Source: Patescibacteria group bacterium
GTDB taxonomy: Bacteria; Patescibacteriota; Minisyncoccia; Phycocordibacterales; UBA9973
Assembly (NCBI GenBank): GCA_028865035.1
Contig: JAGWLB010000001.1
Location: 6,673 to 70,672 of the forward strand
Length of the DNA stretch: 64,000 nt
Direction: 5' to 3'
How positions within the stretch are numbered: the first letter of the stretch is position 1; the number at the start of each line of letters is the position of its first letter. Below the pieces are notes generated by a model that had not been told where the DNA came from, ran no database searches, and was given only the letters and a program-made list of their open reading frames with translations. A program made the translations under genes and the position numbers. Below, piece by piece: positions 1 to 64,000 of this stretch.

Positions 1-416
1 AGATTGCTGTATATTCAAATGATGAACACATTGACCCTGTAGGATCTTGCGTAGGACAGAAAGGTATTCGTGTCGTGACTGTTATGAGTGAATTAAATGG
101 AGAAAAAATAGATATTATTCCTTGGTCTTCAGATATAACTGAATACATATCTAGTTCTTTATCTCCAGCTCACGTTCTTGATATTCAAATTATGGAAGAA
201 GAGCACAAAGCTATTGTTGAAGTTGCTACTGATCAACTTTCTCTTGCTATAGGTAAAGGTGGTCAAAATGTACGTTTAGCTGCAAAGCTTACAGGCTGGA
301 GGATCGACATCAAGGGAACTACTGGCGAAATTATCGCAAACGAAAATGATATAATAAAAGATAACGAAGCTGTATCTCTAGATGAAGGTCTAGTTGATGA
401 TGGCACTGATAAATAA
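1..416 (+). CDS. nusA: Transcription termination/antitermination factor NusA, C-terminal part (5'-truncated by window edge)
   Basis: Reading frame is open from position 3. Translation IAVYSNDEHIDPVGSCVGQKGIRV...KLTGWRIDIKG is the NusA KH-domain region. Confidence 0.8.
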   Translation, partial: IAVYSNDEHIDPVGSCVGQKGIRVVTVMSELNGEKIDIIPWSSDITEYISSSLSPAHVLDIQIMEEEHKAIVEVATDQLSLAIGKGGQNVRLAAKLTGWRIDIKGTTGEIIANENDIIKDNEAVSLDEGLVDDGTDK

Positions 417-438
417 TTAATAGTTAATTAAATTTTTT

Positions 439-1026
439 ATGGCAAATATAAACCACAAACCATCTAAATATATGTTGAATTTGTTGCACGTACTTCCTCC
501 TTTTTCTGATGAAAGTAACAAAGTTGCAAATGTAATTATTGAAAATAATGCTGGATCAAGAAATAAATATGAAATCATTACTGAAAGTGGGCAATTAAAG
601 CTTGACCGAGTAGGATACTCACCTCTTGTTTATCCTTTTGCCTATGGAGCCATCCCTATGACTTGGGACGAAGATAACGACCCTCTTGATATCGTTGTGG
701 CAAATGTAACTGAGGCTTTTGTTCCTGGATCGTTAGTTGAGATTCGTATCATTGGTGTTATGAAATTTATAGATTCTGGAGAAGTAGATGATAAAGTCAT
801 AGGTGTTGTCAACGATGATAAAAAGAACGATCACATAAAGACTATTGAAGACCTTGGCGAATATTTTAAAATCGAAACAAAATACTTCTGGGAAAAATAT
901 AAAGAATTAAAAAAACCAGGAACTGGTGAGGTTAAAGAATTCTTTGGTGCCGATGAAGCTGTGAAAATCATAAATGAATGCAAAGAGAGGTACCAAAAAG
1001 AATACGCACCAAAATTAGAAGAATAA
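439..1026 (+). CDS. ppa: Inorganic pyrophosphatase (family I)
   Basis: NKYEI...LDRV...YPFAYGAIPMTWDEDNDPLDIVV pattern typical of soluble PPase. Confidence 0.85.
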   Translation: MANINHKPSKYMLNLLHVLPPFSDESNKVANVIIENNAGSRNKYEIITESGQLKLDRVGYSPLVYPFAYGAIPMTWDEDNDPLDIVVANVTEAFVPGSLVEIRIIGVMKFIDSGEVDDKVIGVVNDDKKNDHIKTIEDLGEYFKIETKYFWEKYKELKKPGTGEVKEFFGADEAVKIINECKERYQKEYAPKLEE

Positions 1027-1039
1027 GAGAATATAATTT

Positions 1040-2113
1040 ATGAAAACAACAATAAAAAAACTCGATAAAAGTGAGGTTGAGATTTCAAGTGTATTACCTA
1101 GTGAAGAATTTAAAAAATATGAAAGTAAGGCTATATCTCATATAGGAGAAAGGCTTGAATTACCAGGCTTTCGTAAAGGTAAAGCTCCAGAAAATGTAGT
1201 CCGAGAGCATGCGACCGAAATGATGATTCTAGAAGAGATGGCTGAACTTGCGATTCAAGATATTTACCCAAAAATAATCGAAGAGGAAAAGATAGATGCT
1301 ATTGGCCGTCCTCAAGTATCTATTACTAAAATTGCAAAAGGAGAAGATCTAGAATTCAAAATTATAACTGCAATCATACCAGAAATGGCATTGCCAGATT
1401 ACAAAAAACTAGCTAATAGAGTTAAGAAAGAAAACCCGGAAGTAAAAGTAGAAGTTGATGAAGCAGAAGTAGACAAAACAATTCTTGAACTTCGTAAAAT
1501 GCGTGCCGAGCAATCACGTAACGCAAATCACGAAGGTCATGAAGATATGAGCGCAGAAGAACATGCAAAAGCTCATCCAGAAATAAAAGAGAGCGACTAT
1601 CCCCCATTTGATGATGATTTCGCGAAATCATTTGGTGATTTCGAGAACGCTGAAGCTTTCAAAAATAAAATTCGTGAAAATATGAAAATTGAAAAAGAGA
1701 CCATCGAGAAAGATAAACTTCGTATGAAAATAGTTGAGGAACTTTTAAAAGAGACCTCTGGAGAAATACCAGAAATCTTTATTCAAACAGAAATCGATAA
1801 AATACTTTACAGACTTCAAGCAGATATCACAAACGCTGGGTTAAAATTTGAAGATTATTTGGTCCAAATCAAAAAAACAGAAGAAGATTTACGCAATGAA
1901 TGGCGAGATGATGCAGAAAAGCGTGCTAAACTTCAAATAGTTATTCACAATATTTCTGAAAAAGAGAATATTAAACCTACCGAAGAAGAAATAACAAAAG
2001 AAGTAGACAATATTATGACTATGTACAAAGACGCCGATCCCGCTCGTGCTCGAGCATATATAGAAAATATGCTTGAAAATGAAAAAGTTTTCACTTTTCT
2101 AGAAAACCAATAA
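1040..2113 (+). CDS. tig: Trigger factor (short form)
   Basis: N-terminal LPGFRKGKAP ribosome-binding signature; 357 aa, shorter than the usual ~430 aa. Confidence 0.8.
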   Translation: MKTTIKKLDKSEVEISSVLPSEEFKKYESKAISHIGERLELPGFRKGKAPENVVREHATEMMILEEMAELAIQDIYPKIIEEEKIDAIGRPQVSITKIAKGEDLEFKIITAIIPEMALPDYKKLANRVKKENPEVKVEVDEAEVDKTILELRKMRAEQSRNANHEGHEDMSAEEHAKAHPEIKESDYPPFDDDFAKSFGDFENAEAFKNKIRENMKIEKETIEKDKLRMKIVEELLKETSGEIPEIFIQTEIDKILYRLQADITNAGLKFEDYLVQIKKTEEDLRNEWRDDAEKRAKLQIVIHNISEKENIKPTEEEITKEVDNIMTMYKDADPARARAYIENMLENEKVFTFLENQ

Positions 2114-2155
2114 AAACACTCTGGCAGATTATAATTATTTTGCTATACTACTAGT

Positions 2156-2749
2156 ATGCTTATACCAACAGTTATAGAAAAATCACAATTTGGAGAACGA
2201 GCTTATGATATATACTCTCGCCTTTTAAATGAGCGTATTATATTCTTGGGCGGGCCTATAGATGACCACGTTGCAAACCTAATTATTGCTCAGCTTCTTT
2301 ATCTTGACCATACAGATTCAAAAAAAGATATTCATCTTTATATTAACTCCCCTGGCGGTTCAGTTACTGCAGGGCTTGCAATACTAGATACGATGAATTT
2401 TGTTAAAGCAGATGTATCCACTATATGTGTCGGAATTGCTGCTTCTATGGGTGCCGTACTTCTCTCTGGTGGTACAAAAGGCAAGAGATTTGCTTTACCG
2501 AATTCAGAGGTTATGATTCACCAAGTTATGGGTGGAGCTGAAGGTCAAGCTTCAGATATTGCTATCAATGCAAAGCATATTCTCCGCACAAAAGAAACAC
2601 TGAACAAATTACTTGCCAAGAACACTAATCGCAGTGTGGCACAAGTAGAAAAAGATTCAGACCGTGATTACTATATGACGGCTGATGAGGCAAAGAAATA
2701 CGGTATCATCGATGATATTGTTTCAAAACCAAAAGCTGATAAAAAATAA
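2156..2749 (+). CDS. clpP: ATP-dependent Clp protease proteolytic subunit
   Basis: [12 protein letters not shown]...[14 protein letters not shown]...SMGAVLL active-site region. Confidence 0.9.
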
Positions 2750-2795
2750 GACAGCATTTTCTAAAACTATCTAAATAATTTAAGAATATTAAAAT

Positions 2796-3548
2796 ATGCA
2801 AATAATTTTGGCCATTATCTTAGTAATAATTTTGATCTATTTTATAAAAAAAGAAATAGATGCAAAAAATATGGCAGAGGAATCTTTTATTTCTATTGTG
2901 AACCATACTTTTCGAACTCCTTTAACTAACATAAAGTGGATGAGTGAAGCTCTAAGTAAAGGTATGTCACCAGAAGAGCAAAAGCAGATGTCCCAAAACT
3001 TAGAGAATTCTACGAATAGACTTCTTGGTATTATAGATACTTTAGCTGGTATCAAAGATATACATAACTCTGCCGCCTACGAGCTTAAAGCAGTGTCTAT
3101 AAATGAATTAGTAGTTGACTCTATCAGGAGGTATCGCATCCCTCTGAATGAAAAAAAGATTAATCTATCATTACCAACACTAAAAGACATTCCACTTTTG
3201 AGTATTGATACAAAGAAAATTTCATTTGTTATTCAAGTTATTTTAGAAAACGCTATTCTTTATTCTAAAGAGAATGGTAGTGTTATGATTTATACTGAAA
3301 TTTATAAGAACAGTCTAATACTGTCTATTGAAGATAATGGTATCGGCTTATCACATAAAGATAAGAGAAACATTTTCAAACGTTTTTATCGTGGTGAGAT
3401 TGCCAAGAAGATGAACACAGATGGTATGGGTTTGGGTTTATATATGTCTAAAGAAATAATACGTAGACATAAAGGCCGTATTAAGGCTTTCTCAAAGGGT
3501 GTTGATCAAGGCACTACTTTTTATATTATATTACCAATTAAGAAATAG
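2796..3548 (+). CDS. Sensor histidine kinase (one N-terminal TM helix, HisKA + HATPase_c)
   Basis: SHTFRTPL H-box; DNGIGL and GMGLGL ATP-lid motifs; no response regulator adjacent. Confidence 0.7.
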   Translation: MQIILAIILVIILIYFIKKEIDAKNMAEESFISIVNHTFRTPLTNIKWMSEALSKGMSPEEQKQMSQNLENSTNRLLGIIDTLAGIKDIHNSAAYELKAVSINELVVDSIRRYRIPLNEKKINLSLPTLKDIPLLSIDTKKISFVIQVILENAILYSKENGSVMIYTEIYKNSLILSIEDNGIGLSHKDKRNIFKRFYRGEIAKKMNTDGMGLGLYMSKEIIRRHKGRIKAFSKGVDQGTTFYIILPIKK

Positions 3549-3773
3549 CCTTGCGTTAGAATCTCGACAAATATCATCTTTTGCGGTATTATGAGCATAT
3601 CGAATTTTAACAGTTAGTAAATGTTTTCTTTTAAAATACGGTTTATCTCTGGTATAAATTACGAAATTATTTTATGTATAAAAGTTTTATCTCGACAGCG
3701 TTTTTAAGAATATCCATGATATAACTCGACCATAATAGGCCTTGTGTATTTTTTAAGTGACATTATCACTTAT

Positions 3774-5300
3774 ATGAATTTAATAGCAATAATCATTTCC
3801 GCTTTAACGCTTTTGCTAGGTGTTGGAGTTGGATACTATTTGCGCCTCATTATCTCGCTTGGGAAAAAAGGTTCTATGGAACTTGAAATAAAGCAGATAA
3901 TGCTAGGAGCAAAAGAAGAAGCACAAAGAGTTCTCGATGAAGCAAAGAAAAAGGCTGAGGAACGCATCGACCAATCTCAAACTGAATTAAAAAAGAAAGA
4001 GGATGAATTAAAACAAACAGAACATCGTTTAATAAAAAAAGAAGAACTCATAGATGCTCGCCAAGTTGAAAACGATCGCGAGGTTGAAAATATAAAAATA
4101 AAAATTGAAGAAGTAAAAAAGATAAAAGAGAGATTAGAAGGCGTAGAATCAGAAAAGGAAAAGGAACTTGAAAAAGTTGCTCAATTATCCAAGGAAGAAG
4201 CTCGCGAAAATCTATTAAAAACTATAGAGACTAGGTACGAGGAAGACTTGCTGGTTCGTATGCAAAAAATGGAAACAGCAAATACTGAAAAGCTTGACCG
4301 AAGAGCGAAAGATATATTGGCAGCTAGTATAAATAGACTAGCATCTTCCACAGCAAGTGAAATGATGACTACTTCTGTCGAAATTCCAAACGATGATATA
4401 AAAGGTAAGATTATTGGTAAAGAAGGTAGAAATATTCGCGCCTTTGAAAAATCCTCTGGTGTAGAATTAATTATCGACGAGACCCCAGGGGCTATAGTTA
4501 TCTCTTCTTTTGATCCTGTACGCCGCCAGGTTGCAAGGCTTGCTCTTGAGAACTTAATTCTCGACGGCCGTATCCAGCCAGCGAAGATAGAAGAAGTTGT
4601 CGCAAAAGCAGCGGAAGATATAAATAAAATTATTAAAGATAAAGGAGACCAAGCAGTATACGAGTGTGGCATATTTAATCTTGATCCACGTATCGTAGCT
4701 ATAGTCGGACGTTTATACTTCCGTACCTCATATGGCCAGAATGTTTTACAGCACTCCATCGAGATGGCGCATATTGCCGGTATGCTCGCCGAAGAACTTG
4801 GGGCTGATATTCAAGTAGCTAAAGCCGGTGCTCTTGTGCATGATATAGGTAAGGCTCTTGATCACGAAGTTCAAGGTACTCACATCGATATTGGTATTCG
4901 TATTTTACAGAAATTTGGAGCAGACCCTCGAATTATTACTGCAATGAAGAGTCATCATGATGATTGTCCTCACGAGTCGATTGAAGCCGTTATCGTTCAG
5001 ACAGCTGATATGATATCTGGCGGCAGGCCTGGTGCACGTCGTGACTCCGTAGAGAACTATATCAAGCGTTTACAAGATCTAGAAGCAATTACTAAAACAT
5101 TTGAAGGAGTCGAGAAATCTTACGCTCTTGCTGCAGGCCGTGAAATTCGTATTTTCGTCACTCCAGAGAAAGTAAATGATATCGAAGCTAAAGATATGGC
5201 CCGTGCTATCGCTCTGAAGATAGAACAAGAACTTAAATATCCTGGTGAAATCAAAGTCACGATGATCCGAGAGAATCGCATTGTCGAATACGCAAGATAA
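3774..5300 (+). CDS. rny: Ribonuclease Y
   Basis: N-terminal TM helix, coiled-coil, KH domain (IIGKEGRNIRAFE), HD domain (HSIEMAHIAG...VHDIGKA). Start taken at MNLIAIII rather than the upstream in-frame ATG. Confidence 0.85.
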   Translation: MNLIAIIISALTLLLGVGVGYYLRLIISLGKKGSMELEIKQIMLGAKEEAQRVLDEAKKKAEERIDQSQTELKKKEDELKQTEHRLIKKEELIDARQVENDREVENIKIKIEEVKKIKERLEGVESEKEKELEKVAQLSKEEARENLLKTIETRYEEDLLVRMQKMETANTEKLDRRAKDILAASINRLASSTASEMMTTSVEIPNDDIKGKIIGKEGRNIRAFEKSSGVELIIDETPGAIVISSFDPVRRQVARLALENLILDGRIQPAKIEEVVAKAAEDINKIIKDKGDQAVYECGIFNLDPRIVAIVGRLYFRTSYGQNVLQHSIEMAHIAGMLAEELGADIQVAKAGALVHDIGKALDHEVQGTHIDIGIRILQKFGADPRIITAMKSHHDDCPHESIEAVIVQTADMISGGRPGARRDSVENYIKRLQDLEAITKTFEGVEKSYALAAGREIRIFVTPEKVNDIEAKDMARAIALKIEQELKYPGEIKVTMIRENRIVEYAR

Positions 5301-5316
5301 AAAAGTTAAGATTATT

Positions 5317-5345
5317 AAAAACACCACATCGATGTGGTGTTTTTA
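5317..5345. terminator. Bidirectional rho-independent terminator
   Basis: Perfect 10-bp stem acaccacatc/gatgtggtgt flanked by an A-tract and a T-tract, between convergent rny and the small acidic ORF. Confidence 0.6.
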
Positions 5346-5350
5346 ATTTA

Positions 5351-5482
5351 TTATTCTTTAGAATCATCTTTATAAGCACTAGGGTCCTCATCAGGAAGAT
5401 TGTCTAGATCTATATCAATATCATCCATATTAAATGGATCATTTTTAGGCTCTTTGTCTGTTGAACTAGCTTCTTCTGTCAT
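5351..5482 (-). CDS. Small highly acidic protein (43 aa), paralog of the ORF at 50482..50643
   Basis: MTEEASSTDKEPKNDPFNMDDIDIDLDNLPDEDPSAYKDDSKE; shares an EPK-x-D-x-F ... DD-x-D ... EDP pattern with the second acidic ORF. Confidence 0.3.
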   Translation of the reverse strand: MTEEASSTDKEPKNDPFNMDDIDIDLDNLPDEDPSAYKDDSKE

Positions 5483-5631
5483 AAAATTAATATAATTAAA
5501 GCTAATAATAGTAATACTCTTAGTATACCACAATATATTAGACGACTGTGCAAGGATATAATGTTTATATTTATTTATAAACTATATAAATTATAAAATA
5601 TAATGCTCATCAGTCAATCCATCAAAAAAGC

Positions 5632-5659
5632 TTGCGGGAAAAATCCCTTAGTATATAAT
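5632..5659 (+). promoter_or_regulatory. Candidate sigma70-type promoter for hup (TTGCGG-16-TATAAT)
   Basis: Hexamers read directly; followed by a perfect 12-bp palindrome cgtttgcaaacg (5685..5696) in the predicted 5'UTR. Confidence 0.3.
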
Positions 5660-5759
5660 AGTATTACTCCTGTTTATCAGGGATCGTTTGCAAACGGTCG
5701 AATATTATTCAGATAGCGTTCTTATATTTTTTGAAAGAAAGGTGTAAGAAAAGAAATAA

Positions 5760-6032
5760 ATGAATAAACAAGCATTAGTAGAATTAGTTCATGAAAAAAT
5801 CGGTGGTACAAAAGTACAAGCCGAAGAAGTTGTGAACGGAATGTTTGATGCTATCGTTGCTACTTTGAAAAAAGGCGGCGAAGTATCAATTGCAGGAATT
5901 GGAATCTTCTCAGTTAAAGATCGCGCAGCACGTATGGCTCGTAATCCAAAGACAGGAGAACAGGTCAAAGTTGCTGCTACCAAAGTGCCAAAATTCAGAG
6001 CCGCAAAAGCTCTGAAAGATGCTGTAAAATAA
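5760..6032 (+). CDS. hup: DNA-binding protein HU
   Basis: 90 aa; GFGxF-like IAGIGIFSV...RNPKTGE...KVPKF arm motifs. Confidence 0.85.
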   Translation: MNKQALVELVHEKIGGTKVQAEEVVNGMFDAIVATLKKGGEVSIAGIGIFSVKDRAARMARNPKTGEQVKVAATKVPKFRAAKALKDAVK

Positions 6033-6072
6033 TATCTACCTGCTTAAACGCAGACATACTTATATACAGATT

Positions 6073-6108
6073 AAAAAACCACTCTATTCTATCTACGAGT
6101 GGTTTTTT
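6073..6108. terminator. Rho-independent terminator (bidirectional)
   Basis: aaaaaaccactc...gagtggtttttt stem-loop with a T-run after hup and facing the convergent ZIP gene. Confidence 0.6.
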
Positions 6109-6134
6109 AATATCTGACTGTTTTGTGAAATCTA

Positions 6135-6857
6135 TTATATAAATCTGGTAATAATAAAAATAAATATTATACCTAGTGTTGTCATTGCCACTGTTTTCAT
6201 AGAAGAATTTTTACTGTGCGCCTCAGGCAAGATATCAGATACTCCTATGTAAAGCAAAAATCCAGCAAAAAATCCAAGATACATAAGTAATGTTTTTTCA
6301 GATAAAGTAAAGAAGAATGTTGAGAAACCTCCAACTACAGGAGCAAAAGCATCTACAAATAGGAATTGTAAGGCCTTTTTGTCAGTATTCTTATGACGAA
6401 GCATCAGAGATACAGTATTTAAACCATCAGCAAAATCATGCGCAATTACAGCTAACGCTATGAATATACCTATCGTACTAGATATCTGAAAACCCAAACC
6501 AATACCAACACCATCTAAGAATGAGTGACCAGCTAAAGCAAGTGCCTGAAACTTCCCTATTGTCGGATGAGTATGAGGACCATAATTATCCTCGTGTCCA
6601 TGATGTACTAATAATAACTTTTCAGCAACGTGAAAAACCATAAACCCAACAACTAAAGCAATCATCGGGTATGTTGAATTTACACCAAGTGTTCCAGTAA
6701 GCTTGATAATTTCTGGAAAAATATCAAAAGATATTACACCAAGGATTATGCCAGCAGTTAAACCAAGGATAAGGTGCATTTTGTCTTTATACTTCAAGCC
6801 AAAAAGACCACCGAGAAATGTTGACACAAATGTGAATGAAATGAATAAGAATTGCAT
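6135..6857 (-). CDS. ZIP family metal transporter (ZupT-like)
   Basis: Polytopic protein; HHGHEDNYGPHTHP histidine-rich loop; HSFLDGVGIG and HDFADG ZIP signatures. Confidence 0.7.
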   Translation of the reverse strand: MQFLFISFTFVSTFLGGLFGLKYKDKMHLILGLTAGIILGVISFDIFPEIIKLTGTLGVNSTYPMIALVVGFMVFHVAEKLLLVHHGHEDNYGPHTHPTIGKFQALALAGHSFLDGVGIGLGFQISSTIGIFIALAVIAHDFADGLNTVSLMLRHKNTDKKALQFLFVDAFAPVVGGFSTFFFTLSEKTLLMYLGFFAGFLLYIGVSDILPEAHSKNSSMKTVAMTTLGIIFIFIITRFI

Positions 6858-6860
6858 ATG

Positions 6861-6933
6861 TCGGGGTGCCGGGATTCGAACCCGGAGTCGCCTGTTCCCA
6901 AAACAGGAATGTTAGCCGTTACACCACACCCCG
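6861..6933 (-). tRNA. tRNA-Pro (anticodon TGG)
   Basis: Reverse complement CGGGGTG...CCTGTTTTGGGAACAGG...GGTTCGAATCC...CACCCCGA forms a cloverleaf; anticodon loop TTTGGGA; no encoded CCA. Confidence 0.8.
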
Positions 6934-7050
6934 AAATCTAATTATAACCTTCTTATAGTAGCATATTTTCTATTAAAAACAATTATGCTTTATATTGCTA
7001 TGAGTAGGTTTGTTTTTTTGTTAAATTTTGTTATATTAAAGCGTAGCTTT

Positions 7051-7121
7051 GCGGGATTAGTTTAGTGGTAGAACTGCAGTTTTCCAAACTGCTGGCAAGA
7101 GTTCGATTCTCTTATCCCGCA
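7051..7121 (+). tRNA. tRNA-Trp (anticodon CCA)
   Basis: GCGGGAT...CAGTTTTCCAAACTG...GAGTTCGATTCTC...ATCCCGCA; anticodon loop TTCCAAA; no encoded CCA. Confidence 0.8.
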
Positions 7122-7129
7122 CAATAATA

Positions 7130-7534
7130 TTAAAGTATGACATTTTCTATTGTCTTTACTCTGGCTAATCTATTTTTAATATCAAGATATACCAGAAGAA
7201 GATCAAACTGCCATGGTGTATTCCCTATTCGTTTATGAATCAGATACGTTTGAATTGTCCGTGAAAGTCGTTTCATTTTCCAAGGATGCATATTTTCTTC
7301 CGGTCTTTTAGTAAATAGATTGTCTTTTTTAAAATCTGGTAATGTTTCGCATGAAACAGATTTAACTTCCACAAAATATATTTTTGAGTCTTTTTCGGCA
7401 ATAATATCAATTTCTCCCCATTTCTTTGTATAATTTCTTTCTTTAACACTATAACCGTGTTTCATGAGAAACTTACAGGCAATATCTTCTCCTAGTTTTC
7501 CAATTATTTGAGAATTTGAAGTAAATTTTTTCAT
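7130..7534 (-). CDS. YraN/UPF0102 family endonuclease-like protein
   Basis: 134 aa; GEDIACKFLMKHGYSVKERNY...GEIDIIAEKDSKIYFVEVK matches the UPF0102 pattern. Confidence 0.55.
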   Translation of the reverse strand: MKKFTSNSQIIGKLGEDIACKFLMKHGYSVKERNYTKKWGEIDIIAEKDSKIYFVEVKSVSCETLPDFKKDNLFTKRPEENMHPWKMKRLSRTIQTYLIHKRIGNTPWQFDLLLVYLDIKNRLARVKTIENVIL

Positions 7535-7857
7535 ATAGTTTCACGTGAAACATATTTATTTTTATTGGACAATATTGAGTTAAAATAAATTGTCTTTCTA
7601 AAAAAATCCTTATATTATATGTATAAAATAATTATTTATGAAATTTAATTAAATATTCGTTGTATCTTAATAGTGTCTTTTATTAACAATGCACACACAC
7701 TTATCCACATATATACTAATTTTAAAGGAGATTTTCTGTGTATAAAAGACTAATAAAGGTCAGGATTATTTTCTTATTATTTACATTTATTTTTATATTC
7801 ATTCTAATTTTTTATATAATTTCGGAGTAAAAAATTAACAAAATAATTTATTATTTG

Positions 7858-7929
7858 TGCACCCAGAGGGATTCGAACCCCCAATAACGGTTCCGAAGAC
7901 CGTCGTGATATCCATTTCACCATGGGTGC
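7858..7929 (-). tRNA. tRNA-Arg (anticodon TCG)
   Basis: Reverse complement GCACCCA...ACGGTCTTCGGAACCGT...GGTTCGAATCC...TGGGTGCA; anticodon loop CTTCGGA. Confidence 0.75.
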
Positions 7930-8054
7930 TTTTAGCTATTTAATTATACATTAATAATACATATTTACAATTAATATATAAATTAAGATATTTAGAGAAT
8001 AAATTGCTTTTTATACATAAAAATACTATAATCTATGCCAGTTATAAATAATAT

Positions 8055-8125
8055 GCGGGATTGGTTTAGTGGTAGAACACGTCCTTGCCAAGGATGAGAC
8101 AGGAGTTCGATTCTCCTATCCCGCA
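8055..8125 (+). tRNA. tRNA-Gly (anticodon GCC)
   Basis: GCGGGAT...CGTCCTTGCCAAGGATG...GAGTTCGATTCTCC...ATCCCGCA; anticodon loop TTGCCAA; acceptor and T arms are almost identical to tRNA-Trp. Confidence 0.8.
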
Positions 8126-8137
8126 CACAATAACTTT

Positions 8138-9661
8138 ATGGCAAAAATGCCAATAGATAACTCAAAAATACCATCGTATGTTACACATGTAACAAATATA
8201 CTAGAAGCTTCAGGTTTCGAGTCATTTCTAGTTGGCGGATGTGTCCGTGATCTAATTATAGATAGAGAGCCAAAAGATTGGGATATCACCACAAATGCCA
8301 AACCAGAAGAACTAATGAAAATGTTTGAAAAGACTATATATGAGAACAATTACGGAACAGTAGCAGTTTGTATACCTATAGACAATAAAGTTACACATGA
8401 AACAACAGATTTAAATGTTACACAAGAAACACCAAAATATAACATTATAGAAGTAACTCCATATAGAATTGAAGCAAAATATAGCGATTTTAGACACCCA
8501 GACGCAGTTAAATTCAGCAACAATATAGAAGATGATCTTAAAAGACGTGATTTTACTATAAATGCTTTAGCTTATAATCAGAATAAAGGACAAATAATTG
8601 ATCTGTATAAAGGACAAGAAGATATAAAGGACAAAGTTATAAGAGCCGTGGGTGATCCATCAGATAGGTTTAATGAAGATGCTCTAAGAATGCTCCGAGC
8701 TGTTAGATTTTCCTCAGAATTAAATTTTGCGATTTCATATGACACGATGGAAGCAATTGTGGATAACTCTAAACTTTTGCAAAATATTTCATCAGAAAGA
8801 ATTCGTGATGAATTTACAAAAATCATTGAAAGCAAAAACCCGACCCAAGGTATTGTTCTACTTCAAAAATTAGGATTATTAAAATATATAATTCCGGAAT
8901 TAGAAGAGGGAATTGGTTGCGAGCAAGGTGGTGCACATATTTATGATGTGTTTACACACCTACTTGGAGCATTAGGCCATGCCGCAGAAAAAGGATACTC
9001 GACTGAGATACGACTTGCTGCATTGTTCCATGATATCGGTAAACCAAGAAGCAGAAGAACAGGCACAAAAAAAGAATACACATTTTATGGACACGAAGTT
9101 ATAGGTGCACGTATGGCACACATAATTATGGAAAGACTAAAGTATCCCAAAAAAACAATCGACTTAGTAGTATCGTTAGTGCGTAACCATATGTTTTTCT
9201 CCGACACTGAACAGATATCATTATCTGCTGTTCGTAGAATTGTTCAGAAAGTTGGCAAAGATCATATCTGGGAATTAATGGAAATACGAGAATGTGATCG
9301 TGTGGGTATGAAAAAACTAGAAGCTCCATATCGTCTGCGTAAATACCACGCTATGATAGACGAAGTTCTTCGTGACCCACTTTCTGTTGGTCAACTTGCT
9401 ATTGATGGGGAAGTACTAATAAAAGAGTTGGGAATGAAACCATCACGCAGAATGGGTTGGATTCTTCATGCACTACTGGAAGAAGTATTGGATGACCCTA
9501 AAAAAAATACTGTGGAATATTTAAAAGGTGAAGCACTCGTGCTCGATAAATATGAAGATAATAAACTTAGAGAACTTGGTGAAAAAGCAAAAGACTTAAA
9601 AGAAAAGTTAGAAAAAGAAGAAATCGCTAAAGTCCACGCCAAGCATAATGTGAAAAAATAA
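8138..9661 (+). CDS. cca: CCA-adding tRNA nucleotidyltransferase with HD domain
   Basis: GGCVRDLII...DWDITT polymerase-beta head and LAALFHDIGKP HD motif. Start placed at MAKM because the longer ORF in the track begins inside tRNA-Gly. Confidence 0.8.
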   Translation: MAKMPIDNSKIPSYVTHVTNILEASGFESFLVGGCVRDLIIDREPKDWDITTNAKPEELMKMFEKTIYENNYGTVAVCIPIDNKVTHETTDLNVTQETPKYNIIEVTPYRIEAKYSDFRHPDAVKFSNNIEDDLKRRDFTINALAYNQNKGQIIDLYKGQEDIKDKVIRAVGDPSDRFNEDALRMLRAVRFSSELNFAISYDTMEAIVDNSKLLQNISSERIRDEFTKIIESKNPTQGIVLLQKLGLLKYIIPELEEGIGCEQGGAHIYDVFTHLLGALGHAAEKGYSTEIRLAALFHDIGKPRSRRTGTKKEYTFYGHEVIGARMAHIIMERLKYPKKTIDLVVSLVRNHMFFSDTEQISLSAVRRIVQKVGKDHIWELMEIRECDRVGMKKLEAPYRLRKYHAMIDEVLRDPLSVGQLAIDGEVLIKELGMKPSRRMGWILHALLEEVLDDPKKNTVEYLKGEALVLDKYEDNKLRELGEKAKDLKEKLEKEEIAKVHAKHNVKK

Positions 9662-9696
9662 AAAGAAGAAATTAAATTTAATCTCTTCTTTTTTCT
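9662..9696 (+). terminator. Candidate terminator after cca
   Basis: agaagaaat...atctcttct stem (one mismatch) followed by tttttt. Confidence 0.4.
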
Positions 9697-9854
9697 GATT
9701 TTGTAAAAATTACTACGTACAGTATGTATAACCAGATTGCAGCACCAAAGATAATACATACTACTCCGAATAAATGATTACTCATACTATTTAGTTTAAA
9801 AATGAAAATACTAGATTGATATATATAATATCATAAATATGTTTTGTGTAATAT

Positions 9855-9896
9855 GAAATAAAATTATCCTAATATATATTAGGATAATTTTATTTC
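9855..9896. repeat. Perfect 42-bp palindrome (21-bp arms, no spacer) covering the xth stop codon
   Basis: gaaataaaattatcctaatat / atattaggataattttatttc are exact reverse complements. Confidence 0.8.
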
Positions 9897-10652
9897 AAGA
9901 AGTATTGGACAATGATCTGAACCACTGTAATCTGAAAGTACAGTGCTTTTTTTTAAATTTTTTACAAGGCTAGGAGAAACAAAAAAGTAATCTATTCGCC
10001 AACCGACATTCCTATCTCTGGCACGCGTCTTTTGATCCCAATATGTGTAGACATCTTTTTTTGTCGGATAGAAATGACGGAAAGTATCCACATAACCGTG
10101 AGCTATGACTTCGTCTAACCACTCTCGTTCTACTGGTAAAAAACCAGTGTTTTCTGAGTTCTCTTTTGGTCTCGCTAAATCTATTTCTTCGTGAGCTGTG
10201 TTTACATCGCCACAGAAAATAATTTTATATTTATTTTTACGAAGCTTTTCAATAAATTTTAAAAAAGCATCATAGAAATCTAATTTGTATTTTAGTCTCT
10301 CTGGCCCTCCACCACCATTAGGGAAGTAACAATTTATTAATACAAAATCTTTATAGTAAGCAACAAGTGTTCGACCCTCATCATCAAATTTAGTTATTCC
10401 TAAGCCAGTGACTTTTTTTGGTTTTATTTTTGAATATATTGCAACACCACTATAACCTTTTTTATTTTTTGAATGAGAAAAATAAGAATTATATCCTTTT
10501 AGATTTCTGGTATTTTCATCAAGTTGATCTGGTTCACATTTAGTTTCTTGAAGACACACAATATCCGGATTGTTAAAAGCAAACAAAGGAATAAAATTCC
10601 CTTGTTTGACTGTTGCCCGAAGACCATTTGTATTCCAAGAAATAATTTTCAT
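9879..10652 (-). CDS. xth: Exodeoxyribonuclease III
   Basis: MKIISWNTNGLRA...DIVCLQETK...GYSGVAIYSK...GSDHCPILLE. Confidence 0.85.
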   Translation of the reverse strand: MKIISWNTNGLRATVKQGNFIPLFAFNNPDIVCLQETKCEPDQLDENTRNLKGYNSYFSHSKNKKGYSGVAIYSKIKPKKVTGLGITKFDDEGRTLVAYYKDFVLINCYFPNGGGGPERLKYKLDFYDAFLKFIEKLRKNKYKIIFCGDVNTAHEEIDLARPKENSENTGFLPVEREWLDEVIAHGYVDTFRHFYPTKKDVYTYWDQKTRARDRNVGWRIDYFFVSPSLVKNLKKSTVLSDYSGSDHCPILLEIKLS

Positions 10653-10666
10653 AAAATAATTATATA

Positions 10667-11608
10667 TTACTTTCCTTTACTGTGAAACTTTTTATGGACA
10701 TCGTGAAGTTGCTTATCAGTAACGTGAGTGTATATCTGTGTTGTTGCAATATTTGCATGTCCAAGCATCACCTGTACCGAACGTATGTCAGCTCCATTTG
10801 ATAGTAAATCAGTTGCGAATGAATGGCGAATAACGTGTGGTGTAACTTTTTTTGATATACCTGCCTTAATCGCATAATATTTTACAATTCTTTCTATTGA
10901 GCGTGGTGTTAGTCGGTTATTTTTAGAACCGTTACTAGAATATTGTATGAATAACGGTTCATCTAAATCTTTTCTTTCTTTTAAATATTTATGAATAACA
11001 TCTTTGGCTCGATCTGAAAGAAAAACTACTCTTACTTTTTCTCCTTTACCTCTTATTGAAAATTCATTTTTAGAAAGATCAATATCCCTATCTATAGAAC
11101 AAAGTTCTGACAGACGTAAACCAGTTGAGAAAAATAATTCTAATACAGCTTTATCACGTAGACCCTTCTTGGTGTTTACATCCGGTGCTTCAAGTAGTCT
11201 ATAAAGTTCTTCGGGTGATATAAGATCGATGGTACGCTCTTTGATCTTTGCGAGCTCTATACGATCTGGTGGTAAAGATTTGACTTCCCGTTTCATTAAA
11301 TATTTTAAGAATGAACGAAGAGCAATAAGATGATAATTCTGTGTATTTTTTTTAAGAGTGCCAACTTGTTGTCCGCGAATTTTTATGCCTGGTTGACGAT
11401 TTAAAAATAAACGGAATTCTCGAATTTTATCGTCTGTTATTTCTTTTGGTTCTGAAATTTTGGCAAACTCAAAAAAACGAGATAGGTAGTAATCATAGTT
11501 ACTGACTGTTTTTAAACTGTTGCCTTTTTCAATCTCAACATGTTCAAGAAATTCTCTTTTTAATTGATCAAGTTTAGTGGTCATAATGTCGTACAATAAT
11601 TGTATCAT
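10667..11608 (-). CDS. xerC: Tyrosine site-specific recombinase, XerC/XerD family
   Basis: C-terminal HVIRHSFATDLLSNGADIRSVQVMLGHANIATTQIYTHV catalytic region with R..HxxR..Y; true start may be at MTTKLDQL (11584). Confidence 0.8.
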   Translation of the reverse strand: MIQLLYDIMTTKLDQLKREFLEHVEIEKGNSLKTVSNYDYYLSRFFEFAKISEPKEITDDKIREFRLFLNRQPGIKIRGQQVGTLKKNTQNYHLIALRSFLKYLMKREVKSLPPDRIELAKIKERTIDLISPEELYRLLEAPDVNTKKGLRDKAVLELFFSTGLRLSELCSIDRDIDLSKNEFSIRGKGEKVRVVFLSDRAKDVIHKYLKERKDLDEPLFIQYSSNGSKNNRLTPRSIERIVKYYAIKAGISKKVTPHVIRHSFATDLLSNGADIRSVQVMLGHANIATTQIYTHVTDKQLHDVHKKFHSKGK

Positions 11609-11644
11609 ACAAATACAGTCTTTAATTCGAGCTAGGTGTTATAC

Positions 11645-11673
11645 TTGCATTTTTTTACAATATGTGCTAGTAT
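11645..11673 (+). promoter_or_regulatory. Candidate promoter for rpsO (TTGCAT-17-TAGTAT)
   Basis: Hexamers read directly, 10 nt upstream of the rpsO ATG. Confidence 0.3.
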
Positions 11674-11682
11674 ACATAAGCA

Positions 11683-11946
11683 ATGTTAACAACGAAAAAA
11701 AAGCAAAATATTATAAAGAAAAACCAGCTTCACGATAAAGACACTGGTAGTCCTGAAGTTCAGATTGCAATCTTAAGTAAAAGAATTGATGAACTCGCGA
11801 GTCACTTAAAAGAACACAAAAAAGATAATCACTCTCGTAGAGGACTTATCAAAATGGTGGCAGATCGAAGAAGTCACTTAAAACACCTTGAGAAGACAGA
11901 TAAAGAAAGGTTCATGACTCAAACAAAAATACTAAAAGAAGCATAG
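11683..11946 (+). CDS. rpsO: 30S ribosomal protein S15
   Basis: 87 aa; [15 protein letters not shown]...[19 protein letters not shown]. Confidence 0.85.
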
Positions 11947-11947
11947 T

Positions 11948-11978
11948 AAAATGTCCCGATATATATCGGGACATTTTA
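11948..11978 (+). terminator. Rho-independent terminator after rpsO
   Basis: aatgtcccgatatatatcgggacatttt, an 11-bp perfect stem plus T-run. Confidence 0.65.
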
Positions 11979-12025
11979 CTTCAGTAGTCAAAAATTATAA
12001 AAGTAGTACTATATAAAGATAGAGT

Positions 12026-12529
12026 ATGATAATAAAACACAAAGAACAAAGAGTTGGAGTATTTATAGATACTTCAAATTTATACCACAGCGCTAAAAAT
12101 TTATATAAACGAAAAGTTAATTTTGGTGCTGTATTAAAGGATGCTGTTGCAGGAAGAAAACTTGTAAGAGCTATAGCATATGTTATCACCAGTGAAGGAG
12201 GTGAAGAGAAAAACTTTTTTGATGCATTAACCAAACTTGGAATTGAAACCAAGACAAAAGAATTACAAATTTTCTCTGGTGGTTCAAAGAAAGGCGATTG
12301 GGATGTTGGTATAGCAGTCGATGCTATGAAGATGGCTCCGAAACTAGATGCAATAGTTTTAGTTGCAGGTGATGGAGATTTTGTACCACTTGTAGAATAT
12401 TTGCAAAGTACTTCTGGTATACAAGTTGAAGTTGTATCATTTGGTAAATCGTCTTCGATTAAACTTAAAGAAGCTGCCGATGATTTCCTTGATCTATCAG
12501 AAAATCCCAGAAAATATCTAATCTACTAA
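12026..12529 (+). CDS. NYN-domain (LabA-like) predicted RNA nuclease
   Basis: VGVFIDTSNLY...AIVLVAGDGDFVPLV pattern of NYN/LabA PIN-like proteins. Confidence 0.65.
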   Translation: MIIKHKEQRVGVFIDTSNLYHSAKNLYKRKVNFGAVLKDAVAGRKLVRAIAYVITSEGGEEKNFFDALTKLGIETKTKELQIFSGGSKKGDWDVGIAVDAMKMAPKLDAIVLVAGDGDFVPLVEYLQSTSGIQVEVVSFGKSSSIKLKEAADDFLDLSENPRKYLIY

Positions 12530-12553
12530 ATAGCAAATTTAAATAAATTAAAC

Positions 12554-12585
12554 AAAAATATCTATTTGTCAAAATAGATATTTTT
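12554..12585 (+). terminator. 14-bp perfect hairpin with T-run between the NYN gene and pnp (terminator or processing site)
   Basis: aaaaatatctattt-gtca-aaatagatattttt. Confidence 0.45.
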
Positions 12586-12687
12586 GTTATAGTTATATTA
12601 TTAATAGATAACAATCAGTTATTCTCCAGACAGTTAGAATTGAAACAGCGTTTCAAGCCTAGAGTCTGTAGAATAGCTCATATATAT

Positions 12688-14823
12688 ATGCATAGTAAAA
12701 AATACGAAGTTGAAATTGGTGGTAAAAAAATTACCGCTATTTTCAGTGATTTAGCTGATCAAGCGAACGGCTCAGTTATTCTCGAATGCGATGGTACTGT
12801 TATAATGGCTACCGCCGTTATATCAAAAGATGGTGATAAAAATCCTGGATTTTTTAATTTAACAGTTGAATATTTAGAGAAATTTTACGCCGCTGGAAAA
12901 ATTCTTGGTAGCCAATTCTCACACAGAGAAGGGAGGCCATCTGATCAAGCAATACTTGCTGCACGTATGACAGATCGGACTATTCGTCCACTTTTCGATC
13001 ATCATATTAAAAATGCAGTTCAGGTTATTGTGACAGTTATTGCGATAGGTAAGGCTGACCCTAAAACTCTTGCCGTAAACGCAGCTTCAATAGCACTTCA
13101 TATATCAGATATACCATGGAAAGGACCAGTCGGAGCTGTTCATATAAGTAAAGAGAAGGATTCTGAAAATGAAAAAAATGATATTAAAATAAATAATTAT
13201 ATTCCAAACGCCGATGAACCTGTCTACTCTCTTGATCTACTCGTGTGTGGTAAAGATCAAACGATAAATATGATTGAAGCAATGGCTTTCGAAGAAGAAG
13301 AATCTGAGATGGGTAAATGTTTTGATCTAGCCATTGTTGAGATTACCAAATGGGAAGATTTTCAAAACAAACTACGAAGTGAACTTGGTAAAGAAAAACT
13401 TTCATTCCCCAAGATTGAAACACCTGCTGATGTCATAGAATTATTTAACGAAAGAGTTAAGCCTATGCTAGAAGAAGGATTATTCAGTAAAGATAGCAAG
13501 AAGATAATAAATGAATCTGAAACTATTTGGAAAAGTATCATAGATGAGAAATATCCTACTTATGATGATAAAGATAAGTATGTAGCACACGATTATATGC
13601 ATCATTACTTAGATCATGCTTTTCATAACGCTGCTTTAACAAAAAATATGAGAGCGGATGGACGAGCCTTGGATGAAATACGTTCATTATACGCTCAAGC
13701 TGGTGGATTATCTTCAACCCTACACGGTTCTGGTATATTTTACAGAGGAGAGACTCACGTATTATCAGTGTTAACCTTAGCTGGACCTGAAAGTATGCAT
13801 ACAATTGACGGCATAGAATTCTCAGCAAAAAAAAGGTTTATGCACCATTATAATTTTCCTCCATATTCAAGTGGCGAAACTGGTCGCGTCGGTGGTCTTA
13901 ACAGGAGAGAAATGGGTCATGGATTTTTGGCCGAAAAAGCACTTACTCCAGTTATTCCAGATAAGATAGATTTTCCATATACAATAAGAGTTGTCTCAGA
14001 ATCAGTGGCATCGAACGGCTCAACCTCGCAAGCTTCGATATGTGCCTCAACAATAGCATTAATGGATGGAGGTGTACCTATAAAAACTCCTGTAGCTGGT
14101 ATATCTATTGGAGCTATGATTGACTTAGAAGATAAAAGTAAGTACGTCCTCCTATCTGATATTCAAGGCCCAGAAGATCACTATGGTGATATGGATTTTA
14201 AAGTTGCTGGTACGAAAGATGGTATTACTGCAATACAACTTGATGTAAAAGTTGATGGTATAAAGGCAGATATTTTAAAAGAAGGGCTAATTCGTGCAAA
14301 AACTGCACGTTTAAAAATCATAGAAACAATTGAGAGCCAGATTGCTTCTCCTCGTAAAGAGATATCTGAAAATGCGCCCAAAATACTAGTAACTAAAATA
14401 AAAAAAGATCAGATAGGTATGGTTATCGGCCCTGGGGGGAAGAATATAAATGCAATTCGTGAAGAAACAGGAGCAGAGATAACAATAGAAGAAGATGGAA
14501 CTGTGTTTGTAACAGGTAGGAATGGTGGAGCAGAAAAGGCAAAAAAGATTATTGAGGAAATGACGCACGAATATGCAATAGGAGATATAGCAGAAGGTGA
14601 AGTTGTAAAACTTATGGATTTCGGAGCCTTTGTTAGAATTTCCAGTGGTACAGAAGGGCTTGTTCATATTTCTGAAATAGCACCATTCCGTGTAGAGAAA
14701 GTTTCTGATATCCTTAAAGAAGGAGATGAGGTTCCAGTAAAAATAATTAAGATAGATGAAAGAGGACGCCTAAATTTATCTATAAAAGATGCTAATAGTG
14801 AATTCTTCCAACCAAAGAAATAA
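12688..14823 (+). CDS. pnp: Polynucleotide phosphorylase
   Basis: Two RNase PH domains, a KH domain (IGMVIGPGGKNINAIREETG) and a C-terminal S1 domain. Start placed at the ATG (MHSKKYEVEIGG) rather than the upstream TTG. Confidence 0.9.
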   Translation: MHSKKYEVEIGGKKITAIFSDLADQANGSVILECDGTVIMATAVISKDGDKNPGFFNLTVEYLEKFYAAGKILGSQFSHREGRPSDQAILAARMTDRTIRPLFDHHIKNAVQVIVTVIAIGKADPKTLAVNAASIALHISDIPWKGPVGAVHISKEKDSENEKNDIKINNYIPNADEPVYSLDLLVCGKDQTINMIEAMAFEEEESEMGKCFDLAIVEITKWEDFQNKLRSELGKEKLSFPKIETPADVIELFNERVKPMLEEGLFSKDSKKIINESETIWKSIIDEKYPTYDDKDKYVAHDYMHHYLDHAFHNAALTKNMRADGRALDEIRSLYAQAGGLSSTLHGSGIFYRGETHVLSVLTLAGPESMHTIDGIEFSAKKRFMHHYNFPPYSSGETGRVGGLNRREMGHGFLAEKALTPVIPDKIDFPYTIRVVSESVASNGSTSQASICASTIALMDGGVPIKTPVAGISIGAMIDLEDKSKYVLLSDIQGPEDHYGDMDFKVAGTKDGITAIQLDVKVDGIKADILKEGLIRAKTARLKIIETIESQIASPRKEISENAPKILVTKIKKDQIGMVIGPGGKNINAIREETGAEITIEEDGTVFVTGRNGGAEKAKKIIEEMTHEYAIGDIAEGEVVKLMDFGAFVRISSGTEGLVHISEIAPFRVEKVSDILKEGDEVPVKIIKIDERGRLNLSIKDANSEFFQPKK

Positions 14824-14840
14824 AAGTTTCTAGTAACAAA

Positions 14841-15764
14841 ATGGATGAAAATAAAAAACAATTTAATATTGATCGAGATAGCGATATAAAAAACATCCGC
14901 ACGTATACATCAGATATGGCTGAAGCTATTCGTGAAAACGAAACATCTGTAATTAAAATAGCTTTAGCTGAAAAAGACAGAAGAGAGAGGGAAGAAATGT
15001 ATAAAAAGGCGAGTGGTACAAAAGCTTCAAAGATATTATTATTGTTGGGAGGTATAGTGCTTATTATTGGAGCTATTGTAGGATCATATTTGTTGTATAA
15101 AAAGAACAAAGTAATTAACGCGCCACAAGTTATAAAAGTAGAGAATAAAGATATTATTTCTTATGATGATAAAGTTTTTGTGGATGTGATGGGTGATACT
15201 AATCAAAGTGATCTTTTCAGTTCAATAAAGAATGACATTGTCACACCTGGAAAACCAGGGTCTATTAAAGCTATATTCTTAACTCAAAAAGTTGGAGGTA
15301 TAGATCAAACGCTTTCAATTGATAACTTTATGTCACTAATGAATACCGAAGCTCCTGCACCACTTTTAAGAACATTAGATAAATCATATATGATTGGAAC
15401 TTATACTGATACAGACCAGTCGACATATAACACACCACTTAAAACTCATCTATTCCTAATATTGACGATTAAAGATTATAACCAAGCCTATGCTTCAATG
15501 CTAGAATGGGAAAAGACAATGCTAAATGATCTATTTATATTATTTAATATAGACATAAGTGGTAATCGTAGTAATCTTTTAGATAAGCAATGGAAAGATA
15601 TTATTGTAAATAATAAAAACGCTCGCATATTATATGACACATATGGTAACGATGTACTATATTATATGTTTACCAACACAAACAATATTATTATTACAGA
15701 TAGCCAAAGCACAATTAATGAGATAAATTCTAGGTTATTAAATAATAATACTAAGCCACTGTAA
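14841..15764 (+). CDS. Hypothetical bitopic membrane protein
   Basis: Long ORF; single TM helix ILLLLGGIVLIIGAIVGSYLL; no recognised domain. Confidence 0.5.
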   Translation: MDENKKQFNIDRDSDIKNIRTYTSDMAEAIRENETSVIKIALAEKDRREREEMYKKASGTKASKILLLLGGIVLIIGAIVGSYLLYKKNKVINAPQVIKVENKDIISYDDKVFVDVMGDTNQSDLFSSIKNDIVTPGKPGSIKAIFLTQKVGGIDQTLSIDNFMSLMNTEAPAPLLRTLDKSYMIGTYTDTDQSTYNTPLKTHLFLILTIKDYNQAYASMLEWEKTMLNDLFILFNIDISGNRSNLLDKQWKDIIVNNKNARILYDTYGNDVLYYMFTNTNNIIITDSQSTINEINSRLLNNNTKPL

Positions 15765-15801
15765 TATTGCCATTTATTGCAATAATGCTAATATTGGAAG
15801 T

Positions 15802-16155
15802 ATGAATACAGAAATTTTTAAAACGAAATTAGAAGAAGAAAAAAAGCTTATTGAAGAAGAGCTTGGCGATATCGGGCGTATTGATACATCAACAGGTGAG
15901 TGGGAAGCAACTCCAGAATCACAATCTAGCCCAGAAGCTGATACAAACGATCTTTCTGATCGTACTGAAGATTATGAAGAGCGTTCAGCAACTATGTCCA
16001 CACTAAATAGTCGCCTTGAAGACGTTGACTTGGCTTTAGATAAAATTAAAAATGGTAATTATGGTATCTGTGAATCTTGCGGTAAAGAGATTGAAGAAGA
16101 ACGCCTTAAAGCAAACGCAAGTGCTAGAACATGCACTGAGTGTATGAATAAATAA
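15802..16155 (+). CDS. DksA/TraR family C4-type zinc-finger protein
   Basis: CESCGKEIEEERLKANASARTCTECMN (CxxC-17-CxxC) at the C-terminus. Confidence 0.65.
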   Translation: MNTEIFKTKLEEEKKLIEEELGDIGRIDTSTGEWEATPESQSSPEADTNDLSDRTEDYEERSATMSTLNSRLEDVDLALDKIKNGNYGICESCGKEIEEERLKANASARTCTECMNK

Positions 16156-16180
16156 AAATGTACAAATATAATTAAAATTT

Positions 16181-17761
16181 ATGTCATTTGCAAGAGTATA
16201 TTCTGCGCAAACACATTTACTAAAAGGTAAAATTGTAACTGTCGAAGTAGATATTACAAAAAACACCTTGCATGCATTTACCCTAGTTGGGCTACCAGAT
16301 AAAGCTGTCGATGAATCAAAAGATAGAATGAGCTCGGCGTTAAAAAATTCTGGATTTGCTTCTCCTAAAAACCAAAATCAAAAAATAGTTATTTCTTTAT
16401 CTCCAGCCGATTTAAAAAAGGAAGGTCCATATTTCGACTTGGCTATTGCCCTTGCTTATTTACTTTCAGCAGAAGAAATAGATTTTGATACAGAAGAAAG
16501 AATATTCCTTGGAGAATTATCTCTTAACGGCGACCTACAACCAATCAAAGGAGCTTTACCCCTTGCAGAAATTGCTAAACTCTCAGGTTATAAAGAAATA
16601 TTTTTGCCTGAACAAAATGCAAAAGAAGCAGCTTTAGTAGATGGTATTACTGTTTACGGAGCGCGTACACTAAAAGAAGTTATTGATCATATAAGAAAAA
16701 TAAAGAAAGATAAAAACGGTAAATCTCTTGAAGAAGAGAAGCCAAAAATTAAAGCAACTCCGAAAACTATAATTATTAATAGTGTTAAAGAACATCTAAC
16801 AGATTTCTCGGATATTCGTGGCCAAGAAGGAGCAAAAAGAGGAATAGAAATAGCTGCCGCTGGTGGGCACAATATTGCAATGTCTGGACCACCTGGCACT
16901 GGTAAAACAATGCTCGCACGTGTTTTCTCTCATATACTCCCAGATTTAAAAACAGAAGAAGTTTTAGAAATTACAGGCATACATTCTGTCGTCGGATTGC
17001 TAGAAAATGAATTAGTTACGCTGCCACCATTCCGTGCACCACACCATACAGCCAGTTATGTTTCGATGATTGGTGGTGGAGCAAATCCGAAACCTGGTGA
17101 AGTTACTCTTGCACATAGAGGAGTATTATTCTTGGACGAATTTCCAGAATTTGAAAAAAGGGTACTCGAATCACTCCGTCAACCACTTGAGGATAATGTT
17201 GTTTCCATTTCACGAGCTCGTGGTTCAGCTATATTCCCATCAAACTTTATCCTTGTGGCAGCAATGAATCCTTGCCCTTGTGGCAACAAGGGGAGCAAGC
17301 AAAAACAATGTATCTGTAAGCCTAGCGATCTTGATAGGTACGCTAGGAAATTATCTGGTCCAATTATGGATCGTATAGACATCTGGGTAACCGTTGGAGC
17401 AGTTGATTATGATAAACTTTCAAGCAATAACCAAAGTGGAGATAAAACAATCACCATAAAAGAACGAGTGGAAAGAGCTCGTAATATTCAAACAAAAAGA
17501 TTTGGATCAGCAAATACAAATAGATTGGCTAGAAAAATAAATACTAATAGCGAAATGAATGTGAAAGATTTAGCTATTTACGCTCCTCTAACAACAGAAA
17601 TAAAAGATTTATTAAACAAAAGCGCTGAAAGATTACAGCTTTCAGCACGTGCATATCATCGTATTATTAAACTAGCTCGTACTATAGCTGACTTGGAAGG
17701 AAGTGAATCTATATTATCTGCGCATATTCTTGAAGCACTTCAGTATAGACCTAGGAATTAA
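16181..17761 (+). CDS. comM: YifB/ComM family Mg-chelatase-like AAA+ ATPase
   Basis: Lon-protease-like N-terminal domain; GPPGTGKTMLARV Walker A; VLFLDEFPEF Walker B. Confidence 0.85.
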   Translation: MSFARVYSAQTHLLKGKIVTVEVDITKNTLHAFTLVGLPDKAVDESKDRMSSALKNSGFASPKNQNQKIVISLSPADLKKEGPYFDLAIALAYLLSAEEIDFDTEERIFLGELSLNGDLQPIKGALPLAEIAKLSGYKEIFLPEQNAKEAALVDGITVYGARTLKEVIDHIRKIKKDKNGKSLEEEKPKIKATPKTIIINSVKEHLTDFSDIRGQEGAKRGIEIAAAGGHNIAMSGPPGTGKTMLARVFSHILPDLKTEEVLEITGIHSVVGLLENELVTLPPFRAPHHTASYVSMIGGGANPKPGEVTLAHRGVLFLDEFPEFEKRVLESLRQPLEDNVVSISRARGSAIFPSNFILVAAMNPCPCGNKGSKQKQCICKPSDLDRYARKLSGPIMDRIDIWVTVGAVDYDKLSSNNQSGDKTITIKERVERARNIQTKRFGSANTNRLARKINTNSEMNVKDLAIYAPLTTEIKDLLNKSAERLQLSARAYHRIIKLARTIADLEGSESILSAHILEALQYRPRN

Positions 17762-17764
17762 TTA

Positions 17765-18832
17765 TTACATTCCAGTGCTATTAACTCTCAATTTAGTGTA
17801 AGGATTACCGAGATCTCCGTGGAATCCTATGTGAACGTGTGGTCCGGTTGATAAACCAGTCGAACCGACGTATCCTATAATATCACCTTGCTTCACAACT
17901 TCTCCTACTCTAGCAGCGACTTTATTCATATGACCAAAGATTGCTTGACGTCCGTCAGTGAAATCTACAACAACGTACCTTCCATAGCCACCATTATAAC
18001 CAGTTGGGTGAACGATAAGAACAGTCCCATCGTGTACCGCAAATATTGGAGTATTCTTTGGGGCAGCAAAATCATAAGCATCATCAGCGTGTAAACCTTG
18101 AGATACACGTCCAATACCTGCTGGGAACGGCCATATGTAACCTTCACTTTCTTTTGGACTTGTTGTTTGACTTGATTGTGTATTATCTTGTGTTTGTTGA
18201 TCATTAGTATTATCTGCAACCTGTTCATTGCCCACAAATTTATTTGGCGTTGGGATTATTATCTCTGCTTTTTTCTTAACAATAGTTTTTTGTTTTGGCT
18301 TACTAGGAGTACTAGTTTCACTATTTTTTGATTCTATAGAAAGGATCGTTAGAGTTTGTCCTATTTGAAGCAAATCATTTTTGCTTAAATCTGCATTTGA
18401 AAGCAAAATAGTACTGACGGGGACATTTAACTTATTACTAATACCACTTAGAGTATCTCCCTTTTGAACAGTATAAGTGAAAATTTTACTAGTGGAAACA
18501 TATTTCTCTAAATCTGAATCGACACCCAGGGCTCCATCATTAGACAGAAAGGTTATATCATTCTTAGAAGAGGGTGAAGTGTCGTCTTTAATATCTTTAA
18601 AATCTGGATTAACAGAAGATTCTAGTAATGGCACATTTTGAGAATTATAAGTAATACCTTGATTTGGGACAGTTATTTCTGCGGCTTGAGTTTGTTTACC
18701 TAGAACTTTTGTTATTAAATCAGTAAAAAATCCAGCATTTGCATGGTTTGGTTGGTTTAATATATATATAAATATAAACATCAATAAACCCACCTTTACG
18801 ATAAAAGGTTTGATAAATAAGGGTATTTTCAT
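17765..18832 (-). CDS. LysM-domain M23 family peptidoglycan endopeptidase
   Basis: Signal/TM N-terminus; LysM (YTVQKGDTLSGISNKLNV); M23 motifs HADDAYDF ... GSTGLSTGPHVH. Confidence 0.8.
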   Translation of the reverse strand: MKIPLFIKPFIVKVGLLMFIFIYILNQPNHANAGFFTDLITKVLGKQTQAAEITVPNQGITYNSQNVPLLESSVNPDFKDIKDDTSPSSKNDITFLSNDGALGVDSDLEKYVSTSKIFTYTVQKGDTLSGISNKLNVPVSTILLSNADLSKNDLLQIGQTLTILSIESKNSETSTPSKPKQKTIVKKKAEIIIPTPNKFVGNEQVADNTNDQQTQDNTQSSQTTSPKESEGYIWPFPAGIGRVSQGLHADDAYDFAAPKNTPIFAVHDGTVLIVHPTGYNGGYGRYVVVDFTDGRQAIFGHMNKVAARVGEVVKQGDIIGYVGSTGLSTGPHVHIGFHGDLGNPYTKLRVNSTGM

Positions 18833-19170
18833 CGAACGGTCTCTTTTGCTTGGAGGTTGACCGTCGGAATCTTTTTTTATGGGTTTAATAAGCCTAATTT
18901 ATTAATTACACTCTGATTACCCCATTCTGGGAATTACAGTACGACCGCAAAAGCGAAAGCTGTAATTATATATATAATACAAAGGTAATTGTTACAATCG
19001 TCCAGAAATGCTTGCAAAATAAAGCTTTATTTCTATTCAGTATCTAGAGACTCCATATATTTGTCTCTGTATATAAGCCTATCCCATATAATAGACATAG
19101 TCAACGAAGTAATGCACAGGTGCATTTTGTTCCCAATTTTGAGTATATTTAACAAGTATATCTAGTGTTT

Positions 19171-19200
19171 TTGACGTATTTAACGAATATGTTGTATAAT
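19171..19200 (+). promoter_or_regulatory. Candidate promoter TTGACG-18-TATAAT, placing the transcript start at or next to the ATG (leaderless)
   Basis: -10 hexamer ends 7 nt before the ATG at 19207. Confidence 0.35.
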
Positions 19201-19206
19201 TTAACT

Positions 19207-21483
19207 ATGGAAATTAAGGATTTTTTCTCAAATCAGAAAGATAATCAAAACACAGATACTATAAACGTAGTTGGCAAAAACAGAGACGTTAAAGACAATA
19301 AATCACTAAAAAGGATTTGGGGTAAGACGATAAATAGCAATTTTAATCAAAAAACTTATAAATCTTTTGATGGTCTTAGGAAAGATTTTAAAATTAAAAA
19401 AGATGATAATAGCAAGAAATTGATGAATAATATTGCTGAAAACTCGTTTAATGTGAGCCGGGAGAAATTTGAATCGAATTTTAATAAAAAATTCTCTAAA
19501 GATAAATATCCTGAATATAGCGAGGAGACGAAAAAAAACATATTAGCAAAAAAGATAGAAAAGATGAGATATGAGTTCGAAAATAAACCAGACAGAAGGT
19601 ATGAAGACACACTAATACCATTGAATGCAAAATCTTTAATAAAAGACAATAAAAATGCAACTGATAATGATATAATAAATTCATCATCTATGCCTGAGAA
19701 AAATGAACCTAAAATAGAATCTCCTGAAAAAAGTACTCTGAGTGCTGAGGATTTGAAGTTGCAGCAAGATTTATTTGTATCAGCCCAAAAATATGGAACT
19801 GCTTTGCGTGATAAATTAAATACAAATAGAAAAAACCCAAGATTTAAAAATGATTTAGAAATTTTTAATAAAAGCCCTTATGAATCACTGGGAATAGAGC
19901 TTAACAGACTAATAGATAACGGAGTGAATGCCTTAGAGAAAACTAAAAGTAAAGAAGAAAAAGAAATAATACTAAATAGAATAGTAGAAAATAAAATAAC
20001 ATTAAATAGCTTAAAATTAGCAATTAATAAGAATATAACTTTAAAGCAGGTAGAGGTATTATTTAAAGAAAAAGAAAAATCCATACAAGATGAACGTAAC
20101 GAAATTATTACAAAAATTGGTCAGATGCTAAGACAGGGTGTAGATAAAGTTGTAATACATGGACAAACAATTGAAAATGGAGATGAAGTAGAAATTAAAC
20201 CTGAATTTGGTGAAAATATTGATACAGATACACGAGGAGCTTTGTACTTCCTTAGCCTTTCTAAGGGAGTTAAATACAAAGAAGGATCTTATACACAGCT
20301 TGGTTTTAAAGGATCGAAAGTTGATAACGAAGAACCAATCATATCTAACGATCGAAAACAAGACAAAGTTGACACCACTCTTTATATCGATACTTCTGGA
20401 GAAAACCTATCATATAAAATTGGTATTGATGGTAAAGAAATATTTATCGATCATCATCATAAATATGACAACGCGAATTATACATCGGCGACAGAGCTTA
20501 TGTACGAAGTACTTACGAAGAATAAAATGATAAAGTCAGAACCATGGATGAAAAATATGGTTGATTTCGTTACAAATATAGATAATTTATCATACGCAAA
20601 TGACAAAAGATATAACTTAGAATTCTTAAAAAATAAATGGCCCGAGTCTATCATTGGAATTTATAAAAATGTACCATTTAGCAAAATAACTCAATGGTTC
20701 AAAGAAGGCAGGGATCCATTCAAACCAGAATTTACCGAAGCAGATTTAAATGAGGTGCTACCAAAAGTTGAATTAAGTAAAGACGCTGAAGGTAATACAA
20801 TAAAAAAGATAGGAGAAACAAAGCTGTTAGATATAATAAACGACAAAAGAAGAGAGATAGGGGCTGATATAAGTAATGCAAAATTAGCAATCGAACTTAT
20901 GAAAGCGAAGGGTATAAAATTAGAAAATGAACGATTGGGTAAAGTTTTGTATAATTTACAAGATAGACAACAAGAAATAAAAGATATGGGGACTGGAAGA
21001 AACCCAGTAAACAAAATCTATAATGGGTTTCTTGTTACAAAAGCACTAGGTTTAGATAGCTATGTTACATATCAAAATAAATACAATAGATTTTTGATTA
21101 ATACAAATAACCATAATTTAAGACCTATCTATGAAGAAATTAAGAAAATAGTACCGGAAACTGTGTTGGTTAGAGGTGTAATGTTAATGCAACCGCAAGG
21201 GCTATCTAAAAGAAAAGAAATGACAGAAGATAAATTCTTAAATTTGTTAGGATTAAAAAATGAAGTAGAAAAAAGAGATATGCCGACTGAACAAATTACT
21301 GATTTTGAAAAATTAATGAAAGAAATTAAATTAAAAAAAGAAAAAGTAGAGGAAATGAAAGCTAAAGAGGAAGAAATTAAAAATTATTTGAAAAAAATAG
21401 AGGATGCAAAATTAGATAATCAAAATAAAATAACACAAAATAGATTAACTGAGTATATAGATTTTGAAGATATAAAAAACTGA
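19207..21483 (+). CDS. Large Lys/Asn-rich protein with a central DHH-family (NrnA-like) phosphoesterase domain
   Basis: Motifs align with NrnA: DTDTRGALYFL (DxD...G-S/A), LYIDTSG (motif II), IFIDHHH (DHH), SATELMYEVL, VTNIDNLSYAND. No DHHA1 GGGH motif seen. N-terminal ~330 aa and C-terminal ~300 aa extensions are low-complexity or unassigned. Confidence 0.6.
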   Translation: MEIKDFFSNQKDNQNTDTINVVGKNRDVKDNKSLKRIWGKTINSNFNQKTYKSFDGLRKDFKIKKDDNSKKLMNNIAENSFNVSREKFESNFNKKFSKDKYPEYSEETKKNILAKKIEKMRYEFENKPDRRYEDTLIPLNAKSLIKDNKNATDNDIINSSSMPEKNEPKIESPEKSTLSAEDLKLQQDLFVSAQKYGTALRDKLNTNRKNPRFKNDLEIFNKSPYESLGIELNRLIDNGVNALEKTKSKEEKEIILNRIVENKITLNSLKLAINKNITLKQVEVLFKEKEKSIQDERNEIITKIGQMLRQGVDKVVIHGQTIENGDEVEIKPEFGENIDTDTRGALYFLSLSKGVKYKEGSYTQLGFKGSKVDNEEPIISNDRKQDKVDTTLYIDTSGENLSYKIGIDGKEIFIDHHHKYDNANYTSATELMYEVLTKNKMIKSEPWMKNMVDFVTNIDNLSYANDKRYNLEFLKNKWPESIIGIYKNVPFSKITQWFKEGRDPFKPEFTEADLNEVLPKVELSKDAEGNTIKKIGETKLLDIINDKRREIGADISNAKLAIELMKAKGIKLENERLGKVLYNLQDRQQEIKDMGTGRNPVNKIYNGFLVTKALGLDSYVTYQNKYNRFLINTNNHNLRPIYEEIKKIVPETVLVRGVMLMQPQGLSKRKEMTEDKFLNLLGLKNEVEKRDMPTEQITDFEKLMKEIKLKKEKVEEMKAKEEEIKNYLKKIEDAKLDNQNKITQNRLTEYIDFEDIKN

Positions 21484-21496
21484 TAGACTAAATATT

Positions 21497-23551
21497 ATGT
21501 CAGAAAATACAGAACAAAAAAATAAAGAAATAGAAGAAATGGAGAAAGAACTTAGAGAGCTAGAAGCTTCTAAGATTATTGAAGCAGAGGAGCTTAAAAA
21601 AATGGAGATAGATGCCATTAAAAAAGCGAAAGAATTGGGTAAATCTCGGGAAGAATTAATTGCAGAAAATTTTAATGAATCTGATATTGATGAAGTCTAT
21701 GGCTTAAAAGATAGTACCAACCCAGGAAAAACTCAAAAAGCGAATGAGGGCATCAATCAACAAGATGCAGAAGTCAGTACGGCTGATAATAATGATGGGA
21801 ACGAGAAAAATAAAGCCGAAGAAGCCTTATTAGAAAAAGAAGTAGAAGATACTCGTGAAGCATATATAAAAGAATATTTTAACTGTAAAAAAGAGGCGGA
21901 AAGAGAATTTAAAATAGAGAAAACGCGTATAGCCACTTATAATATATTATCTGGAATTAATAATACTTTCTCAAATAACAAATTAAAAAAAGATAAATTT
22001 AGAGAAGAAGATTATTTTAAAGGAAAATATAAAGAATTAAAGAAAGCATATGATCAGGCTGTTACAGATATGGGGAACTATCTCTATAATAAGAAAGTAT
22101 CAGAACTAAAATCGAAAGGTATCTCTGATCAAGAACTAGAAGAAAAGCTTAATAAATATCAAGCAACGGAAATCTTGGTAAAAACAGTTATAAATGAGCA
22201 GAAAAAATTGATCGATGCTAAAAAAAGTAGAGCACCGATAGATCCAACTCTGTGGAAGAAATTAACTGATGGTTATCATAATATAAAACCAGAATGGAGA
22301 AGAGTAGCTCTAAGTACATTACTAGTACTTATGCCAAACGCTACAGTTGATAACATAAAAGAACTACCGCATAGCGATAATGTAAATAAAACCACTATTT
22401 CTAAGGAACATATTTTTAAAGATACTACCAAGAATACTCATATACTGAATAATAAATCTGAAGATATAAATAAAAGTAATAATGTTGCTAATAGTGATAG
22501 CAGTATTAATAAAGTACCGACTCAAGTTAATCCAGAAACAGATACAGTTATAAACACTCCTCATATTAATGATACGGTGGATGACAAAGTACCGACTCAA
22601 GTTAATCCAGAAACAGGTTTAGTGACAAATACTCCTCATATTAAAAATACAGCTGAATTAAAAACTGAGTCCAATAATGTTCCTGAAACAAACAATAAAA
22701 ACTTAGATGGGAATCAGGTTACTCGATCTAATAACAATATCTATAGTACACATAGAGAAGATAATGTTTACCCAAATGGGCAAACATATATGAGCACAAA
22801 TGGAATAGAAGAAGAGCGGATGCGTGAAGTAGAACAAATGAGAAATCTTGATCGAGCTCAAAACAGAATCGATCGTTATGGTATCAATATTGCTTCTGAC
22901 CCTAGACACTTAGAAACTACTGCTGATGTAAGACGTGCCTTTGGTGGTGAAAACGTTATTATAGATAGGCCAGAAAGTAATACTATAAATAACATTAGAT
23001 ACGAGGACTGGAATCGAGCAGCAGAGCATACTTTTGAGCAAAAGGGGGTTCGTTTTGCCTCGTATGCTGAATATGAAAAAGAGATTCAACTTCAGGAACT
23101 TTTTGGCTATGGTGAAGTAGGGGTGGAATACGTGTCTTCTCTTGGTAGGAATGTCAATGTGATAAAAATGAGTTATTTCCGTCAGACACCAGGATGGTCA
23201 ATTATAAGGAAGATTCCCGCTAGAGATTTTTTCAGCTTTGATAGAAATACATTAAGCAATCACGAAATAAAAGAACTTGTTAAAACTGGGTTTTTAAAAG
23301 ATAGAATCATAAATCTTGGACAGCATAGTTACTCTTTTGTTCAACAAGGAGAATTAGAAAGACTGGCTGATTTTTTCTCAAAGATAGATCCATTTAATGC
23401 AGGTCCAATAGGTGATGAAAATATTGAAAACTATATTAGTCGTCTAACAAAGCATATACACCAGACAGAAGATGGAACACTGTTTTTATTCAGAAAAGGT
23501 GGAAGCATTAATGACGAAATTATTAATAATGGTATGGTTAGAAGACCATAA
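21497..23551 (+). CDS. Hypothetical protein: N-terminal coiled-coil, internal tandem 23-aa repeat, unassigned ~300-aa C-terminal domain
   Basis: 684-aa ORF; repeat KVPTQVNPET(D/G)xVxNTPHI x2; no recognisable catalytic motif. Confidence 0.55.
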   Translation: MSENTEQKNKEIEEMEKELRELEASKIIEAEELKKMEIDAIKKAKELGKSREELIAENFNESDIDEVYGLKDSTNPGKTQKANEGINQQDAEVSTADNNDGNEKNKAEEALLEKEVEDTREAYIKEYFNCKKEAEREFKIEKTRIATYNILSGINNTFSNNKLKKDKFREEDYFKGKYKELKKAYDQAVTDMGNYLYNKKVSELKSKGISDQELEEKLNKYQATEILVKTVINEQKKLIDAKKSRAPIDPTLWKKLTDGYHNIKPEWRRVALSTLLVLMPNATVDNIKELPHSDNVNKTTISKEHIFKDTTKNTHILNNKSEDINKSNNVANSDSSINKVPTQVNPETDTVINTPHINDTVDDKVPTQVNPETGLVTNTPHIKNTAELKTESNNVPETNNKNLDGNQVTRSNNNIYSTHREDNVYPNGQTYMSTNGIEEERMREVEQMRNLDRAQNRIDRYGINIASDPRHLETTADVRRAFGGENVIIDRPESNTINNIRYEDWNRAAEHTFEQKGVRFASYAEYEKEIQLQELFGYGEVGVEYVSSLGRNVNVIKMSYFRQTPGWSIIRKIPARDFFSFDRNTLSNHEIKELVKTGFLKDRIINLGQHSYSFVQQGELERLADFFSKIDPFNAGPIGDENIENYISRLTKHIHQTEDGTLFLFRKGGSINDEIINNGMVRRP
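22515..22652 (+). repeat. 2 x 69-bp tandem direct repeat inside the CDS
   Basis: gtaccgactcaagttaatccagaaacag...actcctcatatta repeated with a few substitutions. Confidence 0.7.
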
Positions 23552-23564
23552 AAATACTAGTAAT

Positions 23565-23873
23565 ATGTTAGACAACATAGACAACAAAATAATAGAGATA
23601 TTGGGCATTAATAAACTTTCAGAAAATGAACGAAAGGAAGTGGTAGAAAAATTGGGAGCCCTAATATACCAAGGAGTGATGCTTCGTGCCTTAGATATTA
23701 TGGATGAAGAAGATAGAGACACTTTTGAGAAGCTCATTTCAGAAAATTCTGATCCGGAAGTAATTTTTACTTTTGTTGCTGAAAAAATACCAGACATTAA
23801 TGAAATAATCTCAGAAGAAACTGAAAAACTTAAAGATTATGTTACTGATATTATGAGCGGAATCGGGAAATAG
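23565..23873 (+). CDS. Small acidic hypothetical protein (~102 aa)
   Basis: Start placed at MLDNIDNK, just after the stop of the upstream gene; no domain recognised. Confidence 0.4.
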   Translation: MLDNIDNKIIEILGINKLSENERKEVVEKLGALIYQGVMLRALDIMDEEDRDTFEKLISENSDPEVIFTFVAEKIPDINEIISEETEKLKDYVTDIMSGIGK

Positions 23874-23894
23874 AAACAAAAATGATACAATGTA

Positions 23895-25829
23895 GTGCTC
23901 ATGAATTATTTAGAATCTTTAAATGACAAACAAAAAGAGGCTGTTCTGTATACAGAAGGCCCTCTTTTAATTGTCGCGGGTGCGGGTGCGGGCAAAACAA
24001 AGACTATTACTCATCGTATTATTCATCTTATACATCAAGGAATAAACCCTGAAGCAATATTAGCTGTAACTTTTACGAATAAGGCAGCAAAAGAAATGCG
24101 AGACAGAGTGATGACCTTGCTAGAGAATCCAAATAATGGCAACCAAATTTATCCGGTAGATGGAATACCTTTTGTTTCAACTTTTCACTCATTGGGGGTT
24201 CGTATTATCAAAGAACGCGCACATCTGATAGGGTTAACCAAGCATTTCGCTATTATCGATGAGCACGATGCTCTTGTAATCATAAAAGACGCTATGAAGG
24301 CTGCTGATATCGATCCAAAACAATACGAACCTCGTAAAATCAAAAGTATAATATCAAAAGCAAAAGGAGATTTTATTACTTCAGAGACATACGAGAGAAA
24401 CGCAGCAAGTAGCCTCCAGAGTATTGTCGCTCGAATTTGGCGAGATTATGAGAGAACATTAAAAAAAGAAAAAGCACTGGACTTTGATGATTTGCTACTT
24501 GAAACTGTTTTAATTCTCAAAAAATATCCAGAAATAAAAAAAGAATATCAGGACAGATGGAAATATATTCACATAGATGAATATCAGGATACTAACGAAG
24601 TTCAATATGAACTCGTAAAGTTATTAGTTGGTAAAGAAGAAAATATTTGCGTAGTTGGTGATACTGACCAGAATATTTATAGCTGGCGTGGGGCAAATAT
24701 TAAAAATATGCTAAATTTTGAAAAAGATTATCCAAACGCAAAAATCATAATGCTTGAACAGAATTATCGTTCAACTAAAAATATTATTGAAGCAGCGAAT
24801 AATGTCATAAAGAAAAATCAGTACCGTGTAGATAAAACACTTTTCACAGACAACCAAAAAGGTGAGGTAATAAGTGTGTATGAGGCTTACGACGAAGTAC
24901 ACGAAGGAGAATTCGTAGCTAAAGAAATAGAAAAATTATTACAAACCAACGACCCTGAAGATATCGCTGTCTTGTATCGGGCAAATTTTCAATCAAGAGT
25001 ACTTGAGGAATCCTTACTTAGTAGACAGATACCTTATCAAGTTTTAGGTGTAAAATTCTTTGAACGAAAAGAAATAAAAGATTTATTATCTTATATCCGT
25101 GCTGCATACAACAGAGAAAGCTTGTCTGATATAAAAAGAATTATAAATACACCATCTCGTGGTATTGGTAAAGTTACTTTACTTAAAATTTTCTCTAATC
25201 AGATTGAGAATTTACCAGCTGGGATGCAGTTGAAAATAAGTTTGTTCTACAAACTACTAGATAATATAAAAGAATATGCTTCTACTCACACACCTTCGGA
25301 ATCTATAAAATACGTTATCAAAGAAAGTGGACTTGAAGAGCAGTTATCGAATGGTCCTAGCGATGAACAAGAGCGTCTGGAGAATATGAAAGAGTTGGTC
25401 ACACTCGCAACTAAGTATGACACTTTACCTCAAGAGATCGGCCTCGATAAATTACTTGAGGATGCTTCACTTGCAAGTGACCAAGATACATTGATGCATA
25501 AAGGTAAGGGAGTCAAACTTATGACAGTTCATGCTTCCAAAGGTCTTGAATTTAAATACGTATTTGTCACTGGACTTGAACAAGATCTTTTTCCTCACAC
25601 AAGAAACGGTAGCAAATCAAAAGAAGACGCTGAAGAAGAGCGCAGACTTTTCTATGTGGCACTAACTAGAGCCGAACAGAAATTATATCTGTCCTATGCG
25701 TCAATGCGCACTATATTCGGTAGTAAACAAATAAATACACCCAGTGAATTCATTTATGACATACCAGAGAATCTTACAGAATTTGAACAAGGAAAATTTG
25801 GGAATGGAGAAAAGGTAGTTTATTTATAA
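23895..25829 (+). CDS. pcrA: ATP-dependent DNA helicase PcrA/UvrD family
   Basis: AGAGAGKTKTITHRI Walker A, DEYQDTN, VGDTDQNIYSWRGA, NYRST; superfamily 1A helicase motifs. Confidence 0.85.
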   Translation: MLMNYLESLNDKQKEAVLYTEGPLLIVAGAGAGKTKTITHRIIHLIHQGINPEAILAVTFTNKAAKEMRDRVMTLLENPNNGNQIYPVDGIPFVSTFHSLGVRIIKERAHLIGLTKHFAIIDEHDALVIIKDAMKAADIDPKQYEPRKIKSIISKAKGDFITSETYERNAASSLQSIVARIWRDYERTLKKEKALDFDDLLLETVLILKKYPEIKKEYQDRWKYIHIDEYQDTNEVQYELVKLLVGKEENICVVGDTDQNIYSWRGANIKNMLNFEKDYPNAKIIMLEQNYRSTKNIIEAANNVIKKNQYRVDKTLFTDNQKGEVISVYEAYDEVHEGEFVAKEIEKLLQTNDPEDIAVLYRANFQSRVLEESLLSRQIPYQVLGVKFFERKEIKDLLSYIRAAYNRESLSDIKRIINTPSRGIGKVTLLKIFSNQIENLPAGMQLKISLFYKLLDNIKEYASTHTPSESIKYVIKESGLEEQLSNGPSDEQERLENMKELVTLATKYDTLPQEIGLDKLLEDASLASDQDTLMHKGKGVKLMTVHASKGLEFKYVFVTGLEQDLFPHTRNGSKSKEDAEEERRLFYVALTRAEQKLYLSYASMRTIFGSKQINTPSEFIYDIPENLTEFEQGKFGNGEKVVYL

Positions 25830-25968
25830 TAAAATTTTGCAATTATATACAAAATAAAATATTCACGAGAGAACCCTTGCGCAGGCTGCCGAGCCGAGCA
25901 GAGAAAATTTTCAGTAGAAAATTATTCGTGGTGAATCCGAGAATATTTTATTAAGTATATATGCTATT

Positions 25969-26778
25969 ATGATAATCATGATTCATCGCGCGAAGAAATC
26001 TTTAGGCCAAAACTTTCTTAAGTCTATACCAGCATTGAATATGATGTGTGAAGCGGGTAATGTCAGTATCGCAGATACGATACTTGAGATAGGTCCTGGT
26101 AAAGGTGCTCTAACGGAAAAACTTTTAGAAAAAGCAGGTCATGTAATAGCCATAGAAAAAGACCACGAACTTCTTGCGTTTCTAAAAGAAAAGTTTCAGG
26201 AAGAGATAGGGGATAAAAAATTAGAATTAATATATGGAGATATATTAGATTTTGATCCAAGTTCTATTGGGCTAAAAGAGTCAGAGTATAAAATCATTAG
26301 CAATATCCCTTACAATATTACAGGATCAATATTTAAGAAATTTCTTTCGGAAACTATTCAACCTTCGTTAATGATTCTACTTGTACAAAAAGAGGTTGCT
26401 GAGCGTATTGTGGCTCGGGACAGCAAAGAGAGTATTCTATCATTGAGTGTAAAAGCTTACGGTAATCCTAAATATATGATGAAAGTGGGTAAACGTTTCT
26501 TTTCTCCAAGCCCAAAAGTTGACTCGGCTATTATAGCAATTACAGATATTTCAAAGAAAAATTTTAATAACAATAAAAATCTAGAAGTAAAATTCTTTGA
26601 AATTATAAAAGCTTCTTTTGCCCACAAACGTAAGGTTCTGAGGAAAAATTTAGAATCTTTAACTTCAGCTGAAAAAATACACGGGTTGTTTAGTCTCCTT
26701 AATATTAATCCTCAGGCAAGGGCTGAGGATTTACATTTCTCTGTGTGGCTAAAAATAGCCAACTTTTTGAATGAATAA
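25969..26778 (+). CDS. rsmA: 16S rRNA (adenine1518/1519-N6)-dimethyltransferase
   Basis: SLGQNFL, EIGPGKGALT, NIPYNIT motifs; likely start at MIHRAKK (25978). Confidence 0.85.
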   Translation: MIIMIHRAKKSLGQNFLKSIPALNMMCEAGNVSIADTILEIGPGKGALTEKLLEKAGHVIAIEKDHELLAFLKEKFQEEIGDKKLELIYGDILDFDPSSIGLKESEYKIISNIPYNITGSIFKKFLSETIQPSLMILLVQKEVAERIVARDSKESILSLSVKAYGNPKYMMKVGKRFFSPSPKVDSAIIAITDISKKNFNNNKNLEVKFFEIIKASFAHKRKVLRKNLESLTSAEKIHGLFSLLNINPQARAEDLHFSVWLKIANFLNE

Positions 26779-26860
26779 CTAGGTTATTCGCAATAAAATA
26801 TAGTATAATATTCTCATATGAGGCATATTTTTAATACTTATTTGTATATATCTAGTAAAA

Positions 26861-27739
26861 ATGAATAAGTACTTACCAAGCAGACAATTCATAATTAGAG
26901 TCATAGTGATTGCCATAATTATTTCGGTTGCCTTTGGTATCTATAAATTAGTAATTTATTTTAAAAATAAAACAAGCCAAAAAACTTCATTGAAAGTTTT
27001 AGTTAAAGATTTAGTCCAGAAAGATACAAATAATAATGGTATTCCAGATTGGGAAGAATCACTTTGGGGTCTTGATCCGACTACAAATGGCCCTGCAAAC
27101 AAAGAATTTATATTAGCCAAGAGAGCAGCTCTTGCAAAAGATACTACTGTCCCAAAACTTTCTGACGGTATAACTCCATCCAAAGAAAACGAAGCTTTAT
27201 CTCAAGAATTCTTTGCTGTCATTATGTCTCTCCAACAGACTGGCAACTTAGATAGTGCTTCAATGCAATCAGTTGCTGATGCTATAAGTAAAAAAGTAGT
27301 TGCTACACCAATACCTGACATATATACCAAAGATATGGCAGTTATTGAAGACGATGGCACATTACCAATGATAGAATACTATACTGCTTACTTAAATCTA
27401 AATAATAAATATTATAAAGATGATGGTATCGGTACGGAGCTTTCTTTAATTGCCGTAGCATTAAGAGATAAAGACCAAGGAGCCTTAGACCAGGTAGGGA
27501 AAATAGGTGAGGCTTACAAAGCAATGGGTAAAGATCTTATGAAGATACCCGTACCGACAACATTTTTAGCGAATCATTTAGATTTAGCGAATAACTATGA
27601 AAAAATAGGAGAGTCTATCGACGATATGACGAAGATGCTTTCCGATCCAATGGTGGGTATGAGAGCATTTATAAATTACAACAAATACAGCGATGCATTA
27701 GCTAACGATATCAGTTTTCTTTCAGACAATTATAAATAA
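26861..27739 (+). CDS. Hypothetical bitopic membrane protein with a calcium-binding-loop-like motif; first gene of the T4SS-like cluster
   Basis: N-terminal TM; DTNNNGIPDWEE resembles DxDxDGxxDxxE loops. Confidence 0.5.
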   Translation: MNKYLPSRQFIIRVIVIAIIISVAFGIYKLVIYFKNKTSQKTSLKVLVKDLVQKDTNNNGIPDWEESLWGLDPTTNGPANKEFILAKRAALAKDTTVPKLSDGITPSKENEALSQEFFAVIMSLQQTGNLDSASMQSVADAISKKVVATPIPDIYTKDMAVIEDDGTLPMIEYYTAYLNLNNKYYKDDGIGTELSLIAVALRDKDQGALDQVGKIGEAYKAMGKDLMKIPVPTTFLANHLDLANNYEKIGESIDDMTKMLSDPMVGMRAFINYNKYSDALANDISFLSDNYK

Positions 27740-27765
27740 AAATGATATAATATTATTGACTATCT

Positions 27766-29934
27766 ATGAAGGGATTTACTAGAAAAAGAATATTATCGAT
27801 AGTGATAATTACAGCTATGCTTTCTACGCAAGTTGTTTTGCCTTTGCAAGCCAACGCTGGCACATTCTTAAACTATCATAATACAAACCCTTTCCCTGTT
27901 CCTAAATTATCATTAAGAGCCATAACTCCAGGGTTGCTTACATCAGTAGTAAGTTGTACTGGCATTACAAATAAAGCTGCATCAAAATTAATACAATTAC
28001 ACGATGCAATAAAAAAAGAAACCGACAAGCTACTAACTGGCATAAAAACTGATATTAAAAACCTTTTAATGAGTAACGCAAAAAAAATAGCACTTGAGAA
28101 ACAAGTTGCCGCAGTAAAAAGAAAAGCATTAGAAGCACTTGCAGCAACAAATGCAGGAGCGGGTGGCTCTATTTTAGGAGTTAAGGTAGGCGATGTAGTA
28201 CCATCTCTTGTTAATATAGGTATAGACGATTTATCAAAAGCACAAACTATAAACGTAAATGACAATGGTACCCATACAGCTGTTAGTAACACACAAACTA
28301 ATGCTGTGAATATAGCGAGTGCAGCTGATTCTCAACAACAATCAAAAGACTGTTTAAACGGTATTGCAAATGCTCTTATTAAAAGTCAGTTACAAAATAT
28401 GACAGAGCAAACAATGAACTGGGTGAATAGCGGATTTGGTGGCGACCCTATGTATGTGACAGATGTTAACTCGTTTATGAACGGTATAACTGATCAAATT
28501 CTATTGAAAGAAACAAGTTTGTTTAAGAACCCACTAACTAACGGCGACTATCCATACGGTCGCAACTTTGCACAAGGAGCAATTAACGGCAACCAGGCAT
28601 TGAATAATTTCCAGGATTCAATGAAGCAAGATCTTACAAGCTATCTTACTCCTGGGTCTACTCCCCAGACTTTCGCTACTGATTTCTCTCAAGGTGGATG
28701 GGATGGGTGGCTAGCTTTAACACAACATCCACAGAATAACCCGCTAGGTTTTACAATTAATGAAACACAACACATAGCTGATTTACAAAATACTCAGGTA
28801 AAAAATACAACTGATGAGATAAACCGCAACAGTGGCTACCTTGATCAAAAGAAATGTGTCCAGTGGGAGAATCTTGATAAAAGTGGAGAGGGTATACAAA
28901 CCACATCTGACACTGGTAAAAACCAAGATGGAGTCTTAAGGCCTGGCGATGTGACACAGACTGACTTGTGTATCAAATGGCAGACAATAACTCCAGGAAG
29001 TAATATAAAAACTAAAATTGATACTTATGTAAACACTCCTGAGCGTCAGATTGAACTCGCAAGAACTATGGATGATGCTTTGAATGCACTTTTTACAGCT
29101 CTTTTGGGTCAATTCCAAAAACAAGGTTTATACGGATTACAGTCTACTGATAATGCTGGTGTTAATAATGCCAATGGCGGTGGATTTGGTGTTAATCAGG
29201 TTTTTGATAGTAACGGTAACAGTCTGACTCCTATACGAACTTTTAGCGGAAATAGTGGTTTCACTTCTGGAGATGGATTCTTTGACCTCACAAAAGACTT
29301 AGGTAACACTTATAATCCTTTATCTACAACAAGTAATTGGATAATAGATAGCAAAGGCGTCCTACAAATTCAGTACGATTACCTAAACTTATTAAACAAA
29401 TCAAAGACAATTATGGATCAAGTTATGCCTGCTTTAGGAAAGCTTGATTACTGTATCCCAGGACCAAATCCAGATTGGAATAATATTTCTCAAGATGCAA
29501 TAAGTGCTTATATTGACTCAGTGAGTACAGGAACAACAACGCCACCTATCGACTTGGGTACTCTAGATAAAACTCTAGCAGATTACGGAACGCAAATAGA
29601 TAATACATATGGTCCTAATAGTCCTATGCAAAGCGGTGGCACTGGTAATACAAATTATCTAAAAATGTCATCTGAGGGTCTTAATATTACAAAAGATATG
29701 GGAACATATGCTGACACAATATCATCAGCAGAAGGCGACTTCAGTAGCTCACTTGCGGAAGCAAATTCAAATATTGCAAAGCTAAATATTATAAAAGATA
29801 AAGTAAATGCGATAATCATTGCTGCTCAGAAACGCCGTGCTGCTAAGAGAATACAGAGTGGCCTACCAAACGTATCGTCGGCTTGTTTAATATCAGAAAG
29901 AGTAACATATCTGGATAACGGTGTAATTAAATAA
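27766..29934 (+). CDS. Large secreted hypothetical protein (722 aa)
   Basis: Signal peptide MKGFTRKRILSIVIITAMLSTQVVLPLQANA; Gly/Asn/Thr-rich; no known domain. Confidence 0.55.
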   Translation: MKGFTRKRILSIVIITAMLSTQVVLPLQANAGTFLNYHNTNPFPVPKLSLRAITPGLLTSVVSCTGITNKAASKLIQLHDAIKKETDKLLTGIKTDIKNLLMSNAKKIALEKQVAAVKRKALEALAATNAGAGGSILGVKVGDVVPSLVNIGIDDLSKAQTINVNDNGTHTAVSNTQTNAVNIASAADSQQQSKDCLNGIANALIKSQLQNMTEQTMNWVNSGFGGDPMYVTDVNSFMNGITDQILLKETSLFKNPLTNGDYPYGRNFAQGAINGNQALNNFQDSMKQDLTSYLTPGSTPQTFATDFSQGGWDGWLALTQHPQNNPLGFTINETQHIADLQNTQVKNTTDEINRNSGYLDQKKCVQWENLDKSGEGIQTTSDTGKNQDGVLRPGDVTQTDLCIKWQTITPGSNIKTKIDTYVNTPERQIELARTMDDALNALFTALLGQFQKQGLYGLQSTDNAGVNNANGGGFGVNQVFDSNGNSLTPIRTFSGNSGFTSGDGFFDLTKDLGNTYNPLSTTSNWIIDSKGVLQIQYDYLNLLNKSKTIMDQVMPALGKLDYCIPGPNPDWNNISQDAISAYIDSVSTGTTTPPIDLGTLDKTLADYGTQIDNTYGPNSPMQSGGTGNTNYLKMSSEGLNITKDMGTYADTISSAEGDFSSSLAEANSNIAKLNIIKDKVNAIIIAAQKRRAAKRIQSGLPNVSSACLISERVTYLDNGVIK

Positions 29935-29938
29935 TTAT

Positions 29939-30874
29939 ATGGAACATAATAAACCTAAAAAAAGCAAAGCATTCATTATAACTTTTATAGCAGTTATGAT
30001 TCTTCTGCTGGTAGGATATTTTATTTTCTTAAATAGTAATAAACTTTTTGGAACAAAAAATTCGACAAGTATTAGCAAGATTTTTGCACCGCTACTAGGT
30101 ACTTCAAAACAAAAAACACTAAATACTATCGATAATAGTGGTAATACTTCACAAAATTCAAATTCTGCTAACACAAACAATGGTAATACTAATCCGACTA
30201 CTAGTACAAATGGGAATAGTAACACCAACCCAGTAACTGGAATAAGTGACGGTAATACAAATACTAGTAATCAAACTCTTGATGCAAACGGGAATCCTAT
30301 ATCTGTTGGTGGATTAAATGGGTCCAACAATATTGGGTCAGGAAGTCCAGGGAGTATTGATGGTTCTATCGGAGCAAACGGAAATATAAATAACAGCACA
30401 CTTAACTCTACTCCATCATTAAATCCTTTACCTACGCCAGGGAGTAATCCAGCATTAGCTAGCTCGACACCATCTCCGATCTCAACATCTATACCTAGCT
30501 CTACACCTAGTGTTGCATCAGCAACAATATCAACAACAAACGGCAATCTTTGCCCTGTAGATGATCCTTTAGTTTTTACAGATTCAGAGAAAGCTCAGCT
30601 AGATGAATTACTAAAAGAATATTATCTTATCTCTCCTACACTAAAAACTGCTGACGATATATCAGTGTTACAGGATGATATATCTACAAACCAAGCATTA
30701 GTAGATCAAGCAAATCAACTTACAAATGAATGCCAAGCAGAGAAATCGGACCCTAGTTATACTGGCCCTCAGGTTACGAAGAACAATCCTTACTACAGCG
30801 ACCCAAGTAACACTGGAGCTACGCCCTATATACCAACCTACAGTCAACTAGAACAGTTATTTAATATTTGGTAA
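29939..30874 (+). CDS. Bitopic membrane protein with N/T/S/P-rich linker and Cys-containing C-terminal domain
   Basis: TM FIITFIAVMILLLVGYFIFL; ~150-aa low-complexity linker. Confidence 0.5.
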   Translation: MEHNKPKKSKAFIITFIAVMILLLVGYFIFLNSNKLFGTKNSTSISKIFAPLLGTSKQKTLNTIDNSGNTSQNSNSANTNNGNTNPTTSTNGNSNTNPVTGISDGNTNTSNQTLDANGNPISVGGLNGSNNIGSGSPGSIDGSIGANGNINNSTLNSTPSLNPLPTPGSNPALASSTPSPISTSIPSSTPSVASATISTTNGNLCPVDDPLVFTDSEKAQLDELLKEYYLISPTLKTADDISVLQDDISTNQALVDQANQLTNECQAEKSDPSYTGPQVTKNNPYYSDPSNTGATPYIPTYSQLEQLFNIW

Positions 30875-30886
30875 TTATTTATTATT

Positions 30887-33571
30887 GTGAAAAAATTTCT
30901 TCCCACTATATTCATACTTCTAATTATTGCGAATCTTTTCGCTCCTTTTAGTGTGAGTGTTGATAAAAATAATACACCAGTTGTAAAAGCATCTGTAGCT
31001 GAAGCAACGGACACAGTGGGTATTAAAATAAGCGGCCATATTTCTCATACCGATACTAATATAACTCCTTGGTTAACAGTGGTATGGTATTTGGGTGCTG
31101 ATAATAGTAAAGCTTCAGTATTATTACAAAAAGTTGGTTCAACTGATATAACAAAAGCAGATATAGATATGAAGACAGATGATGCTGCTACGCAGGCTTA
31201 TGATGCTAGCCACAACGGAGATCCATTACCTTATACAGTACAAACAGGTAATATTCCTTTATCAGTATTACCAAACACAACATATAATGTAACATTAGTT
31301 GCAACTCAAAATCTTACATTTTGGGGTCATCCTCTTTCGACTGTTTATAATGGTCTAACAGCTGGAAGTAATCACGATGCTGCATATTTATTGTTTACAA
31401 TCACTACCAATAATCAAGGAGATATAACAAAAGTAGACAGTGGTTTAAAAAATAGTTTAAGCATAGATGCGTACATGCCACCATGTAGTATTGTAGGTGG
31501 AAATGGAACAATAGCTGGTTGTGCAGCGCAACTTTTATATTACGTATTGTTTATTCCTACTTCTTACATATTTGCTCTAACAGGGCAAATGTTTGATTTT
31601 ACATTTTTCTATTCTGTAAAAGATACTTCATATCAATCTCCTTTTGTGTTAAATGGTTGGGGGATAATTCGTGATTTCTGTAATATGTTCTTTATATTCG
31701 TATTGTTGTATATCGCTTTTGCTACAATATTAGATATTCACGGATTTAAAACTAAAGAGATGATAATCAATGTAATTATTATTGGTTTACTCATAAACTT
31801 TAGCCTCTTCGCTGCTCAGCTTATTATTGATTCTTCAAATATTCTGGCTAGAGTATTCTACTCTGATCAAAGTGTTAAAATTACTCAAGGTGGGGCAAAT
31901 GGAGTAACAAACAATACCCCAAAATTGAAAGTTGGGCCAAATGGTGAACTACCATTATCTGCTGCGATAGTAAACAAAGTTAATCCTCAAAATTTAATAA
32001 TAAACGGAGTAAATAACGTAGGGGTAGACGATCCTGTTAGTAACAGCAACAGCATAAGTAACACAACCATAGGTGGAAGCAGTTTAAATGCTGGGGGATT
32101 CATTTTAATAGTGTTACTTGCGGTTGCGGTGAACGTGGTGGGAATAATAGTATTCGTATCTGTAAGTATGATATTTATAACAAGAGTAATTGGATTATGG
32201 ATGGCTATGGTATTTGCGCCCCTTGCATTCTTCTCTTATGCGGTACCAAAAATGAAAAGCATAGATATGATTGGTTGGGAAAAATGGTGGCCTGAGACTA
32301 TTAAGCTTGCGTTCCTTGCTCCAGTGTTTATGTTCTTCTTGTATCTCATTATTCAATTCTTAGATACAGGACTTAGCCTTATTAATATACAAGGTCAAAA
32401 CAACATAGCTTTTATAGTAGCAACGGTTGTTCCTTTTGCTTTTATTATGATATTACTCTGGAAAGCAAAAAGTATTGCTAGTGAGATGTCTGGTAAACTC
32501 GGCCAGACCATTACTGGAGGTATTGCAACAATTGGAGGACTTGCACTTGGCGGAGCAGCATTAGGTGTTGCCTTTTCAGGAAGAAAAATTATTGGGGAAA
32601 GAATAGCCGCTAGATCAAGGACAGCAGATTCTATTCATTACGGTAAAGAAAAAATTGCATTTAATAAAAAACTGGAGGATTGGGAAAAGAATGGTAAAAA
32701 AGGAGATAAACCTAAATGGAAAGATCATGCAAAAGCAAATAATGTTAAAACTAATCTTCTCACTAAACTTGGTGGTAATTTAAATGCAAAACAAACAAAA
32801 ATAAATGAGGTGGATCATGCTCGACATGAAATTGATACTATAAAAGATAAGGCGGGATTAAAAGGTGTTAATGACGATAATCTTTCAGGTGTAGATAAAC
32901 AAAAACTAGCTACAACATTTGCAAAAGAAAAGAAGACAGAAATAGAATCTGAAATAAGAAGAGGTACTAAACCTTTATTAGATGAAAATGGTAAAGAAGT
33001 TAAAGATGCAAACAATGAAGTTATAACGGGAGGTGAAAGTGGTTTCAAAGCTGCAAATAGAGATAGGGTCACAAAAGAAATCAGAGATGCAAGTAGTGAT
33101 AATATTCATACTGATGGAGGACTTACGGACGCAGCAAAGAAAAAAGTTGAAGATCAATTAAATGTACAATTTAATGCTATATTAAAAACTTCTACAGACA
33201 AAGAAACGGAAAAAAGATTTAATCATCTACAAGAAGAGTCTAAACAAAAAGTTGGTGGATTTGATAGAGTCTTTGCTCAATCAAATAAAGGTAGTTATGA
33301 TGTCAGAAATCTATCTCAAACAAAAGTAGATAAAAGAGAGAGAGCATTCACAAAGATGAGTGCTGGCTTAATAGCTGGTATTGCTATGGGGGTAAGAACT
33401 GGGCTTAAGCATAGTAATGTTAACCACGGATCTGGCCAAGGTGACTTCTTAAAAGATATAGGGAATACAATAACAGAGGCTCTTAAGAGTACAAAACTAA
33501 AAGTAGAAATTGAAAAAAGTCATGGAACTAGTGGTGGGGATGCTCATACCACAGGTGGTGGACATCATTAA
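30887..33571 (+). CDS. Giant polytopic membrane protein, VirB6/TrbL/PrgH-like (GTG start)
   Basis: Signal peptide, ~230-aa extracytoplasmic domain, at least 6 TM helices, and a ~330-aa charged cytoplasmic tail. The call rests on architecture and synteny next to PrgI/VirB4 homologs, not on motifs. Confidence 0.45.
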   Translation: MKKFLPTIFILLIIANLFAPFSVSVDKNNTPVVKASVAEATDTVGIKISGHISHTDTNITPWLTVVWYLGADNSKASVLLQKVGSTDITKADIDMKTDDAATQAYDASHNGDPLPYTVQTGNIPLSVLPNTTYNVTLVATQNLTFWGHPLSTVYNGLTAGSNHDAAYLLFTITTNNQGDITKVDSGLKNSLSIDAYMPPCSIVGGNGTIAGCAAQLLYYVLFIPTSYIFALTGQMFDFTFFYSVKDTSYQSPFVLNGWGIIRDFCNMFFIFVLLYIAFATILDIHGFKTKEMIINVIIIGLLINFSLFAAQLIIDSSNILARVFYSDQSVKITQGGANGVTNNTPKLKVGPNGELPLSAAIVNKVNPQNLIINGVNNVGVDDPVSNSNSISNTTIGGSSLNAGGFILIVLLAVAVNVVGIIVFVSVSMIFITRVIGLWMAMVFAPLAFFSYAVPKMKSIDMIGWEKWWPETIKLAFLAPVFMFFLYLIIQFLDTGLSLINIQGQNNIAFIVATVVPFAFIMILLWKAKSIASEMSGKLGQTITGGIATIGGLALGGAALGVAFSGRKIIGERIAARSRTADSIHYGKEKIAFNKKLEDWEKNGKKGDKPKWKDHAKANNVKTNLLTKLGGNLNAKQTKINEVDHARHEIDTIKDKAGLKGVNDDNLSGVDKQKLATTFAKEKKTEIESEIRRGTKPLLDENGKEVKDANNEVITGGESGFKAANRDRVTKEIRDASSDNIHTDGGLTDAAKKKVEDQLNVQFNAILKTSTDKETEKRFNHLQEESKQKVGGFDRVFAQSNKGSYDVRNLSQTKVDKRERAFTKMSAGLIAGIAMGVRTGLKHSNVNHGSGQGDFLKDIGNTITEALKSTKLKVEIEKSHGTSGGDAHTTGGGHH

Positions 33572-33581
33572 TATATAAATT

Positions 33582-34601
33582 ATGGATCAAACACAATTAC
33601 AACAGCAAATATCCTTATATTTCTCAAAGTTACCAACAAATGTTCAACAAGTATTTTCTAGTATGACTTGGATGGAAACCTTGAAAGAAATTAGTATTAA
33701 GTTCGGTCTTAATAATGATCAGATAGAAACACTAGGCACAGAGACGACTTTAGTACTACTTGGAATTGTTAGCATAACAGACTATGAACAGACTCTTGCT
33801 AAAGAAATAAATATGCCGCATATAACTTTAGAGAAAATGTTTATGGAAATAAACAATTCAATATTAAAGCCTATTAGCTCATCTCTAGATCAAACTTATA
33901 ATGAACATGTTGAGTCATTGATTGAAGAAAAGTATGGTGGTTTAGAAAAGCTTGATGAACGTTTCACTAAGCTTCCCAAAGAAGTTCAAGAAGCTATTAC
34001 TGAATCAGATTATCAATCTACTCTATATAGTATAGGAAGCAAATATAAACTTTCTGTTAGTCAGATGGGAGATCTAGAAGAGGTTACCAATGGTGTGCTT
34101 CTAGGTATTATTCATCCAGATAAATACGAAGATGAAATCAAATCAAAGTTAAGCTTGCCAGCAGATAAAACGACTGAGCTTGTAAATGAAATAAATGAAA
34201 ATATTCTTAAAAATATCCGTGAAATATTAAAGTCTCACTGGGGCAAACAAGAAGAGAATTTAAGTAATACAGACGATGAAGTTCCATTACCACCATACGC
34301 TAAAAGCGATATTGTAAAAGAAAGTTCCACGCCTGTTAGTATAACTACACCGATAAAAGAATCTATACCGGTTCCATCGCCTAATACGCAGGTGGAAATA
34401 AGCAAAGATGAAAGTACTGTGGATAAAGGGAAAATAGAAAAAGATATTTTTAGTAGTAAGTTAAGTGGCCCGACAGTAAGCAGGCCTGTTATTAGCGACC
34501 ATTCTTTACCTGAAAACAGTATTAAAAAAACGATAACTTCTTCGGGGAAAACAGATTTGGACAAACCAAGACCCGACCCTTATCACGAACCTATAGAATA
34601 G
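33582..34601 (+). CDS. Soluble protein with two tandem ~85-aa repeats and a disordered S/P/T-rich tail
   Basis: Repeat 1 starts LPTNVQQVF...VLLGIVSITDYEQ...EINNSILKPI; repeat 2 starts LPKEVQEAI...VLLGIIHPDKYED...EINENILKNI. Confidence 0.5.
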   Translation: MDQTQLQQQISLYFSKLPTNVQQVFSSMTWMETLKEISIKFGLNNDQIETLGTETTLVLLGIVSITDYEQTLAKEINMPHITLEKMFMEINNSILKPISSSLDQTYNEHVESLIEEKYGGLEKLDERFTKLPKEVQEAITESDYQSTLYSIGSKYKLSVSQMGDLEEVTNGVLLGIIHPDKYEDEIKSKLSLPADKTTELVNEINENILKNIREILKSHWGKQEENLSNTDDEVPLPPYAKSDIVKESSTPVSITTPIKESIPVPSPNTQVEISKDESTVDKGKIEKDIFSSKLSGPTVSRPVISDHSLPENSIKKTITSSGKTDLDKPRPDPYHEPIE

Positions 34602-34620
34602 TTTGTGATACAATATAAGT

Positions 34621-35028
34621 ATGCAATTTAAAGTCCCACAATTTATCGACATTGAAGATAAACTCTTTGGACCTTTTACTTTTCGTCAGTTTGCATATAT
34701 GGCAGGGGGAGTAAGTATGATATTTGTTATTTATAAATTATTACCACTTTGGATCGGTATTTTTCTAATAATACCAGTTGGAATCCTAACTGGCCTCTTA
34801 ACCTTTTATAAGATAAATGATAAACCATTTATCTATTACTTACAGGCTGCTGTAAATTATGCTATATCAAGCAAGCTTTATATCTGGAAGCAGCGCTTAG
34901 TAAAACCAAGCGATAAAAAGGATGGTGCAGAAACAGCTCCTGAAACAACTTCGATTGTACCTATGACATCGACAAGTACTTTAAAAGATTTGGCTTGGAG
35001 TCTGGATGTACAAGAGAAAGAACAGTAA
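34621..35028 (+). CDS. PrgI/VirB3-like small T4SS membrane protein
   Basis: KVPQFIDIEDKLFGPFTFRQFAYMAGG followed by two TM helices, as in PrgI and Tn916 Orf17-type proteins; sits immediately upstream of VirB4. Confidence 0.55.
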   Translation: MQFKVPQFIDIEDKLFGPFTFRQFAYMAGGVSMIFVIYKLLPLWIGIFLIIPVGILTGLLTFYKINDKPFIYYLQAAVNYAISSKLYIWKQRLVKPSDKKDGAETAPETTSIVPMTSTSTLKDLAWSLDVQEKEQ

Positions 35029-35133
35029 TTAGGAATTAATAATTACGAATAAAAGAAGAAAATGCTATAATTTGAGTATAATTATTTAATTACGTTATCT
35101 GATTAATAATTATTAACTCATAATTAATTTCAT

Positions 35134-35787
35134 ATGGCTATAAATGCTCGCGCTGCACAAGATTTTGTGCCAATAAAAGAAGTTCGTAATGGTGTCATCA
35201 TTCTTAAAGATGGTGGTCTTCGAGCTGTTCTTATAGCTTCGTCTATAAACCTGTCATTGAAGTCTTCTGAGGAGCAAACTGCTATTATTAATCAGTTTCA
35301 AGCATTTTTAAATGGCTTAGATTTCTCTACACAGATTGTTGTGCAATCTCGTAGGCTCGATATCAGGCCGTATCTTTTAATGCTTGAAGCTCGAGAAAAA
35401 GAACAAACGGAAAAACTACTTAAAATACAAACAAGGGAGTATATGGAATTCATACGTTCTTTTACAGATGAAGTGAATATTATGACTAAGACATTTTTTG
35501 TTGTTGTGCCTTATAGTCAGACAATCTTAAAATCAAATAATGGAATGATAGATAAATTACTAGGATCTACAACACCTAAAAAGCAAATAGAGAACACCAA
35601 AAAGGCTATGGATATGGCAGATTTTGAAGAAAAACGTAGTCAGTTAGATGAGCGTGTAAGCGTTATTATTTCAGGACTTGGTGGTCTCGGTATACGTAGC
35701 TCTCAATTAAAAACAGAAGAAGTGGTTGAACTTTTTTATAAAACATTTAATCCTGGTGATATCAGTCAGGGGATTAAACTACAATAA
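35134..35787 (+). CDS. VirB4/TraC-family N-terminal domain, encoded as a separate ORF
   Basis: FVPIKEVRNGVIILKDGGLRAVLIASSINLSLKSSEEQTAIINQFQAFLN resembles the N-terminus of Gram-positive VirB4 proteins; stop codon lies 1 nt before the next ATG. Confidence 0.6.
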   Translation: MAINARAAQDFVPIKEVRNGVIILKDGGLRAVLIASSINLSLKSSEEQTAIINQFQAFLNGLDFSTQIVVQSRRLDIRPYLLMLEAREKEQTEKLLKIQTREYMEFIRSFTDEVNIMTKTFFVVVPYSQTILKSNNGMIDKLLGSTTPKKQIENTKKAMDMADFEEKRSQLDERVSVIISGLGGLGIRSSQLKTEEVVELFYKTFNPGDISQGIKLQ

Positions 35788-35788
35788 T

Positions 35789-37651
35789 ATGGGAATTATT
35801 TCATCAATATTTGGTAGTAAGGGAGATAAGAATAGTACTAATCCAAAAAGTACAGTTATGCCTGTGATTCCTACGGAGATTTATAGAGCAGCAACTCTAG
35901 AACTTCAAGATATTATCGCACCTTCTGCTTTACAAATAACTCCGAAAGGTTTAAATCTTGGTGATAAAATTGTTAGAACTTTTTTTGTTATATCTTACCC
36001 TAGATATCTGACAGACAATTGGTTTTCTCCAATTATTAATCTGGATAAAGTTTTTGATGTATCAATTTTTATACATCCGATAGATACTTCTGAAATACTT
36101 CGTTCATTCCAGAAAAAAGTTGCTGAGGTTCAGAGTCAGATTTCTATTCGTGAATCTAAAGGGTTAGTTCGTGATCCAATGCTAGATACCGCTTATCGTG
36201 ATCTTGAAAGTTTGCGTGATAATTTAATGCAGGCTCAAGAGAAAATGTTTGATGTTGGTTTATATATTACAATCTATGCTGATAATGAAAACGATCTGTT
36301 TAAAATTGAAAGTGAAATAAAGTCTCTTCTTGAGTCTAAGCTTATCTATTTAAAACCAGCATTGTTCCAGCAAGACGAAGCTTTTAAGAGTGTTATTCCT
36401 CTTGGGACAGATATATTAGCCGTTCACCAGAAGCTCAACACTGAACCTCTTTCAAGTCTTTTCCCATTTGTATCGTTTGATCTCACGTCGGATAAAGGTA
36501 TTTTGTATGGTGTTAATCGTCACAACTCAAGTCTTATCATCTTTGATAGATTTTCATTACCAAACTATAATTCTATAACTTTTGCGACTTCTGGTGCTGG
36601 TAAATCTTACGCGACTAAACTTGAGATTATACGTACTTTGATGTTTGATACTGAAGTAATAGTCATAGACCCTGAAAGGGAATATGAATATTTGTCCGAA
36701 GCTGTAGGTGGGAGATATTTTAATATTGCACTTTCTTCAGATCACCATATTAATCCTTTTGATTTACCAATACCAACATCAGACGAAACTCCTGCTGATG
36801 TTTTGCGCGCCAATACTATAAACCTGGTTGGATTATTCCGTATAATGCTCGGCGGTCTTACTCCGGAAGAAGATTCTATAATAGACAGAGCAATAACCGA
36901 AACTTATGCTTTGAAAGATATTACTGCTGAGTCAAACTTTGCAAATATAGAACCTCCTCTTCTAATGGATTTTGAAATGGTTTTAGTTGGAATGGATGGA
37001 AGTGAGTCTCTGATTCAACGCTTAGCTAAGTTCACTCACGGTTCTTGGGCTTCTTTCTTGAATCAACCATCAAACGTAGATATTAACCGTAAATTCGTTG
37101 TCTTTTCTGTGCGTGATATGGAAGATGAATTAAAACCAGTAGCAATGTACATAGTCACTCATTATATATGGAATGCAATTCGTAAAAACATAAAAAAACG
37201 TTTACTTGTTGTCGATGAAGCTTGGTGGATGATGAAATCAGAAGACACTGCTTCTTTCTTATATTCTATAGCGAAACGTGGACGAAAATACTATTTAGGT
37301 CTTGCCACTATCACTCAAGATGTCGGAGACTTTATGAAAAGTCCATATGGTGTGCCGATAGTTACAAACTCATCTATCCAGTTATTATTAAAGCAATCTC
37401 CTTCGACTATAGATATTCTACAGAAAACCTTTAATCTTACCGATGAAGAAAAATACTTACTCTTAGAAGCTAATGTGGGCGAGGGAATCTTCTTTGCGGG
37501 ACTCAAACACGTGGCCGTCAAAACCATAGCTTCATATACAGAGGATCAAATAATTACTTCTGACCCATCTCAGATTTTAGCTATTAAAAAAGCAAAGGAT
37601 GATTTAGTAGAACAAGAAGCCAATCAAGATAAAAATCAGGCTAGTATTTAG
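35789..37651 (+). CDS. VirB4-like T4SS ATPase (ATPase domain)
   Basis: Walker A FATSGAGKSYATKLEI; Walker B LLVVDEAWWMM; TraC/VirB4 family organisation. Confidence 0.8.
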   Translation: MGIISSIFGSKGDKNSTNPKSTVMPVIPTEIYRAATLELQDIIAPSALQITPKGLNLGDKIVRTFFVISYPRYLTDNWFSPIINLDKVFDVSIFIHPIDTSEILRSFQKKVAEVQSQISIRESKGLVRDPMLDTAYRDLESLRDNLMQAQEKMFDVGLYITIYADNENDLFKIESEIKSLLESKLIYLKPALFQQDEAFKSVIPLGTDILAVHQKLNTEPLSSLFPFVSFDLTSDKGILYGVNRHNSSLIIFDRFSLPNYNSITFATSGAGKSYATKLEIIRTLMFDTEVIVIDPEREYEYLSEAVGGRYFNIALSSDHHINPFDLPIPTSDETPADVLRANTINLVGLFRIMLGGLTPEEDSIIDRAITETYALKDITAESNFANIEPPLLMDFEMVLVGMDGSESLIQRLAKFTHGSWASFLNQPSNVDINRKFVVFSVRDMEDELKPVAMYIVTHYIWNAIRKNIKKRLLVVDEAWWMMKSEDTASFLYSIAKRGRKYYLGLATITQDVGDFMKSPYGVPIVTNSSIQLLLKQSPSTIDILQKTFNLTDEEKYLLLEANVGEGIFFAGLKHVAVKTIASYTEDQIITSDPSQILAIKKAKDDLVEQEANQDKNQASI

Positions 37652-37690
37652 GTTGGCAAGCTCTTGTAGTTATCATATAATATATAGGTA

Positions 37691-38680
37691 ATGCATTCTC
37701 ATAAAAAATTTCTTTTTGGAATATTGTTAATACTTTGTATCGTTTCTATACCTAGTTATAGTAAGGCTATCGACGGTATTGGTTTGCAGGAATCTGACAT
37801 TACAGCAAGCACACAGCCAGAAAACCCTGAGCCTTATCAAGATGTAACCATAAGTCTTGTTAGTTATGCTACAGACCTAAACAAAGCCACTATCGAGTGG
37901 CGCAGTGGATCAAAAGTTTTACTATCGGGTATTGGTCGTACAAACTTCTCTATAAAAGCTCCGGGCCCAAATGTGACGGCAGTTTATACTGCTACAATAA
38001 CTCCAGTAGGAGACACAAACAGTATTACAAAACAAATTATAATTAGTCCATCAGACATAGAAGTGTTATGGGAATCTGTAGACGGGTACACCCCTCCTTT
38101 TTATAAAGGTAAATCTTTTGCATCACCAGAAAGCCTTATAAAAGTTGTAGCTATACCTGACACAAGCGCTGTGAAATCTAGTAGTAATCTAGTATATACT
38201 TGGAAAAATAATGGTAAAACAATACAAAGTGCTTCTGGTTATGGTAAGGACTCTTATATATTTGCAAATAATGAATTAAACAGAAGTGAAGAGATTACGG
38301 TATCTGCCTCAACAGTAGATGGATCATATAATGCAACAAAGACAATAAACATACCGATAATTGATCCAAAAATTGTTTTTTATAAAAGATCACCTACCGA
38401 TGGAGTTTTGTACAATAGTGCATTAGTAAATGATGTATTTATGTCTGGGGACGAGTTTACCATTGTTGCCACACCATACTTTCTTGCTACTTTAGGTAAT
38501 GAGGATAAATTTACTTATAGCTGGCAAATAAATGGTAATAGTATAAGTACTCCTTCAAAGAAAACAGAGTTAACGGTCCGACCAAGCTCTCGTGGAGGAT
38601 ATGCAACAATAGGCGTTACAATGGAAAACTTAAACACATTTTTCCAAAAAGTTACTGGCCAATTAAAAATAAACTTATAA
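37691..38680 (+). CDS. Secreted hypothetical protein (beta-rich)
   Basis: Signal peptide MHSHKKFLFGILLILCIVSIPSYSKA. Confidence 0.5.
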   Translation: MHSHKKFLFGILLILCIVSIPSYSKAIDGIGLQESDITASTQPENPEPYQDVTISLVSYATDLNKATIEWRSGSKVLLSGIGRTNFSIKAPGPNVTAVYTATITPVGDTNSITKQIIISPSDIEVLWESVDGYTPPFYKGKSFASPESLIKVVAIPDTSAVKSSSNLVYTWKNNGKTIQSASGYGKDSYIFANNELNRSEEITVSASTVDGSYNATKTINIPIIDPKIVFYKRSPTDGVLYNSALVNDVFMSGDEFTIVATPYFLATLGNEDKFTYSWQINGNSISTPSKKTELTVRPSSRGGYATIGVTMENLNTFFQKVTGQLKINL

Positions 38681-38681
38681 T

Positions 38682-39977
38682 ATGAAAAAAACTTTATCTA
38701 TCTTTATATTAATAACTACATTGCTTTCATTTAGTAGTAAGGTTTCAGCTGATAACTCTATCACTTTGTATGTTTCTCAAAGTGATTCAACTGCTACAAT
38801 TACAGCTAAATATTTAGGCGCAGATAACTGTAGTGGAGATATTCTTGTTACCGACAACAAAAATCCGCCAATTTATAGTAAACTTTCTCCTATTTCATTT
38901 ACTGCTGGTACCCAATCTGCTACAGTTGAATTAACAGGTCTTACTAAAGGAGAAACATATAACGCTATGGCTAATTGTTCAGGTTCATTAGCAAAAGCCA
39001 CGTCTCAAGTATCTACTTTTACTTTCGGCTCTATATCACCTGATAACAACGCTCCATACGACGTAAGCCCACAAAAATATGACAATTCTGTTGATACTTA
39101 TAATCTTTTAGCTCCTATAGGTGGTTTAAAAAGTATCACAACAAATGGTGGGACTTGCCCAATAGACCCTAAAATGGCAGGTGGTATTGGTTGTTATCTT
39201 AATATTATTTTCAAAATTGGTATTGGTCTTGCTGGAGCGTTATCTGTCATAATGATTGTTATAGGTGGTGTGCAATATATGGGTAATGAATCAATTTTTG
39301 GTAAAAATGAGGCAAAAAGTAAAATAATGTCAGCAATTTTAGGCCTCCTTATAGCTCTTGGTGCTTTTGCCCTCTTAAATACTATTAATCCTGATCTGAC
39401 GGGGGCGAAAGGGGTACAAATAGATCAGGTCAGCGCAGAGATAGATGAAGCACCAATACTATCAGATGCAAATACTTCAGTGCCGTCGGGAACAACAAAC
39501 AGTTTTGCGGATTGCCCAGGTGGAGTAAGAAAAGTAGGTACTACTGGTGGAAATTTTATATTCTGCTCAGCTTATGCAAGTAAATTACAACAAATGTTTT
39601 CAGATGCATATCATGCTAATCCTAGTATATTTTTATCTGGAGGAGGATTTAGGACTCATGATTCACAAATAGCATTGAGAAATAAAAATTGTCCCGATCC
39701 AAAGTTAACAGTTCCTTCATCGTCTTGCCATCCACCAACAGCAAGACCAGGAACGTCAAATCATGAACAAGGTCTTGCTGTTGATTTGACTTGTGATGGT
39801 GAATTAATAAATTGGCAAACAAACAAAAGTGCTCATGATTACCAACCTAAATTTCCGATTAATCAAAAAACAAAAAAGTGTTTTGACTGGTTAGCGTCTA
39901 ATGCTGGTAATTATGGATTTAAAAATTTATCATCAGAAAATTGGCATTGGTCAACAGGTCCTAATGCTGGTAGATAA
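38682..39977 (+). CDS. Secreted protein with VirB2/TrbC-pilin-like hydrophobic hairpin fused to a VanY/LAS-type zinc peptidase domain
   Basis: Signal peptide; paired hydrophobic helices IGIGLAGALSVIMIVIGGVQYM...IMSAILGLLIALGAFALL; C-terminal SNHEQGLAVD (SxHxxGxAxD) and ENWH (ExxH) motifs of VanY/M15 peptidases. Confidence 0.6.
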   Translation: MKKTLSIFILITTLLSFSSKVSADNSITLYVSQSDSTATITAKYLGADNCSGDILVTDNKNPPIYSKLSPISFTAGTQSATVELTGLTKGETYNAMANCSGSLAKATSQVSTFTFGSISPDNNAPYDVSPQKYDNSVDTYNLLAPIGGLKSITTNGGTCPIDPKMAGGIGCYLNIIFKIGIGLAGALSVIMIVIGGVQYMGNESIFGKNEAKSKIMSAILGLLIALGAFALLNTINPDLTGAKGVQIDQVSAEIDEAPILSDANTSVPSGTTNSFADCPGGVRKVGTTGGNFIFCSAYASKLQQMFSDAYHANPSIFLSGGGFRTHDSQIALRNKNCPDPKLTVPSSSCHPPTARPGTSNHEQGLAVDLTCDGELINWQTNKSAHDYQPKFPINQKTKKCFDWLASNAGNYGFKNLSSENWHWSTGPNAGR

Positions 39978-39982
39978 TATTT

Positions 39983-41302
39983 ATGCCTAAAAAAACAAAA
40001 ATCATTTTCATAATTGTATTTATACTAGTTGGATCTATTATGCTTGGTTTTTATTTCTATGTTAGTAAAAAAAATACATCTGGTACAAACAGTGGCTCAA
40101 ATAATGCATACCAACCTTTCTTAGGAGGGAACACAACACCACAAGGAGGAAATGGTAATAGTACTAGTAGTAATAATACGAGTGGTACGCAAACAAATAC
40201 CCCTATCGATAGCCAGGTTGCTCCACAAGCTTCTAAATTCCATCAGATAACAAATATATCAGTTGCAGGGGCGGCTTACTTGGAGGACACTCGTAAAGTG
40301 CAGACAACAGGGGTCGCTTTACCTGGTGGTTTAACCCAACCAACAAGTACCACGAAAACAACAACTAAAGTAGCAGCACCGAGAGTCGAAACTGTTCCTT
40401 CTGTAAGATATGTTGAGCGTGCTACTGGATACATAGATGAAATGTATTTAGATACAAAAGTTTCAGGAGAAATATCGAACTCTACAATACCTAGTATATA
40501 TAGAGCATTTTTTGGTAATGATGCAAATAGTGTTATTTATCAGTATCTTTCACCGGACACGGGTGATACAATAAACAGCTTTATGGCAACCCTTGGTGGT
40601 AGCAAAGGAGAATTTCTTCCATCTAATGTTATAAACATTAGTCTTTCTCCTGATAAAAGTAAGTTTTTTTATCTTGTAAAAACTTCAAGTGGTGTGAATG
40701 GTATAGTGAGGTCATTTGGTGATACTAAAGCTTCACAAGTTTTCAGTTCTCGTTATAGTGAATGGCTATCTCAGTGGGTAACAAAAGATAAAGTATTTTT
40801 AACAACAAAAGCTTCGTCTGCTGTAGATGGTAGTGTATTTAGTTTGAATATTATAAGCGGTATATCGACTAAAATATTTGGTAGTGTGAAAGGTTTAACA
40901 ACTTTAGCAAACAATGACGGATCTCTTATTTTGTATAGTACTTCAGATTCGTCAGTTCCTCAATTAAAAATATTCAACACAAAAAACCGTACGACCTTTG
41001 ATTTAAATACACCAGGATTAGCAGAGAAATGTATTTGGAGTGCAGATAATATAAACATTTATTGTGCTATACCAAGTAATATAATAGGTGGAGACTATCC
41101 GGATTCTTGGTATCAAGGATTAGTATCTTTTAATGATCGTTTTGCAAAAATAAACTCAATCACTGGTGATCAGATAGATATTGCAGATTCTACAAATGAA
41201 ATAGCTGTAGATGCTACTAAATTATTCTTAAACAAAGATGAGAGTCAGCTATTTTTCATAAACAAAAAGGACTCCACGCTATGGAGTCTAGACTTGAACT
41301 AA
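39983..41302 (+). CDS. Bitopic membrane protein with predicted beta-propeller-like ectodomain
   Basis: N-terminal TM, N/T/S/G-rich linker, beta-strand-rich C-terminal 300 aa; last gene of the cluster. Confidence 0.5.
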   Translation: MPKKTKIIFIIVFILVGSIMLGFYFYVSKKNTSGTNSGSNNAYQPFLGGNTTPQGGNGNSTSSNNTSGTQTNTPIDSQVAPQASKFHQITNISVAGAAYLEDTRKVQTTGVALPGGLTQPTSTTKTTTKVAAPRVETVPSVRYVERATGYIDEMYLDTKVSGEISNSTIPSIYRAFFGNDANSVIYQYLSPDTGDTINSFMATLGGSKGEFLPSNVINISLSPDKSKFFYLVKTSSGVNGIVRSFGDTKASQVFSSRYSEWLSQWVTKDKVFLTTKASSAVDGSVFSLNIISGISTKIFGSVKGLTTLANNDGSLILYSTSDSSVPQLKIFNTKNRTTFDLNTPGLAEKCIWSADNINIYCAIPSNIIGGDYPDSWYQGLVSFNDRFAKINSITGDQIDIADSTNEIAVDATKLFLNKDESQLFFINKKDSTLWSLDLN

Positions 41303-41303
41303 A

Positions 41304-41762
41304 CTATTCTGCTATATATTTTATAACAACCCTCCTGTTTTGTCCGTATCCTTCGGATTCTGTTTTAATATCTGGAGCGTTTTCTAAGAACATATGTACA
41401 ATGCGTCGTTCGTAGGCTGGCATAGGGTCTATCTCTATATTACTCTTGAAGTAACGAGCTCTCTCAGCCATCATATGTGCGATGGTTTTTAAATTATTAA
41501 AGCGCTTTTTTTGATAACCATTCACATCAATAAAAATATTTTTAGTTTCTTCTTCGGCTGTATCTTTTTCAATCATTTTGTGGACTAGGTGGTTTAGGGA
41601 ACGCAATGTTTCACCGTCGCGTCCAATAATAAACCTAGAATCGGGTGTATCTATCATACACCAAAGATAATTACCGTCTGAAGAAAATTCGCATTTTGAA
41701 ATAGTGCAGTTAAGATGTTTGAAAATATCTTCTATTATTTTTTTTATTTGGTCTTCTTTCAT
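41304..41762 (-). CDS. jag: Jag/KhpB RNA-binding protein (KH + R3H)
   Basis: RFIIGRDGETLRSLNHLV KH segment; C-terminal R3H-like ERRIVHMFLEN; conserved position after yidC. Confidence 0.75.
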   Translation of the reverse strand: MKEDQIKKIIEDIFKHLNCTISKCEFSSDGNYLWCMIDTPDSRFIIGRDGETLRSLNHLVHKMIEKDTAEEETKNIFIDVNGYQKKRFNNLKTIAHMMAERARYFKSNIEIDPMPAYERRIVHMFLENAPDIKTESEGYGQNRRVVIKYIAE

Positions 41763-41767
41763 AATTT

Positions 41768-42526
41768 TTATATAACATTGTCTTTCAAGGCTTTTCTAAC
41801 ATACCACTCTTGGATTATAGTAAAAACGTTACTTGTGATCCAGTATAATGCGACAGCTGCTGATATTTTATAAGCTATGAATACTATAAATATGGGTAAT
41901 ATGTATTTTACATTCATTTGCATACTATCAGAAAGCTGATCTTGGAAATTTTTAGTATTATTTTCTGGCATTTCTTTCACTACTTCTACTTTCGGCTTGA
42001 TTGGTGAAGCTAAGTATCCTTGAATAAATTGTGAAATACCAGCTAATACCGCAAGTACTATACTTTTGCTATGAACTTCTATTAGTCCTAAGAAATTAGT
42101 GTGAAGGTAAGCTGGTGCTTTTATAAAAGAATATAGTGGCCCTGTGTCTAAAGATAATCCTTTATAGAAAACATAATAAAGAGCAAAAATAAAAGGAAGT
42201 TGTAGTAACACAACTAAACAACCAGAAAAAGGATTGACCCCGTATTTTTTATACAATTCGAAAGTTTTCTTTGCTTGTTCTTCTTTGTTTGGAATTTCTT
42301 TCTTAATACGCTTAAGCTCAGGCTCAACACGCTTCATAAGAATCTGGCTTTTAATAGATTTCTTAGTTAGAGGGAACAGGGCTAGTTTAACAATGATAGT
42401 TAAAAGAATAATACCGAAACCAACGTCACCAAAAGTTATAGTTTTTATTAATAAGATGAGCGCGTTGTAAATTGGTTGATAGAAAATTGTGTTCCAAATT
42501 GCATACATTGGTCTATTGTAGCTCAA
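41768..42526 (-). CDS. yidC: Membrane protein insertase YidC (short form)
   Basis: Polytopic 252 aa; synteny rpmH-rnpA-yidD-yidC-jag. Confidence 0.8.
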   Translation of the reverse strand: MSYNRPMYAIWNTIFYQPIYNALILLIKTITFGDVGFGIILLTIIVKLALFPLTKKSIKSQILMKRVEPELKRIKKEIPNKEEQAKKTFELYKKYGVNPFSGCLVVLLQLPFIFALYYVFYKGLSLDTGPLYSFIKAPAYLHTNFLGLIEVHSKSIVLAVLAGISQFIQGYLASPIKPKVEVVKEMPENNTKNFQDQLSDSMQMNVKYILPIFIVFIAYKISAAVALYWITSNVFTIIQEWYVRKALKDNVI

Positions 42527-42574
42527 AAAGACTTAAAACCAAAATTCTATTAATATACTTAATATTTTTATTGA

Positions 42575-42781
42575 TTAACGAAGGGGGTCGTAATGATTTT
42601 TCTGCCAAGGGTGGCATCTAGTTATCCTTATAAAACCAAGATAGACACCTTTAGCTGGGCCATATTTAGTAATAGCTTCTTTGGTATATTCTGAACAGGT
42701 AGGAATAAAAACACAAGATGAATGTGATCTTAGTGGCGTCTTCTGATATGTATTTATAAGCCAAATTAATATTTTACCCAT
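42575..42781 (-). CDS. yidD: Membrane protein insertion efficiency factor YidD
   Basis: PTCSEY...RITRCHPW cysteine motif. Confidence 0.8.
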   Translation of the reverse strand: MGKILIWLINTYQKTPLRSHSSCVFIPTCSEYTKEAITKYGPAKGVYLGFIRITRCHPWQKNHYDPLR

Positions 42782-42787
42782 ATATTA

Positions 42788-43141
42788 TTAGCTAATTTTG
42801 CTTAATATTGTCTTTGTTGAATCTTTTATTTCCTTAAAACTAGCTTTTCCAGACCCTTTTTTATAGAAAAATATACCCATAACACAAGGTAGTTGTTTGT
42901 ATTGTTTTAAAGCGTTGTAGCCTTGGCGTCTTAGTTTATTCCTTAAAACTGCTTGTTTTGCAACGGTTTTTGGGGCAACAAATGCGTATTTTGGAGAATA
43001 TTCCTTGTTATTTATGGTTAAATAACGAAAAATAAAGAGCGGACTTGAGAGAATCTTCCCGTTTTTCATAATACTAAGGAATGTCTCTTTTGTAATCCGC
43101 TCTTTTTTAGGAAGCATATCGCTATTTCTTAATAGAAACAT
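42788..43141 (-). CDS. rnpA: RNase P protein component
   Basis: 117 aa basic protein; [12 protein letters not shown]; synteny. Confidence 0.75.
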
Positions 43142-43262
43142 TTGCTCGTCCTTTACGTCTACGAGCTTGTGTTACCTTTTTACCACCTGGTGATTTTGTT
43201 CTAACTAAGAAGCCGTGTGTTTTGGCCCTCTTTCTTCTGTTGGGTTGATATGTTTGAGACAT
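43122..43262 (-). CDS. rpmH: 50S ribosomal protein L34
   Basis: [46 protein letters not shown]; start set at the conserved M, not the longer ORF in the track. Confidence 0.8.
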
Positions 43263-43316
43263 ATGAAAAATATATACTATAATTCTGTATAATGCAATGT
43301 TTATAATACCATAAAC

Positions 43317-43325
43317 ATATCCACA
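43317..43325. promoter_or_regulatory. DnaA box (8/9 match) upstream of dnaA, with a TATAAT at 43381..43386
   Basis: atatccaca compared with TTATCCACA. Confidence 0.4.
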
Positions 43326-43393
43326 CATTATTAACAGGTTAATTAAGGTATGTGATTATTTGTGTGTTTTGAAAAAGTAGTATAATACGCACT

Positions 43394-44746
43394 ATGGATA
43401 TTAAAGAGCTTTGGGTTAATTGCTTATCAGAAATTGAGTTAGGTATATCGAAAGCCAACTTTACTACTTGGTTTAAAAATACTTCAATTATTAAAGAAGA
43501 TGCTGGGACGCTTTATATTGGTGTTCCTAATGAGTTTGTAAGGGATTGGTTATATAACAAATTCAACAAACTTATCTTAAAAACCCTTATTAGTCATGAG
43601 GAAAGTATTCGAAGTGTAGAATATGTAATACAAAAACATGAAAATGTTAATAAAAACAATGACAGTGAAGTAATCAAACAAATAACTAATATTAATAAAG
43701 AATTACCTTTAAATGATCTTTATATAAATAGGGACGATAATTTAAATCCTAAATATAACTTTAATTCTTTTGTTGTTGGACCTTTTAATGAGTTAGCTTA
43801 TGCTGTTGCTCAGGCTATTATTACAAACCCTGGTAAAAACTATAATCCGTTTTTTGTTTACGGTGGTACTGGCTTAGGGAAAACACATATGATCCAAGCA
43901 ATAGGTAATATTATTAAAACAAACTATCCTAACAAAAAGGTTTATTATGTTAGTCTTGAGAGATTTGCTATTGATTATATAAATTCTATTCAAAATAAAA
44001 ATCCTAATTCTTTTAAAGAAAAATATAGAAAATATGATGTAATTATTATGGATGATATTCAATTTATTTCTGGTAAAGATAAAACTCAGGAAGAATTATT
44101 CCATTTATTTAATACTTTATACGAAAACAATAAACAGATTATATTCTCCTCCGACAAACACCCAAACTTCATTCAAGGTTTAGAAGATAGATTGCAATCT
44201 AGATTTGCTTCTGGGATGACAGTACAGATAGTTGAACCTGATTACGAATCACGTGTCGCTATTATAAAGGCTAAATTCGAACAAACAAACTGTATTGTAA
44301 GCGATGATGTGGTTTCTTATTTAGCTTCTGCTTTAGAAGGTAATATACGAGAACTTGAAGGTAGTTTAAACACTATAATTTGCCAATCTCAACTTAAAAA
44401 CAAGTCTTTGGGTTTGGTTGAAGTAAAAACACTTATAAAAAACAACATCAAACCCAAGAAAAATGTTGCTATTAAAGATATTGTTAAAATAATTGCTGAC
44501 CAATACGGTATTTCTGAGGAAATAATATACGAAAAAACTAGAAGAAAAGAAATCGTACGAGCTCGCCAAGTAGCTATGTATATTCTGCGTGAAGATTTTA
44601 ATATATCTTATCCTTTAATCGGTCAGAAACTCGGGGGGAGAGACCACACAACAGTTATTCACTCACATTTAAAAATAAAAGATGATTTAAAAACAGACCC
44701 GTCGTTATTACAAGAGATAGAAAAAATAAGAATTATGTTTAAGTAA
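43394..44746 (+). CDS. dnaA: Chromosomal replication initiator DnaA
   Basis: GGTGLGKTHMIQAIGN Walker A; C-terminal DNA-binding domain. Confidence 0.9.
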   Translation: MDIKELWVNCLSEIELGISKANFTTWFKNTSIIKEDAGTLYIGVPNEFVRDWLYNKFNKLILKTLISHEESIRSVEYVIQKHENVNKNNDSEVIKQITNINKELPLNDLYINRDDNLNPKYNFNSFVVGPFNELAYAVAQAIITNPGKNYNPFFVYGGTGLGKTHMIQAIGNIIKTNYPNKKVYYVSLERFAIDYINSIQNKNPNSFKEKYRKYDVIIMDDIQFISGKDKTQEELFHLFNTLYENNKQIIFSSDKHPNFIQGLEDRLQSRFASGMTVQIVEPDYESRVAIIKAKFEQTNCIVSDDVVSYLASALEGNIRELEGSLNTIICQSQLKNKSLGLVEVKTLIKNNIKPKKNVAIKDIVKIIADQYGISEEIIYEKTRRKEIVRARQVAMYILREDFNISYPLIGQKLGGRDHTTVIHSHLKIKDDLKTDPSLLQEIEKIRIMFK

Positions 44747-44954
44747 AAAGTTGTGGATAAGGTGTGTTTATAGAAATACAAAATTGTGGAAAACTTTCAG
44801 AAAAATAAAATTTATAAATTAATTAACATATTATAAATAATTTTATTTTTCAAAAAACAAAATAGTATATATTTTATATATATAAAAAAGTAATCCACAT
44901 ATCCACAGTGCTAATAGTAGTAATAGTTTATTAATAGATAGTTATAAAAATAAT
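44747..44954. other. Predicted oriC: four DnaA boxes plus an AT-rich unwinding region in the dnaA-dnaN spacer
   Basis: tgtggataa (44752..44760, perfect reverse-complement box), tgtggaaaa (44786..44794), taatccaca (44891..44899), atatccaca (44899..44907); more than 90% AT between the boxes. Confidence 0.6.
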
Positions 44955-46052
44955 ATGAAACTCGAATGCTCAATAAATAAAATAAAAAATTCACTAATCA
45001 CTGTAGATAGGATCACTGGTAAGAATTTAACACTACCTGTCTTGAATTCTATTCTATGGGTTGCAAGTGGTAAAGTTCTTAAATTAAGATCAACAAACTT
45101 AAATATTGGTATCGAAGTAAGTATTCCAGCTAAAATAGAAAAAGAAGGAGTTGTTGCTATACGTGGAGATATATTATCATCATTATTTTCAGTACTTTCT
45201 GGAGATGGAGAAATTACTTTCGAACTAATAGATAATAATTTATCAGTAAAAACAAAATCTAATAGTATTCTACTTAAAAGCACTCCACACGAAGATTTTC
45301 CTACAATCCCTGTTGTATCTGGAGAAAACCTTACTGTACCAGCCAAAAAGTTTATAAACGGTATTAAGTCTGTATATTACAGTGCTGCTATTTCAGAAAT
45401 CAAACCAGAAATAGGTAGTGTTTATATATACCCCGAGAATGACCTACTTGTTTTTGTGTCTACAGATTCATTTCGATTAGCTGAGAAAAAAATAAAAATT
45501 AAACAAAACCTGTCTTTTGATGGTATTTTAATACCGTTTAAAAATGCTACGGAAATAATTAAAGTTTTTGATTCCCTTGATGAAGATATAAAAATTACCT
45601 TACAAAAAAACCAAATATCATTCCTAACAAAAGACATATATCTTACTTCTAGGGTTGTTGATGGTAATTTTCCTGACTACAAGCAAATCATTCCTAAAAC
45701 TTCTACAACCGAAGCAGTTGTTCTAAAACAAGATTTTATTTCATCTTTAAAAATATCAAATATTTTTTCTGATAAATTTAACCAAATAACTTTAAACATA
45801 AAACCACACGAAAAGGTTTTTGAAATTAATTCTAAAAACATAGACGTAGGTGAAAATACTACTAATATACCTGGAGCACTATCAGGGGAAGCTGTGTCAG
45901 CTAATTTTAACTATAAATATATATTAGACTGTTTTCAGTCTATAGACTCAGACAGTCTTAATCTACAATTAAACGACAATAACAAACCAATGATTATACA
46001 CCCCGTAGGTGACCCTTCCTTTATGTATTTAGTGATGCCTATGAATAAGTAA
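44955..46052 (+). CDS. dnaN: DNA polymerase III beta sliding clamp
   Basis: 365 aa; three-domain clamp organisation; position after dnaA. Confidence 0.85.
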   Translation: MKLECSINKIKNSLITVDRITGKNLTLPVLNSILWVASGKVLKLRSTNLNIGIEVSIPAKIEKEGVVAIRGDILSSLFSVLSGDGEITFELIDNNLSVKTKSNSILLKSTPHEDFPTIPVVSGENLTVPAKKFINGIKSVYYSAAISEIKPEIGSVYIYPENDLLVFVSTDSFRLAEKKIKIKQNLSFDGILIPFKNATEIIKVFDSLDEDIKITLQKNQISFLTKDIYLTSRVVDGNFPDYKQIIPKTSTTEAVVLKQDFISSLKISNIFSDKFNQITLNIKPHEKVFEINSKNIDVGENTTNIPGALSGEAVSANFNYKYILDCFQSIDSDSLNLQLNDNNKPMIIHPVGDPSFMYLVMPMNK

Positions 46053-46053
46053 T

Positions 46054-46317
46054 ATGGATTATAATCACATATCAAATTTTTTAGATAAATTTAAAAAAAC
46101 ACTTTTTAAAAACGAAGAATATAATAATATTATTTCTACAACAATAACTCACCACATATCATTATCTATTGATCCAAGAACAATAAAAACAAAAGGAACC
46201 ATTATTTATATTAAAGGTTCCCCAATTTTAAAAAGCGAGATTTTGATACACAAAAATAATATAATCAATGATCTCTCTAAGATTATATTAGATAGAAAAT
46301 TTACAGATATTCGTTAG
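46054..46317 (+). CDS. DUF721/DciA-like protein (putative helicase-loading factor)
   Basis: KTKGTIIYIKGSPILKSEILIHKNNIINDL fits the DUF721 core; typical position just after dnaN. Confidence 0.45.
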   Translation: MDYNHISNFLDKFKKTLFKNEEYNNIISTTITHHISLSIDPRTIKTKGTIIYIKGSPILKSEILIHKNNIINDLSKIILDRKFTDIR

Positions 46318-48878
46318 TAACCATCTACTGTGAAAGGAACAGTAGTCTCGCCGCTATTTCCATTAACATCATAACCAATAACACGGACAATGTTTTCTTT
46401 TTTAATACTATTTATCTGACTAGGTGTAAATGAAACATTATAAGGGTAAGATTTTAAAGATATAAGGTAGGTGTTGTTTACATAAACATCAACTTTCTTG
46501 ATTTGATCCTGGTTAGTTGGTTCTATTGAAAGCGATATTAATTGGTCTTTATTATAAGATGTTTGATCAAGACCATTTATTTGAAAACTTGGTTTAGATA
46601 ATGTTGTGTGAACATTATCATTACTTTGAGGTACATTAGCTTCTGTTACTACTTTATAATCCGTCTTATGACTATCCCACCATTTTTGCACACTATATTC
46701 CCAGTTAGGATATTGTGGATCTTTTTGTGGACTAACTGGTTCAGGGCCTAATATATTATTCTTATCTATCCAATACAGAATACTGTGAACATTCGTAATC
46801 GATATTTCTTTCTTTGTATTGTCTGGTGTATATTCTGTTGCAAGTCCTCCAGATACAGCATCAATTGTGAATGTTTTTCCACCTTGCCAAAAACCTCTAA
46901 GTATAGGTGGTAGTGATGGGTCTATAGGATCTGGTTTATCAAAAGTCTCTACAGGAAGTGTTTTTAATGCTTCAGACATAACATCGTGCCAAATCGGACC
47001 AGCCAAAGATGAACCACCTCGCTTCATTGGCGTGTTGTCATTATTACCAACCCAAACACCAACAGCAACCGATGGAGTATAACCTATAGTCCAAGCATCC
47101 TTGTCGTCGTTTGTTGTACCAGTCTTAACAGCCACATCGCGTCCTGGTATGACTAAAACAGAGTTCGGACCGAAGGTAGGTGTACGAGCTTTATTATCAG
47201 ACAAAGAGTCAGAAATCATTCTTGTAACATTTGGATCAAGAACCTGGTATGACTTGTCTGTGTATTGTTCTAGCATATTACCGGAACTATCCTCAACAGA
47301 AAGAATTCCTTGAGGAGGATTACGGACACCTTTGTTTGCAAAAACACTATAGACAGACGTCATATCAAGAAGAGTAGTCTCTCCTCCACCTATAACAAGA
47401 GATAAACCATAACGAGTCGGGTCATTCAAAGTACTAATTCCGAGATCGTGTGCCATTTTAATAGCATTATCAACACCAACTAAATACAAAAGTTTTACAG
47501 CAACTATATTTACAGACTGAGCCAAAGCATCTTTTAAAGTCATCGGTCCACGGAAATTGTTATCAAAATCACTAGGAGAATAACAATTAGTGGTACTGTG
47601 CCCCGGTAATGGTTTGCCTGTCGGACCACAAGATGCATTAAACTCTGTTTTCACATCAAAAAGGTTTGTGTTCTCTGTATAACCATCTTTAAATGCAAGA
47701 GCATAGACTATCGGCTTAAAAGAAGACCCTGGTTGACGAGCAGCCGTAGCGACATTAAAGTTTCCATCTACAGATTTATCAAAGTAATCCCTTGACCCTA
47801 CCATTGCAAGTATTTGACCAGTCTTAGGGTCTATAACAACAATAGCAGTGTTCTTACCATTCGAGCTCTTTTCATTCTCCTTTGCTCTTTCTAAGGCGAT
47901 CTGTTCAGCCTTCATTTGAAGATTATAATCTAGAGTCGTAATAACTTTTAAACCACCATCATCGAGAATGTTAGGCCCATATTTCTTTTCTAAGTAATCT
48001 TTAATATAGAATACAAAGTGAGGTGCCGCTATATGCATAGGTTGAGCAGGTAAAAATGTAACTTTCTCATTTATGGCCTTGTCATAGTCAGCTTGAGTAA
48101 TGAATTTCAAATCAAGCATTCTTTTTAATACTAGATTTTTACGCGCGTCTAAATCTTTTTTATATTTACCATAAGGAGAGTAGTGGGTTGGAGCATTTGG
48201 TATCGCCGCCAAATACGCTGATTCAGCTAAAGTCATATCTATAGGCTCTTTTCCAAAGAAGGCTTTTGACGCTTCTTCAACTCCATAAATATTACCTCCA
48301 TAAGGAGCTTCATTTAAGTAAAGAGCCAGAATTTGTTCTTTACTCATAATTTTTTCTAGCTTAAGTGCTAGAATCCACTCTTTGATTTTACGAGTTATTG
48401 TACGGTTTTGATTTAAAAGCGTGTTCTTAATTAATTGTTGAGTAATTGTTGATCCACCCTGAACTTTCTTACCAGTTAGCTTTGCCCAGATAGTTGCTCT
48501 GATTATAGAGCTTATTCTTATGCCATTATGTTGGTAAAAGCTTGAATCTTCAATAGCGACAGTGGCATTTTTAATATTTACACCCATATCTTCATAAGGG
48601 ATAACAGTACGCTTAATATCTTGGTGGACATCATAGAGTAATATATTACCGGTACGGTCATATATTTTAGTTGAACTTTGTATTTTATTCTCGTTAAATG
48701 ATTTAAAATCTGGTATTTCCAGCGAGCTAACCCAGAGCATTATAATGCCAAGTAAAACAATCCCAACCCCAAAAATAAACATCATCCAATGCTTAAATGA
48801 ATGCTTTTTTATAAACTTTTTCAACCCTCTGGCAATTTTTTTAAGGTATTTCTCTATAGGCTGCATATATGTATACAT
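46314..48878 (-). CDS. Class A penicillin-binding protein (glycosyltransferase + transpeptidase) with C-terminal Ig-like extension
   Basis: GT51 motifs EDSSFYQHNGI, GGSTITQQL; transpeptidase motifs PGSSFKP, SVN, KTGTT. Confidence 0.85.
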   Translation of the reverse strand: MYTYMQPIEKYLKKIARGLKKFIKKHSFKHWMMFIFGVGIVLLGIIMLWVSSLEIPDFKSFNENKIQSSTKIYDRTGNILLYDVHQDIKRTVIPYEDMGVNIKNATVAIEDSSFYQHNGIRISSIIRATIWAKLTGKKVQGGSTITQQLIKNTLLNQNRTITRKIKEWILALKLEKIMSKEQILALYLNEAPYGGNIYGVEEASKAFFGKEPIDMTLAESAYLAAIPNAPTHYSPYGKYKKDLDARKNLVLKRMLDLKFITQADYDKAINEKVTFLPAQPMHIAAPHFVFYIKDYLEKKYGPNILDDGGLKVITTLDYNLQMKAEQIALERAKENEKSSNGKNTAIVVIDPKTGQILAMVGSRDYFDKSVDGNFNVATAARQPGSSFKPIVYALAFKDGYTENTNLFDVKTEFNASCGPTGKPLPGHSTTNCYSPSDFDNNFRGPMTLKDALAQSVNIVAVKLLYLVGVDNAIKMAHDLGISTLNDPTRYGLSLVIGGGETTLLDMTSVYSVFANKGVRNPPQGILSVEDSSGNMLEQYTDKSYQVLDPNVTRMISDSLSDNKARTPTFGPNSVLVIPGRDVAVKTGTTNDDKDAWTIGYTPSVAVGVWVGNNDNTPMKRGGSSLAGPIWHDVMSEALKTLPVETFDKPDPIDPSLPPILRGFWQGGKTFTIDAVSGGLATEYTPDNTKKEISITNVHSILYWIDKNNILGPEPVSPQKDPQYPNWEYSVQKWWDSHKTDYKVVTEANVPQSNDNVHTTLSKPSFQINGLDQTSYNKDQLISLSIEPTNQDQIKKVDVYVNNTYLISLKSYPYNVSFTPSQINSIKKENIVRVIGYDVNGNSGETTVPFTVDGY

Positions 48879-48968
48879 ATCATATCATAATTTATAACCA
48901 TTTATAGGTAATTATCTAAAACAAAACTAATTTTTAAAATTTTCTATAGAATGCTATAATGCCATTTT

Positions 48969-50438
48969 ATGAAGGAAATTTCAAATAAGCAGAAATTAGA
49001 CGAACTATTGTCACGCGGAGTAGGTGAGTTTATAGACCCTGATGGAGCTTTTCGTAAAAAACTCGAAACGGCACCTGAAAAAATAGTAATAAAATTCGGC
49101 ATCGACCCAACTAGACCAGACATACATATAGGTCATGCTGTAGTTTTGCGCAAACTTAGACAATTCCAAGATTTAGGATGCAAGGTTATATTCCTTGTAG
49201 GAGATTTTACCGCCTTAATTGGAGACCCGACAGGAAAAAGTAAAGTACGACCAGAAATTGAACAAAAAGAAATAAGTTTAATTATGGAGACATTTGTACG
49301 ACAAATACCAAAAATTTTGAAAATTGAACCAGTATCTGAAGAAGATAAAAAAAGAGCAGAAATTGGCGGTTTAACAAGGGATTCTAATAATTTTATTGTC
49401 GAAAGCCCTTGGTTTAGCTGGATGCGTAATTCAGATTGGTTTTTTAATGTTACTGACATTGATCCAACAGGAGCTAGTCAGCAATCCCTTGTGGTTAATG
49501 ACGAAAATGGAAAAGTTTTAAACATAAAAATCCCTAAAAATTCATTCTTCGAAAAAGCTGTAGTATTTGAAAATACTAGAATGCAAAAACTTCTTAAAAG
49601 AAAGGAGATTAAAACAGTTTCTTTTGTAAACTTTCTTGCGTATTTAAGATTATTATCTCATTCGCAGTTAATAGAAAGAGATATGTTCCAACAACGGATC
49701 AATAAAGGCGAACCACTTTTTATGCATGAAATGATGTACCCCGTAGCACAAGGTATAGATTCAAATATAATAAGCGATATCTATGGTTCATGCGACTTAG
49801 AAGTCGGCGGAACAGATCAAACCTTTAATATGCTTATGGGTAGGACCTTAATGAAGTTTAGCAAAAAAGAACCCCAAGCTATTTTAGCTTTTGAAATTCT
49901 TGAAGGATTAGACGGTAAAGAAAAAATGTCAAAGAGTTTAGATAATTACATTGGTATCAATGAAGATCCAAATGAAATGTTCGGGAAAATAATGTCAATC
50001 CCTGACAATCTTATTACGAAATATTTCTTACTTTGCACAGATACATCAAAAGATATCATTGATGGTTATGCTCGCGATATGGATACTGGCAAAGTTAATC
50101 CACGTGATTTGAAAATGTTACTCGGTAAAGAGTTGGTCACCATGTACCACAGTAAAGAAGAAGCTGAGAAAGCAGAAGAGAACTTTATAGCAACATTTCA
50201 GAAAAAAGAAATACCCAAAGATATAACTGAAATCAAAGCAGATAAGAATGACTTGCTCGTAGATATTTTTCTTAAGAACAATATTGTCTCATCCAAAACA
50301 GAATTCCGTAGACTTATAGACGAAAATGCTATCACTTACTTAGACACCAATGAAAAAATAACTGAACATACAGTCAAAGTTTCCCAGGGCGTTTATCGTA
50401 TCGGCAAAAAAAGATTTTGTAAAATATCTTTAAAATAA
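48969..50438 (+). CDS. tyrS: Tyrosyl-tRNA synthetase with ~90-aa internal insertion
   Basis: HIGH (DIHIGHAV), FQ...LVGDFTALIGDPTGKS, KMSKS, and a C-terminal S4-like domain. Confidence 0.85.
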   Translation: MKEISNKQKLDELLSRGVGEFIDPDGAFRKKLETAPEKIVIKFGIDPTRPDIHIGHAVVLRKLRQFQDLGCKVIFLVGDFTALIGDPTGKSKVRPEIEQKEISLIMETFVRQIPKILKIEPVSEEDKKRAEIGGLTRDSNNFIVESPWFSWMRNSDWFFNVTDIDPTGASQQSLVVNDENGKVLNIKIPKNSFFEKAVVFENTRMQKLLKRKEIKTVSFVNFLAYLRLLSHSQLIERDMFQQRINKGEPLFMHEMMYPVAQGIDSNIISDIYGSCDLEVGGTDQTFNMLMGRTLMKFSKKEPQAILAFEILEGLDGKEKMSKSLDNYIGINEDPNEMFGKIMSIPDNLITKYFLLCTDTSKDIIDGYARDMDTGKVNPRDLKMLLGKELVTMYHSKEEAEKAEENFIATFQKKEIPKDITEIKADKNDLLVDIFLKNNIVSSKTEFRRLIDENAITYLDTNEKITEHTVKVSQGVYRIGKKRFCKISLK

Positions 50439-50449
50439 ATATCACATAA

Positions 50450-50481
50450 TAAAAACCCCAGACTAAATCCTGGGGTTTTTA
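50450..50481. terminator. Bidirectional rho-independent terminator
   Basis: aaaaaccccag-loop-ctggggttttt between convergent tyrS and the small acidic ORF. Confidence 0.65.
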
Positions 50482-50643
50482 TTAATACATAGAACCATCT
50501 AAATCAGCAACTTCATCTGGTTCATCGTAATCACCAGACAGCAGATCATCGCTTTGTGGATCTTCAGAATCTGATCCAAAATCAAGATCGTCATCGTCTT
50601 CAAAATCACTAAACTTTGGTTCCTCTTCGTCGTTATAACTCAT
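50482..50643 (-). CDS. Small extremely acidic protein (53 aa), not in the ORF track
   Basis: Reverse-strand translation MSYNDEEEPKFSDFEDDDDLDFGSDSEDPQSDDLLSGDYDEPDEVADLDGSMY; paralog of the ORF at 5351..5482. Confidence 0.35.
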   Translation of the reverse strand: MSYNDEEEPKFSDFEDDDDLDFGSDSEDPQSDDLLSGDYDEPDEVADLDGSMY

Positions 50644-50757
50644 ATATTTATTGAAATGAATTTAAACAAAAATTATAATAGACTATTTGTATCAAAATAA
50701 TTTATGCTTTGCAATAGCTGTTTGCCTGTGGAAAACTAGTTTAAGCACAAAATTATT

Positions 50758-51258
50758 TTACCCTTTATCTAATTGGTCTAAAATCAACTTTTCACAAGCC
50801 AGACAAGTCAGGCCAATCGCTATAGCATCTAATTCATCATCTGAGTTGGTTACAGTTTTCATCTCGATAAGTTTGGGGACCATTCTTATAACCATATCTT
50901 TACTCGCTTTACCATAACCTGTCACTGCTAACTTTATACTAGGAGGAGTGTATTCGAAAATAGAAAGATTTTTTGATGATGCACAGTACATAATAACACC
51001 ACGAGCTTCAGCCACATTCATTACAGTTTTTTGGTTTGTAGTAAAATATAATTTCTCTATCGCTAATGCTTTTGGATTATATTTTTTTATTAAACGATTA
51101 ACTTCCTCACCGATAAACGCTAGCCGTTGATGAAAGGGAATATCTGCACTTGTTTTGAAACAGTTCGAATACACCAAAACATCTTTTCCTTTTATGTGAT
51201 GTTCTATGATTGCAGTTCCAACTCTTTCAAACCCAGGATCAATTGCTAGTATTTTCAT
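50758..51258 (-). CDS. ruvC: Holliday junction resolvase RuvC
   Basis: MKILAIDPGFERVGTAI; 166 aa RNase H-fold resolvase. Confidence 0.85.
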   Translation of the reverse strand: MKILAIDPGFERVGTAIIEHHIKGKDVLVYSNCFKTSADIPFHQRLAFIGEEVNRLIKKYNPKALAIEKLYFTTNQKTVMNVAEARGVIMYCASSKNLSIFEYTPPSIKLAVTGYGKASKDMVIRMVPKLIEMKTVTNSDDELDAIAIGLTCLACEKLILDQLDKG

Positions 51259-52237
51259 AATCGTATCCTAAATGCTCATAACCCTTTTTAGTAACAACTC
51301 TTCCTCTTGTTGTTCGATCAAGTAGACCAAGCTGTATTAAATATGGTTCAACAACTTCTTCTATCGTAGCTTCTTCTTCTGAAGTTGCAGCAGCAATTGT
51401 CTTTAGACCTACAGGACCACCGGAGAATTTACTTATGATTGTTTCCATTATACGTCTATCAGATGAAGATAAACCTAGTTCATCAATCTCAAGCAACCCC
51501 AAAGCTCTTTTTACAGAGTCCTTTGATATCGGAACTTTATTCACCTGAGCGTAATCACGACATCTTTTCAGTAGATAATTTGCAGTACGTGGTGTAAAAC
51601 GTGCCCGTTTTGCGATTTCATCAAGAGCATCGTCGGATAATTCTATATCAAGAATATTCCCCGAACGTGTTAGTATTTTTTTAATTTCATCGTGAGCATA
51701 GAATTCAAGTCGGAAGACTCCACCAGAGAAGCGAGAGCGTAGTGGTGATGACAGTAAAGCAATACGTGTAGTTGCTGCTATTAAAGTGAAGGGCGGTAGT
51801 TCGAGTTGTATAGTACGTGCCGATGGACCTTTACCGATAATTATATCAAGTACACCAGATTCCATAGCAGGGTAGAGAACTTCCTCAACCATTTTATTTA
51901 GTCGATGAATCTCGTCTATAAAAACAATATCCCCTGGAGTTAGGTTTGTTAATATAGAAGCTAGATCTCCAACTTTCTCTATAGCTGGACCTGAAGTTAT
52001 TTTTATCTGTCTCTTTGTTTCTTTTGCTATCAGATGGGCCAAAGTTGTTTTACCAAGACCTGGTGGACCGTAAAAAAGAATATGTTCTGCTGGATGAGAC
52101 CTTTCTTCGGCCGCAGTTAAAAGTATTTTTAGATTGGCTTTTATGTTTTCTTGACCTATATAATCAACCCAGACATTTGGTCGGAGTGTTTGATCTAAAA
52201 ACCCTTCATCTTTAGCTGTTTTATCTTTACTTGACAT
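51239..52237 (-). CDS. ruvB: Holliday junction branch-migration helicase RuvB
   Basis: GPPGLGKTTLAHLIA Walker A; VFIDEIHRL. Confidence 0.9.
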   Translation of the reverse strand: MSSKDKTAKDEGFLDQTLRPNVWVDYIGQENIKANLKILLTAAEERSHPAEHILFYGPPGLGKTTLAHLIAKETKRQIKITSGPAIEKVGDLASILTNLTPGDIVFIDEIHRLNKMVEEVLYPAMESGVLDIIIGKGPSARTIQLELPPFTLIAATTRIALLSSPLRSRFSGGVFRLEFYAHDEIKKILTRSGNILDIELSDDALDEIAKRARFTPRTANYLLKRCRDYAQVNKVPISKDSVKRALGLLEIDELGLSSSDRRIMETIISKFSGGPVGLKTIAAATSEEEATIEEVVEPYLIQLGLLDRTTRGRVVTKKGYEHLGYDYENTSN

Positions 52238-52299
52238 TATATTTTTAATATGCTATACTCCCTTTAGAAATTTAGTAAGCATTTACTAGTTGATTATAG

Positions 52300-52470
52300 C
52301 ATTTTAGTGAAAACGACATAAATCTCTAAGCAATCGGCCACGTGCTCTATGTATGTGAGTAGGACATTCTGGTTATATTTATATTTACTGGGGTTATCCT
52401 GCGATCATACGTTACTTTGGAAGCTATACGTTATCAAAGGATTGTTTAGAGATTTATGTTTTTTTCTTTT
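52300..52470. ncRNA. Candidate structured RNA element (unclassified)
   Basis: 17-nt long-range inverted repeat cataaatctctaagcaa (52319..52335) / ttgtttagagatttatg (52442..52458), 16/17 complementary, enclosing ~105 nt with local GC-rich stems; followed by a strong terminator. Confidence 0.25.
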
Positions 52471-52503
52471 AAATAAACCCCCGCAGTATGCGGGGGTTTA
52501 TTT
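52471..52503. terminator. Bidirectional rho-independent terminator
   Basis: aaataaacccccgca-gta-tgcgggggtttattt, an 8-bp GC stem flanked by A and T tracts, immediately after the pilB-like stop. Confidence 0.65.
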
Positions 52504-54271
52504 ATTCTTCGTAGAAGTCCACAACACTTCCAACTTCGGCATAAGAAGTAATACCTTTCAAGACTTTTACTATCCCATCTTCTTTCATATTGAGTGATCC
52601 TTGGTTAGCGGCAATATTTTTTATTTCTCTTTCACTTGGATTATTCGGAATAATTGCTTCTATTGCTGCGTCATTATGAATCGCTTCAAATATCCCCAAT
52701 CTGCCTTTATAGCCAGTGTTGTTGCATAGAGGACAGCCAACAGCTTCATATATTTTTATAGGAGCATCCATATCGACTCCGTAATTATTGAAATCTTTAT
52801 TATGAGCTTTAGCTTCATCGCTAATCTTTTTTATTATTCTCATTTCTTCATCTGAAATAACTTTTTCTTTTTTACAACTTGAGCAAAGTTTACGAACCAA
52901 ACGCTGAGCTATAGATAAAGATAGGGCAGACACTAGTATTTTAGGGTTTACATCAAGGTCGATCAGACGAGGTATCACTCCAGCAGCATTGTTTGTGTGA
53001 AGAGTTGAAAAGACAAGGTGACCAGTAAGTGCTGATTCAACAGCAATCTTTGCTGTTTCGCTATCTCGGATTTCTCCAACCATTATCACATCTGGGTCTT
53101 GGCGCAAAGCTGAACGTAGGCCCTCAAGGAATGTATAACCTTTTTCATTATCAGTCTGAGTTTGAGTAATTCCAGGTAAGTGGTATTCAATAGGGTCTTC
53201 AATAGTAATTATCTTTATTTCTGTTGAGTATATTTTTTGTAAAAAAGAGTAAAGAGTCGTTGTCTTACCTGAACCTGTAGGACCAGTAAGCAAGATCATA
53301 CCATTTGGCTTTTTGATTTCACGCATAAATATCTCATATAATTTCGGTTCAATCCCCATATCTTCAAGTTTAACTTGAATAGATTTTGGGTTTAATATAC
53401 GCATAACGATAGACTCGCCGTAAGCTCCTGGAATAAGTGATACACGAAGACTAATCTCGTCTTGATCCAAGAATATACTGAAGCGCCCATCTTGAGCAAT
53501 CGCGGAAGAAGTAATTTTTAAGCCAGCTAGAAGTTTAATTCTAGAATTAATAAATTTATGAACATCTGGCGATATATCCATTACCGTGTGAAGCACACCA
53601 TCCAAACGAAAACGCAAACGCACAGTATCTTGCTCAGGTTCAAAGTGTAGGTCAGAAGCGTTAATCGCTATCGCTCCTGCTAATGCAATCTCAAGTATAT
53701 GAGAAGTCATATGAGATTTATCCTTTTCAGTTTCTAAGATTGCCTTTTTAATATCATCTATAGTTTTAATACCAAACATTATTTTCTTCAAGGCATCACC
53801 TGATATTGCGATACTTCCAGCCTTAGATTCTGAAGCGTAAGATATCTCGCCATAGCGCTCCCAAGCTTTATTTAAGCTAGCAAGCGAAGCCATATAGAAG
53901 TGAGGAATAAAACCATGACTTTCAAAATATTCGGTTAAATGTTTTAAATGATCTTCTCTTGGAGAACGTACCGCAATATGAAGATCTTTACCTAGAACCT
54001 TAAAAGGTGCGATTTCTTCAGTAATAGCATCTTTTTCAGGTATAGAACGGAGAGCATCGTTATCAATAGGCATACCTGCCAAGTTCACTGGGGGGACACC
54101 ATATTTTGATTCTGCTAAAGCCTGTATTAAATCTTCTTCTTCTTGCTTACGCAGATCAGATAAGTTTCTTTCTTCTTTGTCGTCATCGAATTGAATAGCC
54201 ATAATATGCTTATTATATCGTATAAAATCACTAAATAGATACTTGACAAACATATGATAATATGACATCAT
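52502..54271 (-). CDS. pilB: Type IV pilus/type II secretion assembly ATPase (PilB/GspE family)
   Basis: N-terminal GSPII_E_N-like domain; LLTGPTGSGKTTTLYS Walker A; MVGEIRD; tetracysteine CPLC...C motif. Confidence 0.85.
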   Translation of the reverse strand: MMSYYHMFVKYLFSDFIRYNKHIMAIQFDDDKEERNLSDLRKQEEEDLIQALAESKYGVPPVNLAGMPIDNDALRSIPEKDAITEEIAPFKVLGKDLHIAVRSPREDHLKHLTEYFESHGFIPHFYMASLASLNKAWERYGEISYASESKAGSIAISGDALKKIMFGIKTIDDIKKAILETEKDKSHMTSHILEIALAGAIAINASDLHFEPEQDTVRLRFRLDGVLHTVMDISPDVHKFINSRIKLLAGLKITSSAIAQDGRFSIFLDQDEISLRVSLIPGAYGESIVMRILNPKSIQVKLEDMGIEPKLYEIFMREIKKPNGMILLTGPTGSGKTTTLYSFLQKIYSTEIKIITIEDPIEYHLPGITQTQTDNEKGYTFLEGLRSALRQDPDVIMVGEIRDSETAKIAVESALTGHLVFSTLHTNNAAGVIPRLIDLDVNPKILVSALSLSIAQRLVRKLCSSCKKEKVISDEEMRIIKKISDEAKAHNKDFNNYGVDMDAPIKIYEAVGCPLCNNTGYKGRLGIFEAIHNDAAIEAIIPNNPSEREIKNIAANQGSLNMKEDGIVKVLKGITSYAEVGSVVDFYEE

Positions 54272-54352
54272 GTGGCTAAATGTATTAGTTTTAATTGTTT
54301 TACTTGCTTTTCAATCTTTGGACAGTAAATAAAACAATTAAAACTAGTAAAA

Positions 54353-54862
54353 ATGAAAAATAAAAATTTAATATTAATAGCTATTATATTAATAGCTATT
54401 ACGGATGTTGGTTGCGTGACTACAAAACCAGCCCAGCAACTTCCTCAATTAACTCAGGTTGCACCACAAGAAGCCAATAAGCCTATACTGTGGATGCAAC
54501 AGTATTTTACGAATTTTCCGCTGAAACTTATAAAAGATACAATCTCTTTATATCCAACGGATACCGTAAAATTCCGCGGGCCGTCACAGTTTGCTTTTGT
54601 TGGCGGGCATGTGCAACAAGTTGACACTATAGTTATAGTAAATCCTATGACCCCGGGGAAAATTGTCGGAAACCCCAAATATGCAGGGAATAGGGTTGTT
54701 GGTTTCGATGTCTTGTTCGAGAAAAATTCACCATTTCCAGTTCCGTTTATTGTGAACCAGGATGCATCCTTCAGTCCTGAAGGATTTCCTTTAGTTAAGC
54801 TCGTGTGGTACTTGGAAAGATTTAGCGTAACCCGAACTTTATCGGGGAACGAGGTAAATTAG
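54353..54862 (+). CDS. Secreted/lipoprotein-like hypothetical protein
   Basis: Signal peptide with Cys at position 21; no domain recognised. Confidence 0.5.
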   Translation: MKNKNLILIAIILIAITDVGCVTTKPAQQLPQLTQVAPQEANKPILWMQQYFTNFPLKLIKDTISLYPTDTVKFRGPSQFAFVGGHVQQVDTIVIVNPMTPGKIVGNPKYAGNRVVGFDVLFEKNSPFPVPFIVNQDASFSPEGFPLVKLVWYLERFSVTRTLSGNEVN

Positions 54863-54887
54863 AAAAAATTAATTTTTAAAAATGTTA

Positions 54888-54920
54888 AAGAGACCTATTG
54901 CTTTGCTTAGGTCTTTTTTT
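54888..54920 (+). terminator. Rho-independent terminator
   Basis: aagagacct...aggtctttttttt. Confidence 0.5.
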
Positions 54921-55020
54921 ATTAATAAAACAACAATATTTTTAGCAGTTGATTTTTTACCTATAAAAAAGTAATATCTTTTGAAACTATACGGCATATA
55001 TATTGAGTAACTGTGTCGTA

Positions 55021-55049
55021 TTGACAATTCCATCATATTATGATATGAT
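55021..55049 (+). promoter_or_regulatory. Near-consensus sigma70 promoter TTGACA-17-TATGAT
   Basis: Read directly; about 80 nt upstream of the ATG at 55130. Confidence 0.4.
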
Positions 55050-55073
55050 GCACGCAAATATGAGATTCTAGCT

Positions 55074-55116
55074 TAGTTACATTTGTGGCCTAAAGTTTAG
55101 GCAATAAGTGTAACTA
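55074..55116 (+). promoter_or_regulatory. Nested perfect hairpin in the predicted 5'UTR
   Basis: tagttaca-tttgtg-gcctaaa-g-tttaggc-aataag-tgtaacta: outer 8-bp and inner 7-bp perfect stems. Confidence 0.4.
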
Positions 55117-55129
55117 AACTAGAAATCAA

Positions 55130-55978
55130 ATGAAAAAGATCATTGTAATCTTGTCTGCGATCCTATTCATAGGATTTCAGGCTAAAGCCCAACAGTATTT
55201 GCACTGGATTCAGTGGGTTAATGAACCCAACCATGTGGCAACTGCATCAGAACTTGGTGATATTGCTTATGCATTAAATGCAGGCAGTATTAATCCTAAA
55301 AATACATACAGGTTAAGCACAGGAGTTCTCTACAGAATTCCAAAACCGAACATGTACTTGGAATATTTGGTTAAGGTCTATCAAAAGATTGACCCTTCAA
55401 CAACCGCTTCAAATTTATATTTGAAAATAAAAAATGATGACGAAACAAATTGGGATAATAATCTCAATATGACCGTCAAAAACTATTATTTTTCAAGTGT
55501 TCATCACGAGGTTCGGTTTATATCGAACTACTCTGGGGTAAGCACACAGTGTCCTGTGTTGTTGCACAATGGGTATCCGACAATCAAAAGAGATTGCGGA
55601 AATCCACTTGAGAGTTACGGTACAGTTGGGTTAGAAACAACCACAGCCCCTGCACAAGTAGCTACAGAAAATAAGTACATACCTGTGGAAAATTACAACC
55701 CAGTTTTGCCTCAACAAAAGTATACTTTCACCAACCCAGTTTTGCCTCAACAAAAGGTAAAACACAAAAAATGGTGGATACTACCTTTAGTTGCAGTTGT
55801 TGTCGGTACTGGAACTTATATTGCTCTAACCGGAGGAAAATCTACAGCCAGTGGTAACCCCGGCGGAGCACCCTCAACAACTGGGAACAATGACCCCAGA
55901 GGGCCAGGCGGTGCACCCAGTACAACTGGAGTGCATGGATTTAGACCAAGCATAGTTGGTTTTAGAATCAGTTTTTAA
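55130..55978 (+). CDS. Secreted, C-terminally anchored hypothetical protein with short tandem repeats
   Basis: Signal peptide; NPVLPQQK x2 and GGAPSTTG x2 repeats; TM near the C-terminus. Confidence 0.5.
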   Translation: MKKIIVILSAILFIGFQAKAQQYLHWIQWVNEPNHVATASELGDIAYALNAGSINPKNTYRLSTGVLYRIPKPNMYLEYLVKVYQKIDPSTTASNLYLKIKNDDETNWDNNLNMTVKNYYFSSVHHEVRFISNYSGVSTQCPVLLHNGYPTIKRDCGNPLESYGTVGLETTTAPAQVATENKYIPVENYNPVLPQQKYTFTNPVLPQQKVKHKKWWILPLVAVVVGTGTYIALTGGKSTASGNPGGAPSTTGNNDPRGPGGAPSTTGVHGFRPSIVGFRISF

Positions 55979-56098
55979 AGAAATAATTAGGAGATGAAAA
56001 AATATTATTAACAAATAATACACATCTCCTACTTTTTTAAGTCTTTAACTTGTCGAAAGGTTGAAGGTTTAAAATTGTAAAGTTAATTATTAATCAGT

Positions 56099-58642
56099 AT
56101 GAAAAATTATATGAAAAAAATAATTGTCGGAATTTTTGCTTTTGCTTTACTTTTCGTATCGCAAAGCGCATTTGCTGCTGTTACTTGGAATACAGCATCA
56201 AATGATTGTAATAGTATTAGCATTATAAATGCTACAACAAGCCAAGGGTATCAGAATCCATGTTGGCCTCTTTCAACGGTCCAAGCCGATGCGAATGATA
56301 TGATCAACGTGCGAATTTATTATCATAATACAGGAGATCAGACTGCGACTAATACTCGTATTGTTCTAAGTGCTCCTACAGGTAGTTCTTCTACTACAAA
56401 ATCTTTCACAGGAAGAATTGTCTCAGATCAAGGCAGTTTGTCTTTTGGTCCAGTGACTGCAAACCTTTCGACTTCACAATCGATAAGTTTCTATTCAGCA
56501 AAATGGTATACGAATAATACCAGCCAGACACTAACACCGTTACTCGATGGTCAAAGTGGAAACGAAGTTCTCAACAGTAGTGGCTTGTCTATAGGTTCTA
56601 TCGCTCCAGGTTGGAGTACTCAAGGATCTGTTGTCATTGCTTTCAAGGTGAGTTCAACTTCTACAGTGCAAACTTGCCAAGACCCAAATGCTACAAACTA
56701 CGGAGGATCATTACCTTGTACTTATCCTCAAACATACTGTACAATTTCAAACTTCAACGCTAGTCCAGCTTCTATTACTTCAGGAGCAAGCTCAACTTTA
56801 ACTTGGAATACTAACAACTGTAATAATGTAAGTATCGCAAACATTGGTAGTGTAAATACTTCAGGTTCACAAATAGTTTACCCAAGTCAAACAACAACTT
56901 ATGTCTTAACCGCGTACGGAACAGGTGGTACTCAGAAAACACAAAGCACTACAGTCTATGTCCAACAGCCAACACAAAGTTGTTCGATAACAAACTTTAC
57001 TGCAAGTCCTACATATGTAAGTACTGGTGGTACTTCTACTCTAACTTGGAATACAACAGGTTGTACAACAGCGACTATTTCAAATCTAGGTTACAATGTT
57101 CCGGTTTCAGGTTCACAAGTTATTTACCCAACTCAGACAACGACTTACATTTTAACTGCGTATGGAACAAATGGCACTCAGCAAACACAAAGCGTGACTG
57201 TAAGTGTTAACCCTATCAACAACTGTTACATCAATAACTTCACTGCAAGTCCTACTTATGTTAACAATGGTGGTACTTCCACTTTAAACTGGAACACAAC
57301 AGGTTGTACAACGGTTACTATTTCAAACCTCGGTTACAATGTCCCAGTTTCAGGTTCACAAGTTATCTACCCAACTCAGACAACAACTTATACTTTAACC
57401 GCGTACGGAACAAGTGGTACCCAGCAAACACAAAGTGTGACGGTGAGTGTTAATCCTATCATCAACAACTGTTACATCAGTAACTTCACTGCTAATGGTT
57501 CATCTACTGCTCAGATAAATTCTGGTAGTGCTGTGAACATTGCTTGGAACACAACTGGTTGTACAACAGCCACTGTCTCAGGACCTGGTATGTACAGTAG
57601 TCTATTAAGTGGTTACCAAACAATTTATCCAACTTCTTCAGGAACTTACACCTTAACTGCTTATGGTTATAATAGTGGTACTCAGACACAGACTGTCTAT
57701 GTGAATGTAAATTCTGTTATTGTTCCACCACCTATCATTTACAACAATACTTGTGCTGTTACAACTGTTGCGACAAACGTAACAAAATACTCAGCTCAAC
57801 TTAATGGTCTTATCACCAACAACGGTCAAAATTCAAATGCATACTTCGAGTACGGTACAACCATTAATATGGGATCACGCTCACAAGGAGTCTTAGCAAA
57901 CGGACAGTTCAATGAAACAGTTTCTGGCCTTACTCCAGATACTATCTACTACTTCCGCGCTGTATCACAATGCCAGAACAGTACATCTTATGGAAAAATA
58001 GAAATATTTAACACACAAGATAATCAGATAGTAATACCAACACGACCTATCATAGTCCAAGGTACAACTGTCGTCGGTACACAATCACCAATAATGCTCA
58101 AGATTGAAGATCGTTACCAAGCAATCGGTGTCGGAGATACTGTAGACTACACTGTGTATTATAAAAATATTAGTAAGCTGCTATTAAGTAATCCCGTTGT
58201 CCAAGTCATAGTTCCTAAAGGTATCATTATCACTAATGCATCCGCTGGAACATATTCGAACGATACGAACACTCTGACAGTCCCATTGAATGATTTGCAT
58301 CCAGGACAAGACGGTGTTATCTATCTACAAGGACAAGTTGAATCTATTTCTTCAAATGTCGCACAGATAGTAACTACAGCAATCCTTGTCTACACTACTC
58401 CAAACGGAGCACAAGAAAATGCAATCGCTTATGTTCTAAATACTCCTAAAAATATTGTGAACGCTCTTGGAGCATCTGCATTCTGGTCAGGTTTCTGGGG
58501 TATGGGTATTATCGGATGGTTACTGCTTATAATATTAATTCTTCTTATTATTCTTATAACTCGAAGATACTATAATAATAAGTCAGTAGTTCATACAACA
58601 ACTCCATCAGGAACTCACACCACTACAACAACAAATTATTAA
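56099..58642 (+). CDS. Cell-surface protein with four tandem Ig-like (~95-aa) repeats, a DUF11-like domain and a C-terminal TM anchor
   Basis: Signal peptide; repeats of form SNFxASPxxVxxGGTSTLxWNTxGCTTxTISNLG...QxIYPTQTTTYxLTAYGTxGTQQTQSVTV; C-terminal LLLIILILLIILITRRYY. Confidence 0.65.
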   Translation: MKNYMKKIIVGIFAFALLFVSQSAFAAVTWNTASNDCNSISIINATTSQGYQNPCWPLSTVQADANDMINVRIYYHNTGDQTATNTRIVLSAPTGSSSTTKSFTGRIVSDQGSLSFGPVTANLSTSQSISFYSAKWYTNNTSQTLTPLLDGQSGNEVLNSSGLSIGSIAPGWSTQGSVVIAFKVSSTSTVQTCQDPNATNYGGSLPCTYPQTYCTISNFNASPASITSGASSTLTWNTNNCNNVSIANIGSVNTSGSQIVYPSQTTTYVLTAYGTGGTQKTQSTTVYVQQPTQSCSITNFTASPTYVSTGGTSTLTWNTTGCTTATISNLGYNVPVSGSQVIYPTQTTTYILTAYGTNGTQQTQSVTVSVNPINNCYINNFTASPTYVNNGGTSTLNWNTTGCTTVTISNLGYNVPVSGSQVIYPTQTTTYTLTAYGTSGTQQTQSVTVSVNPIINNCYISNFTANGSSTAQINSGSAVNIAWNTTGCTTATVSGPGMYSSLLSGYQTIYPTSSGTYTLTAYGYNSGTQTQTVYVNVNSVIVPPPIIYNNTCAVTTVATNVTKYSAQLNGLITNNGQNSNAYFEYGTTINMGSRSQGVLANGQFNETVSGLTPDTIYYFRAVSQCQNSTSYGKIEIFNTQDNQIVIPTRPIIVQGTTVVGTQSPIMLKIEDRYQAIGVGDTVDYTVYYKNISKLLLSNPVVQVIVPKGIIITNASAGTYSNDTNTLTVPLNDLHPGQDGVIYLQGQVESISSNVAQIVTTAILVYTTPNGAQENAIAYVLNTPKNIVNALGASAFWSGFWGMGIIGWLLLIILILLIILITRRYYNNKSVVHTTTPSGTHTTTTTNY
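56741..57719 (+). repeat. Four tandem ~290-bp intragenic repeats (repeats 2 and 3 near-identical at DNA level)
   Basis: Direct comparison of the 56990..57230 and 57230..57470 segments. Confidence 0.6.
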
Positions 58643-58649
58643 TAGAAGT

Positions 58650-58677
58650 AAAACACCCCGCTAGTCGGGGTGTTTTA
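58650..58677 (+). terminator. Rho-independent terminator
   Basis: aaacaccccg-ctagt-cggggtgtttt. Confidence 0.65.
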
Positions 58678-58692
58678 TGTTAATATGTCTCT

Positions 58693-59130
58693 ATGGAAAT
58701 TATAGTGACCAAGAAGCAATTACCGAAAGTTGCACAAGATATTATTAAAAAAATTCACAAAATAAAAAGTGAAACGGCTACAGTTATCGCTCTTAAAGGG
58801 GATCTTGGAAGCGGTAAAACAACTCTAACTCAAGTGATTGCTCAGAAGCTTGGAGTCAAAGAAAACACTATCTCACCAACTTTCGTTATAATGAAGAAAT
58901 ACAAAATACTAGATAAGCAATTCGAAAATCTAATCCATATTGATGCTTATCGACTAAAAGAAAGCAGCGAGTTGCTTAACTTAGGTTGGCAGAAGCTCCT
59001 TGCGGACAAAAGTAATCTAATTATCATTGAGTGGCCTGAGCGAGTGCCAGAATGTATACCAGAGGGTGCCTATACGATAGAGCTTCATCATAAAGAAGAA
59101 AACACTAGACTACTGAAATCCAAGGATTGA
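58693..59130 (+). CDS. tsaE: tRNA threonylcarbamoyladenosine biosynthesis protein TsaE
   Basis: ALKGDLGSGKTTLTQVIAQKLGV...SPTF. Confidence 0.8.
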   Translation: MEIIVTKKQLPKVAQDIIKKIHKIKSETATVIALKGDLGSGKTTLTQVIAQKLGVKENTISPTFVIMKKYKILDKQFENLIHIDAYRLKESSELLNLGWQKLLADKSNLIIIEWPERVPECIPEGAYTIELHHKEENTRLLKSKD

Positions 59131-59204
59131 TTTTTTGTGAATTTGTGGTATTCTTTGTTTAAAGAATTAAGCAATATTGCACATCAAAATTAAAAGGAAA
59201 TCTC

Positions 59205-60305
59205 ATGTATCTATTAAGAAATAAGATATCAATAGGGATTATCCTCTATTTGATACCTCTTGGTTTTAATATTTTAGTCTTCAGATTTGCTTCTTGGTTG
59301 ATACAACCAGCATACAGTGTTAAGAATGGTTTAATAGCATACGGAATATTCAGTTTACTAATATGCATATCATTTATCAGCGGTTATCTGGTTGCCAAAC
59401 GCGGAGGAGTACAAAGATGGTGGATTAAATTTTCATTTGCTGTAATTGTATTTATACAATTTTTGCCAATACTATTATTGCTCGCGCCAATAGGAGCTTT
59501 AATTATTGAAATCAACAATCAGTTGTCAAAAATTAGTTCTAGTGTCAAAAACTCTAAAGTAGGATGCACTATTACATCAATTATTGCCGCAGTCTCTGCA
59601 TTCTCTGGATTACTTTTTATAGTAGAAAAAGGAAATGTAAAAACTGCAAAGCGTATAGGCAAAGCAGTTTTTGTAGCAACCCATTGGGGTTCTGGAGACT
59701 ATTTTGTCGCAGCTCTGCTTGCCATTTTCAGGAATTGGAGAGTTATGATTGGCGCCAATTTATGGAAATATTGGATATTTCATTGGTTTTTTAATGCTGT
59801 CGGCATTCCTATTGAAAGAGATGAAACAGCCGTTAGGGAACGAGTGAAAGCTATAATTAAAGCAAAAGCTTTTTTAGCAAAAATTAAAAAAGCAATATTA
59901 ATTGTGTTTATACAAGGAACACGAGAAAGGCATCCAGAGAACGGAGTTCATGATTCTAGAATAGGGGCATTCAAAATTGCTTGTGATCTAGGTGTTCCTG
60001 TTGTGCCAATAGTTATATTTAATACCAATAAATGGAGAAAGCCGGGTGAGCAAGATACAACTTCATACCTTAATGGGGATAAAAAAATAAGTAATATTAA
60101 AATTTTATTTAATATCTTACACCAATTTTTCAAAACAGGTATAAATCCCACAATTGTAAAGGTTGTATACGGTAATCCTATTTCTACAATCGGGAAAACG
60201 CCAGAACAAGTAAAAGTGGAAGTTGAATTTGTAATGAATAAAATTTATTTCCAAAAAAAGTCTAAAAAAAGACAATTATCAAGAAGTCAAACGGAGCTAT
60301 CATAG
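59205..60305 (+). CDS. Membrane-bound lysophospholipid acyltransferase (PlsC-like) family protein
   Basis: N-terminal multi-TM region; HWGSGD (HX4D) and FIQGTRER (FPEGTR-like) acyltransferase motifs. Confidence 0.6.
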   Translation: MYLLRNKISIGIILYLIPLGFNILVFRFASWLIQPAYSVKNGLIAYGIFSLLICISFISGYLVAKRGGVQRWWIKFSFAVIVFIQFLPILLLLAPIGALIIEINNQLSKISSSVKNSKVGCTITSIIAAVSAFSGLLFIVEKGNVKTAKRIGKAVFVATHWGSGDYFVAALLAIFRNWRVMIGANLWKYWIFHWFFNAVGIPIERDETAVRERVKAIIKAKAFLAKIKKAILIVFIQGTRERHPENGVHDSRIGAFKIACDLGVPVVPIVIFNTNKWRKPGEQDTTSYLNGDKKISNIKILFNILHQFFKTGINPTIVKVVYGNPISTIGKTPEQVKVEVEFVMNKIYFQKKSKKRQLSRSQTELS

Positions 60306-60318
60306 GCTCCGTTTTTTC
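60290..60318 (+). terminator. Rho-independent terminator overlapping the stop codon
   Basis: acggagc-tatcatag-gctccgtttttt. Confidence 0.6.
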
Positions 60319-60343
60319 ATATTCAAAATGCTATAATCTTAGT

Positions 60344-62755
60344 ATGGCTAAGACTAAAAATACTAATAAAAGACTTGTTTTGCTTGATACTCACGCGATT
60401 ATTCATAGGGCTTATCATGCCTTGCCAGAGTTCACAAGCTCCAAAGGCGAACCAACAGGAGCTATTTATGGGTTGGCGACTATGCTTTTTAAGATTATCA
60501 CCGAGCTCAAACCCGACTACATAGTCGCTTGCTATGATCTACCAAAGAAAACTTTTCGACATGAAGCCTATGACAACTACAAAGCCGGTAGAGCCAAAAC
60601 TGACGGCGCGCTGGTGGCTCAGCTTATCCGTTCTCGTGATTTCTTCAGGGCATTATCTATACCGATGTATGAGTGCGAAGGATTTGAAGCCGATGATTTA
60701 CTTGGCACAATTACTGAGCATTTAAAAAAACAAAAAGATGTAGATATTATTATCGCTTCCGGTGATATGGATACCCTTCAACTTGTTGATGATAAGAAAG
60801 TTCAAGTCTACACCCTCAAGAAAGGTATCAATGACACAATTCTATACGATGAAGATAAAGTCAAAGAGCGATTTGGTTTTGACCCCAAATATTTACCAGA
60901 CTACAAAGGTTTGCGCGGTGACCCATCGGATAATATTATCGGCATCAAAGGTATCGGAGAGAAAACTGCTACAACCCTTATCTCAGAGTATGGCACGATA
61001 GAGAAAATGTATACCGCCATAAAGAAGACCCCAGAGAAAGTCAGAGATCTGGGTGTGACCGAGAGAGTTTTTAACCTACTTAAAGACGGCGAAGATGAAG
61101 CAATGTTTTCTAAAACCTTGGCTACTATCAGGCGTGATGCTCCTATCGACTTCAAGTTACCGAAAGATACTTGGCAGGAAGAAGTAAAGAATGAGAATGT
61201 CCTCGCATTTTTCCGAGAAATGGAATTTAAAAGTTTACAGAACCGATTTATAAATATTTTTCAAAAAGACGGAGAGGAAAATATCCAAAAGGATGTTGCT
61301 AGCGGTATAGACGAATCATCTATTGATCAAGAACAGTTGGCTCGTGCCAAGATCGCCCTCTGGCTTTTGAATTCCGAGAAGACAGACCCACACCTCGAAG
61401 ATGTACTAAACTATAAGAATAGTAAAACTTTCGAAGAGGCGTTGTCGCTTCTTGAATCAGATATTAAAAAAGAGAAACTCGACTATGTTTACCATAATAT
61501 CGAGATACCCATCATCCACACCATAGAGAATATGGAAAAAATAGGTATTAAAGTCGATGTTGCATATTTAAAGAAATTATCTAAAAACTACCATAAAGAA
61601 CTTTCTGAGATAGAGAAGAATATCTGGGAGATGGCCGGACGAGAATTCAATATAAATTCACCAAAGCAACTTGGCGAAATACTTTTTGATGAATTGAAAA
61701 TCCAAGAGATGGGGGACAAGAGTGCAAGGACAAGCGTAAAGAAAACAGCCGGAGGCGCAAGATCAACTCGCGAAAGTGAGCTAGAGAAACTCAAAGACAA
61801 GCATCCGATAATAGATGAGATATTAAAATATCGCGAACTACAAAAGCTACTTGGGACTTATATTGATACTATTCCAGAACAAGTAGCTAAAGACGGACGT
61901 CTACACGCTCACTTTATACAAGCAGGTACAACCACCGGACGATTCTCTTCGAACAATCCAAATCTTCAGAATATTCCTATCAAAACTGAGAAAGGGAAAA
62001 ACATTCGTAAAGGTTTTGTCGCCGAAGACGGCTATGTCTTAGTATCATTTGATTACTCGCAGATTGAGTTACGAATAGCGGCCCTGCTTTCTCAAGATCC
62101 ATACTTTATCAAAGCCTTCCAAGACGGCAAAGATATTCACCAAGCTGTGGCTATGAAAGTTTTCGGTGTCGATGAGAACAGTGTTACTTATGATATGCGC
62201 CGTCGGGCAAAGATTATTAACTTCGGAATGCTCTACGGTATGGGGGTAAATGCTCTTCGCCAGAACATCGGTACCGATCGCAAAGAAGCTCAGATTTTCT
62301 ACGATAATTACTTTGCTCAATTCCCGAACATTGTTGCTTATCTGGAAAGTATTAAAAATTTTGCTAAGAAGAATGGATACACTGAGACACTTTTCGGTCG
62401 CAAGCGTTACTTCCCAGGCATCCGTTCATCGATACCATTCATCCGAGCTATGGCCGAGCGCATGGCTATCAATGCCCCGATCCAAGGCACAGCGACTGCT
62501 GATGTCATAAAGATTGGTATGAAAAAAGCTGAAGATGAATTACAAAAAGCTGGTATTCTAGAGGATACAAGGCTTGTCCTACAAGTCCACGATGAGCTCG
62601 TTTATGAAATAAAGAAAAGCAAAGTAAATCAAGCTATGGGTATTATAGAGAATGCTATGAAGCAAGCCATACCTGGCGAATTCTTAGTTGGTTTAACCCC
62701 TGTGCCACTTGAAGTCTCATCAAACCAAGGCCTGACTTGGGGTGATTTGAAATAG
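60344..62755 (+). CDS. polA: DNA polymerase I (5'-3' exonuclease + polymerase; no evident 3'-5' exonuclease domain)
   Basis: LLDTHAIIHRAYHAL 5'-nuclease; motif A DYSQIELR, motif B RRRAKIINFGMLYG, motif C QVHDELVYE. Confidence 0.9.
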   Translation: MAKTKNTNKRLVLLDTHAIIHRAYHALPEFTSSKGEPTGAIYGLATMLFKIITELKPDYIVACYDLPKKTFRHEAYDNYKAGRAKTDGALVAQLIRSRDFFRALSIPMYECEGFEADDLLGTITEHLKKQKDVDIIIASGDMDTLQLVDDKKVQVYTLKKGINDTILYDEDKVKERFGFDPKYLPDYKGLRGDPSDNIIGIKGIGEKTATTLISEYGTIEKMYTAIKKTPEKVRDLGVTERVFNLLKDGEDEAMFSKTLATIRRDAPIDFKLPKDTWQEEVKNENVLAFFREMEFKSLQNRFINIFQKDGEENIQKDVASGIDESSIDQEQLARAKIALWLLNSEKTDPHLEDVLNYKNSKTFEEALSLLESDIKKEKLDYVYHNIEIPIIHTIENMEKIGIKVDVAYLKKLSKNYHKELSEIEKNIWEMAGREFNINSPKQLGEILFDELKIQEMGDKSARTSVKKTAGGARSTRESELEKLKDKHPIIDEILKYRELQKLLGTYIDTIPEQVAKDGRLHAHFIQAGTTTGRFSSNNPNLQNIPIKTEKGKNIRKGFVAEDGYVLVSFDYSQIELRIAALLSQDPYFIKAFQDGKDIHQAVAMKVFGVDENSVTYDMRRRAKIINFGMLYGMGVNALRQNIGTDRKEAQIFYDNYFAQFPNIVAYLESIKNFAKKNGYTETLFGRKRYFPGIRSSIPFIRAMAERMAINAPIQGTATADVIKIGMKKAEDELQKAGILEDTRLVLQVHDELVYEIKKSKVNQAMGIIENAMKQAIPGEFLVGLTPVPLEVSSNQGLTWGDLK

Positions 62756-62767
62756 TAGCCATAATGA

Positions 62768-63301
62768 ATGTTCGGTGGTAGGATTAATTATATGGAGAAT
62801 AATATAGATACAAATACAGAAAATAAGAATGAAGAATTACACGAAGAGGGTATGGTTCACCTTATTCTTTCTCATTCATATACTACATTCCTACTCGCCG
62901 TTGTCATCGGTCTTATCTTAGATATAGTTATTCCTATAAATATTCTTCACGGAAACGTTTATGGGTACGTCGGAGCGGTGATGATTATCCTGGGGTCACT
63001 CATTATATATTGGGCCCAGTCGACATCGAGTACTACAAAAAAAGAAATGGAAGTAGAGAAGACAACTCGCAACTTTGCTGCTGGACCATACAAGTACACT
63101 CGCAATCCGACTCACGTCGGTCTGACTATTATGACTCTAGGTTTAGGTTTTCTTATTAACTCTATCTCTCTAATTGTTTTTGTCATCATTGCTTCCTTTA
63201 TTACAAAAGATATTTTCTTAAGAAAAGAAGAAGCTTTGCTAGAGAAAAAGTATGGCCAGCCATACACTGATTATAAAAAGAAAGTTCGCATTTGGATATG
63301 A
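62768..63301 (+). CDS. Isoprenylcysteine carboxyl methyltransferase / phospholipid methyltransferase family membrane protein
   Basis: NFAAGPYKYTRNPTHVG ... EEALLEKKYGQPYTDY resembles the RHPxY...EE...FG..Y core of the ICMT/PEMT family. Confidence 0.55.
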   Translation: MFGGRINYMENNIDTNTENKNEELHEEGMVHLILSHSYTTFLLAVVIGLILDIVIPINILHGNVYGYVGAVMIILGSLIIYWAQSTSSTTKKEMEVEKTTRNFAAGPYKYTRNPTHVGLTIMTLGLGFLINSISLIVFVIIASFITKDIFLRKEEALLEKKYGQPYTDYKKKVRIWI

Positions 63302-63936
63302 TCTATATACTTGTCGGTAACGATAATAAAAAAAAGAACGCACATATAAGAACACTTGATAAAGAAGGGGACATCACTTCTCTGTCTGACGGTGAAGTCT
63401 CGAGAGAAGTGCTAGAGAACTATGCTCAAGGTGTCAGTATGTTCGGCAAGCCACTGATTATCGTTACAGAAAATACTATTTCTAATGAAGAAATAAATCT
63501 AACGAAAGAAGATCTGAGCAGGCTAAAAGATTCTTTAAATATCTTTATTTTCAAAGAAGATAAGTTGTTGGCTGCCGAGCAGACCAAGCTTAAGAAATTC
63601 GCGGAGATTATCCGCTTTGAAACTAAAGAGAAAGCCAAACCTAAGCCAGATACTTTTGCTATTGCCAATGCTTTCGGTAGACACGACAAAGTAAATACTT
63701 GGGTCCTTTACCGGCAGGCCATAGAGTCGGGGGTCAGCCCTGAGGCAATATCGGGTATTCTTTTCTGGAAAGTTAAAACAATGCTACTGAATGGCATTAC
63801 CGGATCTAAAGGTTCAACCATCGATGATCTGAAAAAACAATCTGGAGAACTTGTCTCGCTATACCATCGGGCCCATCGAGGTGAGTGCGACCTTTCTATC
63901 GGCCTTGAGCAATTCATCTTATCTGCTCTATCTTAA
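63298..63936 (+). CDS. holA: DNA polymerase III delta subunit-like protein (HolA N-terminal region)
   Basis: MIYILVGND resembles the HolA start AYLLLGND; MFGKPLIIV resembles LFASRQTLLL; product shorter than typical HolA. Confidence 0.4.
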   Translation: MIYILVGNDNKKKNAHIRTLDKEGDITSLSDGEVSREVLENYAQGVSMFGKPLIIVTENTISNEEINLTKEDLSRLKDSLNIFIFKEDKLLAAEQTKLKKFAEIIRFETKEKAKPKPDTFAIANAFGRHDKVNTWVLYRQAIESGVSPEAISGILFWKVKTMLLNGITGSKGSTIDDLKKQSGELVSLYHRAHRGECDLSIGLEQFILSALS

Positions 63937-64000
63937 TAGGAATAAGAAAAGGCCTAAGAGTTAATCATCTATTCATAAACTGAATAAATAAGTAGCTCTT

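Follow-up and report, generated by a model that had tools for sequence, protein, structure and literature searches.

DHH phosphoesterases with which the protein described here can be compared include the NrnA-type enzymes (B. subtilis, 5J21; S. aureus NrnA/Pde2, 8IU7; T. maritima TmPDE, 5O1U; V. cholerae PggH, 7D62), RecJ and GAN (T. thermophilus, 2ZXO; D. radiodurans, 5F54-56; M. jannaschii RecJ2, 7YIK; T. kodakarensis GAN, 5GHT), and GdpP, a c-di-AMP phosphodiesterase of the DHH type that is anchored in the membrane. RecJ structures contain a long helix before the second domain, a feature that recurs in our model, and GdpP combines two N-terminal transmembrane helices, a PAS domain and a degenerate GGDEF domain with canonical DHH/DHHA1 domains. 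In Mycoplasma, DHH phosphoesterase genes (MG_190/mgpA in M. genitalium, MPN140 in M. pneumoniae) presumably head the adhesin operons. These genes lie directly upstream of, and are co-transcribed with, genes for large proteins of the membrane or cell surface, and the bacteria that carry them are, as here, host-dependent and genome-reduced; the products of these DHH genes are of the canonical NrnA type with a DHHA1 domain, unlike the protein studied here.

A large part of bacterial diversity belongs to the Patescibacteria, whose lineage-specific genes mostly lack an assigned function. The cultured Saccharibacterium Southlakia epibionticum carries Orn, RecJ and an essential canonical NrnA (K06881; PMC10633639). 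Strain ML1 also encodes SEML1_0073, a 603-aa hypothetical protein without a Pfam match, in which ECOD recognizes only the N-domain of 'DHH phosphoesterases' (residues 1-75 and 91-260) and no DHHA1-type domain; its Tn-seq class was NE/GD/GD, and its disruption led to a growth defect (Wang et al. 2023, PMC10633639). The DHH-like family is not discussed in the main text of that paper. In loop position and domain content, SEML1_0073 resembles the family presented below, a likeness drawn from its description rather than its sequence, and its gene neighbourhood (S20 ... TruB) is unlike the block that surrounds this family.

The window analysed here, a 64-kb stretch of DNA, encodes a protein identical to the NCBI hypothetical protein KGI58_00150 of a MAG named 'Patescibacteria group bacterium' (Table 1). 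An earlier interpretation made from the letters of the DNA (the sequence-only reading) had assigned it the open reading frame from 19207 to 21483, which was confirmed at 758 codons plus stop.

Table 1. Positions in the window of the DHH-like gene, its putative promoter, the parts of its product and the two genes that follow.
Feature	Position	Strand	Basis or remark
Promoter-like site, TTGACG-18 nt-TATAAT	19171..19200	+	consensus scan, 11/12 matches; putative function
Gene for DHH-like protein	19207..21483	+	ORF list; 758 codons + stop
N-terminal flank, residues 1-288	19207..20070	+	K/N-rich, poorly conserved in alignment of close homologues
DHH catalytic domain, residues ~300-465	20104..20601	+	hhalign, motif conservation, Foldseek
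H318	20158-20160	+	motif I His
D339/D341	20221-20229	+	motif I DxD
D395	20389-20391	+	motif II
D415-H416-H417	20449-20457	+	motif III
T426-S427	20482-20487	+	T/S-S motif after DHH
D459-N460	20581-20586	+	motif IV
Family-specific insert, residues 466-575	20602..20931	+	AlphaFold pLDDT mostly 76-95; conservation table
C-terminal alpha/beta domain, residues 576-684	20932..21258	+	occupies DHHA1 position; without GGGH, RxRxR
K/E-rich C-terminal tail, residues 685-758	21259..21480	+	K 20%, E 19%; predicted helical or coiled-coil-like
Partner gene, 684 aa	21497..23551	+	begins 13 nt past stop of DHH-like ORF
Partner N-module, residues ~90-284	21764-22348	+	closes with KPEWRR and the hydrophobic run VALSTLLVLMPNATV (22304-22348)
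Repeat in partner N/T/P-rich linker	22508-22654	+	two copies of a ~24-aa unit
Partner conserved C-module, residues 457-676	22865-23524	+	
Gene for small DUF5663 protein	23565..23873	+	likely start ATG 23565 (102 aa); mechanical ORF from 23472

The motifs quoted by the sequence-only reading for a divergent DHH core were all found (VVIHGQ, IDTDT, LYIDTSG, FIDHHH and TSATELMYEVL, plus NIDNLSYAN). In an alignment of 126 family members, mutually no more than about 50% identical and 23-59% identical to the window protein, conservation reached 0.97 at D339, 0.99 at D341, 0.98 at D395, 0.94/0.95/0.98 at D415/H416/H417 and 0.98/0.97 at D459/N460, with 0.79 at H318. The DHH motif residues are the most conserved columns of the family, and the matches are therefore not a product of chance. 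Aligned by hhalign with four PDB sequences of NrnA/TmPDE, the 126-member family scored 88.6% (E = 2.7e-6), all of motifs I-IV being in register, against 0.1% for a reversed control and 0.7% for an unrelated alignment. H318 was paired with NrnA H20, D339/D341 with D24/D26, D395 with D80, D415-H417 with D102-H103-H104, and D459 with D156. A shallow profile of eight sequences reached just 11% (E = 0.0028) and misplaced motif I.

An AlphaFold2 model of residues 290-688 (pLDDT 81.7, pTM 0.80) was compared with the PDB using Foldseek, and a DHH fold was recovered: the best 16 matches were all DHH enzymes (14 at E <= 1e-3; probabilities 0.92-1.00), and beyond DHH enzymes no match was better than E = 0.1. 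RecJ ranked first (2zxo, 2.8e-5), and S. aureus NrnA (8iu7, 5.7e-5), GAN (5ght), PggH (7d62) and archaeal RecJ2 were also matched, with low TM-scores of 0.35-0.46. Scans of the window protein against Pfam, NCBIfam, PHROGs and PADLOC gave nothing significant, and phmmer and hmmsearch against PDB sequences returned nothing relevant. The significant PF01368 or PF02272 match on which the sequence-only reading had staked its proposal formally failed to appear for the window protein, PF01368 giving no match even at E <= 10 and PF02272 none of significance. PF01368 was detected below threshold in three of the eight close relatives and in nine of 46 wider relatives (best E = 2.5e-4), and was the sole Pfam family to recur among the matches of these 46.

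On the evidence of its sequence and predicted structure, the core is a very diverged member of the DHH superfamily with conserved metal-site residues, which places a previously 'hypothetical' protein in a known enzyme superfamily as an uncharacterised variant. Fold, profile-profile comparison and motifs uphold the DHH assignment made earlier; the accompanying term 'NrnA-like' was overstated, since the substrate-binding half of NrnA is unrecognisable and the fold scores of RecJ and GAN are as good as those of NrnA. The conservation of the metal site also bears on whether the protein is an enzyme at all. A catalytically dead DHH-fold scaffold comparable to Cdc45, serving an envelope-associated complex as a structural or adaptor subunit, would account for the long low-complexity flanks, the rapid divergence and the fusion to large non-enzymatic proteins, all of them traits of structural proteins. 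However, residues of the metal-binding motifs, H318 apart, are 94-99% conserved across 126 diverse members, which would be unexpected in a pseudoenzyme and makes such a scaffold highly improbable.

With the NrnA type, the window protein has in common the DHH fold (Foldseek E from 5.7e-5 to 3e-4), motifs I (H...DxD), II (D), III (DHH) and IV (D), and the T/S-S motif after DHH. It differs in the insertion of about 20 residues into motif I, between H318 and the DxD, and of about 110 after motif IV, in its length of 758 aa with a 396-aa core, variable flanks and a membrane partner, in scoring below Pfam thresholds, and in the loss of GGGH and RxRxR. The flanks proved shorter than initially described. 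The poorly conserved N-terminal flank, put earlier at about 330 residues, extends over about 288, with 16.3% K and 12.8% N (12% Lys in the core); it contains no signal peptide or transmembrane segment, and no TM-like segment was found anywhere in the window protein. At the other end, the description of about 300 residues as K/E/N-rich was wrong, given that residues 466-684 are conserved in the family with a high-confidence predicted fold and that the low-complexity K/E stretch covers only the last 74 residues, which are missing in six of the eight close homologues. Flank length varies freely across the family, from 0 to 744 aa, and Pfam searches of the flanks of seven long relatives (1240-1445 aa) yielded no meaningful domain, just SHOCT and a weak TraI_2B match.

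The family-specific insert is modelled as helices, a beta-hairpin and a 28-residue helix (elements H182-225, E228-250 and H251-278 in core numbering), and its conserved positions are W478, P479, S481, P490, G501, P504, P507 and F509. The C-terminal domain that follows carries the family motifs G578-K579, A613-x-G615-x-D617, F629-F-I-N-S633 and R656-G657 (21172-21177), with conservation of 0.97 at G578, 0.94 at R656 and 0.87 at G657 among the 126 members. The DHHA1 motif GGGH, reported missing in the sequence-only reading, is indeed missing, as neither GGGH nor GGH occurs anywhere in the protein. PF02272 had no match among 46 members, and the C-terminal domain alone scored 0.3% (E = 0.19) in hhalign against the DHHA1 part of NrnA; with no signal from either comparison, a DHHA1 identity by profile was rejected. 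An equivalent of GGGH may lie near G607-F608/G615, in the low-confidence tail of the hhalign alignment, or at R656-G657, as the topology would place it. By eye, the order beta-alpha-beta-beta-alpha-loop-beta-alpha in the model resembles DHHA1 and would be compatible with such a fold. NrnA and PggH are matched in Foldseek as full-length structures. DHH enzymes can shed all sequence hallmarks of DHHA1 yet retain the catalytic half.

The window protein has eight close homologues, and clustering at 50% identity gives the family 423 or more representatives. The family has recognisable DHH two-metal machinery, a remodelled substrate half, a fixed chromosomal address and a partner protein; so far, it comes only from assemblies of Saccharibacteria/Patescibacteria, which are ultrasmall bacteria. 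For experimenters working with genetically tractable Saccharibacteria, point mutants, a core construct and the partner are now defined. All 11 informative loci examined share one conserved chromosomal position, with the order M23/LysM cell-wall hydrolase (divergently transcribed, and a constant neighbour), [DUF5663, large hypothetical], DHH-like gene, partner, DUF5663, UvrD and KsgA, which is retained even in members at E ~1e-21. The module is bordered in every locus by DUF5663 homologues 100-104 aa in length; the one in the window matches PF18908 at E = 6.6e-4, just under the cut-off. In one locus a Ser/Thr kinase interrupts the module. Synteny across the whole lineage, rather than function, could explain the conserved order of these genes. 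Weak LPD25 and Phage_Gp17 matches raised a phage, mobile-element or defence origin, which was rejected as IMG/VR held no relatives and neither PHROGs nor PADLOC gave a match. Literature searches found no paper on DUF5663 or on DHH/NrnA proteins in Saccharibacteria.

PNPase is encoded five genes upstream of the DHH-like gene, and the 64-kb window contains neither a canonical DHH gene nor one for Orn. Together with the DHH catalytic core and the presence of S. aureus NrnA and PggH among the Foldseek matches, these observations would suit a housekeeping nanoRNase and pAp phosphatase, the functional NrnA of the genome, clearing pAp and/or the 2-5-nt RNA remnants of degradation by PNPase and other RNases. 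The life on host RNA via PNPase proposed for Patescibacteria would likewise call for nanoRNA clearance (bioRxiv 10.64898/2026.06.21.733656). Yet a nanoRNase of this kind would have to lack the GGGH and RxRxR motifs and any DHHA1 signal in its C-terminal domain, far exceed the ~310-340 aa of NrnA, and be fused to or adjoin a membrane protein. It would also be evolving much faster than its housekeeping neighbours, the DHH-like core being 39-59% identical between loci compared with 67-89% for PNPase, ComM and UvrD. Since a cultured Saccharibacterium already possesses canonical Orn, RecJ and an essential NrnA, in addition to a separate DHH-only hypothetical protein, the suggestion of the sequence-only reading that the genome has no other nanoRNase/pAp phosphatase is unlikely to hold. 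The DHH-like protein is probably not a housekeeping nanoRNase, and we regard that role as quite doubtful.

The gene also lies between ComM and UvrD/PcrA, and a VirB4-containing T4SS-like cluster follows about 5 kb downstream. This position would be compatible with a RecJ-like single-strand exonuclease, tethered at the membrane, that processes DNA or RNA on its way into or out of the cell by natural competence, the T4SS-like apparatus or host nucleic-acid uptake. RecJ and the archaeal RecJ/GAN enzymes head the Foldseek matches, the model places the 28-residue helix ahead of the C-terminal domain, and the partnership with a membrane protein fits a membrane location. CPR T4SSs have no relaxases and are thought to serve another role (bioRxiv 10.1101/2025.01.22.634366), and uptake of host RNA has been proposed for the phylum. 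Compared with RecJ, however, the window protein has no DHHA1 motif, and neither the OB-fold (PF17768), PF02272 nor any other RecJ accessory or RecJ-specific domain was detected in it or in its long relatives. Adjacency to ComM and UvrD carries little weight because these are housekeeping neighbours whose order is conserved lineage-wide, and as UvrD and KsgA lie in between, the gene is not directly linked to the T4SS genes. The cultured Saccharibacterium, moreover, has a canonical RecJ. A RecJ-like role is thus a tentative option, and an unlikely one.

The gene immediately downstream encodes the partner. In only eight of 154 representatives (P0012, P0073, P0085, P0099, P0049, P0054, P0071 and P0114), it is fused to the DHH-like core, matching the C-terminal parts of these long proteins and invariably in the order core, N-module, TM; elsewhere the partner has a gene of its own, adjacent or close by (L001/L002/L008, L003, L007, L009, L011 and L012). 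Most relatives of the partner are predicted to be single-pass membrane proteins, with a TM segment of 19-25 aa preceded by K/R residues (positive-inside KPRWKR). The hydrophobic segment of the window partner extends over just ~15 residues and, judged by this length, may not span the membrane; a frameshift was looked for as the cause, and none was found. A model of the C-module (pLDDT 67) had no fold match in the PDB, the best hits being weak winged-helix-like ones at E ~0.4, and a profile search with this module returned nothing.

The fused members, with an outside domain, a TM segment and a cytoplasmic DHH enzyme, recall GdpP, for which membrane attachment is established; for the window family, it is suggested by fusion or adjacency to the single-pass protein. 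This arrangement, the presence of PggH and Pde2/NrnA among the Foldseek matches, the constant M23/LysM neighbour and the kinase inserted in one locus would be consistent with a membrane-associated cyclic- or linear-dinucleotide phosphodiesterase in the style of GdpP, Pde2 or PggH, whose partner domain would act as the sensor of a two-protein signalling module. However, the window protein has none of the TM, PAS, GGDEF and DHHA1 elements of GdpP, the topology of the family is reversed, with the enzyme N-terminal to the TM segment, and the GGGH and RxRxR motifs of GdpP-type enzymes are missing. Pfam found no PAS or GGDEF domain in the long relatives either, no cyclase-like motif occurs in the window, and the part of the S. 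epibionticum annotation tables examined contains no diadenylate or diguanylate cyclase term (PMC10633639). A signalling role of this type is therefore very unlikely. The structure 9N0L (GdpP) was among the NrnA homologues found.

The reading that we favour, and hold to be reasonably probable, is that the protein is a catalytically competent, highly diverged DHH phosphoesterase that works with the membrane partner and is accessory and lineage-specific rather than housekeeping. In such an enzyme, H318, D339, D341, D395, D415/H417 and D459 would coordinate two divalent metal ions, as their counterparts do in NrnA and RecJ, and these ions would activate water for the cleavage of a phosphoester bond. 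The substrate would be bound in the cleft that separates the DHH domain from the C-terminal alpha/beta domain, and in the latter R656-G657, G578-K579 and G615-x-D617 may replace the GGGH and RxRxR substrate clamps of DHHA1. With no signal peptide or TM segment, the enzyme is predicted to be cytoplasmic and would be physically associated with the 21497-23551 product, which in most relatives would be an N-in/C-out, single-pass protein with a conserved extracytoplasmic domain, and which in some lineages forms one polypeptide with the enzyme; such an association would dock the enzyme at the membrane. Because a cytoplasmic enzyme would be joined to a membrane partner, to which it is fused in some lineages, its activity would most likely take place at the inner face of the membrane. 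Our guess for the substrate class, a nucleic-acid-type phosphoester (RNA or DNA strand end, short oligonucleotide or dinucleotide), follows from which DHH enzymes rank highest in the fold search.

Should the substrate of this diverged phosphoesterase be nucleic acid at the membrane, the enzyme would be relevant to the acquisition and processing of host nucleic acids by epibionts that are auxotrophic for nucleotides; as no more than a third, redundant oligonucleotidase, it would be of modest interest. A speculative extension, to which we give little credence, is that the enzyme and its partner form a Saccharibacteria-specific, membrane-docked nuclease module for nucleic acid crossing the epibiont envelope, with the partner domain facing the host. 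If true, this module would be a missing part of the unexplained route by which Patescibacteria acquire nucleic acids, and would process, for example, host RNA or DNA that has been taken up for nucleotides or transformation.

The start of the DHH-like gene is preceded in frame by two further start candidates, GTG 19165 and ATG 19189. The -10 element TATAAT of the promoter-like site ends only 6 nt ahead of ATG 19207, which implies a leaderless mRNA, as the sequence-only reading had proposed. This remains plausible because the spacing between promoter and ATG is conserved across five orthologous loci, the arrangement TTGACA...TATAAT followed after 6-8 nt by ATG also occurring in L001, L003, L007 and L009.

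The 758-residue DHH-like protein contains every motif quoted in the sequence-only reading (VVIHGQ, IDTDT, LYIDTSG, FIDHHH, TSATELMYEVL and NIDNLSYAN), which had proposed a divergent, NrnA-like DHH core, and neither GGGH, already noted as missing, nor GGH occurs anywhere in it. The K/E/N-rich flanks described there stand in part: the first ~288 and last 74 residues are of low complexity and poorly conserved, but residues 289-684 form one conserved block, the core. Across the family the K/E-rich flanks are anywhere between 0 and 956 residues long, and some members consist of the core by itself (340-405 aa). The lack of a significant DHH profile match had been named beforehand as refuting the assignment, which by that test would fail for the window protein: Pfam and NCBIfam returned no matches even at E <= 10, and PDB sequences none for the protein or its eight-sequence profile. 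PF01368 was the only Pfam family recurrent among relatives (3/8 and 9/46, best E 2.5e-4), always sub-threshold.

The DHH identity of the core was upheld by deeper evidence from family conservation, profile alignment and predicted fold. A profile search of 1.84 billion cluster representatives recovered at least 423 family representatives at E <= 1e-3 and 121 at E <= 1e-30. Conservation across 126 full-length cores peaked exactly at the DHH motif positions: H318 (0.79), D339 (0.97) and D341 (0.99) in motif I, D395 (0.98) in motif II, D415/H416/H417 (0.94/0.95/0.98) in motif III and the motif IV aspartate D459 with its neighbour N460 (0.98/0.97). With hhalign, this 126-core alignment matched four NrnA/TmPDE sequences (taken from PDB alignments, the B. 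subtilis NrnA query being checked against 5J21) at 88.6% (E 2.7e-6) and kept motifs I-IV in register, against 0.1% for the reversed DHH alignment and 0.7% for an unrelated one. A shallow eight-sequence alignment reached 11% (E 0.0028) and misplaced motif I; alignment depth therefore matters. The AlphaFold2 model of residues 290-688 (pLDDT 81.7, pTM 0.80) gave 16 best Foldseek matches in the PDB that were all DHH enzymes (RecJ, GAN, S. aureus NrnA, PggH and archaeal RecJ2; E 2.8e-5 to 3.5e-3), after which no other was better than E = 0.1. A ~20-residue insertion separates the motif-I histidine from the DxD. Together these results identify the catalytic half as a genuine DHH domain with its metal ligands under strong purifying selection, and the protein is very probably a DHH-superfamily enzyme with a predicted intact active site.

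The second half of the core is different in character. Motif IV is followed by a conserved insert of ~110 residues, built from helices, a beta-hairpin and a 28-residue helix, and then by an alpha/beta domain (residues ~576-684, pLDDT mostly > 85) with the conserved groups G578-K579, A613-x-G615-x-D617, F-F-I-N-S (629-633), P650 and R656-G657. In the model, its elements follow one another in an order that a DHHA1-like fold would allow, which would put R656-G657 where GGGH normally lies. No DHHA1 signal was detected: PF02272 matched 0 of 46 family members, and when this domain was aligned by itself with the DHHA1 region of NrnA, hhalign gave 0.3%. The substrate-binding half thus appears remodelled, and this favours a substrate or binding mode unlike those of NrnA, GdpP or RecJ.

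The family was found in Candidatus Saccharibacteria MAGs and metagenome contigs of the same gene content, and occupied one chromosomal position, between a divergent M23/LysM peptidase and DUF5663-UvrD/PcrA, in each of the 11 loci that were informative (another two contigs being too short), including members as distant as E ~1e-21. Where the contig reaches, the wider block comprises PNPase, a hypothetical, a DksA/TraR-like gene, ComM and the M23/LysM peptidase (opposite strand), in some loci DUF5663 and a large hypothetical, then the DHH-like gene, 0-5 variable genes, a large homologue of the downstream partner, DUF5663, UvrD/PcrA and KsgA. Between loci, core identity was 39-59%, compared with 67-89% for PNPase, ComM and UvrD. 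Given this fixed position and divergence, the DHH-like gene is a fast-evolving resident; a mobile origin was rejected, as the locus is fixed and searches of IMG/VR, PHROGs and PADLOC returned no relatives.

The partner ORF begins 13 nt past the DHH-like stop codon and shares homology with the C-terminal parts of eight long family members (P0012, P0073, P0085, P0099, P0049, P0054, P0071 and P0114). These natural fusions, 8 of 154 representatives, have the order core, N-module, hydrophobic segment, and constitute Rosetta-stone evidence that enzyme and partner are probably a functional pair. A conserved KP(R/E)WKR(V/I)ALST motif closes the N-module and is followed in relatives by a hydrophobic/small-residue segment of 19-25 residues; by the positive-inside rule, the N-module and any fused enzyme would be cytoplasmic and the remainder outside. 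The corresponding run in the window partner (VALSTLLVLMPNATV) has ~15 residues, no frameshift explaining its shortness was found, and this copy may no longer span the membrane. The C-module (residues 457-676) is conserved; its model (pLDDT 67) had no PDB fold match.

Features of the window and of related loci (L003, L006, L010) carrying family members.
Sequence	Feature	Coordinates	Strand	Remarks
Window	M23/LysM peptidase	17765-18832	-	divergent from the DHH-like gene
Window	Intergenic	18833-19206		375-bp region
Window	DHH-like gene	19207-21483	+	758 residues
Window	Lowest local G+C	20001-22000		G+C 0.29; GC skew 0.25; AT skew 0.30 (strong purine skew)
Window	Partner	21497-23551	+	684 aa
Window	Partner hydrophobic run	22304-22348		ORF residues 270-284
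Window	Partner repeat	22508-22654		ORF residues 338-386; imperfect 2x ~24 aa, KVPTQVNPET..V.NTPHI..T
Window	DUF5663, mechanical ORF	23472-23873		overlaps partner gene end by 80 nt
Window	Mostly unannotatable genes	26861-41302	+	a short way upstream of dnaA
Window	TraG/VirB4-type P-loop ATPase	35726-37651		PF19044, E 1.8e-24
Window	VanY-like peptidase	38682-39977		
Window	dnaA	43394-44746		
L003	Partner homologue	11861-15466		two C-modules (residues 559-796, 906-1140)
L006	~1500-aa hypothetical	3425-7975		precedes DHH-like gene
L010	~1500-aa hypothetical	1116-7962 (region, including the kinase gene)		precedes DHH-like gene

The DHH-like protein has no signal peptide or transmembrane segment, and would act as a two-metal phosphoesterase at the inner membrane face, complexed with its partner. 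The chances of a nucleic-acid-type substrate are about even; because the fold matches contain only nucleic-acid-acting DHH enzymes, an RNA or DNA strand end, or a short oligo- or dinucleotide, is the most likely. A housekeeping nanoRNase role is improbable, and the earlier idea that this could be the genome's only nanoRNase is disfavoured: tables supplementing Wang et al. 2023 (PMC10633639) give the cultured Saccharibacterium S. epibionticum ML1 a canonical Orn (SEML1_0058, non-essential), RecJ (SEML1_0169, non-essential) and an essential NrnA-type DHH+DHHA1 protein (SEML1_0394, K06881). The same tables list SEML1_0073, a 603-aa 'hypothetical' with an ECOD DHH N-domain only and a growth-defect phenotype, a candidate family member whose tabulated domain layout resembles that of the family described here. 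A cyclic-dinucleotide role is weakened, with no diadenylate or diguanylate cyclase term in those tables (PMC10633639) and no cyclase-like motif within the 64-kb window. A membrane-docked RecJ-like exonuclease for nucleic-acid uptake is an attractive possibility; host-RNA feeding through PNPase, by an unknown uptake route, has been proposed (preprint 10.64898/2026.06.21.733656), and a relaxase-less T4SS near dnaA has been described (preprint 10.1101/2025.01.22.634366).

Neither Pfam nor NCBIfam has a model for this family, and no paper describing it was found; to date its members come only from Saccharibacteria/Patescibacteria assemblies. The enzyme class is familiar; what is new is the combination of a DHH catalytic domain with a second domain that is non-DHHA1-like by sequence, large insertions and a membrane-protein partner. 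A lineage-specific gene from a poorly annotated group of organisms is thereby well defined and open to testing.

The product from ATG 19207 is identical to KGI58_00150, a hypothetical protein on a 203-kb contig of a 'Patescibacteria group bacterium' MAG; other in-frame starts are GTG 19165 and ATG 19189. A sigma-70-like TTGACG-18-TATAAT (11/12 matches) ends 6 nt 5' of ATG 19207, which lacks a preceding Shine-Dalgarno sequence. Since longer versions of the ORF would include this promoter, the arrangement supports a start at 19207 and a putatively leaderless mRNA, as first suggested, and the same promoter, 6-8 nt ahead of an ATG, recurs at four orthologous loci (L001, L003, L007 and L009). The AAA/GAA/AAT-rich codons of K/E/N-rich proteins, rather than foreign origin, explain the local G+C minimum and purine skew.

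The divergent M23/LysM arrangement was retained in every related locus examined, the most distant included, and every locus has the module flanked by one or two DUF5663 genes. The DUF5663 start is likely ATG 23565 (102 aa), because homologues are 100-104 aa; in S. epibionticum, two DUF5663 genes, SEML1_0162 and SEML1_0163, classed as essential and growth-defective, come after an essential 768-aa hypothetical. L010 also contains an inserted Ser/Thr protein kinase gene; the C-terminal half of its product (residues 352-605) and residues 864-1119 of the large hypothetical are homologous (E 7e-62), which hints at a shared domain, possibly sensory or extracytoplasmic. The linker that joins the partner's hydrophobic segment to its C-module is N/T/P-rich and contains the repeat, which is detectable at the protein level only and was not picked up by Tandem Repeats Finder. 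Further downstream, the gene run containing the TraG/VirB4-type ATPase and VanY-like peptidase matches the relaxase-less type IV secretion cluster described for CPR bacteria near the replication origin (bioRxiv 10.1101/2025.01.22.634366).

Follow-up and report, generated by a model that had tools for sequence, protein, structure and literature searches.

A chromosomal type IV secretion cluster of Paceibacteria, apparently co-opted for a non-conjugative role

The locus studied here raises the question of what a type IV secretion system (T4SS)-like gene cluster does in a Patescibacteria genome when no relaxase lies with it: whether it transfers DNA, takes DNA up, mediates contact with another cell or is merely decaying. 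Within the window (the whole 64-kb stretch of DNA analyzed), all 11 co-directional open reading frames (ORFs; O1 to O11, in order) reported by a first-pass annotation were found on the + strand at 26861..41302, at the coordinates given beforehand. The intergenic gaps, put by that annotation at 1-30 nt, actually span 1-105 nt (in order 26, 4, 12, 10, 19, 105, 1, 39, 1, and 5 nt), with the largest lying between O6 and O7. Upstream, the cluster is bounded by the housekeeping gene ksgA (rRNA adenine dimethylase; 25969..26778, + strand; PF00398, E 1e-57), which is the syntenic upstream neighbor in related loci. Downstream, it is bounded by jag, yidC, yidD, and rnpA (- strand), then dnaA and dnaN (+ strand), at 41304..46052 (Pfam), a synteny seen in 50-59 related loci. 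Because a DnaA-box search located a box cluster at 44752-44907, the T4SS cluster abuts a probable replication origin. Our comparison set comprised 80 related loci from 80 species-representative Paceibacteria genomes, picked via VirB4 similarity, in which the gene order and the position between ksgA and jag-yidC-rnpA/dnaA-dnaN recur. This recurring order excludes a chance arrangement, and the cluster is an intact T4SS locus; given the same place and order in 80 species genomes, it is therefore chromosomal and not a mobile element, and it looks vertically inherited.

The VirB4 ATPase, which had been described as split into two ORFs at 35134..37651, is indeed encoded in this way. O7 (35134..35787, + strand), a soluble, TrsD-like protein of 217 aa, represents a detached VirB4 N-terminal domain: in NCBIfam, it matches VirB4_plasma NF045975 (E 1.3e-10, profile positions 104-244 of 894), TrsD NF041427 (E 7.8e-8, 32 bits, far under the 200-bit cut-off), and the CD1110 VirB4 model NF045971 (E 4.2e-5, positions 2-119 of 752). 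O8 (35789..37651, + strand), the ATPase body, matches the Pfam families P-loop_TraG PF19044 (E 2e-24), AAA_10 PF12846, and DUF87 PF01935. Further, the profile check proposed for this product placed it in the VirB4 family, at 372 bits against the 325-bit cut-off of NF045971 ("VirB4-like conjugal transfer ATPase, CD1110 family"; positions 183-732 of 752). The O8 ORF as listed begins with a TTG at 35726; a start at the ATG at 35789, 1 nt past the O7 stop and yielding 620 aa, is plausible. Walker A (SGAGKS, residue 268) and Walker B (LLVVDE, residue 472) are kept in 78/78 O8 relatives. There are more than 8000 O8 homologs, the best 120 of which are 88-100% identical and about 610 aa each, and identity to Paceibacteria VirB4 proteins is 75-100%.

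With its two ORFs 1 nt apart and out of frame with each other, VirB4 might be read as broken by a frameshift, in the decaying remnant of a system that no longer works, a reading to which we assign virtually no probability; it is refuted because the two-ORF VirB4 is conserved. Specifically, O7 was found in 80/80 loci, and it and the ATPase are two ORFs in 76/76 loci, where their spacing varies and all three relative frames occur. Both parts are strongly conserved (52-91% identity across loci for O7 and 75-94% for O8), the Walker motifs are intact, and the functional pSK41/pGO1 system has an equal split, trsD plus trsE. Because rare natural fusion proteins (P0228, 797 aa; P0233, 898 aa) join an O7-like N-terminus to an O8-like C-terminus, O7 and O8 are halves of one VirB4, and the arrangement is a conserved TrsD and VirB4 pair, with no frameshift or disruption. 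The median identity across loci is 80% for VirB4 versus 67% for DnaA, and VirB4 ranks above DnaA in 53/53 loci, a comparison that is biased because the loci were picked by VirB4 similarity.

Among the membrane components, the small protein O6 (34621..35028, + strand; 135 aa), annotated from the outset as PrgI/VirB3-like, matches PrgI PF12666 (E 5e-9, 37 bits, cut-off 27) and TcpE (E 8e-5). By hydropathy, it has a single long hydrophobic stretch, potentially a hairpin of two helices, and it was found in 76/80 loci at 40-81% identity. O4 (30887..33571, + strand) is an extended VirB6-like polytopic membrane protein of 894 aa. Its signal peptide is followed by an ectodomain that resembles FN3 (residues about 45-190), a membrane core made of helices (about 209-601), and, at the C-terminus, a long tail with many charges.

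The earlier claim of a cell-wall hydrolase fused to a pilin-like hairpin also stands. O10 (38682..39977, + strand; 431 aa) has a signal peptide and an N-terminal domain that varies, then two transmembrane segments forming a hairpin (residues about 161-240, nt 39162-39401), and, at residues 298-424 (nt 39573-39953), a VanY/LAS metallopeptidase domain that matches VanY PF02557 (E 8e-10) and carries the motifs SNHEQGLAVD and ENWH. Taken alone, its pilin matches are weak (T4SS_pilin PF18895, E 0.023; Mbov_0395 pilin-like NF045849, E 1.5e-4). Among 60 positional orthologs, 55 match PF18895 and 17 match TrbC/VirB2, such that profile matches across the family argue for a firm pilin identity at the family level. 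The C-terminal domain is swapped within the family (NlpC/P60 in 12, VanY in 9, YkuD in 5, Amidase_5 in 4, M15_4 in 3, and CHAP in 2, along with SLT types), while the hairpin is the sole universally conserved part; O10 is also the only ORF in the window with such a hairpin. The family thus comprises a constant VirB2-like hairpin, nearly always joined to a swappable hydrolase domain.

The other six products had been described as secreted or bitopic, which holds for five of them, and most accessory proteins proved to be orphans in profile searches, as had been proposed. O1 (26861..27739, + strand; 292 aa), directly after ksgA, is an orphan bitopic protein with one N-terminal transmembrane segment (residues 14-32, by hydropathy), followed by a DTNNNGIPDWEE motif that, by eye, looks like a putative Ca-binding repeat, and then by a helical-looking region. 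It has no Pfam, NCBIfam, or PDB-profile match; in 39 related loci, a protein of 21-53% identity occupies the equivalent position, with D55, W64, and L68 of the motif invariant. O2 (27766..29934, + strand; 722 aa), a secreted orphan with a signal peptide, is helical for the most part, has conserved Cys, Trp, and Gly motifs, and is a candidate surface or wall-spanning component. O3 (29939..30874, + strand; 311 aa) is bitopic: a long low-complexity linker rich in N, S, and T connects its N-terminal transmembrane segment (by hydropathy) to a small domain at the C-terminus. It has no Pfam match and is poorly conserved, being detectable in only 11/80 loci. The exception to the secreted or bitopic description is the orphan O5 (33582..34601, + strand; 339 aa), for which hydropathy predicted neither a signal peptide nor a transmembrane segment and which is probably cytoplasmic. 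Two helical repeats, each ~90 aa long, are visible in its sequence, along with a tail that is disordered and a DPY motif conserved at the C-terminus (D332, P333, and Y334 invariant or nearly so in 37 relatives), with no meaningful Pfam, NCBIfam, or PDB match. O9 (37691..38680, + strand; 329 aa), secreted via a signal peptide and found in 76/80 loci (27-63% identity), is probably built of Ig-like domains: a few relatives have weak Ig_3, PKD, and BiPBP_C matches, and the PDB search gave none. Finally, O11 (39983..41302, + strand; 439 aa), bitopic and found in 66/80 loci, has an N-terminal transmembrane segment (by hydropathy), from which a low-complexity linker leads to an extracellular domain, probably a beta-propeller of the TolB type. 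Its family profile matches TolB (7mx5_A, E 0.0023), the remaining weak PDB matches are nearly all TolB chains, and PD40 and PG_binding_1 occur in 4/60 and 7/60 relatives, respectively.

As reported earlier for the window, profile searches found no VirD4 or relaxase among its ORFs, and tblastn with two VirD4 and two relaxase queries gave zero matches, both for the window and across the 80 loci, at up to 10 kb from virB4. According to PMC12102498, most Patescibacteria genomes carry VirD4-like genes far from virB4; therefore, a distant coupling protein, outside the 64-kb window, is likely in the source genome. One might then ask whether the cluster serves an integrative conjugative element or plasmid as its transfer module, the relaxase and coupling protein being encoded at another site. 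The nearest non-CPR relatives of O8 are conjugative-plasmid ATPases of monoderms (≤36% identity), its NCBI product name is "conjugal transfer protein TraC," and a tyrosine recombinase, the sole one in the window, lies ~15 kb upstream (10667-11608). However, the fixed position, from ksgA to jag/dnaA across 80 species, a G+C content equal to that of the surroundings, borders in which no relaxase, VirD4, integrase, or repeats were found, VirB4 conservation above that of DnaA (in loci picked by VirB4 similarity), and relaxases in only 103/3035 genomes, as stated in PMC12102498, largely refute such a module, which we regard as very improbable. We instead consider it highly probable that the cluster is the chromosomal Patescibacteria T4SS, in its Paceibacteria (Parcubacteria/Nomurabacteria-like) form, belonging to a lineage related to the monoderm conjugation machinery (MPF_FATA) and apparently co-opted for a non-conjugative role.

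The original description of a monoderm-type (MPF_FATA-like) T4SS in a CPR/Patescibacteria genome is supported. The likeness to pCF10 prgH-I-J-K-L drawn at that stage is accurate insofar as prgH (VirB6), prgI (VirB3), prgJ (VirB4), prgK (hydrolase), and prgL of this Enterococcus faecalis Prg/Pcf system are roughly collinear with the cluster and PrgI shares its Pfam family with O6, but trsC-D-E-F-G of pSK41/pGO1 fits at least as well. In pCF10, PrgJ is a single 796-aa chain (O8 aligns with residues 228-772) rather than two polypeptides, PrgH is small (266 aa versus 894 aa for O4), and there are no counterparts of the additional genes seen here between VirB6 and VirB3 and past VirB4. Conversely, no VirB8-like component (PrgL), PrgB adhesin, PcfC coupling protein, or PcfG relaxase was found in our cluster. 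The staphylococcal Trs system (MPF_FATA, pGO1 subclass) shares the local order of VirB3-like TrsC (135 aa), TrsD (227 aa), the VirB4 body TrsE (672 aa), a membrane protein, and a hydrolase, with VirB4 likewise split, and TrsE aligns with O8 over its full length (residues 3-617), at only ~24% identity. A gene for a small CagC/VirB2-like protein is present in pSK41 as well. In contrast to the cluster here, pSK41 conjugates DNA and carries VirD4 (TrsK), a relaxase (Nes), topoisomerase III, and SSB, and its hydrolase is a CHAP domain with no pilin fusion. The Mycoplasma integrative conjugative element provides the best NCBIfam match of O7 (the N-terminal region of the Mbov_0397 VirB4 model) and the Mbov_0395 model matched by the O10 hairpin, all scores being far under curated cut-offs. 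Both systems belong to wall-less or monoderm lineages within MPF_FATA (our source organism is presumed to be monoderm), while the Mycoplasma genes sit in a mobile element with its own transposase. The Gram-negative, VirB-type Trw system of R388 shares ~10% identity; its VirB7/VirB9/VirB10 outer-membrane core, VirB5, VirB8, and VirB11 were not detected here.

The closest precedent is the Patescibacteria-clade T4SS itself (PMC12102498, PMC10633639), from which the cluster shows no essential difference: VirB4 with an adjoining TrsD-like gene, PrgI/VirB3, VirB6, a VirB2-like pilin (PF18895), and a cell-wall hydrolase are shared, as are the lack of a nearby relaxase and the chromosomal site beside dnaA, dnaN, ksgA, and rnpA. 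Quinonero-Coronel et al. 2025 (PMC12102498) and Wang et al. 2023 (PMC10633639; the homologous S. epibionticum cluster, SEML1_0006-0019) agree with our findings, the non-conjugative reading included, and PMC12102498 describes the composition and context seen here. Composition, relaxase absence, and the site near dnaA/ksgA/rnpA are already present in these two papers and PMC12857230. The same system, its parts, and the "not for conjugation" reading were published for Patescibacteria in 2023-2025, and the T4SS cluster is therefore no new discovery. Our additions are small, namely, the near-constant pilin-hydrolase fusion and the conservation of VirB4 above DnaA, with its sampling bias. Saccharimonadia have an array of free pilins, in contrast to the single fused hairpin here, and the accessible portions of the published accounts make no mention of the Paceibacteria-specific O1, O2, O5, O9, and O11 or of the fusion.

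If not conjugation, the machine might serve as a DNA-uptake apparatus like H. pylori ComB or archaeal Ced, importing host or environmental DNA for nucleotides. T4SS-based importers work without a relaxase, Patescibacteria lack nucleotide synthesis, and, according to PMC12102498, the T4SS of class ABY1 adjoins comF, recG, and radA. The weak O8 match to CedB NF041017 (E 1e-7), however, scores 31 bits against a 700-bit cut-off, and the ComM-like gene and pcrA upstream in the window are ordinary housekeeping genes, set apart from the cluster by ksgA. Moreover, competence in S. epibionticum relies on T4P/ComEC, and cells lacking comEC are viable, whereas the T4SS is essential (PMC12857230). Uptake is, in our view, unlikely. 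Under the preferred, non-conjugative reading of the Patescibacteria T4SS, VirB4 hexamers docked onto VirB3 and VirB6 would drive the building of a channel across the envelope, and perhaps also of a short pilus-like structure, while the hydrolase fused in O10 would make a local opening in the cell wall. Secreted and bitopic products may form the wall-spanning, host-contact part, and the machine would serve obligate host-cell association, through protein delivery or uptake of host macromolecules, without DNA conjugation.

A non-conjugative, cell-contact role, already suggested on first inspection, is supported here, and the literature (PMC12102498, PMC10633639, PMC12857230) favors host interaction as well. 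In S. epibionticum, epibiotic growth depends on the homologous cluster, which is essential for it and has no recognizable coupling protein or relaxase (PMC10633639, PMC12857230). A cultivated Minisyncoccota strain shows tubular structures, maybe T4SS pili, where it meets its host (bioRxiv 10.64898/2026.06.21.733656).

Eleven plus-strand ORFs (O1 to O11) occupy positions 26861 to 41302, each exactly where the first-pass annotation had placed it, and together they encode a type IV secretion system (T4SS). The tight packing described there was also found, but the spacers are not confined to 1 to 30 nt; in order, they measure 26, 4, 12, 10, 19, 105, 1, 39, 1, and 5 nt. The G+C content of the cluster (0.33 to 0.37) is the same as that of the remainder of the window. 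Promoter-like sites were fewer in a scan than in shuffled sequence and the number of terminators was unremarkable, so we claim no operon boundaries. Directly upstream lies ksgA; directly downstream, on the minus strand and just upstream of dnaA, are jag, yidC, yidD, and rnpA, followed by dnaA and dnaN. All of the other window ORFs with a recognizable domain are ordinary chromosomal genes. The location near dnaA, dnaN, ksgA, and rnpA, which recurs in related loci, is that of Paceibacteria T4SS; a survey of 3035 Patescibacteria genomes (PMC12102498, Quinonero-Coronel et al. 2025) places T4SS near dnaA, dnaN, ksgA, rnpA, and rpmH. The spacer between dnaA and dnaN (44752 to 44907) holds four DnaA-box matches (TTATCCACA; one perfect, three with one mismatch) and is probably oriC.

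At the core of the system is the VirB4 ATPase O8 (35789 to 37651), which matches P-loop_TraG (PF19044, E 2e-24), AAA_10, and DUF87, as well as NCBIfam NF045971, “VirB4-like conjugal transfer ATPase, CD1110 family” (372 bits, cut-off 325), over profile positions 183 to 732 of 752. The VirB4 similarity of this product, on which the earlier reading had been made to depend, is thus upheld. As is typical of a T4SS ATPase, both Walker motifs (A, SGAGKS; B, LLVVDE) are intact, and they are kept in 78 of 78 aligned relatives. O7 (35134 to 35787), which ends 1 nt before the O8 ATG in another frame, matches the N-terminal parts of NF045971 (E 4.2e-5, positions 2 to 119 of 752) and of the full-length VirB4 model NF045975 (E 1.3e-10, positions 104 to 244 of 894). 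Since O7 matches the N-terminal parts and O8 the rest, the two together tile one VirB4 model. O7 also matches the TrsD family of the pGO1/pSK41 subclass (NF041427, E 7.8e-8), at 32 bits against a curated cut-off of 200; the hhalign comparison with pSK41 TrsD was not significant, and a search of the O7 profile against PDB sequences found nothing. By sequence comparison, therefore, the relationship of O7 to TrsD is one of remote homology and not of curated-family membership.

The first-pass annotation had VirB4 split into two ORFs. Two ORFs there are, but several observations show that they represent a TrsD plus VirB4 arrangement rather than damage. In addition to the tiling, O7 adjoins virB4 in all 80 of the related loci that we compared, as the TrsD-like neighbor does in Patescibacteria-clade T4SS (PMC12102498), and O7 and O8 are separate genes in 76 of the 76 loci where both could be delimited, with varied spacings and in all three relative frames. 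A phmmer search of 1.84 billion representative proteins returned 2215 relatives of O7; of the 150 listed, almost all stand alone, and most are ~200 to 250 aa long. Two long proteins among those listed (797 and 898 aa) match O7 at their N-termini and O8 over the rest (56% and 49% identity, respectively). The genes are likewise separate in plasmid pSK41, where trsD (227 aa) precedes trsE (672 aa). The alignment of TrsE with O8 runs over the full length, while that of pCF10 PrgJ begins only at residue 228. An alternative genetic code was also considered and rejected, since the two ORFs do not share a frame and long ORFs are obtained across the window under table 11.

Both inner-membrane partners expected of a T4SS, VirB3 and VirB6, are encoded with VirB4. 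O6 (34621 to 35028) is a PrgI/VirB3 protein, as proposed (PF12666, E 5e-9, 37 bits, cut-off 27), and its single long hydrophobic stretch is of sufficient length for a two-helix hairpin. O4 (30887 to 33571, 894 aa), noted previously as a giant polytopic VirB6/TrbL-like protein, has a core predicted by hydropathy to be polytopic; neither it nor 54 relatives gave any Pfam, NCBIfam, or PDB-sequence match. An AlphaFold2 model of residues 1 to 620, built on 73 sequences (pLDDT 79.4, pTM 0.70), places an FN3-like beta-sandwich (~45 to 190) before a helical membrane bundle (~209 to 601). Most of the other matches listed were to FN3 and other beta-sandwich domains and fell on the ectodomain. The O4 family aligned with pSK41 TrsL, of the TrbL family, at 78% probability over O4 residues 208 to 268 (hhalign). 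A Foldseek search of the model against the PDB gave noise only, mostly GFP. With moderate confidence, we accept O4 as an extended VirB6 at the level of its predicted fold. Nine of the 120 O4 relatives listed carry a precomputed PF19590 tag, which we take to be a TrbL-like family; we left it unused because hmmscan did not reproduce the match and no paper that we found mentions the accession.

O10 (38682 to 39977) is, as first described, a cell-wall hydrolase fused to a pilin-like hairpin. Its VanY/LAS metallopeptidase domain (E 8e-10) carries the SxHxxGxAxD and ExWH motifs, and residues 168 to 235 give weak pilin matches (PF18895, E 0.023, in Pfam; NF045849, E 1.5e-4, in NCBIfam). Among 60 positional orthologues, T4SS_pilin PF18895 was found in 55 (best E 9e-10) and TrbC/VirB2 PF04956 in 17. 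Thus, a VirB2-like pilin near virB4, a feature of the T4SS surveyed in PMC12102498, is weak in the window copy and firm by count in its orthologues. The C-terminal enzyme of these 60 varies (NlpC/P60 in 12, VanY in 9, YkuD in 5, Amidase_5 in 4, Peptidase_M15_4 in 3, CHAP in 2, and several SLT types), and the hairpin (residues ~161 to 240) is the sole part kept in all family members. Searched with an HMM of the hairpin, 67 of 70 loci have a single protein of this kind, and in the window O10 is the only match; at least 100 residues follow the hairpin in 74 of 82 domain matches. Three loci (L017, L056, and L066) have two tandem or nearby genes of this type, not one (e.g., L017:12862-14616 and L017:15982-17868). 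The predicted topology comprises a signal peptide, an outside segment, TM1, a lysine-rich cytoplasmic loop, TM2, and a second outside segment, with a two-TM hairpin supported by hydropathy, which would leave the hydrolase external to the membrane and facing the cell wall.

The accessory proteins are less tractable. Six had been called secreted or bitopic; hydropathy predicts an N-terminal signal peptide or TM anchor in five of them, O1 (26861 to 27739), O2 (27766 to 29934), O3 (29939 to 30874), O9 (37691 to 38680), and O11 (39983 to 41302), as it does in O4 and O10, but not in the sixth, O5 (33582 to 34601). No TM segment was predicted in O5, O7, or O8, and O5 is therefore probably cytoplasmic. 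For O11, the family profile matched a TolB beta-propeller in the PDB (7mx5_A, E 0.0023), nearly all of the other weak matches were also TolB chains, and its relatives include four with PD40 and seven with a PG_binding_1 domain. O11 is bitopic, and its extracellular part is probably a TolB-like propeller. Pfam, NCBIfam, and PDB-sequence profile searches gave nothing interpretable for O1, O2, O5, or O9, with only faint Ig-like signals in the secreted O9, and the predicted model of O2 was too poor for fold assignment; O1, O2, O3, and O5 remain orphans. A VirB8-like (NTF2-fold) bitopic protein of the PrgL, TcpC, or TraM type, expected of the MPF_FATA class, was not detected in the cluster, and O11 looks TolB-propeller-type instead. 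The O1, O9, and O11 profiles matched neither PDB sequences nor, in hhalign with single-sequence templates for which positive controls also failed, PrgL/PrgD. Given that hhalign of family profiles against single pCF10 or pSK41 proteins is insensitive (true PrgI and TrsD pairs scored <7%), negatives for PrgL, PrgD, PrgC, TrsF, and others weigh little.

These components identify a T4SS of Gram-positive type in a CPR-like genome, as first read, with a PrgI protein, a CD1110-type VirB4, and no outer-membrane core. By profile comparison, it appears to belong to MPF_FATA: the best curated model for O8 is the CD1110-family VirB4, above its cut-off, and no VirB7, VirB9, or VirB10 domain occurs in any cluster or window ORF. 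The nearest plasmid VirB4s, from the monoderm hosts Streptomyces, Bacillales, and Clostridium, are at most 36% identical to O8. Its best 120 homologues are 88 to 100% and the 80 genome loci 75 to 94% identical, and those named are only Patescibacteria or generic 'bacterium'. Conjugative T4SS also need a coupling protein and a relaxase, and the earlier observation that the window has neither was reproduced. Specifically, Pfam found no VirD4/TcpA and no relaxase domain in the 64-kb window, tblastn with the VirD4 proteins TrsK and PcfC gave no match in the window, nor any less than 10 kb from virB4 in the 80 loci, and tblastn with the relaxases PcfG and Nes found nothing in the window or those loci. 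Conjugation by this cluster is unlikely; the apparatus may export proteins or take up macromolecules from the host.

Scanning GTDB, with each species represented by a single genome, gave at least 593 loci, of which 80 were kept. All 80 are MAGs, mostly labeled Paceibacteria, Nomurabacteria, or Parcubacteria, with many 'Saccharibacteria' or generic. The recurring order is ksgA-O1-O2-(O3)-O4-O5-O6-O7-O8-O9-O10-O11, then jag-yidC-rnpA, then dnaA-dnaN. Median identity across loci is 80% for VirB4, 61% for O7, and 49% for PrgI, against 67% for DnaA, 59% for DnaN, and 51% for YidC; VirB4 exceeds DnaA (43394 to 44746) in 53 of 53 loci, a contrast inflated by the selection of loci on VirB4 similarity. 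Such a ranking is unusual for a secretion ATPase. Together, the chromosomal context, the conservation, the lack of VirD4 and relaxase, and the distance to plasmid VirB4s mark the cluster as a long-resident, strongly constrained chromosomal system, and not a fragment of an ICE or plasmid.

Much of this accords with published knowledge. PMC12102498 describes a monophyletic Patescibacteria VirB4 clade nested in MPF_FATA, with TrsD as its commonest companion, together with PrgI/VirB3, VirB6, and VirB2-like pilins (PF18895), VirB1 homologues whose linkage to virB4 is seen mainly in Paceibacteria, and an almost complete absence of relaxases. The T4SS of S. epibionticum is essential for epibiotic growth (PMC10633639, Wang et al. 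2023), a 2025 review speculates that exchange or uptake runs through a conduit made up of the T4SS and a pilus (PMC12857230), and a 2026 preprint describes, in a cultivated Minisyncoccota strain feeding on host RNA, tubular structures at the contact with the host that may be T4SS pili (bioRxiv 10.64898/2026.06.21.733656). With these four sources, both the observation and its first interpretation coincide: the feature is real, correctly interpreted, and already known. What the cluster adds is modest: the fusion of pilin and hydrolase with its swappable enzyme, the assignment of VirB6 at fold level, including an FN3 ectodomain, the probable TolB-like propeller of an accessory protein, and a VirB4 that is very highly conserved. 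Available sections of PMC12102498 give VirB2-like and VirB1-like matches near virB4 separately, with no mention of one joint protein, and in those of the Patescibacteria T4SS papers compared, we found no description of the fusion or of a Paceibacteria-specific accessory set. Patescibacteria are a large, host-dependent share of bacterial diversity, and the T4SS is one of few machines shown, in S. epibionticum, to be essential for that lifestyle. The cluster is a clean, complete Paceibacteria example, which opens no question beyond those of the 2023 to 2025 literature. Its two-chain VirB4, VirB6 fold, swappable-enzyme pilin fusion, and conserved TolB-like-propeller protein are details that could guide experiments.

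Our results establish the parts list, predicted topology, and conservation of the cluster, and established T4SS biology suggests how the parts might work. VirB4 (O7 plus O8) would dock on VirB3 (O6) and VirB6 (O4) and power assembly and transport, while the enzyme domain of O10 would cut peptidoglycan locally. The O10 hairpin may polymerize into a short pilus-like tube, and O11, O9, O2, O1, and O3 might build or decorate the wall-spanning, host-contact part. O5, with its conserved C-terminal DPY motif, is proposed as a possible cytoplasmic adaptor. The roles of VirB2 and VirB1 would join in one protein, given that the sole pilin module shares one polypeptide with an interchangeable hydrolase. 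An ATPase more conserved than DnaA, this fusion, and the lineage-specific proteins that flank its gene, Ig-like (O9) and TolB-like-propeller (O11), suggest a bolder reading that we consider rather doubtful: that the Paceibacteria T4SS is a core housekeeping organelle through which the cell feeds on its host, a wall-piercing conduit that imports host macromolecules (RNA, nucleotides, lipids). To our knowledge, neither this direction nor this substrate class is established for any T4SS, and both would be new if the reading were true.

Elsewhere in the window, two groups of upstream genes found no support as cluster members, with ksgA lying between each and the cluster: pcrA/uvrD (23895 to 25829), an ordinary helicase, and, upstream of it, two adjacent large orphan ORFs (19165 to 21483 and 21497 to 23551; 772 and 684 aa). 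The latter are lysine/glutamate-rich, with no Pfam match, TM segment, or T4SS link found, and the first has, by eye, an 'IDHHH' motif resembling DHH phosphoesterases. The region from 52502 to 58642 encodes a PilB-like ATPase of type IV pilus/T2SS type on the minus strand (PF00437, E 1e-115) and, beyond it on the plus strand, three ORFs that lack clear domains, one of them an 847-aa DUF11 protein; these genes may belong to a locus for a pilus or adhesin, the second surface machine that CPR genomes typically have. A class I (Trp/Tyr-type) aminoacyl-tRNA synthetase (48969 to 50438, 489 aa) matches the catalytic domain in two stretches, best from residue 226, which suggests an insertion or N-terminal extension. 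Upstream of the cluster, 12640 to 18832 encodes PNPase, a DksA/TraR-type zinc-finger protein, a ComM-like Mg-chelatase ATPase, and an M23-LysM peptidase. PNPase and VirB4 are both linked to RNA feeding in the phylum by a 2026 preprint; in the window, they lie ~12 kb apart, with unrelated genes between them.

What the first reader, a model, noticed from the sequence alone, without database searches (positions are those of the whole stretch)
35134..37651. VirB4 encoded as two adjacent ORFs split at the domain boundary
The 217-aa product of 35134..35787 matches the N-terminal domain of Gram-positive VirB4/TcpF-type ATPases (IKEVRNGVIILKDGGLRAVL...). Its TAA stop lies 1 nt before the ATG of the 620-aa ATPase-domain ORF. 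No frameshift is needed, so this looks like a genuine gene fission rather than a pseudogene. It could still be a sequencing error that introduced the stop.
Basis: seen in the sequence. Interest (0 to 1): 0.55.

Follow-up and report, generated by a model that had tools for sequence, protein, structure and literature searches.

The report
Two-gene VirB4 (TrsD plus ATPase)
The secretion-machine ATPase VirB4 of this candidate-phyla-radiation bacterium really is encoded as two separate genes, but this TrsD-plus-short-VirB4 arrangement is conserved in thousands of related genomes and has already been described, so it is genuine but ordinary.

Summary
ORF1 (35134..35787, 217 aa) ends in TAA, one T follows, and ORF2 (35789..37651, 620 aa) starts at ATG.

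It is not an error or a pseudogene:
- The two ORFs are in different frames.
- ORF1 homologues form more than 7,500 protein clusters, and almost all are stand-alone proteins of about 217 aa.
- In 77 species-level genomes the stop and restart are always present, with variable spacing and all three relative frames.
- ORF1 is under strong purifying selection.

ORF1 and ORF2 map to successive, non-overlapping parts of full-length VirB4 profiles. A sister clade (Candidatus Colwellbacteria) carries the two parts fused, and its predicted structure aligns end to end with R388 TrwK/VirB4.

- The cut is not at the classical N-terminal/C-terminal domain boundary. It lies in a flexible linker inside the N-terminal domain, and ORF2 keeps about 230 N-terminal-domain residues.
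- Whether the split arose by fission, or the fused forms by fusion, is unresolved.

ORF1 is a homologue of TrsD/TraD of pGO1-type Gram-positive plasmids, which are cut in the same linker. A 2025 survey already reported TrsD next to virB4 across Patescibacteria. Verdict: real, already known, low interest.

The parts
34621..35028 (+). PrgI/TcpE-type small membrane protein (VirB3 equivalent), the gene immediately upstream of ORF1
   Evidence: Pfam PF12666 PrgI, E 5e-9, 37 bits against a cut-off of 27. The same PrgI-then-VirB4 order is seen in the fused relatives.
35134..35787 (+). ORF1, 217 aa: a stand-alone TrsD/TraD-like protein (Pfam PF26593 'TraC-like'), equivalent to the first half of the VirB4 N-terminal domain
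   Evidence: AF2 model with pLDDT 83. Foldseek top 14 hits are all TrwK/VirB4. pN 0.08-0.14 against pS 0.62-0.82 relative to orthologues.
35785..35791 (+). Junction TAA-T-ATG: the ORF1 stop, a 1-nt spacer and the ORF2 start, with ORF2 in the +1 frame
   Evidence: A 1-nt spacer also occurs in 12 of 77 related species, a 1-10 nt spacer in 47 of 77, and relative frames are 40/20/17.
35789..37651 (+). ORF2, 620 aa: a short VirB4 made of linker, second half of the N-terminal domain and the C-terminal ATPase domain
   Evidence: NCBIfam CD1110-family VirB4, 372 bits against a cut-off of 325, on profile positions 183-732 of 752. Pfam P-loop_TraG. Homologues are 597-627 aa.
35789..35902 (+). ORF2 residues 1-38: a poorly conserved linker segment that starts with the conserved motif MG(I/L)F..(I/L)F..K
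   Evidence: Alignment with fused and split relatives. The N-terminal motif is seen in 77 species.
35903..36490 (+). ORF2 residues 39-234: the second half of the VirB4 N-terminal domain (the region corresponding to CagE_TrbE_VirB)
   Evidence: Weak PF03135/PF11130 hits. Colinear with P0348 residues 230-430 and TrwK from about residue 300 onward.
36491..37558 (+). ORF2 residues 235-590: the VirB4 C-terminal ATPase domain, with Walker A SGAGKSY at 36590-36610 and Walker B LLVVDEAW at 37202-37225
   Evidence: phmmer against 4ag5_A, E 9.6e-37. Motif coordinates.
38682..39977 (+). Downstream cluster gene with a VanY-type peptidase domain, a candidate cell-wall hydrolase of the system (VirB1 analogue)
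   Evidence: Pfam PF02557, E 8e-10. Weak hit to the Mbov_0395 pilin-like family.

Best explanation
The window comes from a Patescibacteria (CPR, Paceibacteria-like) genome. The locus is part of its chromosomal, monoderm-type type IV secretion system, next to the replication origin genes.

VirB4 is made here as two polypeptides from adjacent cistrons:
- ORF1 is a TrsD/TraD-like protein that corresponds to the first ~200 residues of the VirB4 N-terminal domain.
- ORF2 is a short VirB4 that carries a linker, the second half of the N-terminal domain and the Walker A/B ATPase domain.

Shown here: the two products are colinear and complementary with full-length VirB4. The cut lies in a variable, low-confidence inter-subdomain linker. 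Both genes are conserved as separate cistrons under purifying selection. A sister clade has them fused.

Inferred: the two proteins reassemble non-covalently into a VirB4-like protomer. The TrsD-like piece would supply the membrane-proximal surfaces which, in R388, bind VirB3 (here PrgI, encoded just upstream) and mediate VirB4-VirB4 contacts. The tight TAA-T-ATG junction favours co-expression from one mRNA, possibly by termination-reinitiation.
For: Origin of the window:
- An identical 217-aa protein is found in a Patescibacteria MAG.
- jag, yidC, dnaA and dnaN lie at 41304-46052.

Complementarity with full-length VirB4:
- ORF1 maps to CD1110 profile positions 2-119 and ORF2 to 183-732.
- ORF1 maps to Mbov_0397 profile positions 104-244 and ORF2 to 293-881.
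- ORF2 residues 39-604 match fused P0348 residues 230-796 at 56% identity.

Structure:
- The ORF1 model (pLDDT 83) has significant PDB matches only to TrwK/VirB4.
- The model of the fused relative aligns with TrwK over 818 columns, TM 0.56/0.56, E 5e-27.
- Its pLDDT dips to about 62 at residues 211-230, where the window's cut maps.

Conservation of the split:
- ORF1 has 7,580 homologous clusters, and the top 120 are all 215-217 aa.
- 148 of the 150 best 50%-identity representatives are stand-alone.
- All 77 compared species loci have the stop and restart, with gaps of 1-10 nt in 47 and all three relative frames.
- Synonymous sites are saturated while pN is 0.08-0.14.

Same cut elsewhere:
- The S. 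aureus TrsD|TrsE junction falls in the same alignment column. The L. brevis and Pontibacillus junctions fall in the same linker.

Literature:
- TrsD has remote homology to the VirB4 N-terminus. 2,272 homologues were found in Patescibacteria, 1,664 of them next to virB4, and the gene is essential in Southlakia epibionticum (PMC12102498).
- In R388 the VirB4 N-terminal domain (residues 15-400) binds VirB3 and forms the dimer interface (PMC9259494).
Against: - No direct test of physical association was possible, because the tools offer no multimer prediction or contact output.
- ORF1 scores only 32 bits against NCBIfam TrsD (cut-off 200), and the local Pfam copy gave no hit.
- A profile comparison of the ORF1 family with the TrwK sequence alone was weak (E 0.06), although it fell at the colinear position 113-139.
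- In six species another gene sits between the two cistrons, so translational coupling is not obligatory.
- The published survey notes that TrsD is not adjacent to virB4 in Gracilibacteria.
- This genome lacks Shine-Dalgarno motifs generally (3 of 39 genes). The absence of one before ORF2 therefore says nothing about coupling.
Confidence: 0.85

Rival explanations
1. The split is a sequencing or assembly error, or a recent pseudogenising mutation in an originally continuous virB4.
For: The stop and start are only 1 nt apart. Assembly artefacts of this kind do exist: two apparently truncated 600-aa proteins inside the fused clade are caused by 100-N scaffold gaps.
Against: - The ORFs are in different frames.
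- The same two-gene state occurs in all 77 compared species genomes, with varied spacers and frames, and in thousands of protein clusters from independent sources.
- ORF1 is under strong purifying selection.
- The window has no N runs at the junction.
Confidence: 0.01
2. A programmed +1 frameshift or stop-codon readthrough at the junction produces a full-length fused VirB4 from the two ORFs.
For: ORF2's frame is open for 63 nt upstream of its ATG and overlaps the end of ORF1. In 17 of 77 species the two ORFs are in the same frame.
Against: - Relative frames are 40/20/17 across species and gaps range from -4 to about 500 nt, so no recoding geometry is conserved.
- In many species ORF2's frame is closed by a stop 3-6 nt upstream of the ATG.
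- ORF2 always starts with a conserved ATG and the MG(I/L)F motif.
- Six species have a whole gene inserted between the cistrons.
Confidence: 0.03
3. ORF1 is a diverged paralogue of the VirB4 N-terminus with its own accessory role. It is not the missing piece of ORF2, and ORF2 works as a naturally short VirB4 on its own.
For: [quoted passage not shown]
- About a quarter of TrsD cluster representatives carry long disordered C-terminal tails absent from VirB4.
- The cistrons can be separated by an inserted gene.
Against: - ORF1 and ORF2 cover non-overlapping, successive parts of full-length profiles, so ORF2 lacks exactly what ORF1 supplies.
- Natural fusions occur in a sister clade and on five contigs of another lineage.
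- The fused model aligns end to end with TrwK.
- TrsD is essential together with the T4SS in Southlakia.
Confidence: 0.1

Closest known systems
TrsD/TraD plus TrsE/TraE of pGO1/pSK41-type staphylococcal and lactobacillal conjugative plasmids (MPF_FATA, pGO1 subclass)
   Same: A protein of about 220 aa with VirB4 N-terminal homology lies directly upstream of a VirB4 of about 670 aa. The cut falls in the same alignment column or linker. tblastn with ORF1 hits annotated trsD genes.
   Different: Sequence identity is only about 25-28%, and ORF1 is below the NCBIfam TrsD cut-off. The plasmid systems are conjugative and carry a relaxase. No relaxase family was detected among the proteins scanned in this chromosomal, origin-proximal locus, although several neighbouring ORFs had no family hit, and relaxases are reported absent from most Patescibacteria T4SS clusters (PMC12102498).
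Patescibacteria T4SS as surveyed by Quinonero-Coronel et al. 2025 (PMC12102498) and the essential T4SS of Southlakia epibionticum (Wang et al. 2023, PMC10633639)
   Same: Same phylum and same gene set (PrgI/VirB3, TrsD, VirB4, a cell-wall hydrolase downstream). TrsD is adjacent to virB4 and the cluster lies near dnaA.
   Different: Nothing substantive. This locus is one more instance. Added here: explicit complementarity, the position of the linker, junction statistics and the fused Colwellbacteria clade.
Full-length monoderm VirB4 (CD1110 family, Mbov_0397 family) and Gram-negative TrwK/VirB4 of R388
   Same: The same domains in the same order. ORF2 passes the CD1110 cut-off. The fused CPR relative matches TrwK over its full length.
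   Different: Those proteins are single polypeptides of about 750-900 aa. Here the first ~200 residues are a separate gene product.
VirB3-VirB4 fusions in some conjugative systems
   Same: They show that the VirB3/VirB4 N-terminal module tolerates changes in gene boundaries.
   Different: The change goes the opposite way (fusion with VirB3). No such fusion is seen here or in the Patescibacteria survey.

Membership tests
VirB4 T4SS ATPase (ORF2) | C-terminal RecA-like ATPase domain with Walker A and Walker B motifs, homologous to solved VirB4 C-terminal domains | tested here: met
   4ag5_A E 9.6e-37 over ORF2 residues 235-590. SGAGKSY at 268-274 and LLVVDEAW at 472-479.
VirB4 T4SS ATPase (ORF2) | Score above a curated family cut-off | tested here: met
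   NCBIfam NF045971 (CD1110 family): 372.4 bits against a cut-off of 325. Pfam P-loop_TraG: 86.8 bits against 25.8.
VirB4 T4SS ATPase (ORF2) | Complete N-terminal domain (about 400 aa) and C-terminal domain on one polypeptide | tested here: not met
   ORF2 starts at profile position 183 of 752. The first part is supplied by ORF1.
VirB4 T4SS ATPase (ORF2) | Encoded next to a VirB3/PrgI-type small membrane protein and other T4SS genes | tested here: met
   PrgI at 34621..35028 and a VanY hydrolase at 38682..39977.
TrsD/TraD-like, Pfam PF26593 'TraC-like' (ORF1) | Significant match to the family model | tested here: inconclusive
   NCBIfam NF041427 gives E 7.8e-8 but only 32 bits against a cut-off of 200. 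The local Pfam copy gave no hit. The identical protein P0001 and all listed homologues carry a precomputed PF26593 hit. The MPF_FATA TrsD HMM used in the literature could not be run.
TrsD/TraD-like, Pfam PF26593 'TraC-like' (ORF1) | Stand-alone protein of about 200-230 aa directly upstream of a short VirB4 | tested here: met
   The same layout is seen in the S. aureus, L. brevis and Pontibacillus plasmids.
TrsD/TraD-like, Pfam PF26593 'TraC-like' (ORF1) | Homology or fold of the N-terminal part of VirB4 | tested here: met
   NCBIfam VirB4 profiles. Foldseek top 14 hits are TrwK, probability 1.0, TMq 0.42-0.53. Secondary-structure order is identical to the N-terminus of the fused model.
TrsD/TraD-like, Pfam PF26593 'TraC-like' (ORF1) | Physical association with VirB4 and/or VirB3 | not testable with these tools
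   No multimer prediction or contact output is available. No experimental data were found in the papers searched.
Pseudogene or recoded (frameshifted) gene | The disruption is absent from orthologues, or a recoding signal and frame relationship are conserved | tested here: not met
   The disruption is present in all 77 compared species loci, and frames and spacers vary.

The most novel reading that the evidence does not exclude
The linker between the TrsD-like subdomain and the rest of VirB4 may be an evolutionarily toggled break-point: split in this clade and in pGO1-type plasmids, fused in Colwellbacteria and another lineage, and repeatedly invaded by 23S_rRNA_IVP genes. Under this reading, detachment has a functional pay-off. 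The membrane-proximal, VirB3-binding module could be made in a different amount from the ATPase, for example only for the 'central' VirB4 ring. It could also acquire long disordered tails that recruit other factors in the pilus-bearing, growth-essential T4SS of Patescibacteria.
Probability: 0.12. Interest if true: 0.5.

Novelty: already known. Interest (0 to 1): 0.2.

Why it matters
The T4SS is essential for the epibiotic growth of at least one cultivated Patescibacterium. TrsD is its most frequently detected component, yet it is described as having no assigned function. Recognising TrsD as the detached first half of the VirB4 N-terminal domain gives a concrete, testable role: binding PrgI/VirB3 and organising the VirB4 assembly. 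It also prevents this gene pair from being annotated as a pseudogene or a truncated VirB4. As a discovery it adds little, because the arrangement is published for both Gram-positive plasmids and Patescibacteria.

Tried and rejected
- Local Pfam and PDB sequence searches with ORF1 found nothing. Homology appeared only with NCBIfam, tblastn and fold comparison.
- The first attempt to fetch loci, using a 75-sequence alignment, failed because the alignment was too diverse. A 16-sequence alignment worked.
- hhalign of the ORF1 family against the single TrwK sequence was too weak to map domains (E 0.06).
- The promoter and terminator scan was at or below chance (18 found against 21.6 expected), so it says nothing about separate transcription.
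- The Shine-Dalgarno analysis was uninformative, because the genome hardly uses such motifs (3 of 39 genes).
- Two 600-aa proteins inside the fused clade looked like recent fissions but are scaffold-gap artefacts.
- I considered the conserved MGIF..KK start of ORF2 as a new docking peptide specific to split forms. I dropped the idea because a similar hydrophobic-basic stretch lies upstream of the junction in Pontibacillus and in the fused linkers.
- The papers on pELF and pNP40 plasmids concern an unrelated 'TraD'.
- The NJ tree is too coarse to say whether split or fused is ancestral.
Full report
**Observation.**
- ORF1 runs from ATG 35134 to TAA 35785-35787. It is 217 aa and contains IKEVRNGVIILKDGGLRAVL.
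- A single T follows at 35788.
- ORF2 runs from ATG 35789 to 37651 and is 620 aa.

ORF2 is +1 relative to ORF1, and its frame is open back to a TTG at 35726. A substitution that merely 'introduced the stop' therefore could not have produced this layout.

**Where the window comes from.**
- An identical 217-aa protein is recorded from a Patescibacteria-group MAG on a 203-kb contig.
- The window is about 34% G+C.
- The cluster lies beside jag/R3H, yidC, dnaA and dnaN at 41304-46052.
- The gene immediately upstream of ORF1 is a PrgI/TcpE-type small membrane protein, the VirB3 equivalent.
- A VanY-type peptidase gene lies downstream.

**What the two products are.**
ORF2:
- It passes the NCBIfam cut-off for the CD1110 family of VirB4-like ATPases (372 bits against 325), but only on profile positions 183-732 of 752.
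- Residues 235-590 match the crystallised C-terminal domain of Thermoanaerobacter VirB4, 4ag5, at E 1e-36.
- The Walker A motif (SGAGKSY, residues 268-274) and Walker B motif (LLVVDEAW, residues 472-479) are present.

ORF1:
- It has no hit in the local Pfam copy or in PDB sequences.
- It matches positions 2-119 of the same CD1110 profile, positions 104-244 of 894 of the mycoplasma-ICE VirB4 profile, and the TrsD/TraD profile at E 8e-8, which is below the curated cut-off.
- With the mycoplasma-ICE profile, ORF2 continues at positions 293-881.

The two products are therefore successive, non-overlapping pieces of a full-length VirB4. ORF1 is not a second copy of something ORF2 already has.

Structure agrees with this:
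- An AlphaFold2 model of ORF1 (pLDDT 83) has 14 top PDB matches by Foldseek. All are TrwK/VirB4 chains of plasmid R388, and nothing else is significant.

**Real or artefact.**
- ORF1 has 7,580 homologous 90%-identity clusters, and the best 120 are all 215-217 aa.
- ORF2's best 120 homologues are 589-627 aa.
- In an exhaustive search of 50%-identity representatives the ORF1 family has 2,215 members. Of the best 150, 148 are stand-alone and 2 are fused to a VirB4.

I fetched 80 loci from different species genomes. In 77 of them both genes lay on the same strand and could be compared:
- All 77 have a stop after the ORF1 homologue: TAA in 60, TAG in 14, TGA in 3.
- In all 77 the VirB4 gene has its own ATG.
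- The spacer is 1-10 nt in 47 loci and exactly 1 nt, as here, in 12.
- The spacer is 15-122 nt in 22 loci and 421-496 nt in 6. There is one ATGA overlap, and one start was mis-assigned by my script.
- The relative reading frame is +1 in 40 loci, +2 in 20 and 0 in 17.
- The VirB4 proteins start with a conserved M-[GS]-[ILF]-[FL]-[DS]-x-[IL]-[FL] motif. This confirms ATG 35789 as the start, rather than the Met24 used in the public annotation (597 aa).

Against four orthologues, ORF1 has pN 0.08-0.14 while synonymous sites are saturated (pS 0.62-0.82). The ratio dN/dS is about 0.11 where it can be computed.

Sequencing error, recent pseudogenisation and conserved programmed frameshifting are all excluded by these data.

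**Where the cut lies.**
I aligned ORF1+ORF2 with two fused CPR proteins, two fused monoderm VirB4s and three split plasmid pairs.
- The window's junction falls between the conserved '...ELFYxxYNP' helix that ends the TrsD-like module and the conserved 'D(I/V)IAP...YPRY' block that begins the next module.
- This stretch varies in length. It is a few residues in P0348 and about 100 Pro-rich residues in P0353.
- The S. aureus TrsD|TrsE junction falls in the same alignment column. The L. brevis and Pontibacillus junctions fall in the same linker.

In R388 the VirB4 N-terminal domain is residues 15-400 (PMC9259494). The cut is therefore in the middle of the classical N-terminal domain, at a sub-domain linker. 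It is not at the boundary with the ATPase domain, and ORF2 keeps about 230 N-terminal-domain residues.

**Fused relatives.**
- P0348 (797 aa) sits behind PrgI and next to dnaA on a CPR contig.
- Of the 120 listed matches in the search with P0348 (which include P0348 itself), 118 are fused proteins of 775-807 aa. Many are labelled Candidatus Colwellbacteria.
- The two 600-aa exceptions are scaffold-gap artefacts caused by 100 N.
- P0353 (898 aa) occurs on five contigs from several samples.
- An AF2 model of P0348 (pLDDT 75) has the same secondary-structure order in its first 207 residues as the ORF1 model. Its confidence dips at residues 211-230.
- That model aligns end to end with TrwK chain 8rtd_O: 818 columns, TM 0.56/0.56, E 5e-27.

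A rough neighbour-joining tree of the VirB4 part gives the following order:
- P0353 (fused) is the first branch of the CPR clade.
- Next come the fused Colwellbacteria clade and the split clade that includes the window, as sister groups.
- The split Pontibacillus pair is the nearest outgroup.
- The split pGO1-type pairs and the fused Enterococcus and Spiroplasma proteins lie further out.

At least two fused/split transitions are needed, and their direction is unresolved.

**Mechanism.**
Shown:
- the two products are complementary;
- the cut lies in a linker;
- both are conserved as separate cistrons;
- natural fusions exist.

Inferred:
- The two products reassemble into a VirB4-like protomer.
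- In R388 the VirB4 N-terminal domain is wrapped by VirB3 and forms the central/outside dimer interface. The detached ORF1 module would supply part of that domain and is most plausibly where PrgI docks. Which half of the N-terminal domain carries these surfaces was not mapped here.
- The 1-nt spacer suggests co-translation from one mRNA.

Limits on the coupling inference:
- The genome lacks Shine-Dalgarno motifs generally (3 of 39 genes).
- The promoter scan is at chance level.
- Six species tolerate a whole gene between the cistrons.

Coupling is therefore convenient but not obligatory.

**Comparison with what is known.**
- tblastn with ORF1 hits genes annotated 'TrsD/TraD family conjugative transfer protein' directly upstream of VirB4 genes of about 670 aa on Firmicutes plasmids.
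- Quinonero-Coronel et al. [quoted passage not shown]
- The same paper reports TrsD as the most abundant T4SS component they detect in Patescibacteria: 2,272 homologues, 1,664 of them associated with virB4.
- It also reports that the Southlakia epibionticum homologue is essential, and that these clusters often sit near dnaA.
- Pfam already has a domain for this module (PF26593 'TraC-like').

The finding is therefore real but already described. What this analysis adds is incremental:
- explicit complementarity of the two products;
- the position of the linker, shared with pGO1-type plasmids;
- junction statistics across 77 species;
- a fused Colwellbacteria clade whose model matches full-length TrwK.

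**Verdict.**
- Observation: confirmed.
- Interpretation: partly supported. It is a genuine split gene, but the domain boundary is wrong, the frame difference was missed, the direction of change is unknown, and the known family was not recognised.
- Novelty: already known.
- Interest: low (0.2).

Noticed in passing
window 35789..35860: The public annotation of ORF2 (P0121, 597 aa) starts at Met24 (nt 35858). The N-terminal motif MG(I/L)F..(I/L)F is conserved in 77 species, and many species have an upstream in-frame stop. Both indicate that ATG 35789 is the true start.
   Followed up: yes
L028, L042, L045, L048, L057, L071 (between the trsD stop and the virB4 start, about 420-500 nt): In six species a gene for a four-helix-bundle '23S rRNA-intervening sequence protein' (PF05635, E 6e-33 to 1.5e-16 for the three tested) sits exactly between trsD and virB4. 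One of the six copies (L048) looks degraded. The six species are scattered on the VirB4 tree, which suggests repeated insertion at this junction.
   Followed up: partly
proteins P0258, P0279, P0290, P0293, P0299, P0312, P0358 (TrsD homologues) and P0353 residues ~215-320: Many stand-alone TrsD homologues carry Pro/Gln/Thr/Ala-rich, apparently disordered C-terminal tails of about 60-230 aa. The fused protein P0353 has a Pro-rich linker of about 100 aa at the same place. The window's ORF1 has no such tail.
   Followed up: partly
window, upstream of most start codons (e.g. 43394, 48969, 60344, 2156): Only 3 of 39 genes have a Shine-Dalgarno-like motif. Many have a TATAAT-like box a few bases upstream of the ATG, which suggests Shine-Dalgarno-independent or leaderless initiation in this genome.
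   Followed up: partly
window 41304..46052: The T4SS cluster abuts the origin-region genes jag/R3H-KH, yidC, dnaA and dnaN. The fused relatives show the same neighbourhood (L083, L091).
   Followed up: partly
window 38682..39977: This 431-aa protein combines a C-terminal VanY-type peptidase domain with a weak match (E 1.5e-4) to the Mbov_0395 pilin-like conjugal transfer family. It is a candidate cell-wall hydrolase of the system.
   Followed up: no
L013 and L018, spacer between trsD and virB4: The 45-55 nt spacer contains a near-perfect hairpin (e.g. ctaggcaagacctgacatgtcaggtcttgccta). This could be a terminator or attenuator between the two cistrons in those species.
   Followed up: no
L091 ~1545-1647 and L092 (public MAG scaffolds): Two apparently 'short' VirB4 proteins inside the fused Colwellbacteria clade are artefacts of 100-N scaffold gaps inside the gene. 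Truncated VirB4 calls in MAG catalogues should be treated with this in mind.
   Followed up: yes
L090 (Streptomyces sp. BHT-5-2 plasmid p1, 2186420-2188171): The best plasmid-collection match to ORF2 (36% identity over 93% of ORF2) lies in an unannotated 2.8-Mb Streptomyces 'plasmid' record. It is closer than any Firmicutes plasmid VirB4.
   Followed up: no
window 30887..33571, 33582..34601, 37691..38680, 39983..41302, 26861..30874: Several large ORFs flanking the PrgI-TrsD-VirB4 core have no Pfam or NCBIfam family. They are presumably the divergent channel, pilin or adhesin components of the system.
   Followed up: no
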